A stretch of DNA of 64,000 nucleotides from Flaccisagitta enflata (Eukaryota). A model generated the notes under the pieces. The model was not told the DNA's origin. It saw only the letters and a program-made list of their open reading frames with translations, and made no database searches. The position numbers were made by a program, and so were the translations under genes. The stretch spans positions 46,004,001 through 46,068,000 of the forward strand of contig OZ231126.1 of assembly GCA_965153355.1 (NCBI GenBank), written 5' to 3'. Shown here one piece after another: positions 1 to 64,000 of the stretch; the first letter of the stretch is position 1; each line of letters starts with the position of its first letter.

Positions 1-39
1 ATTGTTAGAATTATTAATCAGACGTTCATGTTATGGACG

Positions 40-295
40 TGCTGATTCACTCGTGCAATACTATCGTTTTACTCAGAAAGACTTGCGCGATACAATGGTT
101 GTATTTAGCACGACTCGTGCAATTCTATCGTCTAAATCAGCACGACTTGCGCAATACAATGGTTGTATTGAACCCGACGCGTGCGATGGAATGGTTGTCG
201 TGCCCAATATAAAAATTGTATTGCCCAAACTTCCCTCAGTCGCGGATAAGATAAATAAAAACATTAATTAGATTTTGCACGACTACAAACTATTG
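40..295. repeat. Left subterminal repeat array (~31-bp period)
   Basis: Units GCACGACT(C/T)G(T/C)GCAAT with alternating tails CTATCGT and ACAATGGTTGTAT at ~47, 78, 107, 138 and 172. Confidence 0.75.
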
Positions 296-368
296 TGTCC
301 ACCATGTAATACCAAAACAAAAACAAAATGTATTAATCAATGTTTCACCATTGTCGTTAGGTACAGAC

Positions 369-1013
369 ATGGTGGAAATTCCTCTCGTTGACGACGATGG
401 CTCAACGTTGTCGACCCGGCGTTCCAACGGTTCTTCTCGCTCTTCCAGCGTCTCTTCTCACACTCACAGCGTTTCTTCTCGCCGTCCCAGCGTCGGAGAC
501 GATATGGACGACGAGGTGGAATCAGACTCGGTATACCGGTTCGCCGACGACCATGAAAGACGCGCATCGTTTCGTCTTTCTACCCGAGAAAAAAGATCGT
601 CCGCTAAGGTGGTGGAGGATGACGACGATGAGGAGGGTGATGCGGGAAAGGACACAAAACAAGCAAAGAAGAAGTTGGCGGGTCGGCCTTCCAAACCCAG
701 AACACCAAACAAGGCGACTTCGACTGCTAAACCCCATGGGACCACTGCGACTCCGAATAAATCGTCGGCGAAATCAGCGGTGGGGGAGGGGGGAAGGAAG
801 CGGGGAGGGAAGTCGGCGAGGGGGGGAAGAGGTGGGAAGAAATCGGCGGCGACCAAATATGAAGAAGACGCTCAGGACTTTATGAAATTTTTTGAAAACG
901 CGTCCCAAGCATCTCGGTCCAACTCGTCCAACGCGTCCAACTCCTCGGTTTCATTGGCGCCTCCCAATACCACACGAATTAGCTCGTTAAAACCGCCACC
1001 CGTTCCGTTGTAA
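369..1013 (+). CDS. Transposon-borne low-complexity protein (~214 aa): Ser/acidic N-half, Lys/Arg/Gly-rich C-half with GRP/RGG motifs
   Basis: ORF 351-1013 with first ATG at 369; GC/CpG-rich coding-like composition; no recognisable domain; may be spliced. Confidence 0.55.
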   Translation: MVEIPLVDDDGSTLSTRRSNGSSRSSSVSSHTHSVSSRRPSVGDDMDDEVESDSVYRFADDHERRASFRLSTREKRSSAKVVEDDDDEEGDAGKDTKQAKKKLAGRPSKPRTPNKATSTAKPHGTTATPNKSSAKSAVGEGGRKRGGKSARGGRGGKKSAATKYEEDAQDFMKFFENASQASRSNSSNASNSSVSLAPPNTTRISSLKPPPVPL

Positions 1014-1106
1014 ACATATGGTGTTCGTCTTCTTAGCATTCTTATTATTATGCTTTAGCTTTCAGACTTAACAATGATCATATCCGTTAATTTCCGTGGC
1101 CACCAG

Positions 1107-1340
1107 ATGGTGGTTGAACTTTCCTTCCGTGAGCTTGTCTTGATCGGGGCGTATGGTGGCGTTGGATTAGCGTTACATCGGCTTTGGGAACATCCGGGTT
1201 TTAGAGGTTAGATTGCATTTATTAATTGTCTGATTTCACTCCGTTAATGGCTATTGTCGTTGTTTATTCCGCGGCTTTTTAATTTTTTTTCGGTAGCTGC
1301 TGCCGTCAATTTCATCATTCGACGTTTGGACAGCAGATAA
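1107..1340 (+). CDS. Possible 47-aa two-exon peptide (1107-1206, 1297-1340): MVVELSFRELVLIGAYGGVGLALHRLWEHPGFRAAAVNFIIRRLDSR
   Basis: GT-AG intron 1207-1296 with a T-rich tract and compatible phase; ATG directly follows a CAG. Confidence 0.3.
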
Positions 1341-1501
1341 AAGTAACAAGTAGAGAAATCTTACAGATTTAAAAGATATAGGTAGTATACTTTTCATCAT
1401 CTCTTGTTTATTCCTGTTCTCATTCACTGTTGGTTATTGCTAACCAATTAGCAGTTTTTACATAAAACATAGTCAATGATTGCTTGCTTGCTTGCTTGAT
1501 T

Positions 1502-2076
1502 GTTCTTTGTGCATTAAGAACTGTAAAATGAAATTGTTCGCCAAATGAAAAACTTTGTAGGGACAAAGGGCCTGCCAGCCGAATTGCTCTGTCTGTATCA
1601 TGTATGTATGATTAATATTCGGACAGTATCTTTTTTGGGATGAAGTAAAGTGCTGAACAGTACAATTAATGTGCGCATGTGTGCGACTTTATTGCAAATA
1701 CGTACTGTTCTCTTTCACATGTAAAACTGGAAATAAGGACGATTTGAATCATGGGTCAATGGTAGTCATCCAACATACTTGACAGACAAGGAAGAAGTCG
1801 TGGTGGAGATCCAATGAAAAGGTAGTCGTGTTCATGTTGAAATTTGAAATGCCCTGGAAAGCAGGCACATGAATGAAGCCATTTGCTATACATATAAGAA
1901 TGTCGGGATTTCCCACTGGTCCACCGATACTTTATTTGCCGAGAGATTGGCGGCAATGACCCTGATTCCCCTGCATGTTTTTGGGTAAAGTTGAGGCAAA
2001 AGGAACATTTGGTCCAAGTTGTATATGGCAATTAGGCCCACTGCAATTACAGGTTCAGTAGAGTGGATGTCAATGT
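1502..2076 (-). pseudogene. Inverted, internally deleted, diverged copy of the transposase catalytic core
   Basis: The reverse complement aligns collinearly in blocks to 3273-4438. Example: 1551-1590 AACTTTGTAGGGACAAAGGGCCTGCCAGCCGAATTGCTCT vs revcomp(4331-4370) AACTCTGTAGGGACAAAGGGCCTGCCAACCAAATTGCTCT. Minus ORF 1756-2031 contains WTSGKS, as in the transposase. Confidence 0.9.
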
Positions 2077-2215
2077 GACAATGTGATATAATAATTGTTT
2101 TAGAACTGACCTCGTGCCTGGGTGAAATAAAATATGATAGAATAGAATGAAATAGAATAGAATAGACTAGCTTTTACAAGTATCATCAAATTTTTTTCAA
2201 ATTTTGCTGAACAGA

Positions 2216-4909
2216 ATGACTCTACGACAGACTCTCATTGACAAACTGTTATTCAAAAGTCAAAACAAAGTAAGAAGGCCTGTATGCGCCCTTTGCCACA
2301 AGAGGACAACAGCGACAGACTTTGTATCTGCTGAAATCCACGTCGACCAACACTATAGACGCATATTCAAGTGCCCTGTGTGTCAGGAATCTCTGCCTTT
2401 TTACACTGACCAACAAAACTATAACGCACTCAAACTACACTACCAATTTGTTGAGCCAAGCCACCAAATATGCCCCTATGAGGCGCTCACAAATAAACGT
2501 TGCGCAACAAGCGTCCCACATCTCGACTTTCACAGGGATCGAGGTGATATTTTATGGAAAGAGGAGCAGGAGAGGGAGGAGGACGTCGATGATATATTGG
2601 AATCCGATTCAGAAGATAGTGAGGATAGTGAGGATGGTGAAGTTGTTGACAATGACGAGGGAGATGTTTTTGTTCTTCATCATTGGGAGGATGTTGGTGA
2701 GAATAATTCAAGTGGTGGTGTTGGTGGTTGTGGTGGTGATGGTGGTGGTGGTGGTGGTGGTGGTGGTGGTGATGGTGGTGGTGGTGGTGGTGGTGGTGGT
2801 GGTGGTGGTGGTGGTGGTGGTGGTGGTGGCGGTGGTGGTCGATGCGGTGGTGGTATCATTCCAGATCATGTAATTACAATAATGGAGGAAACTGTAAACC
2901 AAATGACGAATACATACGCTGCCACGGAATGTCTTATTTCCTACGTTGTATCACAAACAATCAGTATTCTCAATGCCCTGCAATGTAACTTATCACAACA
3001 ACAGAAAAAACGCATGAACCAAATCAGAACCAGTTATGGTCGTGGAAGACAACAGAAACAATTACAAAATAATTATCGTGCAAGTGTAACTCTTCCCATA
3101 AGAAACGATATACTTTTGGACGAAAATGTCCAAGTGCATTTTTACAAAATCGACGAAATGTTGAAATTATGGTTGAAAAGTAAAGACAATTGCAATCGAT
3201 TGAAAGAATTTCATCAGAAACCCATCACGGCCGGCCAGTTCAATTCGATTAAAAATTCTGAAATATTTAGAGACATTGCCATCCACTCTGGTGAACCTGT
3301 AATTCCTCTGGGCTTGTACTGTGATGAGGTCTTACCGTTGCAGGCGTTGTATGCCCGTAACGCCAATTATAAGTTATATAATTTTTATATAGTTATCTTA
3401 ATTGAAGGACCAAACCAACGCAAGTTGGAACAAGTTTTCCCTTTATGCCTACTCTACACAAAAGATGTGGGGGAAGTGGGATTGAAGGTCATAACTGAGG
3501 CAATTGTATCTCGACTGAGAGATGTTGTCTCAAATGGCATTACATACAACGGTGACCACTATCAAGTCAGATTCTTTATGGTTATCGGCGATAACCTGAG
3601 CCAAAACCAACTCTGTGGGATAACACGATCATGGACAAGTGGGAAATCCTGTAGATATTGCCATTTCCGTATGGCGGATTTAGCAACTCCTAAGTCTGTG
3701 CAAGATATGGCACCAGCTGAACCGTGTACGTCTGAAGAATATATTGATGTCATTGCAGCAGAAGCAAATGACTTAATGCTTCCGTATGGCTTTACTCATG
3801 TGCCTGCTTTACATCGCATTCCATGGTTCCCCATGAACACGACTACCTTTTCATTAGATCTCCACCACGACTTCTTCCTTGGCTGCGCAGTAACTTGGAT
3901 GACAATCATCACTAATAGAATCGTTTTCGATTTACAATGGATCTCTGCTTCCTCAATGAAAAGTTTGTGGAAACGTTTCAAATTCCGTGGCCATGATTCA
4001 AAAAATCGTCCTTATTTCAAGTTTGACATGGCGAAGAAAACAGTCCATATATGTAATAAAGTCGCACACGTGCGCACATTTATTCTTCTGTTCAGCACTG
4101 TACTCTATCCGGTCATTGGAAACACGGCTGACCCTGTTTGGGTCTTCTATTTACAAGTCTTGTATCTAAGTCGACTTCTTCTCACTCTAAACCACACAAA
4201 CGAGACTTTAGAAGAAATGGAAGAAACGATAGTAACTACATTGACTTTGAGGATGAGTCTCACCAGAACCGCAGATGGACAGTATGATCCCAAAATAAAA
4301 TATAAAGAGCATAATCTGTGCCATTACCCAAGAGCAATTTGGTTGGCAGGCCCTTTGTCCCTACAGAGTTCTTCATTATGCGAACAATTCCACCAGTTCG
4401 TCAAGAGAGCTTTTGGAAACTCTCGTTGCACAAAGAACGTTCTATACACTATTCTCCGAAGAATTGACCTGAAACTACATGCGCGCAGTCAAGCAATCAT
4501 TGAACCAAGGAAGGTTAGTCGTTTAACAAGTGAAGAAGATTTACCACATGAAGCTTTAACTTTTTATCGAGGCTATAGAGCGGCTCAGTGCCTCAAAACC
4601 GTTGAGCACAACGGATACATGCTTCACCTCAACTCAGTTTATGGCCTGCCCAATATAGATGGGGAGCCAGATGGGCGTTTTTTCAGAATCCTAGGCATTG
4701 CCCAAAGTGACTCAGACATAATTCTCCTTTCAAAAAAGTTAACGGCTCTCCCAATTAAAGAATTGGGCATATTTAAAGTAAGAGAATCAACTTCAAGTGT
4801 TCAACGGCAGTTATTAGTCCCCTCTCTCGTTCTTCTCCAAGATTACCACATATGCAACGAATCAAACAGATTAAACGCCATAAGTGTAAGGAACTTGGAC
4901 TTGACTTAG
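2216..4909 (+). CDS. EnSpm/CACTA (CMC) DDE transposase, ~897 aa, with N-terminal C2H2-like zinc fingers
   Basis: Uninterrupted ORF (TTG 2204, ATG 2216). Motifs typical of animal EnSpm transposases: LGLYCDEV (D1), VIGDNL...SCRYC (D2 + CxxC), DLHHDFFLG, KEHNLCHYP...GPL...CEQFH (E). N-terminal CALC/CPVC fingers. Confidence 0.9.
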   Translation: MTLRQTLIDKLLFKSQNKVRRPVCALCHKRTTATDFVSAEIHVDQHYRRIFKCPVCQESLPFYTDQQNYNALKLHYQFVEPSHQICPYEALTNKRCATSVPHLDFHRDRGDILWKEEQEREEDVDDILESDSEDSEDSEDGEVVDNDEGDVFVLHHWEDVGENNSSGGVGGCGGDGGGGGGGGGGDGGGGGGGGGGGGGGGGGGGGGGRCGGGIIPDHVITIMEETVNQMTNTYAATECLISYVVSQTISILNALQCNLSQQQKKRMNQIRTSYGRGRQQKQLQNNYRASVTLPIRNDILLDENVQVHFYKIDEMLKLWLKSKDNCNRLKEFHQKPITAGQFNSIKNSEIFRDIAIHSGEPVIPLGLYCDEVLPLQALYARNANYKLYNFYIVILIEGPNQRKLEQVFPLCLLYTKDVGEVGLKVITEAIVSRLRDVVSNGITYNGDHYQVRFFMVIGDNLSQNQLCGITRSWTSGKSCRYCHFRMADLATPKSVQDMAPAEPCTSEEYIDVIAAEANDLMLPYGFTHVPALHRIPWFPMNTTTFSLDLHHDFFLGCAVTWMTIITNRIVFDLQWISASSMKSLWKRFKFRGHDSKNRPYFKFDMAKKTVHICNKVAHVRTFILLFSTVLYPVIGNTADPVWVFYLQVLYLSRLLLTLNHTNETLEEMEETIVTTLTLRMSLTRTADGQYDPKIKYKEHNLCHYPRAIWLAGPLSLQSSSLCEQFHQFVKRAFGNSRCTKNVLYTILRRIDLKLHARSQAIIEPRKVSRLTSEEDLPHEALTFYRGYRAAQCLKTVEHNGYMLHLNSVYGLPNIDGEPDGRFFRILGIAQSDSDIILLSKKLTALPIKELGIFKVRESTSSVQRQLLVPSLVLLQDYHICNESNRLNAISVRNLDLT
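2712..2854 (+). repeat. (GGT)n microsatellite in frame in the transposase (poly-Gly linker)
   Basis: Direct reading; the reading frame is preserved. Confidence 0.95.
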
Positions 4910-4923
4910 CATAAACTTAAAAC

Positions 4924-7900
4924 ATGTCGTCGAAGCGTTCGAAATTTTACAAAGAATGTCCCAACGCCAAATACGGAGCCACCCAGCGTGGAAACAAGCG
5001 CCATCGCGATAAACTTCTTCAAGAGGAAGACGACGACTATCAACCACCCTCGAAAACATCACGTCGATCAAACTGTGATCCTCATCAGGACGAAGAGAGC
5101 AGCGAGGAGGAGGAGACGGAGGAGGAGGAGGCGCCGTCGTCACGTGGTAAGGCCGTTAGGACAACTCGTCGTCAACGAAAACGACCAACATCATCACATC
5201 TCGAGGATGACGACGGTGCAGATGTGCCTGCCTTCACCCGCACTAAGCGGTCGCGTGCAGACGTTGGAACCGGTGACAATGTCCAGGAGGAGGTGGAGGA
5301 GGAACATAGGGTTGAGGATGAAGTCATGAGTGAGGAAGATGGAGGAGAAAGGGGCCAAGTTGGCGACGTCGGCGACGGTGGAGTTGACATCGGCGGCGGC
5401 CAAGATGAAGGCATCGGTGACGCGGAAGCACAAGGGATCTTCAATCAGTCTCAACAGGAAATGAAGAGACGCCGCATCGCAAAGATCGCAACCAACAATG
5501 GGATGAGCGCAACTGCTTTGAAGAAAATGTTGGAAAAGAATCCCGAGGCAAAGAATAGTTTCCTTGCTACAAGAGGTACGTTAGTTATTATTTTGTTTTA
5601 GTGCCATTGATGCTAAATTTTCTACTCTGTAAACTGGGCCAAAGTAGTTTATTGTTTGTACTCAATTCTTCGAAATTGCTTTAATAATTATATTTAAACT
5701 CGTCTAGTAATCATGTCTCATTTCGACAAACAATCTTCCATCACACACAATGAGTAATTGAATAATTACCTCATTCCCTCCAAACAGATCCTAGTCTGTT
5801 GCCGCCAGCAGCCTATAGATCGGCAGTAGACCCGGAAAACCCTCATCGAATGTGGCTGCAGCCGCCAGAAATGCATCCCGGGCCTGACGGAAACCCAGAA
5901 CCTCCCGCTCTGCCCTACGACCAGTTGTGGTGTCCCTTCGGTGGCAACGTGGGTTACTACGACAAAGACCGGGACGTTTACCACTTTAACACACTGGGCG
6001 ATCTGCACCTCGAAGGAGATGGGAACCCGGCGACGTTTGTACCTCAACAACTGCAAGCTGCGTCCTCAGGTACAGTTGAGCTTCACTTTAGCGCACCCGC
6101 CAATAAGGCATGACCTCTTAAAAGGCATGCAAGTTATTGTTAATGAGACATTTCATAGTTAAATGCGCTCTAGTGAAGCTCAACTGTAAATCTATCTTGC
6201 TTACTGACTTCCAAATTAAAACCGTTGTATTGGTACTTATTACATCTGTTGTATTTCCTGTTTCTATTAGGAGAGCTAACGTGTAAGGAACAGTTCGAGC
6301 TGTTGGCCAAATCAGGTGGTTTGACGAAATTTATTGAAGAAGACAAAGGGCTGGATGTCGCGCTGGAGATAATCGCGAAAGCTGTGAGTTCCACGCTTAG
6401 AGAATGGTTTTAATAATTTGCGTTTCCATTGCTAATTGGTGATATCGTTGCTAATTGGTGATATCATATAACCACATTTCCCATTTATATCTCAGCATGG
6501 CATGGACAACGTGAAGAAGGCGGAGAAAGAATTCATCCTGGCCGCTTGCAAACGCCTGTTCCATAACATCCAGGTCAGTGATGGCGCGTAGTGGTGTAGT
6601 GGTGTTATTGTGAGTTGTACAGCGCTTTCCCCACATGCATCCCCACATGTTTCATCCATTTTGTTATCTACTATTTCTACTTCAGGACGCATTGTTCCAC
6701 AAAGATTGTCATTTTGCGCCTACTCAGCCCACCTACTGGGAGTTCTTCTTCGGCGTCAACCAGCATGCGTTGAGAAGGGCAGGGTTCCCGGTGTTCCAAT
6801 GGCCTAACAAAATGGCAGAAATTCCGATTTCGTGCCTAATTCGGGACCGGTAAGTTTTGAAGGCATGAATTAAGTTACGACGCAATCATTATTTGCGAAC
6901 CCAGTGCAATGATTATACAAGCATAAACCAATTTCATTCTGGACAGACTGGGCCAAAACGGAGCCAATTACTCCAAGCTCCAGAGGTCCATGAAACTGAG
7001 ACTGGCCGAGGTCAAAGCCAGACGAAAGTTGACCAAACAGGACGTTGAAGAAGTGGCCAATCTCACCAGAGACATAAAGGACAACCAACGAAAACATTAC
7101 GCAAATTGGATGGCAGTCAAAGTGAAAGGCGGCAATGAGCAGGAGGAAAGGAAGATAAAGGCTGAAGCCGGGCACCAGTAAGCTCATCTTGTTGTTGTTG
7201 TTGTTTTGGTTGTTGATGTTGTTGGTATTGTTGTTGTTATAGTAGTAATCGTAGTTGTTGTCGTGCGATGCACTATTACGTCATACTGCCATTTTTAAGA
7301 ATAATTTGCCATTTCGTTTTTCAGTGAAGATCGCGCCTCTTTGAGAAAGAAATTCTACAATGACTCAACTTACAAGAAGACGTACCTGAGATTTATGGCC
7401 GTACATGGGGGGCTGGCCGTTATTGACGAGGGAACCGCCATCTCTAAAGAAATCGTCAGCGAAGATACAGACTCCATGGATGATGAGTAAGCATACATAG
7501 TCATGCATTACAATCAATAACCGAAACATATAATAATGTTAGAAGACTGACATAATGTTCGACTATCACTTTTCCTGATAGTGTGGTGGAAACCTCACAA
7601 GCCGGGCCAGCGACAAAAACGGTATATGGAGCAATCCGCTCCCCCTCGTTGACCGCTGAGTCCGTGGGCGACAATAACGAATCATCAAGTGCCACAAATG
7701 GTTCAACCGCCACAAATGAATCATCCACCGCAAAGAACACGTCCAACGAAGCTAGGATTGGCGGCTCTCACGGCGTGAGGTGATCTTTGAATATCCTTAC
7801 CAACTACCGCACATTGATTGTATACATATAACTCACAAAATTGGTAGGTCGTCGTAAATTATATTCATTGTATTATTTCAGAGGGGTTTCCCCAAACTGT

Positions 7901-10900
7901 ACTCCCGTTCGCACAAGCCAATCACAGACCACGTTCGAAGCACTGAATAGAGGTGGCAACGAGGACAGCAATGGCCATGACGTAGCCGAAACCGACGACG
8001 CACAGTTGGACGAGTTGGTCGGGTTGGTCGAGGCGGATGATGCACAGCAACGAGACAGCGATGACAGCAACAAAATGAAAAGCCGTCCTCGGCCCCATTC
8101 AAATCGCGCTGCTGAAGCTGAAAAAGATAGGAGCAAATCGATTGGCGTGACGAAAAACAAAAGAGGGTAAACTACTACAATACACTACAGACAATTTAAA
8201 ACAACAACAACAACAACAACACCAACACCAACAACAGAGACAAGAAGAAGAAGAAGAAGAACAAGAAGAACAAGAACAAGAAGAAGAAGAAGAAGAAGAA
8301 GAAGAAGAAGAAGAAGAAGAAGAAGAACAAGAAAAACAAGAACAAGAAAAAGAAAATCAACAACAAGAAAAACAACAACCACAACAACAATAACATTCTT
8401 GATTCAGATGTGCGCCACCCATTACGCGATCGGGGCGTCGCGTCGCGAGTACCACGGGATCAATTTTCAACGCCGCTCGTGGTGGCGAAACCGTTGACGA
8501 ACCCAGCCCGCCTGACGATGCCGAAAATGATCGGTTAGGCAACCTAGTGGGTGGCTCGCGGTCCCGTAGGAAACGTGCCGTTCGTCTTCCAAGGTATTTT
8601 GGGACAAATTGCAAAATTGTTGTGTCCAGTGAAACATATTATAGAGAAATGTTTTGCATTTATTTCACTGCTTCGTATTTTGCACATTTGCAGTTCCACC
8701 GCCCGGCCTGGCAATTTGACTTCAGTGGCGTCGAGTACAGGAATGGATTCCGGTGCAATGGATCCACAGTCATGCTCAACGGATCCGATGGAAGATGTGG
8801 CTCGTCGGTGAGTTGTGACATTTGATTGTGTACTAAAACGACAAGGCATTTTCTTCATATTGTATAACCAACCAAGAAAATTTCTTTATTTTGACAGCGT
8901 TGTGCTTGGCGATATAACGGCAATGGAGACTCCAAATGAATCATCGGCACCGCGGGAAAGGCAATACGCCCCTATCGATACGCCCGTCCCAACGGCCCAA
9001 CCCCTTGCGATCGTGAAGCAAAGCTTCTTCGAGGCTGTCAGGAACAGTGCTGAAAAGGAGGGCCGCGAGGAACCCCCAGAAAACCAAATCAATGAAGTCT
9101 GGAAGAGAATTGAAGACGCGCCGAAGGATAGCCCGACTAATTTCTACGATTACGTCTACAGACCACCCGGTCATGCACGCTTCGTGGCGGCCTATCAGTG
9201 GTTGACTTGTGAATCCACACTAGTGGTAAGTTGCGCTGGTTTTGTCCATTTTGCATGTTAACTCGAAACAATTTACTTATTACTGACTGACACAATTCAT
9301 ATGTTGTAATAACGCCCTCAGTTCATCAAAATGAGTCTGGACTTTGCGTTTCCCGGCGAGGCGAGGAAGTGGCACACAACCTTCGCGAAAGAAAAGGAAC
9401 TCCTGATGAAATTGATGGAGAAGCGACCAAAACTGCCAAAGGACGAGGGCCCCGTCACCAAGGAGTATCGGGCCCAAAGAAGTTCATTCATGCTGTTATT
9501 CAGCAGTGCAGTCAACGTCCTAGGCCAAAACCCAGAAGTGGTAAGGATTAACACTGGGATGTACATATAACAGAGTCATTTTGATAGTGTCATTTTGATA
9601 GTGTCATTTTGATAGTGTCATTTTGATGATGTGATTTGGATAATTATTTGGATTTCTGACCACCCTTTCCCACCACTAGGATCCTCGCGGATATCTGCCA
9701 TTTTTGTTCGAAGTGGACTTTACGAACGAACTCATCAACTACATCTTCAAGTACCACAACATCATTCAGATCAAAGGAGAAACGCCCAACGACGTTTACG
9801 ACATAGCGGCGTCGGGCATGTCGGAATTGCAGCACTTTCTCCTTCCAAAAGCAATGGACTATTTCCCGAAGGTCGAATACGACCCTAATGGAAGACCGCA
9901 CCCTTACCACGGTCATTACGTTGAAACGTGGTTGCGGATGATGTTGTCAGTGGACCCCGTGCAGGTATTTGACATGTCTTTGTTGTGTTCATACATGTGA
10001 GAATTGCCGTTGAGATTAGACAAAAATTGTAATGAAGTTTTAAAAAAAAAAATGTATACGAATAAAACAATAAATGTATAAATGTGTAGTGTTCATATAG
10101 ATGCATAATCTCATTTTTATCCCGTTAAAAAACTCTCATCATTGTTTTTAACTTACAACAAATGATGTATTGAGTCACCTCTATCGTCTTTCAGATCATG
10201 TTCGACGTCCTCGATGACGAAACGACACTGTCCACGCGTCCAATGGTGGTGTTGTTGAGGAGGGATCCGCATACTCGCTCTAAGGATCTCGGCGTGTCTT
10301 TCGACAAGAAAATCCGCTGGAAGATATCCCCAACAGACGATGCGACGGGGACGCGAGACGTGTTTGTGAGAGGAAACCTCTACACGTACGCCATGTCCTT
10401 TCTACGGATGTACCATATTGACCACACAGATGAAAACCGCTACCGCGCCACGCTGGATGCGTACTGGAATTTTTGGGAAATGTAAGTATGAATATTGTAG
10501 TGTTGATTGTTATTGTTCTTGTTACTGTTTTGATGATTATGCGATATGATAATATATGATTATGTTGCTTCTCATTAGGTAGATATAATGGTATGGAGAT
10601 TTTACTATTTACATCATAATGCTCATATTATACTGTTAACACAGTTTGACTAATATTACACTTGTCCATGTATTGCAGCTACGCGCTCCAAATCAGTCCA
10701 GAATTACGCATAAGCCGTAGCCAGCATCGCCTGCGAAACATCAACAAACTGAGGACAGTCCAAAAACATCATCGGTCCCAAACGGAAGCCTTGATGCAAC
10801 AAGCATGTCAAAGAATCATTAGGGAGGCGATGGAGTTTCGCAGAGAAAAGGGGTTACTCGACCCGCGGTCCGAAAGTTACTACCGTCGGCTCCAAGCTAT

Positions 10901-10964
10901 TGACGAAGAAGACGAGAAAGGCGGCCTGTCAGTGGCTTACGTACGAACCACTGACGACGACTAG
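4924..10964 (+). CDS. CACTA ORF2 (TnpA-like accessory protein), 16 exons, ~1289 aa
   Basis: Exons 4924-5575, 5788-6069, 6271-6383, 6496-6573, 6686-6849, 6947-7177, 7325-7486, 7582-7779, 7882-8166, 8408-8593, 8694-8807, 8898-9225, 9322-9540, 9680-9964, 10195-10481, 10679-10964. All introns are GT-AG, phases are compatible, the total is 3870 nt with no internal stop. The C-terminal AMSFLRMYH...YWNFWEIYALQI resembles, from memory, the C-terminal motif of animal EnSpm ORF2 (SAMD3-like) proteins. Confidence 0.8.
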
Positions 10965-11190
10965 GGTGATGAATGCTGAGCTGCAGTATGTTGATGAGTA
11001 AGCGTCTCATGGCCGAGCATCAAGTGCAAAACTGCCCCAAAATTCCCGCAGCTCATCACTCATGACAGCCTTACTGCGCTCGCATCCAAGTCATCAAAAT
11101 GCTAAACTTATTTCTCATGGTTCTATTTCCTGTTTTTTCTCAACTTATTTATCATGTTTAGGTAGTTTCTAGTTTCCCCCTGTAGATAAA

Positions 11191-11770
11191 ATGTCTTCAG
11201 AGTCGGCCTCAGAGTCTTCCGAGTCCACCTCCCCTTCCATACATGAGACAAAACGCTCGTGCGAGCGGCTTTTCTTTGCCATCAGACGTAAGAAAAAAAA
11301 ATTAAAGGAAAAGGAGAACATCGAGGAAATTGTTCGACAAACGTTGTCAGACATACTAAATGTCGTAGGTAAGAAGTGGTCAAGATTTTAAATTCTTTTT
11401 ATCCTTTAGCCAAACCATATTATTAATCATTAGTCATTCTACCCATTTTTTTCCCGAGACTTTTTTAGCTTTAATAGAAATGACATATCCATATTGTTGC
11501 AAGGTGTATGAACATGTAAGCAGATGTAGTTTGCACAGTATGGCACTGTCAATTATTTTGTAGCCAAAAAAGTCTCTGGCAAAAGTGGGTGACTTTGCAA
11601 AAACTCTTTTTTTAGCTGCACCCTCATCCTCCCCGACATTGGTGACAAGCACTGATGGTGAAATGACGGGGGACTCCTCCGACTCTGAGGTTTCCGACTT
11701 TTGGAGCGTCGGTTCAAAAAGAATGAGGACCTGGATTAGGTACTCTCGAGCGTTAGTCACGGGTGATTGA
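11191..11770 (+). CDS. Small two-exon protein (~110 aa; exons 11191-11368, 11616-11770), Ser-rich with an NLS-like RRKKKKLK
   Basis: GTAAG donor at 11369 and TTTTTTTAG acceptor at 11615; phase 1 joins the two ORF-track segments. Confidence 0.55.
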
Positions 11771-12176
11771 TCCTCCTCTACTCCATCGCCAGATATAGGC
11801 ACTGTCAATTCCGATTGATTTCTTCCGTTGTGGCGTTGTTACCTTGTGGCGTGGTTTCTGTGGCGTTCCAGCGATTTCTTTGTTTTCGTTTTTGGCGTTT
11901 TTCGTCTTCCAGCGTTTTCGGTTATTCCTTCTAGATGTTTAGTGATAATATAGATAGTAGTATACCGCGATAGTACTTTTACGTTCGTACCCATTTGTCA
12001 TTTTCATTTGGCGGGGCGAAAGCTAAAATCAGAAAATTTCCCGTAATCGCGAAAATTGTCATCAAAATAAACTGCGTTTGTGATACATTTCTGATTTTTA
12101 GTCCGATCAAAGCTTCAAGCTGTGATAAATTCTACTCATTTGTTTTTTGACAGGCAGGCACAACTAAATTCCAAAT

Positions 12177-13482
12177 ATGTCTTTGATGTTGCCTCGAGAA
12201 ATGCTAGACAATCTCATCCTGGATGTACGCTGCCTCATATGTTTGGCTCTGCCAACCGACGCACACATTTGCCGGAAATGCCACAAACCCTTTTGCTACA
12301 GCTGCATCGGCACCGCTTTCGAAGTCTACGACGTCGCGTCCTGCCCACACTGCAGGTAATGTCTGTTACAGCGATGCTTTGTACATATGTTGTAACTATT
12401 CTTTAACTGTTGTATTTTGTTCCCAATGGGATGATATTTGTTATGATTGCTACTGCACTTATGAAAATGAACCGGAATGTCATATGGTTTAACTTGCTGG
12501 GGGCCAACACCAACATGGTGGTCAAAGGCTCAAAGCTGCCAGTTAGCATCCTCTGCCAAGAAGAAGAGGACTATGACGTTTTGTTATTCCAAATTTCACT
12601 CGATTTTTTTGTGTATGTTCATCCCCTCCAACAAAACAAAAGCGTGCCTTAAAATTGAATGGTTTTCTAATTTATTTGTTCATACTTTTTTATTCACAAT
12701 GTTAATATGGTTTTTCTGTAGTCATGAGAATGGCGATATTTATTTGGGTGAGAAACTGGTTTTTTCTTATTTATTAGGCAGGTTTGGGCGAACTTAATCA
12801 AAAAAACGGCAATATGCAAATGAGGTTTTTATCTACTGAGACTAGCCGAAAAAAAAACTTGAAAGCAACACATGTCTGTTTTTAGATGCGTCCTCGCATG
12901 TCTATAAGAGGGTCTGTCCCTTAGTAGGTATGTATGTATGTATGTATGTATGTTGGTTGGTTGGTTGGTTCATATTTGTTATGCTCGCAACTGTACTTAT
13001 AACATATGCTATTTTCATGGGCAGGTTGGAGCTTCCCTTGGAGGGTTTTGTGCGTTCTCCAACGTTCAACATCATTGCTAAGACGCTGAAGAACGCCAAA
13101 CCGGCCTGCGTCGTCCATGACTATGCAGAGATCGAGATCTTTTGTGTTGACTGTTCCAAGGAGGGTTGCCGCTCATGCTGGATGTAAGTCATGTTTGTGT
13201 TTGTTGTTGGTGGGGGAGGCGTGTGGGGTTGGGTGATGGAATGGACTACTGTATGTAAAAATTTAGTTGTTTGAGATTAATATTTTGAGTAGCGGATATG
13301 TAAAGAAGTTTTCATGTGATTGGTTCTACAGAGAAAAACATTCCGAACACTACGTGGTTCCGCTGGAAGCCAAGGACAAAGTGGCGCCTTCACCGACGAC
13401 GCCGCCATCATCGCCATCGTCGCCGCCGCCACCTCCGCCGTCTCCGCCGGCGCCGGCGCCACCATCAGCCTCAGCAAATTGA
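12177..13482 (+). CDS. Mini-TRIM 1: TRIM37-like RING + B-box2 + Pro/Ser tail (162 aa), putative E3 ubiquitin ligase
   Basis: Exons 12177-12355, 13025-13183, 13332-13482. RING CLICLALPTDAHICRKCHKPFCYSC...CPHCR has Cys spacing like TRIM37 [25 protein letters not shown]...CPHCR. B-box CVVH..FCVDC..GCRSCWIEKHSEHYVVPL. Confidence 0.85.
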
Positions 13483-13558
13483 ACTCGTTTCGTTGTCAGT
13501 AGTCGGGCAGTCATGGTTAAGCAAAGCGTATGATGCGTATGCGTATGATGCGTCCAGA

Positions 13559-13672
13559 GCCTTCACGCTCCGTCAGGGAGACCGCGTCGCGCAGCTCATC
13601 TTAGAGACGTTTGACAATTTGGATTCCATGCGCGTTTTGTCCATTGGGGCTTCTAGCAACAGTGGACGTTAA
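13559..13672 (+). pseudogene. dUTPase C-terminal remnant
   Basis: AFTLRQGDRVAQLILETF...SNSGR* matches trimeric dUTPase motif IV (GDRIAQL). Motifs I-III are absent and motif V is degenerate. Confidence 0.65.
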
Positions 13673-14078
13673 CGTCGACGTTTTGCTTCGCAAGCCAATG
13701 CTGTCGGGAACCCATGGACTAAATTGAATGGGTTGCGACATTAGTGAAAGCGTTTTGTGCAATGCTAACAGTTAGTATCCTGTGATAACTGTTTTGTCCT
13801 AGTTAGTATATAACAATTATATTTGCCTCGACCGTCTTGTTTGCCGCCGTTTTAAAAAGCAAAGGCCTGGCCTAAGATAAGTATTACATTTGTGTCGATA
13901 ATGTTGAGCAACCATTTCATGTTCTCATCCAATTTTGGTTTTTGTCACTTCCAGTTTTCGTTTCTGTTCCGTTTTTCGTGTTTCGTTTCCGTTTTTGGAT
14001 ATTGTTGCCATTGATTTTTCACTGAAACATGGTTTGTGTTTCCCAGGCACGATTACGTAAATCAATATCAAAACAGAC

Positions 14079-14847
14079 ATGCCTTTGTTGATGACGAGAA
14101 AGCGCATGGAAGAGGCGGAAAAGGAGTTTCGATGCGGCATCTGCTTCTTGCTGCCAACTGAGCCGCACTTATGCGAGGTATGCGTCCAAACCTATTGCTA
14201 CGACTGTGTCGCGACGTTGATGGTCATGTACGAGCACAAGCGCTGTCCATATTGCAGGTATTATATGTTATAGGTATGATTGTTGTTATAGGAAATGAAT
14301 TAGTAACAAGATATTGCTGAATCGTTTGCAATACTTTGATCATATTTTACGCCCCTAGGTGAAACTAGCAGATTGCCGCAATACTTTTTACATATGGCAT
14401 TATCACGCGCAGGTCGGAGGTTACCATGGAATCGTTTCTACCCGCTCCGTTCATGACCACCCTGATTGAGGTTTTCAAGACAGTGAAGCCCGCCTGCGCG
14501 ATCCATAACGTCAAACCGCTGTCGATGTATTGCACAATCTGCGAGCTCGAGGGTTGCGACGCTTGCTGGCAGTAAGTCCTGTTTGTTTTTGTTGTACAGG
14601 ATAGGTATGAATACATTCCTAGTTTAAGATATGTTTCGGTTGCCTTGTCAGTGTAATTTGTGCTATTTTCACTTGACATGGTTTGGTAATTGATGTTTCC
14701 TCTCATCGGCTTTACAGGGAGCGTCATGTTGGACATCACATTGTTCCACATGCACCCGTTCAGCGGCCTTCAGTGTCGACGCCGCCGCCGCCGCCCGCCT
14801 CGCCATCATCGCCGGTAACGGGCTACGGAAGCGATGAAGTGGATTAA
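14079..14847 (+). CDS. Mini-TRIM 2: TRIM37-like RING + B-box2 + Pro/Ser tail (155 aa)
   Basis: Exons 14079-14257, 14413-14571, 14718-14847. RING FRCGIC..HLCEVC..YCYDC..CPYCR; B-box CAIH..YCTIC..GCDACWQERHVGHHIVP. Exons 1 and 2 have the same lengths (179/159 nt) as in paralog 1. Confidence 0.85.
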
Positions 14848-15327
14848 AAATTGTAAAAGATTAACGGGATACCGAAAGTATTGCCCCGTTAAAATTTCTA
14901 GTATGACATTGGGCCGTTATTGTACTGATAGTTGCAGTGTTAACAACTATCGCGCATCGTTTTGTTTGTTTACTGTATTTCTGTTTTCCTGGCGTTAGTC
15001 GTCCAGTCATAGTTTAACACAGCGTAGTGACTGTATGATGGACTGTTATGCCACACGTTATGGCATTGTAATATTGGGATCGTTACATTCGTTTTCTTTA
15101 TTTCTGTTTCCAGTGTGATATTTCTGTTTTGTTATTATTAAAAACCCAAACAACAGAAACTACAACCATTTATTTCCCACGTTTTGTTGATTTGTGTAAG
15201 CAACAAATTTGTTCGTGTCTGCTTTTGCTAGTAGCTGTGATAATTTTGTTAGCTCAGTCAGAACAATGGGCGTTCGTTTAAAATGATTATAGTAACTGTC
15301 AGATCCAGTTTAATGGTCTTGGCAAGA

Positions 15328-15558
15328 TTAGTCACGTACACGCGACTGTACTCCTTGCCGTGTCGGTCGGTCGGTCGGTCGGTCGGTCGGTCGGTCGGTC
15401 GGTCGGTCGGTCGGTCGGTCGGTCGGTCAGTTGGCCGGCCGGTCGGTCGGTCCGTCCGTCCATGCGTCTGTCCGTCACATTGATAAATTCCGCCCTAATT
15501 TTGCAGTACTGCTCCTGCCGAACCGTCCGCGACTGGATTGCCGTGTATCCGGCCTTGT
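15328..15558 (+). mobile_element. Helentron-associated (HINE/DINE-like) non-autonomous element nested in the CACTA element
   Basis: TTAGTCRCGT..ACGCGACT 5' hairpin, (GTCG)n microsatellite and 3' end GCCGTGTATCCGGCCTTGT, all shared with many copies in the window. Confidence 0.65.
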
Positions 15559-15636
15559 ATTAGTGAACTGCTATAGCCAGCAAGGAAACTACCCTGCGCT
15601 CAGGGTAGTTTCTTTGCTGGTTTTTTTTTACTGGGT

Positions 15637-15990
15637 TCTCGGCTATACAATTTTTGTATTCGGCTATACAATTATTGTATTTATTATGGGTTCTGGCGCT
15701 GAAATACAATTTTTGTATTTTTTTTTCCTGCTCGCTGCCTGCTCCTTTTTTATTCAATTATTGTATAAATTATGGAATACAATAAATAAATATCGTCGCC
15801 TTTTTTTATACAATAATTAAATATCGTCGTTTTTTTATACAATTTTTGTTTTTTCCTATACAATTGCTATACAATCGTCATACAACTCGTGTATTTGCTG
15901 TACAACTGCTGTACAACTGCTGTACAATTCGTTGTATTATCTAAAATACAATAACGTCCGTTGCTGTACAACACGACGATATTTATTTAT
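15637..15990. repeat. Right subterminal repeat region
   Basis: Repeated ATACAA-N3-TTGTAT palindromes, TACAACTGCTG and AAATATCGTCG motifs. Confidence 0.7.
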
Positions 15991-16363
15991 TGTATTTTTG
16001 GAAATTATTTTGAGTGTATGCAAACAGATTATTGGACTAATTGAACGAAAAACTGTGTCGTGCGCTTGATTGCAGGGGGTGTATAAAATTGAGTCGCTTT
16101 TGATTCCCCTCCCCCTGCCTTTGATTTTCTTCCCCGCGTCGCGTGGGATCACGTTTTAAAATATCTATGATTTTCTTTCCCATGGAGCTATAAAACAGTG
16201 TACTCTTTTTTTGTTATATGAACGTCATTTTTTGGACTAGCCTTCAAAGTTCTTAAATTTTCAGCAGTTTCAAGGCTCCAACGTTCCTAAATTGTTCTTA
16301 ATTCAAACGCAGTTTTTAACCTTCAGTTAACAATGTTCTTAATTAGTTAAGATTTATCATTAA

Positions 16364-17259
16364 GGCTTACATTTCCTCAAGATAGGCGACTAATTGAAAA
16401 TCTGTTTTCATGATGATTGGACTAATATGCGTACTGAGGGTCTGTATTTCAATTTTCGACTGTATAGCACTGGCCTGACCCGAATTACAAAGCAAAAACA
16501 AAATCAAGAATGCTTTGGCTAAGTTAAGGGGAAAAAATGAAAATTTTTAATGTATCAGTGCAGGATATGAACAACAGACTAATGAATCCGTCTGTCCTTC
16601 CTTAATCACAAATTCTCCGTCCAATGTCAATGTTTCAAAAAAATCAATTTCTATTCTCACCTTGCGCATTATCACAGCGCTCATGTCAGGCAATCTACTC
16701 ACTAGCCGCAGACGCTGACTGCTTTCATGAATTGTGCTTTAAAACTGATAGTTAGGGAGGCTAAAAAAAAGTTGATGAAAAAAATTGTTCATGAATTGTA
16801 TCTTTACCGTGTATTTTCTTTCGATTTTCATTTTAATGAATGACAAAATGATGGTAATTTTCTAGACGCTCGTTAGCCTGACTGGGGCAACGTAGGAAGC
16901 TGAAATTTTTACTGAAGATAGAGAAGACATGTGGCCAGGGTAGACCTGGAACAAATTCCCAAAAAAGCTACTAGCTATTGGCTACATTTTACAGATTTCT
17001 TCTTGGATTTATTGTATGTAAAATAATAAAATTGGAATTTTTTTACAGGTCTACCCTGGCCACATGTCTTGTCTATCTTCAATAAAAATTTCAGCTTCCT
17101 CCGTTGCCCCAGTCAGGCTAGCGAGCGTCTGAAAAATTGCCTATATTTGGGTTTTTTCAATTTTCTGAAATGTTTTGAAGGGGTTTCTTACACTAGTATT
17201 TGACATTCTATAAAAGAAAAAAAAATTCAGGGTAACTTCATTTTGAAGCAACGATAGCC
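16364..17259. mobile_element. MITE with TTAA flanks and GG..CC ends (Kolobok-like), with an internal ~85-bp inverted repeat
   Basis: TTAA|GGCTTACATTTCCTCAAGAT ... ATTTTGAAGCAACGATAGCC|TTAA; internal inverted repeat 16864-16948 / 17046-17130. Confidence 0.5.
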
Positions 17260-17593
17260 TTAAGGAGAAAATAAAGGAAAATGTCAATAAGCAGCAGAAA
17301 TGTCAATAAGCAGCAGATTTAAACGTTTTAAGTGAATTAAGATCAATGAAATTAGAAAGATACATACGATATAAAGTGAGACATTATTTGCTGAATTCAA
17401 AAAATACAGAGTATATATAATTATCTATTTACAATTAAAAAAAAGCCCAAAAAAAGATGTTCTTAGATTTTTAAGATTATAAACCTTATGTTTTCAAATT
17501 TTTCAAAAAATAAAGCCTTCCAATGTTCTTAGCATGTTCTTGAATTTTTGACGATTTGAAGCCTAGCGTTCTTATAAACTTGGTTCTCAAAAA

Positions 17594-17800
17594 ACAAGGC
17601 CAGATATACGGCTACCCCAGTCGCGTGCGGGTGGGCAGGGGCCATATTTGAGGTCAGTGGAGTATTTGGGCAGGAGCGGTAGAGCCAAAAACCCCATAAA
17701 CGCTGAAAAAGTAAAGTGTGACGGATCGACAGACAGACGGACGGACCGACGGACGGACCGACAAAGCGGGGTGTAGAGTCGCGTAGCACGCGACTAAAAA
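17594..17800 (-). mobile_element. HINE-like element, family A
   Basis: ACAAGGCCAGATATACGGC...(GACG/GACC)n...GAGTCGCGTAGCACGCGACTAAAAA. Confidence 0.7.
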
Positions 17801-20315
17801 GTGTAGTTAAGGTTTAGATAGTGTTGAATTGTGTTTTACTAATCAGTTTTTATCATTTATGATTTGGTACTGCCAAAAGATATATTTTCCCCGAATCTTG
17901 TTTCTCTTTCCCCCCCTTTCATTTCCTTCCCCATCTCCAAACCCCCCCCCCCCGTGGAGGGGGGGAACTCAATTTTTTACAGTTAAGCCTGATTGTAAAT
18001 TGATATGAGGGATAAAATTTTGCTGATTGAATGTTGGTGATGCAATTTGATCAGTTCAAGTATTTCGATTCCATCTTACCTGATTGTCATGGTCCGAGCG
18101 CTTAGCTCCATTCAGAGGTGTGAGAAATGACAGCGGTGTGACCATTTCAAGGACAGACACCGTTTTTTGTGTCATTATAAAGTCAGACTGGTCTTTCATT
18201 CGTCCAAATTCAGCGGAAATTGCTAGTATCATTTTGCTTAGAGTTAGCGCCGCAAAGATATTCATTTTTATGATATAGGAATATTACTCTTCAAAACTCT
18301 TCAAAATATGCGTTCTCTGGTAGAACCAGTCTGCAATGAAATCCTCGCCGAGGCAAATCCGTCTTTTTCCAGGTTTTTGTGTTTTGGCAGACCCACAGCC
18401 TTGAAATTCTCAAGTGATACATCGAAACGTGTTCGTGGATTTGGTTGGCGGACTAAATCGATTGTTGCCGACAGAGTTGTCGAAGCGGTTGACCGCTTGC
18501 GATCGGGAGGATAGGATAGCTACTAGCTTTTCAACTACAAATGGACGCTAAGCGGTGGAAGCGGCGTGAAAATTGACCGCTTCCACAACTCATGTGCGAA
18601 ACACAAGTCCCTTCTGATATGTTTTTTTTTGTAATTCAAAGGATGTAGGGATGTACGGACGGACAAATGTATGGACGTACAGACAGACAGATTCCCCCTG
18701 TGTTCCACAGGACTTCGTCTCCTTTGGGGCCGCTGCCCAAAAAACAAGGTCGTTTACATTATCCATTCAAATATGAATGGTGATCAATACGGATTCAGTA
18801 TTGATGTGGGTTTTTGTCATGATGCTTGTCATGACATTTGCATGGATTGTGATACTGTTGTTATTGTTGTCAATACCAGTAATGGCGGCTATCGCCGTGA
18901 TAAAAAAGGGTTGTAAGCATTGGACACTTTTCACCAAGCTTTTATCTTCAGTCCCTGCAGTTTTTTTTTATTTGTTAGATCAGATTAAGAGTAATTGTAT
19001 GTATTGATTGCAATGAAAATCAGAGAAAAATAGAACTGTGCCAAATGAGCTAGATGGGCTAAAATACTTTCTTGTATTTGCATGCTCAATTAAAACATTT
19101 ATTCTATTTATTCATCCTACAAAAAATCAGAAAAAAAGGTCGCCCAAAGGCAATATGTGGTCAGCAATACCCGTTGCCCTGCTTTGAGTGATTGTGAATT
19201 GGAGGGAGGGGAAGCAGGGCAGCGGTTCCAAAGGGGACAAAGTCCTATAGAACACAGGGGGACTTTTGTTCATCCTGCCTGAAGAAAGGGATGAGATGCT
19301 ATCGAGGGCTAACTGAAGGCCTTCTAGAGCTCAAACTGAGGTCTAAGAAGGCTGACTTGAGGCTTGGGAGAACTGGATTAAGGCTTGAAATCAGAGGACT
19401 TATTTGAAGCCTAGGAGCAATAAATTCCGGCTTAGATGGCTGATTTGAGGCCTGAAAGGCCTAAAAAACACCTCAAAATGAGCTGCCTATGCTCATAAAC
19501 ATGTTTCTTGTATTTGCATTAGGGATGTGGAAGTGATTGACCTCTTCTGTTCTGGTGGGTGGGATAGCTACTGGTATTTGAAATACAAAATGGAAGCAAA
19601 AGCGCAAGCGGAGGCGGTGGAAGCGGCATGCATGCTCAAACAAACTTAAATACACTCCTTTATTGATCCTACTTAAAATCATAAAAAATTGAAAATTAAT
19701 TTGAATTTTTCCTAAAGAAATTTTAAAATTCATAACGCAAAAATATTTGCCATAGAGCGCTCTGCTTGGCACCAAATAAAAGAGAATTATCAACTTTACT
19801 TACCCTATCGATTTCATCGGAGGACACATTTGGCCAATCAAAAGACGAAACTTTCACATAAGAAAATGAAAACCCTGTTTTTCTCAAAAAGTCGAAGATT
19901 GACTTCGACTTTTTCCCGATAAAACAAAACTATGCAATCCCTGGCAACTGCACCAAGCAACTCCAAGGCAACCCCAGACATCCCCGAGCACCTCAGGATG
20001 TAATGGCTTATTTGACTTTACACCTGTAGATTCACCATGAACATTTGTCACAAAACCCAATGATCTTATCAAGTTTTTTTCTCCCATTCTTTTGAATCAA
20101 GCATGTTTGTTCTTTAGTGCAAAAATGCAGGGGTGTCACCTCTAAATCACCATCTTTGCCTGTTTCGCCTATGCAGAATAACAGTGATACGCACACAATA
20201 CAACTCGTCATGACAGCAGGTGGTAAACAAGCAGAAGAACACCGAGACGAGAGAACCAAGAAGGATGAAAAAGTTTATCTAAAACGAGAAGAAGTACATG
20301 AATATTCCACCTTTG

Positions 20316-20373
<58 letters not shown>

Positions 20374-20461
20374 TTACTCAAAATTTGGTTCTTGTGTTCT
20401 CTCTCTCGTCCTCTTTTTTTTGTGTAATCCTGTTTTGTTTTTCCTCCACCCAAACCCACCA

Positions 20462-20518
<57 letters not shown>

Positions 20519-21214
20519 GCTTTTAAGTAAAAAGATATCAAAATCATGTACTACCCCATGCATCAAGGATATGTATCTTTCATGTTCAATCATATAATGA
20601 ATGTATACCATAAAAAAAGGTTGATGAGGACAAGGAATAAAGATAAACAAAACACAATGATTCTTTGGTACTAGTCGGTGTAGCAAGTACACTTTTTTTT
20701 TACAAGAACCTAGTTTATAAGAACATCAAGGCTTCGAATGGCCCCAAAACCAAGAACAACTAAGAACATACAAAGGCTTCAAATCTTGAAAAAAACATTT
20801 CGCTTAAAGTAACATTTAAAGTACATTAACAAACCACTACTATTTTGATATAATTAAGCTAAGAATTTTTAATTTCTAATATAAAAACCAAGAAAATATC
20901 CCCAGACATTAATGTTTAGCATTCATTTCAACAGTATTCAAAAGAAATATATTCATTACTATCAAATAATAGTATATTATAAGTTTCCTTATAGTTTATA
21001 TAATATTTTAAATTAAGAACGCTCTAAGAACATTCATTTGGATTTGAAAATAAGAACATGAAGCCTTCGAGAAAAAAAATGACGTTCTTATAAAAAAAAA
21101 GTTTAGATTGGACAATAGGAAAGTCCAAATATTATTGAATCACAAACTGCCTGTCGTTTGGAAAGATCTTCTGCATGATCTTCTGCCATAATATGATAGT
21201 TGTCATAATTTGGA

Positions 21215-21270
<56 letters not shown>

Positions 21271-21429
21271 TCTATCTTATGGTCTACCAAAGGCTATTTC
21301 ATTCCTTACCTCCATTAATACATCTTCGACCTTCTCCCAGTGAGAGTTTTTCCCTGCACGTATAGACGTTCTAAGAATTTGTTAGCGAAATTCGGAATTC
21401 ATGAAAAGTATCTTCCTTACCAATGGTAC

Positions 21430-21489
<60 letters not shown>

Positions 21490-22641
21490 ATTCAGTCTCA
21501 CGTGCGCGTCAGCGTGGTTCTTCCCAGTGGTTCCGTTGCATCTTGGTACCATTTAAGGGTCCCTCTTAGGTTTCTTCCGTTGCTTTCTTCCTTCCTTCTC
21601 TATTTCTCTGTCATCTTTTACAGGACAATTTACAAGGGGCTCTCTCTCTCTCTCTCTCTCTCTCTCCCACTGGTATCGTAGATTTCCCCCGCGTACTGCG
21701 TGAACGCGTTCTTTCTTATTTCTCTCACGTGACCTAATTTTTCTCCATTAGCGATAATCATCGTTTGTTTACTTCCCGTTCACGTCTTCTCTTCTGGCTT
21801 TCGATAACGTTAATACAACTTGTTTTGTTCGAAAAAAAAACAAAGAACAGGTACAAAAATTTGAGAAAAAAAAGAAGAAATATTTTATAACCAAAAGAAG
21901 CCAACTAAAACAAATCCAACACAAAACAAACACAAAAACATGACAAAAACAAAACATAATGACAACCAAGAAAACCAAAGCCAGACCAAACACAAAGAAA
22001 GCAAATGCAATAACGAGGCCGGATACACGGCCATCAGTTGCGGACGGGTGGGCAGGGGCGGAAATACGCGTTTTCCCTACTTAATCTCCTGAGTGTGACT
22101 GGATTAACAGATTGACTGACGGGCCCAGGCTACTGGACTTGGCAAGAACTTAATAAAATTTCTCAGAAAAGCTGCAACTGCACCAAAACATAAAATAAAA
22201 GAGTAAGAACCACATCTTGGTTGAGGTCCAATTCAGGCTTTTGTTTGTTTGCTTTTATTTTGTCCTTATTTTGTTTTTGTTTTTGTTTTTTCATTATTCT
22301 TTTTTTGTTTCTTTGTTTTGTTTTTTCTTTTTGCAATACCTACCAGGTTGATTTTAGACTGGTATGAGATTTAAGGCGTTTTAAGCGGGTATTGTATTTA
22401 TTGATAGGATTGTCTATGGCCTCTAAAATGTTTCACACTAAAACACTTCTTTCGTGATTCATTGGACGCCCTTAATGTTTAATAAAAAACTTAACTTCCA
22501 GAATAATACAACAAGCGGTTCCTGTTTGGTCCCTTTACGTGATTCTGTCAGTCATGTATACCTGTCCTCATATTATCGTCCCAACAGCTGCCTAGTTGCA
22601 ATTGAACACTCTTTTAAGTCGCGAACTTCTCGACTATACAC

Positions 22642-22940
22642 TAGGGTGACCGAAAGTATGGTCAAATTTGAATTCCCTCTTCGACGCGGGAGAAATGTGA
22701 CCATTTCCATCACAGTCTTCACAGATAACCTTAAAATTGGTAATGATCAGATAAAGTATACCCATGACCGCCACCCCCCTTATATCTCATAGAAAATGAA
22801 CATAAAAGATTTTGGTTTGTATCATTCCTACGTTTTAAAATGATCACCAGATTTTAGAATCATCATCTGTGGTGAAAATGGACACATTTCTCCCGCGACA
22901 AAGACGAAATTCAGATTTGACTATACATTCAGTCACCCTG
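22642..22940. mobile_element. hAT-like MITE inserted into a HINE-like element
   Basis: TAGGGTGAC...GTCACCCTG with ~70-bp imperfect TIRs and imperfect 8-bp flanks CTATACAC/CTCTATAC. Family A sequence resumes after it, to ~23184. Confidence 0.6.
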
Positions 22941-23440
22941 CTCTATACCCCGCTTTGTCCGTTCATTGATCGATCGATCGGTCGTTTGGTCTGTAAAGTT
23001 TTATCTTTTAACGTTCTTTAACGTTATTTAACGTTATTTAACGTTTTTTAACGTTATCTTTTTAACGTTTTTTAACGTTTTATGGTCTTTTGCCTCACTG
23101 CTCCTGCCCAAATATCCTCGGGACCTCAAATACGGCCCCTGCCGACCCACACGCGACTGGGGTAGCCATGCATCCGGCCTTGTTTATTCGTAAATTTGAT
23201 GATATGATCACATTTTACATCAAACATGATATTTTTACAAAGACAAAAAAAAATCATTTAATGAATATGAAAATAACTAATACATTATGAGATAAAAAAC
23301 ATAAATCATGACTGAGTGAAACATTGCAGAGCGCGGCTCTGTGAGTGATTGATAGCTACTAAGCAATTCTCTTTGCATCAGTCAATCACCTCTGCCACAT
23401 TTGCACCACTACCCCAATATTTGTGCAAGCGAATGTTAGC

Positions 23441-23644
23441 TTTTTAGTCGCGTGCTACGCGACTCTTCACCCTGCTTTGTCGGTCCGTCCGTCGGTCTGT
23501 CGGTCCGTCTGTCTGTCACACTTTACTTTTTTTGTTTTTTTGCAAGCTTTGGCCTCCCCGCTCCTGCCCAACTGATCAAGTGACCTTCAATACGGCCCCT
23601 GCCCACCCACACGCGACTGGGGTAGCCGTGTATCCGGCCTTGTT
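23441..23644 (+). mobile_element. HINE-like element, family A
   Basis: TTTTTAGTCGCGTGCTACGCGACT...(GTCY)n...GCCGTGTATCCGGCCTTGTT. Confidence 0.7.
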
Positions 23645-23971
23645 TTAACCAAAATCTAACTTGAATATCCATCTCTGGAATAGATTTTATTTGATTTGTT
23701 GAAGGAAAGATGGACAAAAAAAAACTTGCCGTCTAAATTGTCTACGCTACCTTGTTGCCAAATCAATCGCTTTTGAGTTTCTCTGCAACGAGTTACTCAA
23801 AGAAAGAAAGAATTGGTGATTGAGTTGAATCACCATGGGCAACCCAACCATTCCCAGAACAACTGCTTCAATCAACACCAATTCTGGGAGAAGAAAATTA
23901 GGAGCGCTCGCAACAAAGAAAAGAATTGGCAGTTACAAGGAAAAATATCTCTTTTTTCTTTTTTCAGTTTT

Positions 23972-24228
23972 TTTTTAGTCGCGTGCTACGCGACTCAACA
24001 CTTCGGTTTGTCGGTCCGTCCGTTGGTCCGTCGGTCTGGTCGGTTCGTCCGTTGGTCCGTCCGTCCGTCCGTCCGTCCGTCCGCCCATCCGCCTGGTTCG
24101 TCACACTTTACTTTTTTTTTGGTTTTGGTGGCTCCATAGCCCTACTGATCCTGCCCAAGTGATCAATGACTCAATACGGCTCCCGCCCAACCGCACGCGA
24201 CTGGGGTAGCCGAGTATCCGGCCTTGTT
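23972..24228 (+). mobile_element. HINE-like element, family A
   Basis: Same termini as other copies; (CCGT)n core. Confidence 0.7.
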
Positions 24229-24249
24229 CTCTTTTATTCCATTGTTGTA

Positions 24250-24418
24250 CAGTTGAACCCCGCGATAACGGATGCTAAGGTACCAACAAATCTTATCAGC
24301 TATGAGCAGATTTCCATTATTGCCAACATAGGAAAAGAAAGGAAATAGTATGAAAATCTCATTTCAATTGAAAGCAGATATCTATTACGCTTGGATTCGG
24401 TATAGCGGGGTGTAACTG
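24250..24418. mobile_element. Pogo/Tigger-like MITE
   Basis: TA|CAGTTGAACCCCGCGATAAC ... GGTATAGCGGGGTGTAACTG|TA; related copy at 46770-46902. Confidence 0.65.
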
Positions 24419-24424
24419 TATACA

Positions 24425-24495
<71 letters not shown>

Positions 24496-27417
24496 TATGT
24501 GCCCAATCATTTGCATCTTCAGATAGGGTATCTCGGTTGGGCTAGTTCTTGCACAAAATGCTAAAAACTTGAGTTTTCTAACAAGAACTATCATCTTCGA
24601 CCTTTATGACAGCCATCCCAGGTGTGAAAAACAATCCAGGAGCAAAAATGTGCAGGCAGGACCCTTTTAAGCAGAACCGCGGAAATAACAAGAAAATTAA
24701 AGGCGTTTTAATCAGTTATTGCTCTTTTCTATCAATAATCAAAGAAAATCAGGTAAATTATTTCCAATTGAGGGCCAAAAGCCTTTGGATAAGCCCTATT
24801 TCCCAATTTCTTAGATCCAGCTATTATATTGACACCCCCCCTTTTGGGCAGCGGCCCCAAAGGTCCGGTAGGACACAGGGAGAATCTGTTTGTCCACTTG
24901 TATGTACGTCTGTGTGTACATCCATCCCCCCTTGCCCCATCCTCAGGGCTTCGTCTCCTTTAGGGTCTATTCTGACCAAAATTCTACTAACTAGCTCAAA
25001 TCGTAGCAATATGGCTCAAATCTATGCAAAATGCGCCCAAATCCAAGCATATTTCAAATTCAAGCAAAATAGCCCAAATCTTGTCAGAAAACCCCAATTC
25101 TGGCCTGGAGTCCATCATTTTAGCCATTTAGACCTATATTAGTGCCTCCAATACCTAGATTTTGACCAGATTTTGGCCATTTGGCTTGAATTTAGCCATT
25201 ATAAGCATTTTGTTAGATTTAGCCATGCGCTAGACATGTGGGCTATTTAGCAGAATTTGGCTGTGAATAGCCCTCTAAAGGAGACGCAGCCCTGAGGATG
25301 GGGCAGGGGGGACAAACAGACGGATGGACAGACAGATGGACAGACAGACTCCCCCTGTGTTCTATAGGACTTTGTCCCCTTTGGGGCCACACCCCTGCTC
25401 CCACTCAACTTAACTCATACACTACTCAGGAAGGGCTGACCACTTATTGCGTTTGGGCTGTTATTAATAGGTGTATTGTTATTAATAGGTGTATACACGT
25501 ATAGCACTACCAAAAGAAGGTTAAATTAGTGACTGTTTACCTTGTTTTTACTATTTATCAACATGCCCATAAGTCAGATGACTCACTCACACATATGGGG
25601 AATTTTCTCCTCCTCCTCCTCCTCCTCCTCCTCCTCCTCCTCCTCCTTCGTACTCCCTCTTCCCAGCCTTGGAGGCACTATCTCAGCCGCCTCAAGGCCC
25701 ATATCTCAGCCTGAAGGCCCATATCCCAGCCTCCTGGAGTCCTGAATCCCCAGTCTGAGGCCCAAATCCCAACCCCAAGGTCCCCTTCGGGGCCGCTGCC
25801 CAAAAATGGGCCAAAAATAACCACGCTGTGTATTCTTGATTAACTTTACTTTTTTTTAACAAATAAGTGCCTAATTATCTTATATCTGGGGCCTGATTTG
25901 GGGTTTAAGAGGACTAATTTGGAGCTTTAGAGGCCTGATTTTGGGTCTAAGAGTCTGGATTTGGGGTCTGGAAGACCTGATAAGAAGTCTTAGAAGCCAA
26001 ATTTTGGGTCTGAGAGGCCAGATTTGGGGTCCTAGTAGCCTGGTTTGAGGTTTTTTGGGGGTGGATATGGAAACATCTGATTGGAAAAATGGAATCAGAG
26101 GTTATGGGCCCCTCCATTGCCGCTGCTCAAAAGAATTTTGGTCATTTTCGGCCACTTATGGTGTTTTGCAACCATTGAATGGGCCCATCAGGCGTCCTCA
26201 TCCTTAATTTTTATCCTCATTTTGTTCAGCTGCACTTGATCAGTGTGACTGAATAGATCACTGGGCATTTATTTGTCAAAGAGGCCCAAATTAATCAAAA
26301 TACTTAGATTTTGATCATTTTTGCCCATCTTTAGCCTTTTAGGACCCCTCAGATGGGTCCCGTAGGTATCCTAACTCTTTCTTTTGTTTCCTTACACTAG
26401 ATGAGAGCATCTTGACACAAAATTTGCCTCCTCAATGACATATATGAGAAGTAGATATGAGAAGAAACATCATTACATCAACATAAAACCTAAGTTTTTG
26501 GCCATTTTTTACTATTTTGGCCATTAAGGGGCCTTTTTCAGACCTATCGATGACCCTATAGAGGTCCATTCCTGCAACTTCTTGTAATTTCATATTCTTT
26601 GTCACAGTTTGCTAAAGTGAGACAGCATAAGCACAAAGCAGCAGCCTCAGGCTGCAGCTGCGGCGCAGCGCATGAACAGCAGCCAAGATACAAGGAGCAA
26701 AAGGTGGAAAAGTCATAAACGCCTAGATACACATGTCAAAAAAACTGCTCCTGCCTGCACATTTTTCATAAAACATCATCAATATGGGTATTGTTGGATA
26801 GAGAAAGGATCGATGGTCCTTTCCATTCTTAGTAAACCCTGGGTCTAATCAGTTTGTTCCATCTAGGATCCTCTACTTCCGAGGCAAGGCAGGGTTCACG
26901 GCAGTCCTGATTTTAGTGATTTTTTAAGTGACAATTTGACAGAGCCTGACAGGTAAACCACGAGCCCGGTAAAAACCGTTTTGCCAAATTCTTAGATCAT
27001 ATTTGCCAAATTCTTAGATCATATCAGCCTAGATTTGTAATGATATAATGATATAATGATATAACTATCTCTTAAGAGATGGTTCGATAGGCGAAACCAT
27101 CGAAGAGCTAAAAAATTGATGATCTTATAAATATTTTACTCAACCAGCTTGAGCGCTCTAATTCTATATCAACAAGGCCAACACCTATAAGTCCCGTGCG
27201 AGACTTACAGAATGACTTAGTATACCTTAAAATGACTTAAAGAAATAAAATTGATAAAAAAGTAAAATGGGGACCGACCGACTGACCGACCGACCGACCC
27301 ACCGACCCACCAACCAACCAACCACCTAATGACCGACTCCGACTAACCGACCGACCGACCAACTGACTGACAGCAGACAAAGCGGGTGGCAGAGCTGCGA
27401 GGGAAAAAACTAAAAAA

Positions 27418-27491
<74 letters not shown>

Positions 27492-28049
27492 ATGCCGGGC
27501 TAAGAGTTCTCAAAACATGAGAGCCCGAGAGCAAAACAGAGAGCATCGGGCTCACGGGCTCGCTCTAAAATCAGGTCTGGACTTCACGGCTGTCTCCAGC
27601 ACGCGAGATGGAAGTGTAGTCCAACAAATCTGTCGATTTTCGACGAATTGGTTTTGGGGAAATGAAACATAAATCGCCCACAAACGTTAGAAAAGACCAA
27701 GTCGGGCCCACTTGTCCAATACTGATGGCGATGGATTGGCTGATAGACCACCCGATGGCGAGGATTATTGCTCCAAAGTTGTCCGTACGTTACAAGTGAA
27801 GCAGAATGTTATTCGAAAGAAATACGCAGTTTATTTCAACCACATCTTGTGCATCAAACTTATCAAACATAAAGACTTATAACAAACATGAAAAAAAGAT
27901 GAGTAAAAGACACTTCAAACGATGATACTGTACTTTGGCTCAAGGGACCTCCATAACGTCGATGATCTTATGTCAAAATATTGTGTCGGAGTGACCGACA
28001 GATCGACGGACGGACAAAGTAACTTGTAGAGTCGCTTAGCTGGCGATAT

Positions 28050-28659
28050 TGAAAGGATGCTATCTTCAGGGTCCAGGGGTAGAATGCTCAAAGATAGGGG
28101 TGCCTGCCATAAACTTCTAGAGAAAATGCCTTAGAGCCCGCGGGGAAAGTGTACTGAGAAAGAAACCCAAACTAGGCAAATGATACATGATATAGCCCTA
28201 ATCAAGACCCCAAGGCCTTAATGAATATGCCAGTCCCCACAGGGCGGGACGGTGGCACGCTTGTCACTCAAATAGCCTAACCTAAAGGGGGGGATCCTAA
28301 GGATGAGGTCAGTCCTAAGGGGAGATAGGTGATATCCAAATGGACATCTTGCTCAGGGAGAATGAGACGCCAGGGGAAGGGGAGTGGCCTCTCCCAGACT
28401 GCAGTCACACCTCCCTTAAGTAGGCCAAAGTGGGGAAGATGAAGCCACGGAAGAGGAGGCCTGTGGCCAACAGCCAGAGAGAAGGAAGAAAGCAGGGCAA
28501 AGTCAGAAAAGGAAAGGACCCAACCCAGATATCAGAGAGGGTAAGAAGGGGAAACGCGCGGCACTACAGTTGCTCCCCCTCACGCCAAGACGATGTCCTC
28601 AGCGTCAAACTGAGTAACTGAGTAGCTAATCCTAAGACGAAGAGACCCCCATCCTATCA
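28050..28659. mobile_element. Possible solo LTR
   Basis: 610-bp purine/GC-rich block bounded by TGAAAGGATG...CATCCTATCA (TG..CA, 9/10 inverted). No clear TSD. Confidence 0.35.
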
Positions 28660-30144
28660 TCATAATAAGAAAATGACACTAGCACATGTGTGCTAAAGAG
28701 TGTGTGACACGCCATGAATTAATGCTACAAATCAGCCAACGTGAATATTGATTATCATGATCAACTATACAATGTCCCAAAATAATGTCATTGGTAATTA
28801 TGGACGGAAAGTAAATGAAAAAGCAATACCGCATTACAGTAAAACAATTTGGGTACGCTTATTAACATACAAACGGCGAAATATCATACATGACCCAATC
28901 GAGAATACAATTACAATCAGAAACGGTGAGAAGAGATCGCGATAGTTGTCCAGCATATTCAATTTCATTAATGAGAGCCATTTCCAGATCGATCCTGATG
29001 CATCATTTCCACGCCGTGTTGTTGCGTTTCAACAGCCATGAATATCTTGATCATTTCTTTGAAGGCATGTTTGTACATGTACCGATGTACATGCTGACTC
29101 AGCATGTCGCTGACTTGGACAGTGCATGACCAGATCAGGAATGGAACAAAGCATGAACGGGCCAATGAATGAACACCGATCAGGCGTGTGAACAGACAAG
29201 AGAACCAATCATGAACAAACGAGCAAACAAGCAAACAAACGAATGTAGACATGCAACGAACATCAAATGAGCGAGCCAAAAAAAACTAACAAACGTGAAC
29301 ACATGGAGAAACAAGCACAGAGCAAGTGGGTAAACGAGCGAGAGAGCAAACCTGGTCATGTCCTGCCCAACACGTAGTCAAGCCCGATCCTGAAAATTCA
29401 AGGATGAGGGCGCGCTCCTGAGGCTGTGCCGCACAGCCGTCCTTTGATTGATTCCTCCGAGCGCTAATCTGTTGCAATCGCCGATGAGGCTGAAGCATCC
29501 ATCTCGAAACGCCGTGCCGTGACCTGCTGTGAGGGAGTAAGTGAGGGAATATGCGAGCGAGTGAATGAGCAAATGATTAAATGAACGAGCACGCAACAGG
29601 CATTCACGCGATCGAGTGAACAAGCTTATTAGGTCATGACACGGCCCAATCGCGCGCGGCGGCGGCCAACAAAGCTTGCCCACGTAGGCAACTTAAACGT
29701 GACCAGGGCACATGGTGACCATGTAAGAAACAAGAAAAAACAAAGCTAAACAAAACTAAAAAACATAGCAAGAAAACAAGCAAAAAAAAACAGAAATGAA
29801 TAAAAGGGAACAAAACCAACGGAATAAAAAAAACAAAAACAAAAAAAACAAACAAACAAAAAACGGCCATGCAAAAAAAAAAAAAACAAGACAAACGCAA
29901 CAAAATAAAGGGCACAAGAGACAACAAGAAAACAAAACTATAATAACAAAAAACAACAAATAACAATACACTTGAGACAAAACAAACATCCAAAACGGAA
30001 TACAAAAAAAAAAAAAAAAAACAAGCACAACAACCAACAGAAAACAAGATACCAATAATAATTATAATAGTAATAACAACAGTAATAATAACAGTAATCA
30101 TAATAGTAATTATGATAGTAATAATAATAGTAATAATAGTAATG

Positions 30145-30179
<35 letters not shown>

Positions 30180-33100
30180 CCACAAGGGCCGGGGATGGTT
30201 AAGTCATGGTGCACAGGAACAGGAAATTTTGGTTTCATTTTACTTTTTGCTTATGATAAAGATTTATGATAAAAAATATTATTGAGATTTCAATTAAGTA
30301 TTTCTGATATAATGTATAGGAGGTTTTAACAACATTTTAAAAACCAGAATACTGACTATGGTTTCAGAAAAATCAGAAATAATAATTGAATGTTTGAATT
30401 CCCTAGAAAAATTGTGAACAAAATCTCAAAACGTTATTAGGTGAAATTATATCACAGCCTCAGTAAGGAAAATTTTGCATTTTTAATAACATGGCCCTTT
30501 TCTTATATGTTTTTGAAAAGAGGCCATGTGTTTGGAAATGCAAATTTCTTTAATTCTATGCAATGATATAATTTCACCCATCAATAGTGAAATGACAAAG
30601 TGTAATTTTCTATAAAAAATCTTCTTTTTTTAACCTTCTTTCATTATATTATGTATATTAAATCTGTTTTTCAGAGATTATCTATGCAAAAATTCATTGT
30701 TCAACTGTTAAGAAATGTTTTTTTCAGAAAAAAAATCATGGAAAAATAATATACAAAATATCTAAAAAATTGTAATGACGCATGAAATTTCTTCTCTGTA
30801 CACATGTCTTAAAGAGGTCAAATGCTGTAGGTTAGGCTCAGAGCAGCGATCACGATCGTGCCTTCTGCTTGGAGGGCGGTCCTTAGAAAGAAACCAAACC
30901 AGTGACCTAGGCATCTTAACATCAGCGACTTGTACAGACAGTGGAGCCCGTGTACAGTGTACACCTACGGACGGACAAACTCAACTTAAGCAAACAAAAC
31001 ATGTTGAGCATCCCGGTCCAAACAGCATGGCAGGAACACTCGTCTGTTATTAAAGGCGGCTATGGCCATCGACTTCAAAACTGCGTCCGCTGTGCGTCCT
31101 AAATTTCGACTGGCGCCGGGTCGCGATGCAGCATCTCCACCTCCTGCGTCTTCTCCACTGCCCAGAAAAAGTCGGTCAGCAGATCCTGTCGCAAAGACGC
31201 TCCAAGCCTGGGAATAAGAAAAATGGATGAGCCTTGGAAAAATCAGACAGCAATAAACGCTGATTGGTGCACGCAGTTGCTGTTCAATTTAACTACCAAT
31301 TTGCAACATGGCGTGGAGAGCGCTCGTTCGCTGAGGATCGTATTCCACCCTCACATCCTCATCCCATCGATGGACAGACGGGCAGTGTCAGGGGCGCTAC
31401 CCAGGGCGTGGGATGCTTATCCGCCATGAGGCCTGGCTAAAACGCCCGCGTGTCATGGTTTGGGAAGGGTTGAGGTTGAGTTTTTGTGGTAAATTTGAAT
31501 CTGTGTGCGATAAGAACTTTACTAATCAATCTATTCCATTCTTTCTCTTTCCTTTTCTTCCCTTCGAGGAGGATTCACTCTCAGCAAGCCTTGCCACATT
31601 CCACCTCTCTAGCTCGGTACGGTCGCCGTTGGCGACATCGTTCATCTTCGCCCGCAGGTTGGCAGATGTTGGAGCCGGAATGACCCGCTCGTCTCTGTAA
31701 TGGAGAAGGCGCAGGTGATGTGGTCGTTCCGCAGTGCTTACTAATTTTTCTTTTATTTAACAGATTCGTTTTTTTTTTATTATATAGTTAGTGATTTATT
31801 TAATTTTGTCTTGTTTTGTTTGGTTCTTTGGAACATGTACATTTTGTTGTGTTTGTTTTTAGACATGGTCTTTTTAGTCATTATTACGAATACTTTCGTA
31901 TGACATGTTTTGGTAGTATACTAACATTATTTCCCTCTCCAAGTCAAATCCAGGCCCAGGTGCTCAGGCTCATTCCCTTCCCCCCCTTCCCCTTCTTTCG
32001 CCAGAAGCGAGCGCCTCAACCTCCTGATCGCCGCCTCACGTCTCCATCCGCGTCATCATTGATCGTTGAAATTTTGCTGGTGGTGGATCCTTTCGGACAG
32101 GAATCATCATTCGATGCAGTCGTCGATCTGTTGATAGTTAGGGTGCAAGGATGTGAGGCGGTGGACGGGAGGGCAGGGGGCTGTATCTATGTAAATTTTT
32201 TTTAAGGGGAAGGTAGTATCGGTTTTTTAGTAGGGTTTCCCGACTGGAAACTAGATGTCGGATTTTTGAGAGGTGTGAAATTCCAAAATGAGATGAGATA
32301 GTTAGAAATGTATGTCTGTCCGTTTCTTAGGTATGTGTGCTTTTGTCTCTTTTGCGTGCTTTTGGCTTTCCTCTTTCTCCAGTTATTCAATGCCCGCGTC
32401 TTTTGTTTCGCCATTTTTATATTGAACTAGATGAGTAACCATATGGTTGCGCCTTGTATTTTGTGCCATTTGTTTTTATTACGTGGCGAACATCGTAACT
32501 CGTCTTCATGTATCATTCAATTTTTGGATTGATTGATTTTATTTATTCTGACATTGCTTCTTAAAGTGATTGATTGATTTTAAGTGATCATTTGAATGCT
32601 CACTTAAATTCACTAATTTCAATAATCTCTCATCTTTTTTATTGCAGATAAACCCATGAACGGACAATTGCGTTAATTTGACCCGACAGACTGTGGGTTG
32701 AAACCAACAGAGAAGTGGGCTAAAAGTAAGTTTATAGATGCGTCCTTGCTTTTATTAACATTGTTTTTATCTTGTTCCAGTCTGTTATTTTGTTTTGCTC
32801 TTTTGCATTTTATACGCGGATTTTAGTATGGTTTATCGCTTGCCCGACCAGCTTGCTATAGGGATGATATGGATGAATTTAATGGGATGGGCCGGGGCAG
32901 GGGCAGGTATTATCAGGTGGCATGGGCTCTGAAGAAGATGAACATGTTGTCATGTGCTGTTTCTGTCCTTTATTGTGTCCTATCTCGATTTCATGTTATC
33001 TTTTGCGTTTGCTGATCACAATTAACGCCCACTTTCCCTTTCATTTTTCCCCCTCTCTTCAGTTGTTGAAATTTTTATGGAATAAACGAGACGATCGCCT

Positions 33101-33194
33101 TCCTATTTTCCAATCGGCCAACTTTCTTTCACCACAAGTCGTCAGTCAGATAGACGCTCATAGGCAGTGCCAGTTGAAACTCGTGGGCGTAAAT

Positions 33195-36100
33195 ATAAAT
33201 TGAGTCACCCAACAAATCATCTCAGCACTTAGATGCATGCTACTAAAGGAGAAACAAGTGACAAGAGGGGCTAGTGGGGTTGACTTGCATGTTAAGCCTG
33301 TTTTGGTCTTTCCCCAGATCAACACCTCAATTTGACTGAAGACCCCTTATAATCTACTTATATATACATATAGGGCTTCTTAGGAGTAAATCAGAGATCA
33401 TCTTGGGGTGACAAGTGAAATAGCTTTAACACATGTTTCAACCCCGCTAGCCCCTCTTGTTGCTGTTCTTCACTTTATCAGAACACACCCATGATTTGGC
33501 AACATTTTTGAGGTGGCTCGGTTGCTGTATTGGATAGTGATCTCCTCATGGAACTGACTCTGAAGTGCACTGGGGTTAAGGGTCTTGGTGTTAAGGGTGG
33601 AGGATGTGAGCCTGGGTATGAGGGTCTTAGTTTGATACCATTTTCTTTTTGGCTCAACCATCACAATTCACACTAATTCCAATAACAAGGGCAGAAGAGT
33701 TAGTTCAAGCTTGCCCATCTCATTGGTCTGTCTCCATCTTTTTTTCATTCTCTCTCTGTCTCCCACTTTATCAGAACACACCCATGATTTGGCAACATTT
33801 TTGAGGTGGCTCGGTTGCTGTATTGGATAGTGATCTCCTCATGGAACTGACTCTGAAGTGCACTGGGGTTAAGGGTCTTGGTGTTAAGGGTGGAGGATGT
33901 GAGCCTGGGTATGAGGGTCTTAGTTTGATACCATTTTCTTTTTGGCTCAACCATCACAATTCACACTAATTCCAATAACAAGGGCAGAAGAGTTATTTCA
34001 AGCTTGCCCATCTCATTGGTCTGTCTCCATCTTTTTTTCATTTCCTGTCTGTCTCCCACTTTTTCCTCTTTTTTTGTTTGTCTCCATCTCAATTCTCATT
34101 TTCTATCTGTCTCAATCTCTATCTTTATTTTCTATCTGGAGACAGACAAAAAATTAGGATTAAGATGGAGACAGACAGAAAACTAAGATAGTGATGGAGA
34201 GAGACAGATGATAAGGATAAAGATGGAGACAGACAGAAAATGAGGATAGAGATAGAGACAGACAAAAAATGAGGATAGAGATAGAGACAGACAAAAAATG
34301 ATATGATGATTGAGTGATTTAGTGATGGTACAGATTCTAAGGTGCACTGGGGTTGAGGATTTTAGAGGCTTAGGGTCAAGTCACTGGATATCAAGGCTCT
34401 TTGCCTCAAAGAGACACTCTGAAAACCTAACACATTTCACTTACCAAAGCCCAGCCATTCAAGACATTGCAAGATGAGCCCAGCATTTGACATGACTGTT
34501 GACCCACTCCACCAATTGAGCCACCCAACAAATTTTCTCAGCACTTAGGTGCATTCTACTAAAGGAGAAACAAGTGACAAGAGGGGCTAGCGGGGTTGAC
34601 TTGCATGTTAAGCCTGTTTTGGTCTTTCCCCAGATCAACACCTCAATTTGACTGTAGACCCCTTATAATCTACTTATATATACATATAGGGCTTCTTAGG
34701 AGTAAATCAGAGATCATCTTGGGGTGACAAGTGAAATAGCTTTAACACATGTTTCAACCCCGCTAGCCCCTCTTGTTGCTGTTCTTCACTTTATCAGAAC
34801 ACACCCATATTCTGGCAACATTTTTGAGGTGGCTCGGTTGCTGTATTGGATGGTGATCTCCTCATGGGACTGACTTTGAAGTGCACTGGGGTTAAGGGTC
34901 TTGGTGTTAAGGGTGGAGGATGTGAACCTGGGTATGAGGGTCTTGGTTTGATACTATTTTCTTTTTGGCTCAACCATCACAATTCACACTAATTCCAATA
35001 TCAAGGGCAGAAGAGTTAGTTCAAGCTTGCCCATCTCATTGGTCTGTCTCCATCTTTTTTTCATTTTCTGTCTGTCTCCCACTTTTTCCTCTTTTTTTGT
35101 TTGTCTCCATCTCAATCCTCATTTTCTATCTGTCTCCATCTCTATCTTTATTTTCTATCTGTCTCCATCTCTATATGGAGACAGACAAAAAATGAGGATT
35201 AAGATGGAGACAGACAGAAAACTAAGATAGAGATGAAGAGAGACAGATGATAAGGATAAAGATGGAGACAGACAGAAAATGAGGATAGAGATAGAGACAG
35301 ACAAAAAATGAAGATAGAGATAGAGACAGACAAAAAACGATATAATGATTAAGTGATTTAGTGATGGTACAGATTCTAAGGTGCACTGGGGTTGAGGATT
35401 TTAGAGGCTTAGGGTCAAGTCACTGGATATCAAGGCTCTTTGCCTCAAAGAGACACTCTGAAAACCTAACACATTTCACCCACCAAAGCCCAGCCATTCA
35501 AGACATCGCAAGATGAGCCCAGCATTTGACATGACTGTTGACCCACTCCACCAATTGAGTCACCCAACAAATTATCTCAGCACTTAGGTGCATTCTACTA
35601 AAGGAGAAACAAGTGACAAGAGGGGCTAGCGGGGTTGACTTGCATGTTAAGCCTGTTTTGGTCTTTCCCCAGATCAACACCTCAATTTGACTGTAGACCC
35701 CTTATAATCTACTTATATATACATATAGGGCTTCTTAGGAGTAAATCAGAGATCATCTTGGGGTGACAAGTGAAATAGCTTTAACACATGTTTCAACCCC
35801 GCTAGCCCCTCTTGTTGCTGTTCTTCACTTTATCAGAACACACCCATGTTCTAGCAACATTTTTAAGGTGGCTCAGTTGCTGTATTGGATGGTGATCTCC
35901 TCCTCGGACTGACTTTGAAGTACACTGGGGTCTTTTTGTGGGTGAAGGATGTGAACCTGGGTATGAAGGTCTTGGTTTGATACCATTTTCTTTTTGGCTC
36001 AACCATCCCAATTCACACTAATTCCAATATCAAGGGCAGAAGAGTTAGTTCAAGCTTGCCAATCTTGTTAGGTCTGTCTCCCTCTTTTTTCATTTTTCTG

Positions 36101-38545
36101 TCTGTCTCCCACTTTTTCCTCTTTTTTTTGTTTGTCTCCATCTCAATCCTCATTTTCTATCTGTCTCCATCTCTATCTTTATTTTCTACTCTGTCTCCAT
36201 CTCTATATGGAGACAGACAAAAAATGAGGATTAAGATGGAGACAGACAAAAAACTAAGATAGAGATGAAGAGAGACAGATGATAATGAAAAAGATGGAGA
36301 CAGACAGAAAATGAGGATAGAGATAGAGACAGACAAAAAATGAGGATAGAGATAGAGACAGACAAAAAACGATATGATGATTAAGTTGATGATTGCAGAT
36401 CTAGTTGCCACAGGGTTAAGTTTTAGAGGCTTAGGCTCAAGTCATTGGATATCAAAGCTCTTTGCCTCAAAGAGACACTCTGAAAACCTTACACATTTCA
36501 CCCACCAAAGCCCAGCTATTCAAGACATCGAAGATGAGCCCAGCATTTGACAGCTGTTGACTACTCCTGGTGAGTCACCCAGCAAATTATCTCAGCATGA
36601 GTTGCACATTCTACTAAAGAAAGCAAGTGACAGAGGAACTGTAGGGATTCTATACATGAATGATGCAAGGTTATTTCTCATTGAACAGCAGACCCTTATA
36701 ATCTACTTATATATACATATGGGCTTCTTGGGGATAAGTCAGAGGATATTGCAGGAGTGTTAATCTGTTCTTTTATATGTTTTTCTGCTACTTCTGTTTT
36801 ATGTGGCAACAAACAAAAACTTATAGATTACACCATGTTAAACATTTTGGTCACTCAGTTATATGATGGATATGTTGATCTCCTCATCGGGACTGGCTTT
36901 GTAGTACACTGGTCTTTTTGTGAGTGGAGGATCACTGAAGACCTTATAGGTATAGGAGTCTTGGTTGATCTGTACTGAAAGATAAACTCATTCTTGTGAA
37001 TTCACATAATTTACCCAATATCAAGGGCAGAAGAGTTAGTTTAAGCTTGCCCATCTTAATGGTCTGTCTCCAAGCTTGCCCATCTCATTGGTCTGTCTCC
37101 ATCTTTTTTCATTTTCTGTCTGTCTCCCATTTTCTCCTCTTTTTTTGTCTGTCTCCATCTCAATCCTCATTATCTATCTGTCTCCATCTCTATATGGAGA
37201 CAGTCAAAAAATGAGGATTAAGATGGAGACAGACGAAAAAAATAGATAGGTGAAGCTGTTCTTCACTTTACAGAACACCATGTTACGGCAGCGTTTTTTG
37301 AGTTGGCTCAGTTGCTGTCTTGGGTCAAAAGTCATGTTAGATGCTGGGCTCATCTTGCGATGTCTTTAACGGCTGGGCGTTGGAGGGTGAAATAAGCTGG
37401 GTTTTCAGAGTGTCTCAGATGACTCAACCCTAAGCCTCCAAGACCCTCAATCCCAGTGCCTCTTAGAACCTGTGCCATCACCTTATGTTTTTTAACAGTC
37501 TCTGTACTAACTATGGCATATAGCCTTATTTTCTGTCTGTGCCTATCTCTATTCTCATTTTCTGTCTGTCTCCATCTTTATCCTTATTATCTGTCTGTCT
37601 CCATCTCTATTTTCATTTTTGGTCTGTCTCCATCATGATCTTTATTTTCTGTCTGTCTCCATCTTAATCTTCATTTTTTGTCTGTCTCCATTTAGAGATG
37701 GAGACAGACAGAAAATAAAGATAGAGATGGAGACAGACAGAAAATGAGGATAGAGCTGGAAGCAAAAATTAAGGAAAAAGTGGGAGACGGACAGAAAATA
37801 AGAAAAAGATGGCGAAAGACCAATAATGGGGATAAAAAGGAGACAGGCAAGCTGGACCTAACTCCTCTGCCTTAGATATTAAAATAATGTGTATTTTGAA
37901 AGTTGAGCCAAAAAAAAAATGTTATAAGGGTCCCATCCTCCACCTTTAACCCCAAGACCCTAAACCCCATTACCTCTAGCCACTCTGCCAATTATAGGCC
38001 CAATCAAAGTTGATGGAGTGTGCAATGTGCCTCATTTTCTGTCTGTCTCCATCTTTTTCCTCATTATCTGTCTGTCTCCATCTCTATCTTTGTTGTCTGT
38101 CTGCTTCTATCTTAATCCTCATTTTTTGTCTGTCTCCATAAAGAGATGGATACAGACAGAAAATAAAGATAGAGATGGAGACACGGAGAAAATGAGGATG
38201 GAGATGGAGACAAAAAAGAAATGAGAAATAAGTGGGAGACAGATAGAAAGTAAGGAAAAGATGGAGACAGACTGATAATGGGGATAAAAGGGAGACAAAC
38301 AAGCTGGTACTAACTACTAACTCCTCTACCTTTGGCCTTTGATATTGGAATAAGTGTGAATTTTGCATGTTGAGCCAAAAAGAAAATGTTATCAAACCAA
38401 GACCCTCTATCTTTAACCCCAGAACCTTAACCCCATACCCCTGTGCACTTTAAAGTCAGTCCCCTGAGGAGATTGTCATCTAAGACAGCAACTGAGCCAC
38501 CTCAAAAATGTTGCCCCAACAGTCTTAACCCCAGTGCACTAGACT
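33195..38545. repeat. ~1039-bp tandem repeat array with degenerate and inverted copies at the right end
   Basis: Near-identical ORFs recur at 34459 and 35498. Unit starts at ~33198, 34513, 35552 and 36570. The first unit has a 275-bp internal duplication (33470/33745). Internal TCTGTCTCCATC / GATGGAGACAGA subrepeats. Confidence 0.9.
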
Positions 38546-39120
38546 TCCGAAGTTACTGCTGAGGTTGTTTCTATGAGGACACTTTTTTTTTAAACACAAG
38601 AGTGATTGTTTTCAAAGTGTCACAAGGTGAGTCGCCTAAAAAATGTATTCTCCTCACGAGTTTTTTTCCCAAAAAAGGTTTTTGTGCCAGAAAAAAAATC
38701 TATTAAGAATGGTGGCCAAGCAGAGCCACTTAGAAAATTAATGATTCTCCATGTTATCCAATGGGAGACGCATTCCGTCTCCAAATGCGTCTCCAAACGT
38801 CACCAGTCAACAAAGAAAATAAAGGGATTAGATTTCCTATGACAAAAGGAACAATATCCCTCTCTATACCCAAACTAAAATATATGGGGCCTTGGCCTTG
38901 TGACTAATCCATACACGCACCACTCCTAGTTTTCCATAAAACATAGTCTGAAAAACATTTTTTCTCAATCTTACCCAAAAGCAAACTGCTTACCAAAAGT
39001 AGGTGGGGCAATTATTGTTACCTGTGTAACCAAAATTCAGCAAATCACCAGAGGGTAACATTGTTAAGAAACCATACCCTAAGAGTATTGTTTTAAAGTC
39101 ATTGCACATATGGTGAAAAC

Positions 39121-39523
39121 GAGATGAGAGAAAGTATTTCTTTATTAGGATAGTACACATATGATTTGTAGTAGATTACCACAGAATATTTCGACATTAT
39201 TGACATGCCATCATTCAGCTGTGAACAGAATGACTCTCTGAGAACAGAGACACTCTTTTAAAGCATCAGCCAGATGCCCAGACAGCAGGATTGCCAATTG
39301 ACAACCATGAAGGGAATAAATCCCCCCTCCCCTCTTCCGCAATAAAGATGCCGCTAGTCACAATGGGCATCTTGCTGATGCTTTAAAAGAGTGTCTCTGT
39401 TCTCAGAGAGTCATTCTGTTCACAGCTGAATGATGGCACGTCAATAATGTCGAAATATTCTGTGGTAATCTACTACAAATCATATGTGTACTATCCTAAT
39501 AAAGAAATACTTTCTCTCATCTC
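39121..39523. repeat. Near-perfect 160-bp inverted repeat with an 83-bp spacer
   Basis: 39121-39280 vs 39364-39523; about 2 mismatches seen by eye. Confidence 0.9.
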
Positions 39524-40256
39524 ATACCCTAAGAGGATAGAATCGAGGTCGAGCTTAATGCGACCGCCGGACATTCTAATCCAATTGGCCAAGGTACTGT
39601 ATCTAAGAGTCCACGATTGTCGGTGTACAGCAGTCCATGCAGATAGCTTCCATGCCCACGAAGATGTACAGCATAACCAGTCTAATTTCATTATTTTTTC
39701 AGGTATCTCATGCGCGCATGGGGAATCATGAAGCATTTTTTAGTTCAAGACTAAGATTTGAGCCCTGAGGCTTACACTTTGGTTTTAAGGCTGGGATTTG
39801 GGCCATAGGGCTGGGATTAGAGTCTCAAGCCTGGAACATGGGCCTCAAGTCGGGGACAGTGGACAGAAGAGTGGGATTTGGATCTCGTGGCTAAATTTTG
39901 AGCCTTGGGGGTGGAATTTGAGCGTAGAGGATAGGATTTGGGAACTGAGCCTCAAAGCCAGGATTTGGTACGTCTGTGCAACTATCCGTCCCTCCGCCCC
40001 CTCCCCCCCGCCTGAAGCCCCAATCCAGTCTATTGAGGCTTGAAAAATCGTATCTGGAGCCTAAAATCAGCTTTCCTAGACCTGAAATCAGTCCTCCCAG
40101 GCTTCAAATCAGTCCTCTCAGGCCAAAAATTAGCCCTCTTAGGCCTGAAATCAGCCTCTACCCTCTCAGGTCTGGAATTACAGGGTCATCAATCTCGATT
40201 GGGAAAAACTACTAAGCTTTTAATCTCAGATGATTCTTCTCAATGACCTGGAATTT

Positions 40257-40830
40257 CAATTTATCATTTTTTCATAAAAACTATTATTCCTCATTTTTGA
40301 TTAGTTTGAGCTACAAATGCTAAAATAGTCTCAAATTAAAGATGTTTTTTTTTTCTGAATTCATAAAGATATCTTCAACTGAGACAAATCTGAAATTTGC
40401 TGCTCAAGTCAGTGAGAAATAAGAGCAAATAAAAAACAAGGCCGGATACACGGCAATACGCAGACGGTTGGGCAGGAGCCGTAATGCGAAAATGGCTCGC
40501 AATTTAACAATATTTCTTACCTACCAACCTACCAACCTACCGACACAGCAATTTATCATTTTTTCATAAAAACTATTATTCCCCATTTTTGATTAGTTTG
40601 AGCTACAAATGCTAAAATAATCAAATTAAAGATGTTTTTTTTTAATTCATAAAGATATCTTCAACTGAGACAAATCTGAAATTTGCTGCTCATTGCTCAA
40701 GTCAGTGAGAAATAAGAGCAAATAAAAAACAAGGCCAGATACACGGCAATACGCGGACGGTTGGGCAGGAGCCGTAATGCAAAAACGGCTCGCAATTTAA
40801 CAATATTTCTTACCTACCGACCTACCGACC
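40257..40830. repeat. ~293-bp local tandem duplication including a HINE end
   Basis: AATTTATCATTTTTTCATAAAAACTATTATTCC...CAAGGCC.GATACACGGCAATACGC is repeated at ~40257 and ~40550. Confidence 0.85.
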
Positions 40831-41349
40831 TACCGACACGGCAAGTTGCATGTCTGCGACTAAAAACAGTTTTGATAGACTAAGGCTAAATTGAGCTATA
40901 TCTAAAAATGTTTGTTTTTCTTTAAATAGATGTTGTGGACAAAGTATTTGACTCAGAACAATAAAATTTTGACACAAAAATGTCAAACATAGTAATAGAA
41001 AAGAAAACAAATTCCAGACCAGTGATGAGAAGCAGCTGAGAGTAAAAGCTTAACACTTTTTCCCCAGTCCATATTGATGACCCGGTATCTCCCACCTAGC
41101 TATATTTAGCCCTCACAGGCCTAGAACCAGCTTTCACCTGGCTGACATCACCCCTCCCTGGCCGTAAATCAACTCTAGCAGGTCTGATATAAAATTTGTA
41201 TAAAGTTTGTAAATTGGAGAATTCTGGCCTACTTTTGTAAGGGCAATGTTGTTTCAACTTTCATAAGAATCAGTACCTTGGTACAGAATGCCGGCGGTCC
41301 CATGTGGTTATACCTCGATTCTTGCCTCTAAGGGTATGGTTTTCTAATG

Positions 41350-42290
41350 AGGTTTATTATATTCGTCAACATGAAGTGACAGAGGCATACAACATACGGT
41401 TTCAATCACAGTTTAAATTAAGGGGGAAAAAAAAAGAAAGTAACACATAAATAAGATTACAAATCAACCGAAACAAAGGCATGCAGCCGAGAGATGGTTT
41501 TGTTGCCATGATTTGAAAGAGAAAGAGTGAATTTCCGTCTGGCTTTGTCAAACATTTCACTAAGGGCTGGATATCCAAAACCTTCTCTCAAACTACGGAC
41601 ACTTTCCCACCTTTGAAACGTAAAAATCTTTCGAATTGCATCGTTTAGTGCAGTGTTGCAATCTGACATTTGTCTACCAGTATAATCCTTAATTGCTGAG
41701 GCATACGTGAAACAAGGAACACAATGAGAGTATAGTAGACACATCTGAATACATTCATCGGGTTCAAAAAGTTGATTTAAGACAGAATTTGCCGATCTGT
41801 AAAATGAACGTAGGTCACCTTCATGAGAAAACGTAACAGAGGGATTACTGATGATATTTGTACCAAGGTACTTAATCTTTTCAACAAATTCGATTTCGCC
41901 ACCGCCAATTGTAAGTGGTTCAATAATATTCATATTTACTTTTGCTTTTGAAAATACCATCACTTTTGACTTTTTTGCATTAAAAGACAGACAGTACTTA
42001 TCACAGTAGTTTGAACATTCATCAATCATGCGTTGTAAAGCCGACCGCGTTGGCGCAAGAAGGACTATGTCATCCGCAAAAAATAAGGAGGCTAAAAATA
42101 AATTACCAATGTGGCAACCAAGTTTTTTTTCGCGTAAAAGCTGAGTCAAGCCATCAAAATAGCAGGCAAAAAAATCCGGAGAATTAATTCCCCCTTGTTT
42201 TATGCCAAGGGGAACGGGAAAAGTCTTACTAAGTTCAGATCCCCATTTAACAATGGAGTACATGTTACTGTACCAAAAAATAAGGCAGAG
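41350..42290 (-). mobile_element. 5'-truncated non-LTR retrotransposon (RT C-terminal half; RTE/RTEX-like clade uncertain)
   Basis: ORF 41457-42335: GIKQGGINSP (RT QG..SP motif), LFFADDIVL (catalytic), FNAKKS, KYLG. AATAAA lies downstream on the minus strand at ~41353-41358. Confidence 0.85.
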
Positions 42291-43789
42291 CATTATACAT
42301 AACGGTATCAATATTGCTAGTGTCAGTACTTCCATCAGTACATTAGTAATCTTTGAATGTTATTTTTGTAAGAGATTTTGTGTATACTAAATGGTATGGG
42401 TCTGTCCGAACCTATACTAATGAGGTATGCAGTCAAGCTGATTGTTTTTTTCAGGTAAGCATTTCTTTCGTCAATTGTAAAGGATAATTGTGAGCAATCC
42501 GGAGTAAACACCATTGAAAGCTTGCAAGGCTTTCCTCCTTTGTAAATTGGAGAATTCTGGCCTCCTTTTGTAAGGGCAATGTTGTTTCAACTTTCATAAG
42601 TCCTCCTAAACCTAGATCCGGAAATCAGAGCCAGAGGGTATGATCAGGCCCCCTCGCCCCCCCCCCTCACCCTTCCCTGGATACTATCTAGAACATAAGT
42701 ATATCGACAGTATAGGGATTGAATAATGTATCAGTATGGGAATCATAAAAAAACCTCAAAAATATGATAGATACTTAATATTACATCTTTGGCGTTCAAC
42801 AACAAACTGTATATAGATTTTCTAAGCATTTTTACAAAAATGCTGAGAATAAATGCATGATTACTCTCCCTCATAAAATCTTATTCAAAAAAATTCCCAA
42901 GTGTATGCTATGTTCTCCCTTTTGCTTCAGTTGCAATCCTAATGACTAAAGAGAGGTTGAAATCAACCAAGAAAATGCAACATAGGTGTTGGGCGCTGTA
43001 ATGAGGACCAAAAATAGGGTGGAAAAAACCTCCAATCTATCTGAAAAGAGACTTAGTGACTTGTAAAGAAACTAGATGCAATTTTTATATATTTTTTGAT
43101 TGGAGTATCAATCTTGTTTTGCTTGTCATTTCTAAACGGCTTGAGCTAAAAGGATGCGATTTGCGCCATTTGGTCAGAAATTCGAAGTAGTTTCCGAATC
43201 TCACTGATCTTTATGTAATTTTTTTATTCTTTATAGAGTTATTGCTTTAAATGCCTGTCGATATACATATGTTCTAGATAGTATATGGTAATGCACCTCT
43301 ATGTTCTACGGGACATTGGCCCTTTGATGGCCTCCTGCACTTGAAACTCATTAAAAGAGATTTAATTCTTAAGTCTCCAGGGGGGTGTATGGCCCACAAC
43401 ATGACATGTTGCGGCAATCTGGGCTCATTTGACCCAAAAAAAGGACCCGGATGGGCTAAAAAACTGGTCAAAACAGGCAAAATTAAAGGTTTTTTACAAT
43501 TTAGCTTGCTGAAATGGAGGCAGTGACAACCAGCGGTCCACCCTGGTTTCTTTTACTTCTCTATTCTGTCTCTTCCTACCTCCCAACATCCTTTCCATCC
43601 CCTTTACCTCTTCCGCCGCCACTACCTCTGCCTCTACCTACCCTTTGACATCCTTTCCATTCCCTTAACCTCTTCTGCCAAAAATCATACTGCCTCTACC
43701 TATCCTCATTTATCCTTTCTACCCCCTACACCTCTTCCGCCGCTGCCGCTAGTGCCGCTACCTGCCCCAAATCATTTCTCTCCACACTT

Positions 43790-44205
43790 CCTTTTTGCCC
43801 TTTGCTGGGGCTGAGATCTCACAGCAGCAACCTGACCCAAAACCACCAATCTTTGCCCCAGACACTTATTCCCTGTCACACAGGCTGAGATCTGCCAGCA
43901 ACATACAAGCCCAAACCACCAATCACCACCCAGACACCCTCTTCCCCTATCACACTGGGCTGAGATCACCACCCAGCAGCACTTGACAGGCCACCAATCA
44001 CCACCCAGACCCCCTCTTCCCCTATCTGCCTGGGCTGAGATCACCACTGTGGCCTTCCATTAGAAGCCACCAATCACCCACCAGACACCCTATTCCCCTA
44101 TCACACTGGGCTGAGATCACCACCCAGCAGCACTTACCGACCCAAACCACCAATCACCACCCAGACACCCTATTCCCCTATCACACTGGGCTGAGATCAC
44201 CACCC
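43790..44205. repeat. Minisatellite, ~65-80-bp unit
   Basis: CCACCAATCACCACCCAGACACCCT.TTCCCCTATCACACTGGGCTGAGATCACCAC repeated ~5-6 times. Confidence 0.85.
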
Positions 44206-45029
44206 TACTAGTGTTTACTGACGTTTTTTTAACGCTACGCCCACTCAAATGCGCCCAGTGACCTATTTCAACTCTGCTCATGAAAAATTGATATTCAGCT
44301 CATGACTCAGGCAACCTGTAACCGTTTATCGAACTTTCTTCCTCTTGCGATGGTTTCTTCTACTCAATTTATTTCTGTCTGCCAAAAAGATTCCTCTGCA
44401 ACGGCAGCACAGATCTAAGTTGTTCTCGTCATGAAAGAGATCATGCGAGGCAGGTACAGGACTTTCCATCGGCCATCCCGTCAAGTCGGTCCGTCCGTCT
44501 GGCCTACTGTTGCGATTAGAATTTTTGTTTTGTAACACGATCCATGTCGTCAAATCGACATGAAACAAGGCCAGATACACATCTCCCCGGTCGTGGACAG
44601 TTGGTCAGGGGCTGTAATGTGTATGTCGTTTTTATCGCAATATCATTATCGATATATCACTTGTCATTATGCAAGGTCAAATTTCATTATGTGTCCAAAA
44701 ATCTTAATCACTCGACGATAGGCCTGTAGTATAAATGTTAAGCCGATACTTTATGGTAACGACATGAACCATTTAGTTATGTGTGTTGGATGTAAGCCCA
44801 CAGTTACCCAGGCCACGGATCCCAGGAACAGACTCATGGTGGAAAAAAAAGGCCAAGGGCTGAGACCGCCGGAAACATGTAGTACTATGCATGAGCTACA
44901 GTTAGAGCCAAAAAACAAAAAAATCCGCTTGGAAATAGTTGATATGTAGCGCAAAAACAGTATTGACTCAGAGCCATAGTAAAAGTGAGTTGCGATCCTC
45001 GTTCACTTTTCTTCCCACGGACTAATACA

Positions 45030-45058
45030 TGTTGTTATGGTTGTTTTTGTTATTGTTT

Positions 45059-45090
<32 letters not shown>

Positions 45091-45615
45091 GCTGAGCGTG
45101 TTGTTGCTGCTGCTGTTGGTGCTGTTGCTACTACAAGGTTGTCATGTTATTGTTGTTATTCCCATTCTAAATGTTGTCACAATTGTTGTTGCTGTTGTTG
45201 TTGTTGTTATTGCTGTTGCTGTTGCTGTTGTTGCTGTTGTTGTTGTTGTTGTTGTTGTTGTTGCTTGTTATTGTTGTCGCATATTTCGATGCTGCAGCTG
45301 TTGCTGCTGTTGTTGTTGTTGCTATTGTTGTCAGATATTTTCATGCCGCAGTTAAGGTTGCGTGTTGTTGCAGTTTTGTTGCCGCTGTTGCTGTCGTTGC
45401 CGGTCTTGGGTTGTTGTTGCTGCTGCTGGCCTTGGTTGCTGTTGTTGTTGTTAGCAGCAGCAGCGATAATGCCAGCTATATTATCCTCAAACTGTCATAG
45501 CTGCTGTTGGCTGATGCTGTCAATATCATGTTGCTGTTGTTGTTGCTGTTGTTGTTGTTGTTGTTGTTGTTGTTGTGCTGTGGTTGTGGTTGTTGTTTTT
45601 GCTGCTGTGGTTGTT
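45030..45615. repeat. (GTT/GCT)n low-complexity microsatellite region
   Basis: Direct reading; it explains the spurious poly-V/L/C ORFs. Confidence 0.9.
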
Positions 45616-46061
45616 ACATATAGTAATTCAAAGAAGTGAATCGTGAATTATGTGCTTCATTCAGAAGTAACAAGGTCATTAGACCTATGTCACGTGTGCT
45701 GGCACTTTCAAAAAATTCAGGCAGACAGACAGACAAACAATTTTTTTTTCAAAAAGACATTTGAAATAGCCATTTACGCCTCGGGAAGTTTCTTTCTACT
45801 GTTCAGAAACAGAAACTTCTTGTGCCTCTTTAAACCGCTTTCTTTGTGACAGATGATCAATCAATTTACTGACCGAAAAGGGTTATAGAGGTCAGAGCAC
45901 GCTATCTAAAAATCGTTCACTTTGCATTCATTGCATTATTTAAAAAAGACCTAATACTTATAGGAAGCAGGACTAATAACAATTTCATGTTTTCTACTAC
46001 AGTTATATTTCTATTCTTTCCAAAATTGCTCTTTGTTAGTCTTCTTTCTTTTTATCTTTTT

Positions 46062-46095
<34 letters not shown>

Positions 46096-46108
46096 TTCTT
46101 TCTTTTCT

Positions 46109-46159
<51 letters not shown>

Positions 46160-46498
46160 GTCTTTCTTTCTCTCTCTGTTTCTTTCATGTTTGTTTTCTC
46201 TCTTCCCTCCTTGTTTCTTGAGTCACGGACACGCGCTTTTACATGATTGGTCCGTCGGTCAGTAACATTTTTGAATTGCGGGCACTTTTTGCAATACTGC
46301 CCCTGCCCAACCATCCTTAACGCTGGTGCCATGTATCCGACCTTGTTTTTTCTGCACTTAGGCTGAGGCGGCCTATCCTGCACTGAGGTTTTTTTTTCTC
46401 TAATTGAAAGATTATGGCCAAATGCTGCGTCAACGACTTCTTTGAAGGCTGAGAAAGCTTCGATGAATGGTTGCATTGGGTGCTGCTGGGGCAACTTC

Positions 46499-46582
<84 letters not shown>

Positions 46583-46681
46583 AATCAGCTCGCCAAATCC
46601 TCCAACCTGACCAAGTTGTTACACTTGACCCGGCCAGCACAAACGTACATACATACATTCATACATACATACATATATACA

Positions 46682-46714
<33 letters not shown>

Positions 46715-48467
46715 TACATAATACATACATATATACATATACACATATACATATGTAACTACAAACATACAGTTAAATCCCGTTCCGACAGATTTCAGAG
46801 GACCAATAAATTCTATGTGTTTTATGCGGAATTCTGTTAACGCCAAAAGAAGAAATAAAAGAAAAAAGGTTAAAGGGACCAAGAATTAGTGGGGTTCAAC
46901 TGTACATACATACAAACAAACAAACAAACACACATACATAAAGATCTATCAAGATTTATCTTCTTTTCCGCGGGACTGATGGTGACCGTGAGAGAAGAAG
47001 AAGATGAAGAAAAAGATGAAGATGAAGATGAAGATGAAGATGAAGAAGAAGAAATAAAGAGAGATGGACAATGACGAAAGTATAAAAAAAGGTAAAGATG
47101 ACGAAGGAGAAGGAGAAGAAGAAATAGAAGAGGGGGAATAAGAAGGAGGATACATAGAAGAAAAAGATGAAAGGAGGAAAACAAGAGAGATGGGCAACAA
47201 CAACGACAGTAATGAAAAGGTAAAATAAAGAAAAAGAAGAATAAGAAAAACAAGGCCGGAGACACGGCCATCAGTTGCGGACGGGTGGGCAGGGGCGGAA
47301 ATACGCATTTTCCACTTTTCAATCCTGAGCGTGATGAATCGGACCGAACGACCAACCGACCAACCAACGAACGGACGGACAAAGTCTCTTATAGAGTTGT
47401 AAAAAGGTCCGCAACTAAAAGAACAGTTAGAAAGAATAGTCGCAAAGCGTTAGATGGTCACTGGTCAGCGGTAACCGTTGCCCTGCTGAGAGTGCTTGTG
47501 AATTAAAGTCAGGGGAAGCAGGGAAGTGGCCCTGAAGTCCTCTAGAACACCAGGGGGACTTTCATACGTCATTCTGTCCGTCCGTCAGTCCGTTCCTCTA
47601 TTCGTCCCCCCCCAGGCCCTCTCAAACCTGAAATCTGCCCTCTCAGGCCTGAAATTTACCCCCAAAGGCCTGAAATCTGTCCTTTCTCAGGTCCTGAAAT
47701 CTGCCCTCGCAGATTCAAGGCCTGGGAGGGCAGATTTCAGGCCTGAGAGGGTAAATTTCAGGCCTGAGAAGGCAGAGATTTTCAGGTCTAGAGGGTACGG
47801 GGGAATGGATGGACGGGACGGACTGGAGCAGCAGAATGGAAACAAAAGTCCCCATGTCTTCTACAGGACTTTGTCCCATCTGGAGCTGCTGCCTTGCTTT
47901 CCTTTACTCCATTTCACAATCATGCAAAGCAGGCTTCCCTCACCCTCCATCTCCATCCCCCTCTCCTTCTCCTTCTCTCTCCCTCCTCCTCTCCCTCCTT
48001 GTCCTACCACAGTCCCAGTCTCGAGGCCCACCCAGTCTGTGTCTAGTCTCCAGCCCTTTGATGCCCAAATCCCAGCCTCAATGCCAAAATCCTAGCGTCC
48101 AATGCCCAAATCCCAGCTCTGATGCCCAAAACCCAGCTCCTGGGAGGCTGAGATTTGGGCCTCAAGGCTAGGAACTGGGCCTCAAAGCTGGGAACTGGGC
48201 CTCTTGGTTGGGATTTGAACATTGAGGCTGTGATTTAGGCCTCAAGACTGGGATCCCAGCCTCCAGGCTGGGATTTGGGCCTTGAGACTAGGATTTGGGC
48301 ATCGAGGCTGGGATTTAGGCATCGAGACTGGGTTTGGGCCTCATGACTGGAATTTGGGCCAAGACTGGGATTTAAAGGGGGTATAGTTGAGACAATAAGG
48401 AAAAAATCCCCCATTCTTATGAGAAAGCACAGGTCACTGACTCTTTCAAATGCCCAAAAGAAAGGAA

Positions 48468-48527
<60 letters not shown>

Positions 48528-49528
48528 ACAGAAAGAGATCGAAATAAAGGAGGAAAACAAAGCAAATAAGATTAAAGAAAAGGAGACATGGTTACTTAAG
48601 TCTTCACAGTGACTAATCAAGCAAGTAAAAATCCGCATTTAGATGCTGTGAAGTTGTCCAATGTACCATTATTAGCCTTTAGTCGAGACTTTATGAGACT
48701 CCTCGCATTCTTTTGCCAGAATTGTCAGTGACAAATCAGACAGTTTTTTATTTCTTGTCTGTGGTACAGTTTTCGGGCTATATAGCGATTATTTCCAAGC
48801 GCATTTTTTTGTTTTTTCGCTCTGAGTGTAGCTCAAGCATAGTACTAGACGTTCCCGGTGGTCACAACCCTTGGCCTTTTTTTCCACCATGAGTTTGTTC
48901 CTGGGACCCGTGAGGCGTGCATTTTATGGAGTGACCTGTAACGCCGTTACTCGGAAGGACATAAGGGCCTCTCGGAAGGTCTTGGAAGAAGAAGAAAAAG
49001 AAAAAGAAAAAGAAGAAAAAAAAAAGAAAAGAAAAAAGAAAAGAAAAAAGAAAAGATATGGCAAAGAAAAGAAAGAAAAGAAAAAGAAAAATGAAAATGA
49101 AAACAAAAGGAACAAGGCTGGATACACGGCTACCAAGTCACGTGGTGCGGTGGACAAGAGCTGTACTGAGGCTGACTATTGGGCAGGAGCAGGCGCTGGA
49201 AGACCGCAAAAAACCAAAAAGGCGGCAGACGACCAACGGACTAACGGACTAATGACCACGGACTAACGGGATCAACGGACGGACTGACGGTGGACCACTG
49301 ACTGACAAAGCGGGGTGTAGAGTCGCGTAGCACGCAACTAAAAACACCAACAAAGACTAAATCATTTTTATGAATGTAGTGCATATTCAAAGTTTGATCT
49401 TTACCTATTAAAAATATCATTTTTCATTGCACCGTTTTTTTGGCCTTGTGTAACAGTAGAGAGGAGTCAAGATGTTACCCAAATTGACTCAAATTTTTAT
49501 GACGCTAGCTTTGATATTTTTTTTTTTG

Positions 49529-49623
<95 letters not shown>

Positions 49624-51357
49624 CACACACACACAAAAAAAATAAGGTCTATCTTAAAGAAAGGAGGAAGGAAAGCAGGAAGAAAAGAAGGCACGGGGGA
49701 TGTACCGGGGGGTGGGTGGGTGGTAAGAAAGAAAGGAGGGAGGGAAGAAGCAAGGAGTATGTTTGTGTGTACTGTGTAGTAGTGTGGGTAATTGTAAAAC
49801 AGCGCAAGCTACTGTTGGCATGATGGAAGTTTGTCGACGCTGACAACACATTCTAGCAACAACATAAGTGCACCTGCAGGGATATTTGCTTCATAATGAA
49901 ATTGAAATAATGCAGAGCTAACTTTTCTTTCAACTTTTTTTTAAACATTTTTCTTTAAAAATTTTTTTTCTTAGATCACCACTTTTGAGCAATTTCTTTG
50001 CAAGTGAGCATGAAAAACATGAAAATAAAAAATCAACAAGGGAAAGATTCCACCTTTACAACTTTTTTCCGGTCGGCGAGAGATCGCCTTTATTGGTAAA
50101 ACTTTAAAAAACTTAGGGTCTTCCTAAAAAAATTTAAAAAACCTAATAGCAGATATTTAGAAAAACCTTCTGCAAATTAAAAAACGCATCTGCAGATTTT
50201 ACAAATTATCTGTCTGCAAAACGTGAGGCCTTCATCCTTGTTGAAACCCCAAACTCTCCATGAAAATCACTGAAAAGGCTAAAACTCAAAAAAGGAAACG
50301 GACCTACACTGCAACGTACAGAACGCGTGCACGCGTCTTAAAATTATCAACATTACTTGCCACGTACAACTGTGGAAATGCTTCACTGTTCAGTGTCAAT
50401 GATTGTATCTTGAGAAAAGACAAATTTCAAATCATTTAGAATTATTCAGACGGAGCACATCTGAGATATAGATTATTTGATGATTTTAAAAGTGAGATTT
50501 CTACTGAAATGCCAAAGGACAAGATTTACACTTGATTTATCGGTTTTCTTTGCCACGTAGGCCTTCATAAATGAAACTTTGAGATAAGACGCACTGAAAA
50601 TTACCATAGAATTTGCTACCCGAGCTAGATAAATCATGAAATTTATAAAATGAAATTTAATGATAATTTTTGTTTTTATGTTTTCAATTAAACTGTCAAC
50701 AGCCATATTTTGCATGAATTGACTTGCATATGCCAGTTTTAAACTCCAATCCTGAATTTTTGAGCTGAAAAATAGTAAAATACAATAAAAACTTTTGTCA
50801 ATACACAATTAATTGAAAATTTTAAATTTGCATAGAAAATCGCAATGTATGTGTGAACATAGCGATTCCTATAACATATAGCCGAGGCACATGTTTTATT
50901 ATTTTAATGATATTTGGATTTTTTATGCAAATTTAAAATTTTCAATGAGCAGTTACTGAGCTGATTGTCATTATTTTTTTCACTTTTCAGTCTCATTAGG
51001 ATCGAATTTCCTTTAATCTTTTTGCATTTTTGTCATTTGACAGTGACAGTTCGGTTTTCTCATGTAAGTTTATACATTTCAGTACAAAGAAATAAACACA
51101 AGCATTGACGTAAGCAAAAGTAGTGAAGTGAATGGTAACTTTGTCCTCTGGGTAAATTCCTCTTACCTTAATTTCAGTGCGTCATAACTGTGACTCGTTG
51201 AGCGAAAGAACAAAGAAGACATGTATAAAGGTGGCTAGAGTGGGACACAGCGTTCTTAGAGACTTATTTCCCATCAGGGTGGGATTTGGGTGGTCTGTGG
51301 TACAGGCTACAATTTGAAAAACCGGCTTGCTGCTCGTTTCCGCAACGAAGTGTTCTT

Positions 51358-53409
51358 TCATGCGCGATGGGTTTCTTCATGTCTGTTCAAGTCACGCTTT
51401 CCAGTGTAGGCGGCTGGACAATTTGCACACTTGAAGGGCTTTTCTCCGGTATGAATCATCTTGTGAAATTTCAACGATCGTTTTGTCTTCAGCGACGCGG
51501 AACATATGGTACATACGAATGGATTACCCGCGATATGGGACTTGATATGTGATTTCAAAGCCCATTTTGATTTCAAAGTCGCCGAGCATGTGTCACATAC
51601 AAATTGTTTTACTCCGTTGTGGAAATTCTCGACTTCCGCTTTTGTGTGATTTCCATCTGGACAAGTACCACTTGAAAAAGTCTCATCATCGAAATGAGAC
51701 CGCTTGTGTAGCTTTAAGCCTTGGCTTGTGGTAAAGGCGGATGTGCAAGCGTCGCATTGGTATGGTTTTTCGCCAGTGTGGATTCTTTTGTGAACTGTCA
51801 AACTCCCTTTTTCAGAAAACGCTTTTCGACAAGTGTCGCATTGAAACGGCTTCTCACCCGTATGCGTCCGCTCATGTTTTACTAAGTTACCTTTTCTGGA
51901 AAATGCCATGGGACACGCGCCACATTTGTACGGTTTTTCGTCTGTGTGGATCCTCTTGTGTAAGATCATGCCAGATTGTTGGGCGAATTCTTTCTGACAA
52001 ATATCGCATTGGTATGGCTTTTTGCTGGAATGGGTCCTCATGTGAATCTTAAGATTATCACTTTTCGCGAACATCATAGGACAGGTTTCACACTTGAAAG
52101 GCCTCTCTCCCGTGTGTAGTCTTTTATGCGCTTCCAAGTCAAATTTTCGTTTATATGTAGAGGGGCATGTATCGCATACGAAAGGCCTCGCTCCAGTGTG
52201 GCTCCATTTGTGTTTGGTCAAGTGCTGTTTTTGAGTGAATGCCATTGGACACTCATCACATTCGTATGGCCTTTCACCGGTATGAATTCTGTTGTGCTGC
52301 TCTAGTTGACAGTTGGAGGTGAATGCTTTGGGACAAACAACACATTTGAATGTTTTTTCTCTCGCATGTTTTTGTTGATTAACTTTGCTCTTGTCCGTTG
52401 GACGAACGTCCTCTGAGTGAATCAATTTATGTTTTATCAAGGTTCCCTTCTGCTTGAATGCGGAGGGACAAGAATCACACTTGAATTTTTTTTCTTTATC
52501 GTGGGTTCTGAGATGATTTCTCAGCAAATGTTTGCCGTGGAATGCCTTTTGACAAACGTGACATTCGAAAGGTTTGTCTCCGGTGTGACTGAATTTGTGC
52601 ATCGTTAGATATTGCTTGGTGGTAAAGGCCTTTGGACAGACATCGCAATTAAATGTCTTTTTTTCACCGCCGTGAACTGTCTTGTGTTTCTTCAAATCAC
52701 CACTCTGAGCAAACGCTGAAGGACAAATATCGCATTTGAACGTTTTTTCTCCAGTGTGGATTCTTGTGTGTCTTTTCAAATTTTGTCTCTGGACGAAAGC
52801 CTTTGGACAATAATCACATTTGTAAGGCTTTAATCCGTCGTGAACATATTTTTTGTGCGTGACTAAGTGAGGTCTTTGGCGAAATGACGAATGACAAATG
52901 TCTCACTGAAACGGTTTTTCCCCATTATGGGCTGCAATGTGTGTTTTAAGATATTGCTTGTAAGCAAAGGTCTTTGGACAGACATTGCAATTAAAGGTTT
53001 TTTTGTCACCGCTATGTACTGTCTTGTGCCTCTTTAATTCACTGCTATGAGCGAATGCCAAGGGACAAGAACTACATTTAAACGGTTTTTCCCCGGTATG
53101 GATCCTTGTGTGTGATTTCAAACCTTCTCTCATGGCGAAAGACTTTGGACAATATTTACACTGGAAAGGTCTTTCTCCAGAATGAATTTTCTTATGGGTG
53201 ACCAAGTGGGGTTTTTGACGAAATGACGAAAAGCAAATGTCGCACTGATATGGTTTCTCCCCAGTATGGATTCTCATGTGTAATTTTAAATATCCTTTTG
53301 TTTTGAAAGTAGATGGACATGCTCCACACGTTATTGGCTTTTCGTCGAGATTATTTTCAGAGAAAGTTGTCGACGTCTCGAATTTGGGTTGTTTTTGTTT
53401 GGATTCCAT
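51358..53409 (-). CDS. Poly-C2H2 zinc finger gene (~22 fingers, ~683 codons) with one in-frame TGA at 52905-52903; pseudogene, null allele or sequencing error
   Basis: ORFs 53409-52903 and 52779-51358 share a frame and are joined by PFQ*DICHSSFRQRPHLVTHKKYVHDGLKPYKCDYCPKAF. HTGEKP linkers throughout. Confidence 0.9.
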
Positions 53410-54448
53410 TTGATACCGTTGGATTTTTTCAGAAATAGTTATCGTTGTGTTTTTTCTCTCTCTCTTTTTTTGGGGTTCTGAATATTTCTGAATTCAGAAT
53501 GTTACCCAAAATTTGTGTGACAATGTATTTTGCTGTGTACGTATTCATCTATTTTCGTTCTTGTCCCCATAAAATTCTGTTAATGAAAAGGAAAGTTGAT
53601 GATGTTGATGATCTTGATGAAAATCAGAGCTTAGGCTGACTATGCATCGAACCAAAATATTGATCTAGATTAATTATTTATTTATTTGCATTGAGAATCA
53701 TTTGTGTTCAAAATCAGTTGGAAAAACTGAGAGAAAAAATAGAAAATTAACCTCCATTCCTTGACTTGTCTTACGTGAAATTCTTAATCTGTCTCTGAAT
53801 GCATGAATTTGCATTTTTAAAAACATGGCCCTGTTCTTAATCTGTCTCTGAATGCATGAATTTGCATTTCTAAAAACATGGCCCTGTTCTAAAATTTTGC
53901 ATTCAGAGAGAGATTAAGAATTTCACGCGATATGATTTTCCAAACTTGCTTTTTCTGTGCACTGCAACATATCGTTGTTCCGAATTCGGAGCCCCATGAT
54001 GTCCCACTTTGTTTTGTTTTTTTTTTTCATTTTAAGTTATGTTTTAAGTTTTTGTATCATTATCTTTAAATGATGTAAAAATGAATAGTTTTGTTTTGAT
54101 GCTTTGAAAATTTTTGACTACAGTTGGGACATGAGCTTTGAACATGAAATTGGTAATGTTCATAAGTCGCATGCTATGCTACTCTACACCTCGCCACATT
54201 TTCCTTTTTTTCTTAATAATTCTGTTCTCCAATTATGATTTAGATAATAAAAAAAATATCATCTATTTAATTAACTAATTGATTATTCAGGCACATGCTT
54301 CTGGATGACTGCTAATTCAATAAAAGAGTGCAGAAGCATTAGATGGTCAGCGGTACCCGTGCCCTGCTTAAGTAGGTTGAAATTGAAGTCGGAGGAGGGA
54401 GCAGGGCAGCGGCCCTAGAGGGGCCGATGAGAAAAGAAGAAGAAGAAA

Positions 54449-54479
<31 letters not shown>

Positions 54480-54626
54480 AGAAGAATAAAAAGAGGAAGA
54501 AGAAGAAGAAGAAGAAGAAGAAGAAGAAGAAGAAGAAGAAGAAGAAGAAGAAGAAGAAGAAGAAAAAGAAGAGTGATGCGGAGTAGCAGATTCATGTGCG
54601 AACTCGCATTTGCTGTCTGTCTCTCT

Positions 54627-54690
<64 letters not shown>

Positions 54691-56116
54691 AGTTGCGGAC
54701 ACACAACTCTATAAATGGTTTTGTCCGTCCATCTGTCTGTCCATTGGTCGGTCTGTCGGTCCATGAACACGAGTCAAAAAGTGCGAAAACGAGCGTTTTA
54801 GATGCTTTTTTTTTGTATGTGAGTAGGGGACTTGGGGTGTGGATGGGGTTTGGATGCCCCTGCCCACCCAATATTGTGACCCCGCGTCACTTGATTTTTT
54901 TTCTTTTTCTCTCTCCCACTTGCGCTGTTTTCTTTTGCTCTGTCAAAGTCAATCAATTATTACAGTGGTGTATGATGAAAAAGCACATGTTGGTCTCTGC
55001 TTATTTTAGGCCTGATAACAGTCGCAATTGGGCCAGTCACAATTAATGGCCGCGTGTTGGTTGATATCTTGATGCATCTGAATATGGCGCTTAACAAAGC
55101 ATTGTTCGTTTGTCAGTGAGGGAATCATGTCGGAGGTGAAAGTGACAATAACGTCATACAGCTCCAATTTGTTATGAGGAAAGGCTAATTTCCTCCGTAC
55201 CCATTGTCATTGACTTTGATAAGTCTTTAAACGCAATTGCTTAAATAACTCCGTTCATGCTAGAGTGATACTCTCATATATTCAGCCAACTCCATGAACA
55301 CATCACGATCTCATCACATCTTTAGAGCAGCATTGATATTAAAGAGACAAGAGCTGACAGAACTATCTAAAAATAGTTGTGGATGTCAAAGCATTTTGCT
55401 GCTGATTAGGAGAGATTTGATGCGTAATTTAAGTTGTGCAGCAGTATGTATATATACACCAGTAGAGCAAGTAAAAGGAGGCTACAAAAAATGATACCTG
55501 TTGTCCGACACATGTCAATGTTTGTGGGTTGGTCTTGTGCTTGACTATTTTCTCATGCATGCAAAATCCTTCTTTTACTCAATATGAGAAAGAGAGACGA
55601 GTCGGCAGGTTCCAAAGGAAAATGTATGCTACTGGACAGGATTGAAAAATATGCCCGCTTGCCTTCATTCCTTACTAGCATTCCTTCCTTCCTTCACTGC
55701 TCTCTTCCTTCCTCCCTTCTTTCCCTTCCGTTTCTTCGCAAGTGACCTAAAAACAAGCATGAAGACTTTTGACTTGAGACATTGAAGAACTCATTCTAGT
55801 AGAGTCTCTACTCGGCTGCAACATTTGCATAACGCGAATATATTTTGGCCTGCATGTTCTTGAAAATCTCCCGCCATGATAAATACCTCCTCGCATCTTA
55901 TCCCCTTCTGTCAGTTAGTCCCCCTTTCACTGTGACAAAAACGCTTAAAAACGCCAAAACCATATGTTTGTACTTGACGCCAAATACAGACTTTCATTCA
56001 TTCCGTTTCCAGTCATTCCTTTATTCATTCATTCATTTACTCATTCATTCATTCATTCATTCATTCATTCATTCATTCATCCATTCATTCATTCATTCAT
56101 TCATTCATTCATTCAT

Positions 56117-56725
56117 CACTGCTTTCTGACAGAGGATTTGTGACAAGAACGATATCACTCCGGGTTTTTCTGCATTTTTGTGTAGGTCATAGGCATACAA
56201 ATCAAGAACTGTCCAGTGGAAAATCATCCCTAGAGCGCATTTTGAAAAAAGTCAAAATAATGATTTTAGTTTCATTATAGATAATAACTTAGCAGGTTGG
56301 TCTGACTAATTTTTGACAGTATATTATCAATCTGACTACCCCTTTCATTTGATAGGTCGCACTATATGGTTTTAAAAAGAAATAACATTTTCTTTTTTTT
56401 TGCCACCGTTACAAAAATTGCAACGGTGGCCTAAAATTGGAAAATTTAATTTTTCATCAAAACCATATAGTGCGACCTATCAAATGAAAGGGAATTTTAT
56501 CAGGATTAACAATATGCTATCAAAAAAAGTGTCAGACCAAACTGAAAATTTTTTTGTGAAAAATGAAGCTAAAAATTATAATTTTTTGACTTTTTTTCAA
56601 AATGCGCTCTAGGATGATTTTCCACTGAATGGTTCTTGATTTGTAAGCCTATGACCTACACACAAAATAAAGAAAAACCCGGAGTGATATCATTCTTGTC
56701 ACAAATCTTCTGTCAGAAAGCAGTG
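56117..56725. mobile_element. Foldback MITE with CACTG...CAGTG ends (Chapaev/CMC-like) inside a (TCAT)n microsatellite
   Basis: CACTGCTTTCTGACAGAGGATTTGTGACAAG ... CTTGTCACAAATCTTCTGTCAGAAAGCAGTG; the arms pair over ~270 bp; TCAT on both sides. Confidence 0.8.
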
Positions 56726-57214
56726 TCATTCATTCATCCCTTCATTCATTCATTCATTCATCATTCATTCATTCATTCATTCATTCATTCATTAATACAT
56801 TCATTCATTTGTTCATTCATTTGTTAATTCGTCCATTCGTCCATTCGTCCATCCATTTATTCATTCATTCATTCATTCATTCATTCATTCATTCATTCAT
56901 TCATTCATTCATTCATTCATTCATTCATTCATTCAAATTAGGACACTCATATTCGGACGCATCTTTGACACATTCACTTCCGCTCAAAAAAAATCGTCTT
57001 TCGTTTTTGGTTGTTGAAAAAGTTAAGCCTTATCGCCCTCTCGCGGCACTAAGTCTAAGAAAGCACTGAGAAGCCATCGTTATCGCTGTTGCGCCCCACG
57101 ACTCGTCACAAGCCCCTTAGTCTGACCCTTATACACGCAGGAAGAAAAAAGAAAGACAGAATCTCGAGAGCGGGTGATCGCTTCGTCACGGATTCAACCG
57201 GAAAGGGAAACGAA

Positions 57215-57297
<83 letters not shown>

Positions 57298-57524
57298 GTG
57301 ATGGAAAGGATAAGGAAAGAAAAGAGGACAGAAACAAACCAGAGAGCAAAGATGAAAAGAAAAAGTGGGACCAGGCTAGGCTAGGTGGCGAGGGACAGAC
57401 TGAGTTTACGGGAAAAGACAGAATTGGAGAAAAGAGGAAAGAAAGAAAGATTGAAAGAAAGAAAGAAAGGAAGAAAGGAAGAGAGAAGAGAAAGAAAGCA
57501 GGAAAGAAAGAGAGAAAGAAAGAT

Positions 57525-57559
<35 letters not shown>

Positions 57560-57591
57560 AAAGAAGAAAGAAAGAAAGAAGAAAGAAAGAG

Positions 57592-57634
<43 letters not shown>

Positions 57635-57703
57635 CAGAATGAGGGAAAGGAATAAAAGAAGGAAGAGTAGATATAGGAAAGAAAGAAAAATAAGAAAGAA
57701 CGA

Positions 57704-57778
<75 letters not shown>

Positions 57779-57800
57779 GAAGCAAGAACGAAAATCCAAA
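57215..57800. repeat. (AG)n and (GAAA)n microsatellites
   Basis: Direct reading. Confidence 0.95.
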
Positions 57801-58162
57801 GAAAGGCCATGAGAGAAAGACGGACAAAAAAAATGGAAAGGGAAAAAGATGGAAAGAAAGTAAGAAAGAAAAAAAGAAGGAAAATGAAGGAATGAAAATG
57901 ATAAAAAAAAATAAAGAAAAGAGAAAAAGAAAGAGAACAAGGTCATTACACCTAAGTGGCGTGCGTCGGTATTTTCAGAAAAGGTTAAACAGACAGACCA
58001 ACAGACTAAATCTTTCAAAAAGACCTTTGAATTAGCAGTCTCTATCTCCAAGTTCAAGTCCAAGTTCAAAAGTGTAAAAAACGCATAAAAGTGCCTTTCA
58101 ACAATTTAGTGATGGACGGACCGATGGACAGACCGACGGACCGAAAAGTGGCTTATAGAGTA

Positions 58163-61100
58163 GGACAGGGGTTCTGACACAGATTTTGGCAGATCCTTCT
58201 TGTTAACGGCACTTTGGCTCAAAATCAATGTAGTATTAATGTTCTGCCTTCAAAAGTCGCATTGGGTATCAGGAAATTGTGACCGCCACCCCCCACCCCC
58301 CCTCAGAAGGTGGTGACCTCTAAAGATTAAGCAATTCATCTCTTTTGCTAATAAATTCTTAATGGATCATCTAAAAGCCCAGATGGTCTCATTGAGGTTA
58401 TATTTATGTGGAGAACATGAAAGATTACTGATATGAAAGAGGGGTTCTGAGGGGGGCCCTAAGGGGCCCCTTAAATTGATTGAAGGGGCCCCAAAGCATC
58501 CAATACATGAAAATGTGCAAAAATTTGTTAAAAAAACTAGGTAATGGTGTCATTTTAAACATTTCTACCCATAGAATATGAAAAATTACTGATATGGAAG
58601 AGGGGGCTCCAAAGGGGCCCCTAAAGAACCCCAAAGAGATTAAAGGGGCCCTTGAAGGCTCATAACCATAAAAATGTAGATTGGACTCTCTGAAAAATCT
58701 GGTTGTGGTGTTTTTGGAAGGTATCTACGTGGAGAACATGAAACATTATTGACATGGATGATGGGGTCCCTAGGTGGCCGATTAGGGCCCCCAAAGGGAT
58801 TGAAGAGGACCCCAAAGGATCTAGAAGCCTGTGGAAAATTTAAAATGAATTGTTCAAAATCTGGAAGTGGGTCTCATTTAGAAGGTATTTACATAAAAAA
58901 CATAAAATGTTACTGATATGGAAAATTTGGTTTCCAGGGGGCCTCTAAGGAGCCGCTAGGTAGGGAAAGAGGGTCTGATTTAATCTAAAATCATGAAAAT
59001 TTTGAATTGTCTTAGTTTTCTCTAAAAGACAGGACCAAAATAAACAAACAGAGAGGTATACAGACAGACAGACAGACACACATAGGAGTTGACATCCATA
59101 ACTGATTGCCCAGCTAAACTCAACTGAACTCCACACTCTGCACTCTGCACTCTCACTCTCTTGGTTTATCCGCCCATTTGTCTGGCTGTCTTTTTGTCCA
59201 TCTCTTTGTCTGTATACCTATCTGTTTGTTTATTTCGGTCTGTCTTTTAGAGAAAACTATGACAATTCAAGATTTTCATGATTTTTGATTCATTGGGGCC
59301 CTTGGGCAGCGGCCCCGAAGGGGTGACCGTAGTCCTGCAGAACAGGATTCTCGCCGTCCGTCTGTCCGTCTGCCTGTCTGTCCGTCTCTCTTCTGGCCCT
59401 CAGGCCTCAAATCTGGCCTCCTCAGCCCAAATCTGGCCTCAAGCCTCAAATCCAGCCTCTCAGGCCTCAAATCTTGCCTCTCAGGCCTGAAATCCAACCT
59501 CTCAGGTCTCCAACCCGGCCTCTCAAGCCTTAAATTATGCCTCTCAGGCCTCAAATCTTGCCTCTCAGGCCTCAAACCTGGCCTTCAGGCCTCCAACCGG
59601 GGCCTCTCAGGCTCAAACCCACCAGCCTTAATTTATTGCTCAGGTTTCAAATCGTCCTCTGATATCAGTTTTCCAATCCAGCCTCCTCCCAAGCTCAAGT
59701 CAGCCTTCCAAGCTTCCAATTGGCATTCTCAGGCCTTAGATCAGCTGTCTTAGACCTCAGTTTTGCTCTTGATACCTTCAGTCACTTCTGCGGCATCTCA
59801 TCCACTTCCAGCCAGACGAACGAAAGTCCTCTGTGTTCTACAGGACTTTGTCCCCTTCGGGGCCGCTGCCCTGCTTCCCCTCCCTCCGATTTACAATTAC
59901 AGTGGACTACCGCATTTTCGTCACCTGATTTAATGACATTTCGGATTTAACAGCCAAGTTTCTTTAGTCCCAAATTTTTACGGGCTTTTGTAATGTTAAT
60001 TTCACTCGAATTAACAACACCTGATTTAACATCCAAACCTGATTTAAAGTCGCGATTTTTAAGTCCCATGGATGACTGTAACCTGATTTAGTGACATCAA
60101 CCTCTTAATTGATAATTTTCTGTAACTTAAAATTTTCATTACAATACTTATAGGTTTTAATATACTCTAAAAATGCAAAAAGGTTAAACATGAGGTCAAA
60201 CATGAAAACATTTTACAACAAAGCCAGATACACGGCTACCCCAGTTGCGTGCGGGTAGGCAGGGCCATATTTGAGGTCACTAGAGCATTTAGGCAGGAGC
60301 AGTATCATCAAAGAATGAAAATCATAAAAAAAAGTAAACTGTGCCCAATCAACGGATGGACGAACGGACAATGTAAGGTGGAATCATGTAGCACGAGACT
60401 GAAAATGTTGCCATATCATGGACTAAGAGGTTTAAATATCAATTTTGTTAGAAACAATTTGAAATAAAACTCATTATATGTGATATTCAATGGGGGTTCA
60501 GAAGGCCCTCTTCCAGTTATTTCAGTTTGGATAAAGTGAGGTATTTTATTCCACTTTTCATACAAATATGTTATACTAATACTAATACTAAAAGAGGCTA
60601 TCTCTTAGCTTATGTGATGGTTTGTTGGCCAGTCACACAAATGCTATGGTGAGTACATACACAAACATATGAAAGTATTTTTCAAAACTTTCTTAACTAA
60701 ATATATCTAAAACTATAAATTCGATTTAACAACACTCGGATTTAACGACCAAAATTCCCCAGTCCCTTCAAGGTCGTTAAATCGGGTTCCCACTGTACTC
60801 AAAGCAGGGCAACGGGTATCGCTGACCACATATTGCCCTTGGGCGACCTGTTTACTCCTTAGCGGCTCCTTAGAGGCCCCCTGGAAACCAAATTTTCCAT
60901 ATCAGTAACGTTTTACGTTTCTTATGTGAATACCTTCCAAATGAGACCACTACTAGTTTTTTGAACAATTCATTTTAAATTTTCAAGACTTTAGATCCTT
61001 TGGGGTCCTCTTCAATCCCTTTGGGGGCCCTAAGCGGCCACCTAGGGACCCCATCATCCATGTCAATAACATTTCATGTTCTCCACGTAGATACCTTCCA

Positions 61101-61650
61101 AAAACACCACAATCAGATTTATCAAAGAGTTCAATCTACATTTTCATGGTTATAGATCCTTCAAGGGCCCCTTTCACCTGTTTGGGGTTCTTTAGGGGCC
61201 CCTTTGGAGCCCCCTCTTCCATATCAGTAATTTTTCATATTCTATGGGTAGAAACGTTTTAAATGACACCATTACTTAGTTTTTTTTAACAAATCATTGC
61301 ACATTTTCATGTATTGGATACTTTGGGGTCCCCTTCAGTCACTTTAGGGGCCCCTTAGGGGCCCCCCTTGGGACTCCTCTTTCATATCAGTAATCTTTCA
61401 TGTTCTCCACGTAAATACCTTTCAAATGAGACCATCACCAGGCGTTTTGAATGATCCATTTAGAATATATCAGCAAAAGAAGGCGAATTGCTTAATCTTT
61501 AGAGGTCACAACCTTCTGAGGGGGGTGGTGCCTGGGCAATTTGAAATCAACAAGGATTTCTTGAAGGCAGAACATTAATACTACATTGATTGTGAGCTAA
61601 AAGTGCTTAATAAGAAGGATCTGCCAAAATCTGTGTCAGAACCCCTGTCC
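58163..61650. mobile_element. Large foldback element with ~800-bp inverted arms and nested insertions
   Basis: TA|GGACAGGGGTTCTGACACAGATTTTGGCAGATCCTTCT ... AGAAGGATCTGCCAAAATCTGTGTCAGAACCCCTGTCC|TA; arms ~58163-58958 and ~60859-61650. Confidence 0.85.
59900..60795. mobile_element. Pogo/Tigger-like MITE
   Basis: TA|CAGTGGACTACCG ... CGGGTTCCCACTG|TA; internal GATTTAAC repeats; contains a HINE at ~60217-60404. Confidence 0.7.
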
Positions 61651-62155
61651 TAATATCTAAGTACCTATATCTTCCTATAATTACCCACATTTACCTAAAA
61701 CTACCTGTAAATACCTATAATTACCTACAATTACATTAAATTACCATAAATTATCTATAATCACCTATAATTACCCATTACCTCAATTTATAGTCCAATT
61801 TATAGTCCGAGACAACTTTTCTGACTTATATGATACAGATTACTAAAATACCTATATTTACCTATAATTACCTAAAATTACCAAATTACCTATAATTACC
61901 AAAAAATTACCTATACCTTAATAATCTCAATTGGTTTTTAAACGACTATAAAGCCTATTTCAAAAAAAAGGGACCGACTGACCGACTGACCGACATATGG
62001 CTTAGAGTCATGTTCACGCGACTTCAAATGAAGATAAAGACACAACTGACACCTCTAAAACACTAGCTTTGGCATTTTACTCTGCTAAAGAGAGAGAGAG
62101 TCAGAGAGAGAGAGAGAAACAGAGAAACAGAGAGATATAGAGAGAAAGAGAGAAA

Positions 62156-62304
<149 letters not shown>

Positions 62305-62315
62305 AGAGAAAGAGA

Positions 62316-62447
<132 letters not shown>

Positions 62448-62619
62448 TTCTTGGCGGTAACGAGATCGGGCCACTTTGTTCTCAGCCAGTGAATCCTTGC
62501 AGTTCATTCCCGTGTCAAGGCGGCGCCACATGTTATGCTGAAAACGATTTGTATTTTCATGATGGAGAATAAAAACGCGTGAAACACCCTGTATAAAACG
62601 TAAATTGCATCTCCCTCAA

Positions 62620-62808
62620 TTTTTAGTCGCGTGCACGCGACTCTACAACCTGCTTTGTCGGTCCGTCGGTCCGTCCGTCCGCCCATCACACTTTACTTTT
62701 TTTCTGTTTTTGCAGCCTTTGGCCTCACTGCTCCTGCCTAAACGGTTTGTCGCCTCAACATGGCCCTCGCCCACCCGCACGCAACTTGGGTAGCCGTGTA
62801 TCTGGCCT
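62620..62808 (+). mobile_element. HINE-like element, family A
   Basis: TTTTTAGTCGCGTGCACGCGACT...(GTCC/GTCG)n...GCCGTGTATCTGGCCT. Confidence 0.7.
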
Positions 62809-62901
62809 AAATTTTCGAATACCACTTTGGGCATCATCATCAGAGGCAGAATGATGATGCCTCTGATGATGATGCCCAAAGTGGTATTCGAAAATTTAGG
62901 C
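62805..62901. repeat. Perfect 44-bp inverted repeat with a 9-nt loop
   Basis: GCCTAAATTTTCGAATACCACTTTGGGCATCATCATCAGAGGCA (62805-62848) and its exact reverse complement (62858-62901). Confidence 0.95.
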
Positions 62902-64000
62902 AAAATTGTTCGTTTTTGCTCTTCTGCACTGTATTCTCCATCATGAAAATACAAATCGTTTTCAGTATTATACTACCGCACAGAGAGCCAAATAAGCTTG
63001 ATTCCAGGCGATAAACCAAAGGATTTTTTCAATTTCTAACTCTCAATATCTGCTGAAATGAGGAGGAGAGAACAAAATGGGTGTTTTGTTCTCTTAGAGG
63101 GGTTAGAATAAGGGGGTGAGTAGAAAAATGAAAAAAGTTTTTTTTTATCCAAGATATTGCAGTAAAAAGAGGCGATGCCCTGATCATGCCTCATCAAAAA
63201 AATTTTAACACCATTGCATAGAGGAGACTGAGCACATTCTAAATATGTAAGCATATGTGCATATTGCTGCCGCTTTGGCGCTCAGAGCAGATGGAAAGTC
63301 ACTCTGGCAGCAATGGTTTTCAGTGACGATGTCCAGTTGAATCCTGATCTTTCCATCAACAAGAATGGCAAAGTGAGGAAGAGGAAGAGGCTCATTCATC
63401 AAATTGGACATGTTGGTGGCGCCTTGATAAGTCACTCAACTTTGGACAAAAAGTCCTGGGTTCAATCCTTATCTGTAAGTAATACTTTTGATTCTCAAAA
63501 TTCTGCCCCAATGATGCCAATAATACATATAGATTATGGTTCATTAATTCAATTTGTATCAACCCTGTTTAATTCATAAAATATATTTAACTGGGTGTTA
63601 TCAGATGATGAATGGCAGTATTATCCCGTGAATATACAATTTAGCATATTTTTATGATCAATTATTTTTTATTTTGAAGGATCATTTACTTGTGTGTGGA
63701 AAAAAAGGTGTCTATGCAAGGTGTCTATTTGGCGCTGTCCTTTCAGTTCGCCAAATACACTGAGGGGAATTTTTCAAAGGAAAAATGATTGCGACTTAGA
63801 GGATAATATGATGGCGTTATTCTAAAATGGCAGCAAGTTCTTCCCCTATGTTGTTCTTATCATTTTCATTGCAAACTCTGGCAGTTGATCGGAGTGCCCT
63901 CGTCTGTCAATGAGATGCTTAAATAAATCTAAGACATAAGGAAACTGCTCAGCAGATTTGTCTGTGGTACAGTGTGTACCGGTGCTTGCGATAACGATTC

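Follow-up and report, generated by a model that had tools for sequence, protein, structure and literature searches.

Positions 1 to about 16081 of the window, the whole 64-kb stretch of DNA that was analysed, are best read as the larger part of a single cut-and-paste DNA transposon of autonomous type, EnSpm/CACTA-like and within the CMC/CMCT clade, apparently present in one copy in the repeat-rich genome of a marine eukaryote, probably an animal. We put the probability of this reading at roughly 0.6. The left end of the element lies outside the window. It is probably an EnSpm-like element with an unusual gene content, for which we infer the single-element boundaries and the mobility. Since the arrays bracket all genes, a single large multi-gene element is the most parsimonious reading; for now it is a lead rather than an established system, because it comes as a single copy with putative ends only.

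To our knowledge, CMC elements outside plants are short one-gene transposons. Should this 16-kb copy and its intact genes (five or six, intron-bearing) hold, animal CACTA-like elements can carry cargo, like some fungal relatives. The transposase would also supply a natural example of a RAG1-fold enzyme to which a BAH-like reader is fused, and would thereby inform the question of how enzymes of the RAG type gain chromatin targeting.

Gene content

The genes were observed directly in the window (Table 1), and all intact ones (A, transposase, C, X1 and X2) lie on the plus strand. The initial annotation had counted at least six co-oriented intact-looking genes; five stand, but the sixth, gene E, is only a two-exon guess without a Pfam family. 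Gene A is rich in Ser, has acidic as well as basic tracts, showed a GRP (AT-hook-like) core by eye and matched 0 Pfam families at E ≤ 0.1.

Table 1. Features of positions 1 to 16081 and their coordinates in the window.
Feature	Positions	Strand	Description
Left array	49-230		32-nt periodic repeats; two exact and one 1-mismatch copies of the 15-mer
Gene A	369-1013	+	Single-exon ORF, 214 codons
Inverted transposase fragment	1528-2076	-	Same subfamily; internally deleted, frame-broken; 4-5 blocks, about residues 354-727
Transposase gene	2216-4909	+	Uninterrupted 897-codon ORF, one exon, 897 aa
Gene C	4924-10964	+	16-exon model, 1289 aa, reads through without stop
Gene C, exons 1-8	4924-5575, 5788-6069, 6271-6383, 6496-6573, 6686-6849, 6947-7177, 7325-7486, 7582-7779	+
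Gene C, exons 9-16	7882-8166, 8408-8593, 8694-8807, 8898-9225, 9322-9540, 9680-9964, 10195-10481, 10679-10964	+
Gene E (possible, small, Ser/Glu-rich)	11191-11770	+	Weak two-exon model: 11191-11368, 11616-11770
Met-less ORF overlapping gene E	11437-11838	-	134 codons
Gene X1	12177-13482	+	Exons 12177-12355, 13025-13183, 13332-13482; 162 aa; RING finger, B-box, Pro-rich tail
dUTPase-like stretch	13490-13669	+	Motif-IV-like GDRVAQLILE only; frame differs from last exon of X1
Gene X2	14079-14847	+	Exons 14079-14257, 14413-14571, 14718-14847; 155 aa; X1 paralogue, same exon plan
Nested high-copy repeat	15332-15561		(GTCG)n tract and conserved tail of about 60-80 nt
Right array	15640-16000		Three exact and three 1-mismatch 15-mers, many ATACAA/GTACAA half-sites
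Inverted pair in right array	15776-15798 / 15974-15996		Perfect, 23 nt; 221-nt unit
Putative right terminus	16040-16081		Ends ...GTG

Gene C starts 15 nt past the transposase stop. All 15 of its predicted introns are GT-AG with compatible phases. A Pfam search with 10 exon ORFs gave no family, the TnpA families included, and no homologues were found, not even diverged ones, leaving gene C an orphan, whereas the transposase has eight clusters of homologues. RNA-library contigs read straight across at least four predicted introns, and among the 15 contig joints listed (of 63) 0 coincided with a predicted intron; no spliced RNA was seen in them.

X1 and X2 share 37% identity, and the zinc ligands (Cys/His) are all kept in both. 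Pfam detected the RING finger (E 2.2e-4 and 8.2e-4) and the B-box (E 0.0026 and 0.0021) in single exons, in every case under the gathering score. TRIM-type proteins combine RING, B-box and coiled coil; after the B-box, X1 and X2 have no coiled coil but end in about 45 Pro-rich residues. The duplication is old (dS about 1), so either the element's lineage would have carried both genes since long ago or the two would have been captured together.

The dUTPase relic reported earlier is poorly supported: its Pfam match (E 0.0071; 16.6 bits, the cut-off being 22; residues 70-111 only) is sub-threshold and covers one of five conserved motifs; the closest PDB dUTPase chain gave E 0.094 over 29 residues. 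A virus-transposon fusion or endogenous viral element, with RING, B-box and dUTPase as viral genes on a CACTA backbone, is very improbable: the dUTPase-like motif, a CpG content different from the host's and the RING-finger and dUTPase genes of several large DNA viruses would suit it, but in Pfam 0 of 20 ORFs/exons hit a family of capsid, polymerase, packaging or integrase proteins, the predicted introns of X1, X2 and gene C are canonical spliceosomal ones, and no relative of the transposase occurred among 2.9 million viral contigs. With gene C matching no family, the lack of a viral hallmark gene is a provisional result. The virus-like cargo claimed for this region had that sub-threshold motif as its sole virus-type match in the 20 ORFs/exons and is not supported.

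Subterminal arrays and ends

The arrays were also observed directly. The palindromic 15-mer ATACAA-N3-TTGTAT occurs five times exactly in the 64 kb, always at 90-168 or 15645-15718. Allowing up to one mismatch gave 11 matches against 0.25 expected, a number reached by 0 of 100 shuffles, and the three 250-nt bins richest in half-sites, of 256, are those at 15751, 15501 and 1. Short-repeat subterminal arrays at both ends, an EnSpm/CACTA feature, are therefore present. The arrays match in this short motif but not beyond it: local alignment between them scored 33, against 35 for the best of 200 shuffles, so the "matching" arrays of the initial annotation agree in their binding-site-like unit only.

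Termini of EnSpm/CACTA elements read 5'-CACTA...TAGTG-3', with CAC...GTG across the wider clade, and target-site duplications are 3 bp in EnSpm/CACTA and 2-5 bp across the clade. The putative right end at 16081 reads ...GGGGGTG, which fits CA..TG or CAC..GTG and not TAGTG. Metagenome depth and repeat content both shift between about 15940 and 16108. The tail of the nested repeat has seven further copies elsewhere in the window, and contigs have loose ends at 15558 in three of the four runs covered. On the left side a DNA contig reaches 504 nt past the window start with unchanged depth, so the left end may lie farther out than the array suggests.

The CpG observed/expected ratio is 1.04 for 1-16081 and 0.59 for 16082-64000, and the right flank consists of simple repeats and very high-copy repeats. 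This confirms the earlier description of a CpG-rich region set in different flanking DNA, and it lends the region a foreign or young appearance.

Transposase

Cys/His clusters at the N-terminus of the transposase are followed by a linker of acidic residues and poly-Gly. Next comes the RAG1-like DDE core (about 220-765) with D370, D459, C479, C482, H699, H703 and E723, and a BAH-like domain (about 765-890) closes the protein. In 131 sequences D370, D459, C479, C482, H699 and H703 were invariant and E723 was at least 90% conserved. C(2)C plus H(3-4)H between D and E is the signature reported for EnSpm, Mirage, Chapaev, Transib and RAG1 (PMC12730594). The transposase carries this signature and belongs to the CMC/CMCT clade (EnSpm/CACTA, Mirage, Chapaev, Transib) on the basis of signature, fold and weak Pfam links through its relatives.

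The AF2 model (pLDDT 88.9, pTM 0.90) matched the RAG1 core in Foldseek (E 3e-11). Against RAG1 461-1008 it gave Z 20.5 (rmsd 5.0, 463 aligned), and against HzTransib Z 17.0; the predicted catalytic core thus has the RAG1/Transib-like fold. Sequence-level searches against RAG1 or Transib gave no match. The BAH-like domain folded alone reached pLDDT 91.2; against 48,161 chains, the first 15 of 50 rows were all BAH (Z 8.7-5.8), and the best Foldseek value was only E 0.072.

Pfam gave no match for the 897-aa protein, and Transposase_21 (PF02992) was absent even at E ≤ 10. Relatives at E ≤ 1e-3 numbered 1918. Their Pfam links are Transposase_21, DUF4218 and Plavaka: 14 of the 89 distinct relatives scanned (2/30 and 12/60 in two sets) matched Transposase_21, with a best E of 9.2e-8, and 4/60 matched DUF4218. 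The atlas neighbours include a cluster with PF02992 in 15% of its members. The label CACTA/EnSpm element is supported at the level of the clade, by signature, fold and weak Pfam links, but the putative end is not TAGTG and the transposase has no Transposase_21 match of its own.

Four blocks at 1529-2076, just upstream of the transposase gene, are 84-89% complementary to 3273-4392 within it. In tblastn this fragment gave 55-86% amino acid identity in several frames, with the reading frames broken. These blocks bear out the antisense module noticed before, and no other transposase pieces occur in the 64-kb window.

Copy number and alternative explanations

As far as position 13340 the DNA metagenome depth was flat, at about 20-42 (19.9-42.2) in 17 of 20 bins; these are the lowest values within the 20 kb covered, and eight long contigs had a depth of 24-31. 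The copy number looks like one, which speaks against the family proposed earlier. With a single copy by depth, there is no second copy showing that the cargo moves with the ends. Scans of public contigs recovered neither the locus nor relatives.

The depth profile also bears on the best-surviving rival, which we consider unlikely: a smaller element (arrays or ends of its own, the transposase, perhaps gene C) lying beside host genes E, X1 and X2, with the right array as another small non-autonomous relative or MITE that shares the binding motif. Depth was about 25 to 13340, rose to about 43-54 over 13341-15341 and was 49 at 15638 and 140 at 15939. At the left array it was 24, and a rise confined to the right array side would fit a separate small element there. 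The 221-nt unit with its perfect inverted ends points the same way, as do the age of the X1/X2 pair, expected of host genes, and the lack of counterparts of gene C and the RING genes in the clusters of transposase relatives. Against it, no array or terminus-like structure was found within 11-15.3 kb, and the CpG ratio stays at 1.0-1.3 through 10-16 kb, falling only after 16.5 kb. The listed variants of X1 and X2 (2 synonymous, 5 non-synonymous) are also unlike those of constrained host genes.

Improbable too, and ranked behind the smaller element, is a fixed host locus, in which a domesticated CMC transposase and host genes would share an unmethylated gene island and the arrays would either be regulatory or be left over from an ancient insertion. 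The single-copy depth agrees with it, as does the presence of the stretch, or part of it, in 20 of the 24 runs listed, which come from 9 studies. Intact subfamily relatives in marine assemblies (98, 88, 77, 67, 53, 52, 51 and 44% identity) keep the transposase architecture down to 44% and could be orthologues in related species; the BAH-like reader domain would suit a host protein as well. Yet in the window's transposase two near-invariant arginines are replaced through CpG-to-TpG changes, R504C (Arg-to-Cys) and R709W (Arg-to-Trp). The 16 coding variants listed between the window and the metagenome contigs (4 synonymous, 12 non-synonymous) stand in a nearly neutral ratio, a dead inverted fragment of the same gene lies alongside, and having palindromic arrays at either end is characteristic of transposons.

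For the single large element, a copy with little decay agrees with the intact ORFs, the lack of CpG depletion and a polymorphism that looks neutral. To this extent the initial annotation's "young" is supported. Its "possibly active" does not agree with R504C and R709W, the high-copy repeat nested near the right end or the RNA-library result.

Proposed mechanism

For the proteins of the element we infer the following roles; the self-regulation and host-interaction modules named in the initial annotation are conjectural. The transposase, with its RAG1/Transib-type DDE core and C(2)C/H(3)H zinc module, would use a nick-hairpin reaction to cut ends of the CAC...GTG type. The ends would be recognised, through the ATACAA-N3-TTGTAT sites in both arrays, by a partner protein, for which gene A or gene C are candidates. 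Gene C may share the transposase transcript, as it sits directly behind that ORF like TnpA with TnpD in plant En/Spm. The BAH-like domain may tether the transposase to chromatin, X1 and X2 would be passenger genes, and the inverted fragment may give a hairpin RNA or be merely a repair scar.

Only tentatively, as a reading of low probability, do we extend this to an EnSpm-like transposon of an animal that has a core of two genes as in plants, an acquired pair of RING/B-box (E3-ligase-like) genes, a hairpin-forming transposase fragment and a RAG1-fold transposase with a BAH-type reader, so that end-binding, chromatin-targeting, ubiquitin-pathway and self-silencing parts would move together over all 16 kb. 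Equally tentative, as part of that proposal, is the expression of the transposase ORF and its downstream multi-exon partner from one transcription unit.

Comparison with known systems

The element resembles plant En/Spm (CACTA; TnpD and TnpA) in its DDE transposase with a C(2)C/H(3-4)H module, in the short repeats, resembling binding sites, that are arrayed subterminally at both ends (putative sites here) and in a second multi-exon gene head-to-tail with the transposase ORF. It differs in that the transposase itself misses Transposase_21 and gene C has no TnpA family match, in its putative non-TAGTG end, in three to four further genes and in its apparently single copy in a marine, probably animal, genome. 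The RAG-like fold is a further resemblance, as Arabidopsis SPM TnpD is reported to have one (bioRxiv 10.1101/2024.04.02.587720).

With animal Chapaev and Mirage the element shares the clade, by catalytic signature, and an animal-type genome. Chapaev and Mirage are known as one-gene elements of a few kb, unlike the present element. The Transib transposase and RAG1 are the top structural matches, with the same order of D, D, C(2)C, H(3-4)H and E. Unlike them, the transposase lacks a sequence-level match to either, its relatives link to other Pfam families, and it has additional BAH-like C-terminal and zinc-finger N-terminal parts.

Fungal CMCT/KDZ transposons are reported to carry TET/JBP dioxygenase cargo (PMC12730594). 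The present element is like these carriers in its broad clade and in having an extra enzyme or regulator gene inside its ends, and unlike them in its cargo (RING/B-box genes and an orphan gene), its non-fungal host and its putative co-mobilisation.

By analogy with Mu killer, the element's inverted and incomplete second copy of its transposase gene could yield a hairpin RNA. In Mu killer-type inverted duplications, an inverted partial transposase copy gives rise to hairpin RNA against the element. The present fragment differs in its position within the element, in its divergence of 11-16% and in being internally deleted.

Overall reading and gene content

The best reading (probability about 0.6) of positions 1–16081 of the window is one EnSpm-like element that is present once, spans at least 16 kb and carries an unusual set of genes. 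All genes of this interval lie on the forward strand, with the exception of an inverted transposase fragment. The gene models are predicted from sequence alone, and Pfam was run on single ORFs or exons.

Predicted features of the candidate element (window positions)
Feature	Position	Strand	Basis
Gene A, 214-codon ORF	369–1013	+	ORF call
Inverted, internally deleted transposase-gene fragment	1528–2076	−	84–89% complementary to four blocks of 3273–4392; broken frames
Transposase, 897-codon ORF	2216–4909	+	ORF call
Gene C, 16 exons, 1289 codons	4924–10964	+	GT-AG exon chain, stop-free
Gene E, weak two-exon model	11191–11770	+	Predicted from sequence
X1, three exons: RING finger, B-box, proline-rich tail	12177–13482	+	Sequence model
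X2, three exons, paralogue of X1: RING finger, B-box, proline-rich tail	14079–14847	+	Sequence model
Nested high-copy repeat with (GTCG)n tract	15332–15561	.	Depth, repeat copies

Transposase

Pfam gave no match for the transposase itself. A total of 1918 relatives were found at E ≤ 1e-3; Transposase_21 was matched by 14 of 89 distinct family members, and in a second set DUF4218 and Plavaka were matched by 4 and 2 of 60 members, respectively. Across 131 aligned sequences, D370, D459, C479, C482, H699, and H703 were invariant and E723 was at least 90% conserved. PMC12730594 gives the same catalytic signature for EnSpm, Mirage, Chapaev, Transib, and RAG1.

The AF2 model of residues 216–897 (pLDDT 88.9, pTM 0.90) matched the RAG1 core with a Foldseek E of 3e-11. 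In the structural comparison, the Z score was 20.5 over 463 aligned residues, with model positions 5–550 corresponding to RAG1 461–1008; HzTransib (Z 17.0) and the P-element transposase (Z 13) followed. The family profile against PDB sequences matched only C2H2 fingers from the N-termini of relatives, and RAG1 was absent from these matches. A comparable resemblance to RAG is reported for Arabidopsis SPM TnpD in a preprint (bioRxiv 10.1101/2024.04.02.587720).

The last 130 residues, folded alone, gave a pLDDT of 91.2. When 48,161 chains were searched without bias, the best 15 of 50 matches to this segment were all BAH domains. As their Z scores were just 8.7–5.8 and the best Foldseek E was 0.07, the putative BAH-like C-terminal domain is a consistent lead, short of proof.

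Compared with its 98%-identical relative, the window copy showed Arg504→Cys and Arg709→Trp, both at near-invariant positions and both of the CpG-to-TpG type. CpG o/e in the transposase gene (2001–4000) was 0.69, against 0.93–1.34 in the rest of the element. The low CpG o/e and these two damaging substitutions hint that methylation is directed against this gene. A (GGT)n tract at 2700–2850 gives the transposase a poly-Gly linker some 45 residues long. Since the equivalent position in P0156, a relative with 52% identity, is also occupied by a Gly-rich linker, this is a conserved feature and not a recent microsatellite expansion.

Gene C and the RNA libraries

Gene C starts 15 nt past the transposase stop codon, and its exons were chosen at canonical GT-AG sites. 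Pfam on 10 exon ORFs found no family, a PDB sequence search with three exons returned nothing meaningful, and Atlas scores did not exceed 0.78. The word-based protein search gave one 95% identical fragment at near lengths and none among longer proteins. In these searches gene C had no detectable relative. A 14-nt tandem unit (14-nt spacing, copies 82–100% alike) was observed at 9572–9641, within predicted intron 13.

Three metatranscriptome contig sets gave thin cover (depth about 1–8) that included introns and intergenic DNA. RNA-library contigs passed straight through predicted introns, for example 6847–7179, 9598–9948, 10470–10896, and 12981–13402, and none of the 15 joints listed for the metatranscriptome contigs matched an intron. 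This signal is ascribed to carried-over DNA or to unspliced RNA and supports no conclusion on expression.

Two DNA joints, 2582>5107 and 5132>11290, were rejected as unreliable, with sides of 22–28 nt in simple acidic-codon repeats. The second comes from one DNA contig whose depth (23.5) resembles single copy, and it would remove nearly all of gene C. With a shorter side of just 28 nt of simple sequence, this joint may be artefactual; if genuine, it would represent a deletion derivative.

RING/B-box genes and the viral question

X1 and X2 share 37% identity, a common exon plan, and every zinc ligand. Their dS was saturated at about 1 with a dN/dS of about 0.57, and the duplication is old. Their Pfam matches were sub-threshold because the scan covered single exons only. 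Two contigs from one sample, one of DNA and one of an RNA library, skip a 60-nt stretch downstream of X2 (14864–14923, AC..GT ends); it is an indel polymorphism and no intron.

The initial annotation had described virus-like cargo and a dUTPase relic. Pfam on ORFs and exons found no viral hallmark, and the dUTPase came down to just one motif below threshold. Searches with the transposase and its subfamily profile gave no relative among viral contigs or among JGI metagenome contigs. The virus-like description is not supported.

Ends, arrays and nested repeat

Across the 64 kb, the palindrome ATACAA-N3-TTGTAT occurred five times without mismatch, twice at 90–168 and three times at 15645–15718. 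Allowing one mismatch raised the count to 11 (0.25 expected), a number reached by none of 100 shuffles. The top three of 256 bins for half-site density were the window's opening bin and two at the right array. Similarity between the left (49–230) and right (15640–16000) arrays beyond this 15-mer was not above shuffles, and a 24-nt left-end word had no match in JGI metagenome contigs. After the right array, at about 16081, comes a putative terminus reading ...GTG; past this point, depth in the DNA metagenome went from tens to thousands and CpG o/e dropped. The left terminus lies outside the window.

The nested repeat includes a tail of about 60–80 nt at 15479–15561, conserved at 79–85% identity beside (GTCG)n/(GTCC)n tracts. 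Further copies lie at 40433–40511, 40726–40804, 24172–24227, 47247–47296, 22013–22059, 23588–23647, and 23131–23183, and contigs diverged at 15558 in three of four runs compared (11, 20, and 42 records). The tail is a very high-copy host repeat family. Rfam and tRNA (ARAGORN) scans of 1–20000 gave no match, which leaves a tRNA-SINE origin of the nested repeat unsupported; by ARAGORN its tail is not tRNA-derived.

Depth, copy number and age

Matching stretches of the window occurred in 20 of 24 public runs listed, from nine studies, mostly marine metagenomes. Of the 20 bins as far as position 13340 in the DNA metagenome (run X1, distinct from the gene X1), 17 had a summed depth of 19.9–42.2, and the other three contain simple repeats. 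Eight long contigs (926–1977 nt aligned) had depths of 24–31 and 3–18 differences from the window. Depth was 43–54 at 13341–15341, and most flank bins reached hundreds to tens of thousands. As nothing lower occurred in the 20 kb, we infer that about 25 is the single-copy depth. No transposase piece beyond those in the table was found in the 64-kb window.

Intact transposase relatives in marine assemblies showed 98, 88, 77, 67, 53, 52, 51, and 44% identity, so the subfamily exists somewhere, in this or a related species. Sixteen of 28 listed variant positions in 1–15700 (328 more exist) fall in coding models; four are synonymous and 12 are not, close to the ratio under neutrality. CpG o/e was 1.04 inside the element and 0.59 outside. 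Taken together, depth, variants, CpG o/e, and relatives fit a little-decayed insertion evolving neutrally, unlike constrained host genes. The family had also been proposed to be young and possibly active; activity is not supported, and two near-invariant arginines of the transposase are changed.

The poorest fit to the one-element reading is a rise in depth confined to the right array, together with a contig that extends 504 nt beyond the window start with no change in depth. The main alternatives are both unlikely: a shorter element lying next to host genes and, slightly less likely again, a domesticated locus.

Flanking DNA

The window is eukaryotic. Beyond the candidate element it contains microsatellites, a fragment of a reverse transcriptase, and arrays of C2H2 zinc fingers. 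The host is probably a marine animal. A 300-codon ORF at 41460–42359 (−) matched reverse transcriptase (RVT_1, E 5.1e-14), a retroelement fragment. Two adjoining long ORFs rich in C2H2 zinc fingers at 51361–53493 (−; zf-H2C2_2, E 3.6e-107 and 1.4e-37) probably form a single KZNF-like gene, of the host or derived from a transposon, that is broken by a stop. The right flank carries one pair of inverted repeats at 16846–16962/17032–17148 (117 nt, 88%) and another at 18693–18738/19217–19262 (46 nt, 87%); both resemble MITE-type elements and lie in high-depth DNA.

What the first reader, a model, noticed from the sequence alone, without database searches (positions are those of the whole stretch)
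12177..14847. Tandem pair of transposon-borne mini-TRIM (TRIM37-like RING + B-box, no coiled coil) E3 ligase genes
Seen: two intact spliced genes with identical exon 1/2 lengths and intron phases but clearly diverged proteins. All Zn ligands are kept and each ends in a short Pro/Ser tail. They lie between ORF2 and the right subterminal repeats. Known: TRIM37 has an atypical Cys-rich RING followed by B-box, coiled coil and MATH domains; viruses use RING ligases (e.g. HSV ICP0) and some transposons use anti-silencing proteins (VANDAL VANC) against host defence. Inference: retained function after duplication suggests element-serving effectors, such as ligases or dominant-negative decoys against host silencing factors.
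Basis: partly seen in the sequence, partly recalled or inferred. Interest (0 to 1): 0.82.

Follow-up and report, generated by a model that had tools for sequence, protein, structure and literature searches.

The report
Paired RING–B-box genes near a transposase
Two neighbouring small genes encode stripped-down ubiquitin-ligase-like proteins that lie beside, and probably inside, a large DNA transposon of a marine organism; if so, this jumping gene carries its own protein-tagging enzymes.

Summary
Two intact three-exon genes (162 and 155 aa) sit in tandem. They share exon lengths (179 and 159 nt), intron phases and GT-AG introns. The proteins are 36% identical, yet all 16 zinc ligands are kept.

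Each protein is a RING plus a B-box2 followed by a Pro/Ser tail, with no coiled coil or MATH domain. The RING has the spacing of TRIM37 and matches its solved RING. Diverged relatives with the same exon boundaries occur in marine metagenome assemblies.

About 7 kb upstream lies an intact 897-aa transposase with the D..D..C(2)C..H(3)H..E signature of the EnSpm/CACTA-Plavaka (CMCT) clade. Arrays of one 13-nt palindrome bracket the 16-kb, single-strand gene cluster.

"Transposon-borne" is therefore plausible but not shown. I found no terminal inverted repeat or target-site duplication. I could not fetch any other copy that links transposase and RING genes. Copy number is unresolved.

I found no splicing or expression support: contigs from RNA libraries are unspliced and no deeper than intergenic DNA. 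The anti-silencing role is untested speculation. The closest precedent is the RING fused to Chapaev/RAG1 transposases.

The parts
12177..12355 (+). g1 exon 1: start codon and the whole RING (C-x2-C-x9-C-x2-C-x4-C-x2-C-x12-C-x2-C). It ends in AG of the Arg codon that follows the last Cys.
   Evidence: Pfam RING E 0.0061, below cut-off; TRIM37 RING 3lrq E 8.7e-5
13025..13183 (+). g1 exon 2: linker and the first six ligands of the B-box2 (C-x2-H-x8-C-x2-C-x4-C-x2-C)
   Evidence: Pfam zf-B_box E 0.0018, 18.8 bits against cut-off 24.1
13332..13482 (+). g1 exon 3: the last two B-box ligands (H-x2-H), the Pro/Ser tail and the stop codon
14079..14257 (+). g2 exon 1: start codon and RING with the same spacing; the fourth ligand is Cys and no His is available there
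14413..14571 (+). g2 exon 2: linker and most of the B-box2
   Evidence: 40% identical to P0022 residues 83-144, E 2e-6
14718..14847 (+). g2 exon 3: end of the B-box, Pro/Ser tail and stop codon
2216..4909 (+). ORF1: uninterrupted 897-aa (from the first Met) DDE transposase of the EnSpm/CACTA-Plavaka (CMCT) kind, with an in-frame poly-Gly microsatellite
   Evidence: motif definition taken from PMC12730594
8815..9261 (+). In the window it has no ATG at the position where its relatives start.
   Evidence: relatives at 70% and 52% identity over the full length; no Pfam or Atlas hit
369..1013 (+). ORF of 214 aa, rich in Ser/Arg/Lys/Gly and low in complexity. It may or may not be an element gene.
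   Evidence: no Pfam hit
49..225 (.). Left array of 32-nt units carrying the palindrome TACAATnnTTGTA (3 sites). A candidate 5' end, CACTC, lies at 48.
15640..15997 (.). Right array with the same palindrome (5 sites) and a perfect 23-nt inverted repeat (15776-15798 / 15974-15996). A candidate 3' end, GAGTG, lies at 16012-16016.
1473..2076 (-). Inverted, internally deleted copy (84-89% complementary) of ORF1 segments from 3273-4503, lying just upstream of ORF1
   Evidence: I1, I3, I4, I14, I25
15330..15558 (.). High-copy repeat with a (GTCG)n tract, inserted between g2 and the right array. A piece of a high-copy repeat also lies in g1 intron 1 (about 12879-12970).
   Evidence: (loose ends and joints at 15558, 12879 and 12902)

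Best explanation
g1 and g2 are old tandem paralogues. Each encodes a protein of about 160 aa with a TRIM-type RING, a linker of about 28 residues, a B-box2 and a disordered Pro/Ser tail.

The RING has the all-Cys central spacing of the TRIM37 RING. It keeps a hydrophobic residue after the first Cys and an Arg directly after the last Cys. These are the usual E2-contact and 'linchpin' positions; that criterion is recalled, not taken from a call.

The proteins most likely work as small E3 ubiquitin ligases, or as RING/B-box modules that assemble with larger TRIM-like proteins. This step is inferred.

The genes lie at the 3' end of a cluster of about 16 kb in which every gene is on the + strand. 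The cluster is headed by an intact CMCT (EnSpm/CACTA-Plavaka-like) DDE transposase and bracketed by arrays of one 13-nt palindrome. The most likely reading is that they are accessory (cargo) genes of a large CACTA-like DNA transposon. They would have been captured from the 5' part (RING + B-box exons) of a host TRIM37-like gene and then kept by selection. This step is also inferred; linkage in other copies is not shown.

What they ubiquitinate is unknown. The candidates are the transposase itself, as with the RAG1 RING, or a host factor.
For: Gene models and paralogy.

Zinc scaffold: 16 of 16 ligands are kept at 25% non-ligand identity, p 4e-9.

RING and B-box identity:
- Per-exon Pfam hits are sub-threshold: 0 of 4 exon pieces reach the cut-off.
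- 4 of 8 relatives scanned pass a curated RING or B-box cut-off.
- The relative P0022 matches the solved TRIM21 RING-B-box (5olm, E 7.3e-9, residues 40-143 to 17-117) and the TRIM37 RING (3lrq, E 1.3e-8).
- g1 against 3lrq gives E 8.7e-5, the top of 28 matches.
- 2 of 10 longer profile hits have RING+B-box+MATH and 1 has RING+B-box.

Family: 48 proteins at E<=1e-3 and 6 at E<=1e-10. In the 14-row alignment 7 of 8 RING Cys are invariant, and ORF calls break at the same exon-1 boundary.

Constraint: g1 exon 1 is 46/67 identical to P0062, against 26/59 for the translated upstream flank (Fisher p 0.007).

Transposase:
- 9 relatives at 42-98% identity and 2 at 22%.
- The 2 distant ones give sub-threshold Transposase_21 hits (E 0.003-0.005), and P0010 also a Plavaka hit (E 0.047).
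- Plavaka clusters appear among the Atlas look-alikes.
- D, D, C-x2-C, H-x3-H and E are invariant across 10 sequences. That is the CMCT signature as described in PMC12730594 (passages read).

Element-like frame:
- The palindrome gives 19 matches against 1.55 expected. 8 of 12 distinct sites fall in the two arrays at 91-220 and 15646-15850.
- ORF 8815-9261 has relatives at 70% and 52%. ORF1 has tiers of 69-78% and 53-57% and RING exon 1 has 68% and about 46%. These parallel tiers are what one would expect if the whole unit diverged together.
Against: - No terminal inverted repeat links the two ends beyond the short palindrome. The candidate ends CACTC (48) and GAGTG (16016) are only 5 nt long, and their flanks (ATT and TAT) are not a target-site duplication.
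- The left end may lie outside the window.
- No other copy with both transposase and RING genes could be examined. The JGI metagenome scan gave 1 locus, which was spurious. The viral-contig scans gave 0. No genome is held.
- The parallel identity tiers would also arise from orthologous host loci in related species.
- Contig depth is flat over 1-15341 in all 4 runs, without a single-copy yardstick, so multi-copy status is not shown. Only 13341-15341 is about 2-2.5 times deeper.
- ORF1 itself has no Pfam hit at E<=0.1.
- No spliced joint for any of the four introns appears among the 15 of 501 joints shown. RNA-library contigs cover introns and intergenic DNA at the same low depth, which fits DNA carry-over.
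- dN/dS between the paralogues (0.64) is not informative because dS is about 1, i.e. saturated.
Confidence: 0.5

Rival explanations
1. The two genes are ordinary host genes. They belong to a lineage-specific family of small RING-B-box proteins, a kind of expansion common for TRIM-like genes. They merely lie next to a transposase gene in a repeat-rich region, and the motif arrays belong to other repeats.
For: - No TIR or TSD was found.
- Everything to the right of 15342 is high-copy repeat. The right array itself is about 3.5-9 times deeper than the body in run X5: 7,000-19,000 against about 2,000 (tables 3 and 4). The left array is not: the 1-667 bin is 2,763.
- The right array contains its own perfect 23-nt inverted repeat, so it could be a separate small element.
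- The g2 region is about 2-2.5 times deeper than the rest of the cluster, so it does not simply share the copy number of ORF1.
- The relatives could be orthologues in other species.
Against: - All recognisable ORFs from 369 to 14847 are on one strand and tightly spaced.
- The same rare palindrome clusters on both sides of the cluster, and only 4 of its 12 sites lie anywhere else in the 64 kb.
- ORF1, ORF 8815-9261 and RING exon 1 show matching identity tiers among metagenome relatives.
- Homology of the 68% g1 relative extends into the upstream non-coding DNA as far as 11826, as expected for copies of a larger unit.
Confidence: 0.3
2. The genes are fragments of a host TRIM37-like gene picked up by a CACTA-like element (transduplication). 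They are now non-functional passengers, open only by chance or recency.
For: - The genes contain only the 5' modules (RING + B-box) of the TRIM37 architecture, and no MATH or coiled-coil exon is in the window.
- No expression evidence was found.
- The window copy carries CpG-transition-type private changes in ORF1 (3725, 4047, 4340) and in g1 and g2 (12300, 14740).
- ORF 8815-9261 lacks the start codon its relatives have.
Against: - The two paralogues are saturated at synonymous sites and 25% identical at non-ligand positions, yet they keep 16 of 16 ligands, both reading frames, both intron positions and the Arg after the last Cys.
- Across the 14-row family alignment, 7 of 8 RING Cys are invariant.
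- The exon is more conserved than its flank (p 0.007).
Confidence: 0.1
3. The gene models are artefacts: chance open frames in Cys-rich, low-complexity DNA.
For: Per-exon Pfam scores are below the curated cut-offs, and there is no transcript support.
Against: - Two independent copies have identical exon structure.
- 48 profile hits were found, including relatives that pass the curated cut-offs.
- A relative matches the solved TRIM21 RING-B-box at E 7e-9.
Confidence: 0.02

Closest known systems
TRIM37 (RING-B-box2-coiled coil-MATH E3 ligase)
   Same: The RING has the same ligand spacing, and the fourth ligand is Cys rather than His. 3lrq is the best (g1) or second best (g2) solved match. A B-box2 follows after a similar linker. 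The family profile retrieves RING+B-box+MATH proteins.
   Different: There is no coiled coil and no MATH domain. The proteins are about 160 aa with a Pro/Ser tail, so they are neither TRIM37 orthologues nor tripartite proteins. Similarity outside the RING is weak: no tblastn match to the B-box at E<=1.
TRIM21 RING-B-box2 module (PDB 5olm)
   Same: The relative P0022 aligns over RING, linker and B-box in one stretch (E 7.3e-9). The RING-to-B-box module is therefore of the TRIM type.
   Different: TRIM21 continues with a coiled coil and a PRY-SPRY domain, which give it dimerisation and substrate binding. Neither is present here.
RING finger fused to Chapaev transposases and to RAG1 (Transib/CMC lineage)
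   Same: A RING with E3 activity is associated with a transposase of the same broad clade. PMC4411706 (passages read) states that in two Chapaev subgroups a RING follows the Chapa domain, as in RAG1.
   Different: There the RING is a domain of the transposase. Here it is a separate gene, duplicated in tandem, and carries a B-box. ORF1 here has no RING.
Accessory genes of DNA transposons proposed to counter silencing: TET/JBP dioxygenases in fungal EnSpm, Plavaka, KDZ and other elements; VANC of Arabidopsis VANDAL
   Same: These are extra genes carried inside cut-and-paste transposons, including CMCT-clade ones. PMC12730594 was read in abstract and passages. The VANC papers were seen only in search listings and abstracts.
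   Different: The biochemistry is different (dioxygenase; sequence-specific DNA-binding protein). For those genes, carriage inside complete elements with TIRs and TSDs was shown. Here it is not.
Viral RING E3 ligases such as herpesvirus ICP0
   Same: A parasite-encoded RING ligase. The equine herpesvirus RING (1chc) appears only as a weak match (E 0.7-1.4).
   Different: There is no specific similarity and ICP0 has no B-box. The analogy is functional only and untested.

Membership tests
TRIM / RBCC proteins | N-terminal RING finger with eight Zn ligands | tested here: met
   Eight Cys are at RING spacing in both genes. Per-exon Pfam hits are sub-threshold. Relatives P0023, P0076 and P0014 pass curated RING cut-offs. 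PDB RING matches.
TRIM / RBCC proteins | B-box zinc finger after the RING | tested here: met
   C-x2-H-x8-C-x2-C-x4-C-x2-C-x4-H-x2-H is present in both genes, split by intron 2. Pfam zf-B_box gives 18.8 and 19.2 bits on exon 2 alone, below the 24.1 cut-off, and 27.6 bits in relative P0022.
TRIM / RBCC proteins | Coiled coil after the B-box (the third part of the tripartite motif) | tested here: not met
   The proteins end about 40 residues after the B-box in a Pro/Ser-rich tail. No further exon matched TRIM37-like proteins.
TRIM37 | C-terminal MATH/TRAF domain | tested here: not met
   tblastn of the RING+B-box+MATH proteins P0033 and P0046 against the window matched only the two RING exons.
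TRIM37 | RING with a Cys at the fourth ligand (C-x2-C-x9-C-x2-C-x4-C-x2-C...) | tested here: met
   Alignments to 3lrq. The same spacing is seen in P0027, P0033 and P0046.
CMCT clade transposases (EnSpm/CACTA, Mirage, Chapaev, Transib, Plavaka) | [quoted passage not shown] | tested here: met
   The invariant columns are D56, D145, C165-x2-C168, H385-x3-H389 and E409 in an alignment of 10 sequences that includes two at 20% identity. Which acidic residues are catalytic is inferred.
CMCT clade transposases | Significant match to a curated family model (Transposase_21 / Plavaka) | tested here: inconclusive
   ORF1 has no such hit. The distant relatives P0010 and P0011 score 16.6 and 17.3 bits against a cut-off of 28.6, and P0010 scores E 0.047 for Plavaka. 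Atlas look-alikes include Plavaka clusters.
EnSpm/CACTA-type transposon (complete element) | Termini 5'-CA(C)..(G)TG-3' as inverted repeats | tested here: inconclusive
   CACTC is at 48 and GAGTG at 16012-16016. There is no longer inverted match. The left end may be outside the window.
EnSpm/CACTA-type transposon (complete element) | 2-5 bp target-site duplication | tested here: not met
   The flanks of the candidate ends are ATT and TAT. This holds only for that one candidate pair of ends.
EnSpm/CACTA-type transposon (complete element) | Subterminal arrays of a short motif at both ends | tested here: met
   TACAATnnTTGTA gives 19 matches against 1.55 expected. Distinct sites: 3 at 91-220, 5 at 15646-15850, 4 elsewhere.
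Transposon cargo gene | Found with the transposase, between the same termini, in independent copies | not testable with these tools
Active RING E3 ligase | Hydrophobic E2-contact residue after the first Cys and a basic 'linchpin' residue after the last Cys (criterion recalled, not from a call) | tested here: met
   Ile21 and Arg60 are present in both proteins. The Arg is kept in 11 of the 12 relatives in alignment A2. Activity itself was not tested.

The most novel reading that the evidence does not exclude
A CACTA/Plavaka-like DNA transposon of a marine eukaryote carries its own pair of free-standing RING-B-box E3 ligases, captured from a TRIM37-like host gene. It uses them for its own benefit, either to tag a host silencing or restriction factor (or to poison a host TRIM as a coiled-coil-less decoy), or to control its transposase as the RAG1 RING does. 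That would be an element-encoded ubiquitin-system effector in a cut-and-paste transposon.
Probability: 0.18. Interest if true: 0.75.

Novelty: new variant of a known kind. Interest (0 to 1): 0.45.

Why it matters
Cut-and-paste transposons of eukaryotes rarely carry genes beyond the transposase and a DNA-binding partner. The few known extras, such as VANC or the fungal TET/JBP genes, are read as counter-defence.

In the passages I read (PMC4411706, 2015), RING fingers were said to be encoded only in Chapaev-type elements and RAG1, where they are fused to the transposase. A separate, duplicated and selectively maintained RING-B-box gene pair inside a CMCT-clade element would add the ubiquitin system to the toolkit of such transposons. 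It would also give a second, independent link between this clade and RING ligases.

If the genes prove to be host genes, the finding shrinks to a new family of coiled-coil-less, TRIM37-like RING-B-box proteins in a marine organism. That would be of modest interest.

Tried and rejected
- Whole-genome search of the window's assembly: none is held.
- Earlier scan notes: nothing by place, sequence or words.
- Homologue search with g1 exon 1 among longer proteins: 4 candidates, none significant. No spliced full-length database protein of g1 or g2 was found.
- JGI metagenome scan with the RING alignment. A 4-sequence alignment gave 107 pattern matches and 1 tblastn-confirmed locus (L001). That locus is spurious: 55% G+C, a 30-aa chance match, no Cys pattern and no other similarity to the element.
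- Viral-contig scans with the transposase and RING alignments: 36 and 45 pattern matches, 0 confirmed.
- Search for a TIR: blastn of 1-400 against 15500-16400 found only the short palindrome. The reverse complement of the left terminal 12-mer has no counterpart near the right array; window-wide there were 33 matches at up to 3 mismatches against 46 expected.
- A second copy in the window: none. Only an 80-nt high-copy repeat recurs.
- RNA support: the RNA-library runs X11 and X14 gave only unspliced, low-depth contigs. No cover-based claim about expression is made.
- Copy number from contig depth: no single-copy yardstick lay within the 20 kb laid, so it is left open.
- Pfam on eight further ORFs in 5766-10964 and on ORFs at 255, 4921, 8403, 8812, 10795 and 11173: nothing meaningful.
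- Atlas search with the ORF2 relative P0099: no usable hit.
- An alignment meant for a structure prediction of P0022 put the B-box exons onto the RING. No fold was run, and no complex prediction was run.
- The TTTCGTTT motif upstream of both genes is not enriched in the window: 7 matches against 4.7 expected.
- Literature: four searches for a transposon-encoded RING/B-box or E3 ligase turned up only the Chapaev/RAG1 RING (PMC4411706). The library is partial and supplements were not seen.
Full report
**1. What is in the sequence**

The region 12177-14847 holds two head-to-tail genes on the + strand.
- g1 has exons 12177-12355, 13025-13183 and 13332-13482 (162 aa).
- g2 has exons 14079-14257, 14413-14571 and 14718-14847 (155 aa).

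Exon 1 is 179 nt and exon 2 is 159 nt in both genes, so the intron phases agree. All four introns are GT..AG, and neither spliced frame has a stop.

g1 intron 1 is long (669 nt against 155 nt in g2). It contains a microsatellite and a piece of a high-copy repeat.

The proteins are 36% identical and align without gaps for 129 residues. In that stretch 44 of 129 positions are identical, and these include all 16 predicted zinc ligands. Non-ligand identity is 25%, and the chance of keeping all 16 is 4e-9.

At the DNA level only the exons align (about 62%), plus one 44-nt stretch after each stop codon (13487-13530 and 14983-15026, 73%). The duplication is therefore old. The Nei-Gojobori estimates are dN 0.63 and dS about 1.0. 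They are saturated and say little.

**2. What the proteins are**

Exon 1 encodes a RING with the spacing C-x2-C-x9-C-x2-C-x4-C-x2-C-x12-C-x2-C. Exons 2 and 3 encode a B-box2 (C-x2-H-x8-C-x2-C-x4-C-x2-C-x4-H-x2-H) that is split by intron 2. A Pro/Ser-rich tail of about 40 residues follows.

I could only search exon by exon, and none of the 4 exon pieces reaches a Pfam cut-off (RING E 0.0014-0.0061; B-box E 0.0014-0.0018). The classification therefore rests on relatives and on solved structures.
- A profile of the two RING exons found 48 proteins at E<=1e-3 among 1.84 billion.
- Of 8 relatives scanned, 4 pass a curated RING or B-box cut-off.
- The relative P0022 carries RING, linker and B-box in one open frame that ends exactly where exon 2 ends. 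It matches the solved TRIM21 RING-B-box (5olm, E 7.3e-9) and the TRIM37 RING (3lrq, E 1.3e-8).
- P0022 also reads straight across the predicted exon 1/2 junction of g1 and g2. This is comparative support for that splice.

**3. Is the RING TRIM37-like?**

Yes, as far as the RING goes.
- 3lrq is the best solved match for g1 (E 8.7e-5, top of 28) and the second best for g2 (E 0.029; COP1 is first at 0.019).
- The fourth ligand is Cys, as in the aligned TRIM37 RING. g2 has no His available at that place.
- Of 10 longer profile hits scanned, 2 have RING+B-box+MATH (the TRIM37 architecture), 1 has RING+B-box, 1 has RING+WD40, 5 have a RING but no B-box or MATH, and 1 has nothing.

The proteins are not TRIM37, and they are not tripartite. 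There is no coiled coil, and no MATH or further exon matched anywhere in the window.

Ile21 after the first Cys and Arg60 right after the last Cys are kept in both proteins. By recalled criteria these are the E2-contact and linchpin positions. That favours an active ligase over a dead decoy, but activity was not tested.

**4. The family**

The relatives are exon-level ORF calls on ENA and Logan metagenome contigs. None carries a name.
- The P0012 cluster is g2-like, with 3 conservative replacements in the 60 coding residues. The same variants (for example at 14159 and 14162) are the only form seen in three of the runs laid, so this is probably the g2 allele of those populations.
- The P0013 cluster is g1-like, about 68% identical.
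- P0014 and P0017 are about 46% identical. P0018, P0019, P0022 and P0023 are 35-46% identical.

In the 14-row alignment 7 of 8 RING Cys are invariant and the eighth is kept in 13 of 14 rows. Many ORF calls run into unrelated sequence right after the Arg that ends exon 1, which fits a shared intron position.

For the g1-like cluster, homology runs on into the upstream non-coding DNA as far as 11826. The exon is better conserved than that flank: 46/67 against 26/59 identical translated positions, p 0.007. Together with the ligand pattern, this argues for purifying selection on the zinc scaffold.

**5. The surroundings**

From 369 to 14847 every sizeable ORF is on the + strand.

ORF1 (2216-4909, 897 aa from the first Met) has no Pfam hit. 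It has 9 relatives at 42-98% identity and 2 at 22%.
- The two distant relatives give sub-threshold Transposase_21 (tnp2/CACTA) hits, and one also gives a Plavaka hit.
- Atlas look-alikes include Plavaka clusters.
- In a 10-sequence alignment the invariant residues include D, D, C-x2-C, H-x3-H and E, in that order. PMC12730594 (passages read) gives this as the signature of the EnSpm-Mirage-Chapaev-Transib-Plavaka clade.

I therefore read ORF1 as an intact CMCT-type transposase.

ORF 8815-9261 is conserved over its full length in two relatives, at 70% and 52%. It has no recognisable family.

A 13-nt palindrome, TACAATnnTTGTA, occurs 19 times against 1.55 expected. Of its 12 distinct sites, 3 lie at 91-220, 5 at 15646-15850 and 4 elsewhere. 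These arrays bracket the cluster, much as the subterminal repeats of CACTA elements do.

**6. Why "transposon-borne" is not yet shown**

- The two ends share nothing longer than the palindrome.
- The only candidate termini are CACTC at 48 and GAGTG at 16012-16016. They fit the clade's CA..TG rule but are 5 nt long, and their flanks (ATT, TAT) are not a duplication. The left end may lie beyond the window.
I could therefore not look at any other copy.
- The matching identity tiers fit co-divergence of one unit: ORF1 at 69-78% and 53-57%, ORF 8815-9261 at 70% and 52%, and RING exon 1 at 68% and about 46%. They would equally arise from orthologous loci in related species.

The stretch is held by 20 of 24 listed runs from 10 studies, mostly marine metagenomes. 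Four runs were laid on 1-20000.
- Contig depth is flat over 1-15341, at about 7-10 in X1 and about 2,000 in X5.
- It is about 2-2.5 times higher over 13341-15341.
- It is far higher to the right of 15342, where high-copy repeats begin. Loose ends and joints at 15558 occur in three of the four runs.
- The right array is about 3.5-9 times deeper than the body in X5. The left array is not.
- No single-copy yardstick lay in the stretch, so copy number stays open.

**7. Expression**

The two RNA-library runs give contigs that are collinear with the DNA through the introns. Examples are 14085-14786 across both g2 introns and 12981-13402 across g1 intron 2. Their depth is as low as over intergenic DNA. 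None of the 15 joints shown, out of 501, is one of the four predicted splices. This looks like DNA carry-over. It is neither support for expression nor evidence against it.

**8. Mechanism and rivals**

My best reading, at about 0.5, has three parts.
- The genes encode small RING-B-box E3 ligases or TRIM-like assembly modules.
- They were captured from the 5' part of a TRIM37-like host gene.
- They are kept as accessory genes of a large CACTA/Plavaka-like transposon.

The rivals are:
- host genes that merely neighbour the transposase (0.3);
- a decaying captured fragment (0.1), which the ligand conservation argues against;
- a gene-model artefact (0.02).

I put about 0.18 on any element-serving effector role.

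**9. Comparison with what is known**

The nearest precedent is the RING fused to the transposase in two Chapaev subgroups and in RAG1. PMC4411706 (passages read) described RING fingers as otherwise absent from known transposable elements in 2015.

Fungal EnSpm, Plavaka and other elements carry TET/JBP genes that are thought to counter methylation (PMC12730594). VANDAL elements carry VANC (listings and abstracts only).

Four literature searches found no free-standing RING-B-box gene reported in a DNA transposon. The library is partial.

**10. Verdict**

- The domain reading and the TRIM37-like RING are supported.
- Cargo status is plausible but unproven.
- Function and expression are untested.
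- If cargo status holds, this is a new variant of two known kinds, transposon accessory genes and RING-B-box ligases. It is of moderate interest.

Noticed in passing
window 1473-2076 (- strand) against 3273-4503: An inverted, internally deleted copy of part of the transposase ORF lies just upstream of ORF1. It consists of five blocks, 81-89% complementary. Read-through transcription could give a hairpin RNA, a layout reminiscent (from recall) of maize Mu killer. It could be a source of small RNAs against the element.
   Followed up: partly
window 3725, 4047, 4340 (ORF1); 12300 (g1); 14740 (g2): The window copy has private replacements at Arg positions conserved in most of the other family members: R>C, R>H and R>W (codons TGT, CAT, TGG). 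g1 has S42 where the runs have G, and g2 has I121 where the runs have V. All are changes of the CpG>TpG or CpG>CpA kind. The runs laid have C at 3725 and G at 4047. This suggests methylation-type decay, or simply allelic variation, in the assembled individual.
   Followed up: partly
window 2712-2854: An in-frame (GGT)n microsatellite gives a poly-Gly tract inside the transposase ORF. Its length differs among the 98%-identical relatives P0078 and P0082.
   Followed up: partly
window 15330-15558; also 17593-17800, 18874 onward, 12879-12970, and 22013-47296 (short pieces): A very high-copy repeat with a (GTCG)n tract and a conserved 80-nt end. It has sharp boundaries in three of the four runs (loose ends at 15558), and its depth is about 1,000-3,500 times that of the cluster body. 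It is SINE-like. One piece sits in g1 intron 1.
   Followed up: partly
window 15776-15798 / 15974-15996: A perfect 23-nt inverted repeat lies inside the right motif array, 175 nt apart. Contig depth there in X5 is about 8-9 times that of the cluster body (table 4). It may be a small non-autonomous derivative that shares the element's subterminal motifs.
   Followed up: no
window 16846-16962 / 17032-17148: A 117-nt inverted repeat (88% complementary) with a 69-nt spacer, in high-copy DNA. It looks like a foldback or MITE-like element.
   Followed up: no
window 13487-13530 and 14983-15026: The only non-coding similarity between the two gene units is a 44-nt stretch (73% identical) shortly after each stop codon. 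It may be a shared 3'-UTR element.
   Followed up: no
window 13638-13776 and 14863-14924: Variants lacking 137 nt (with GT..AG ends) and 60 nt are seen in contigs of DNA runs as well as RNA-library runs. They are therefore indel alleles or a second copy, not introns (table 5).
   Followed up: no
window 8815-9261: The conserved ORF has GTG where both relatives (P0099, P0100) start with Met, and a stop codon lies directly upstream. Either the start is lost in this copy or the ORF is an internal exon.
   Followed up: partly
window 51358-53493 (- strand): Two adjacent long ORFs (514 and 196 aa) made of C2H2 zinc-finger repeats, probably one host zinc-finger gene.
   Followed up: no
window 41457-42359 (- strand): A 300-aa ORF with a reverse-transcriptase domain (RVT_1, E 5e-14). 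It is a non-LTR retrotransposon fragment.
   Followed up: no
window 11884, 13956, 13981: TTTCGTTT occurs within 300 nt upstream of both start codons, in T-rich tracts. It is not enriched in the window as a whole (7 matches against 4.7 expected).
   Followed up: yes
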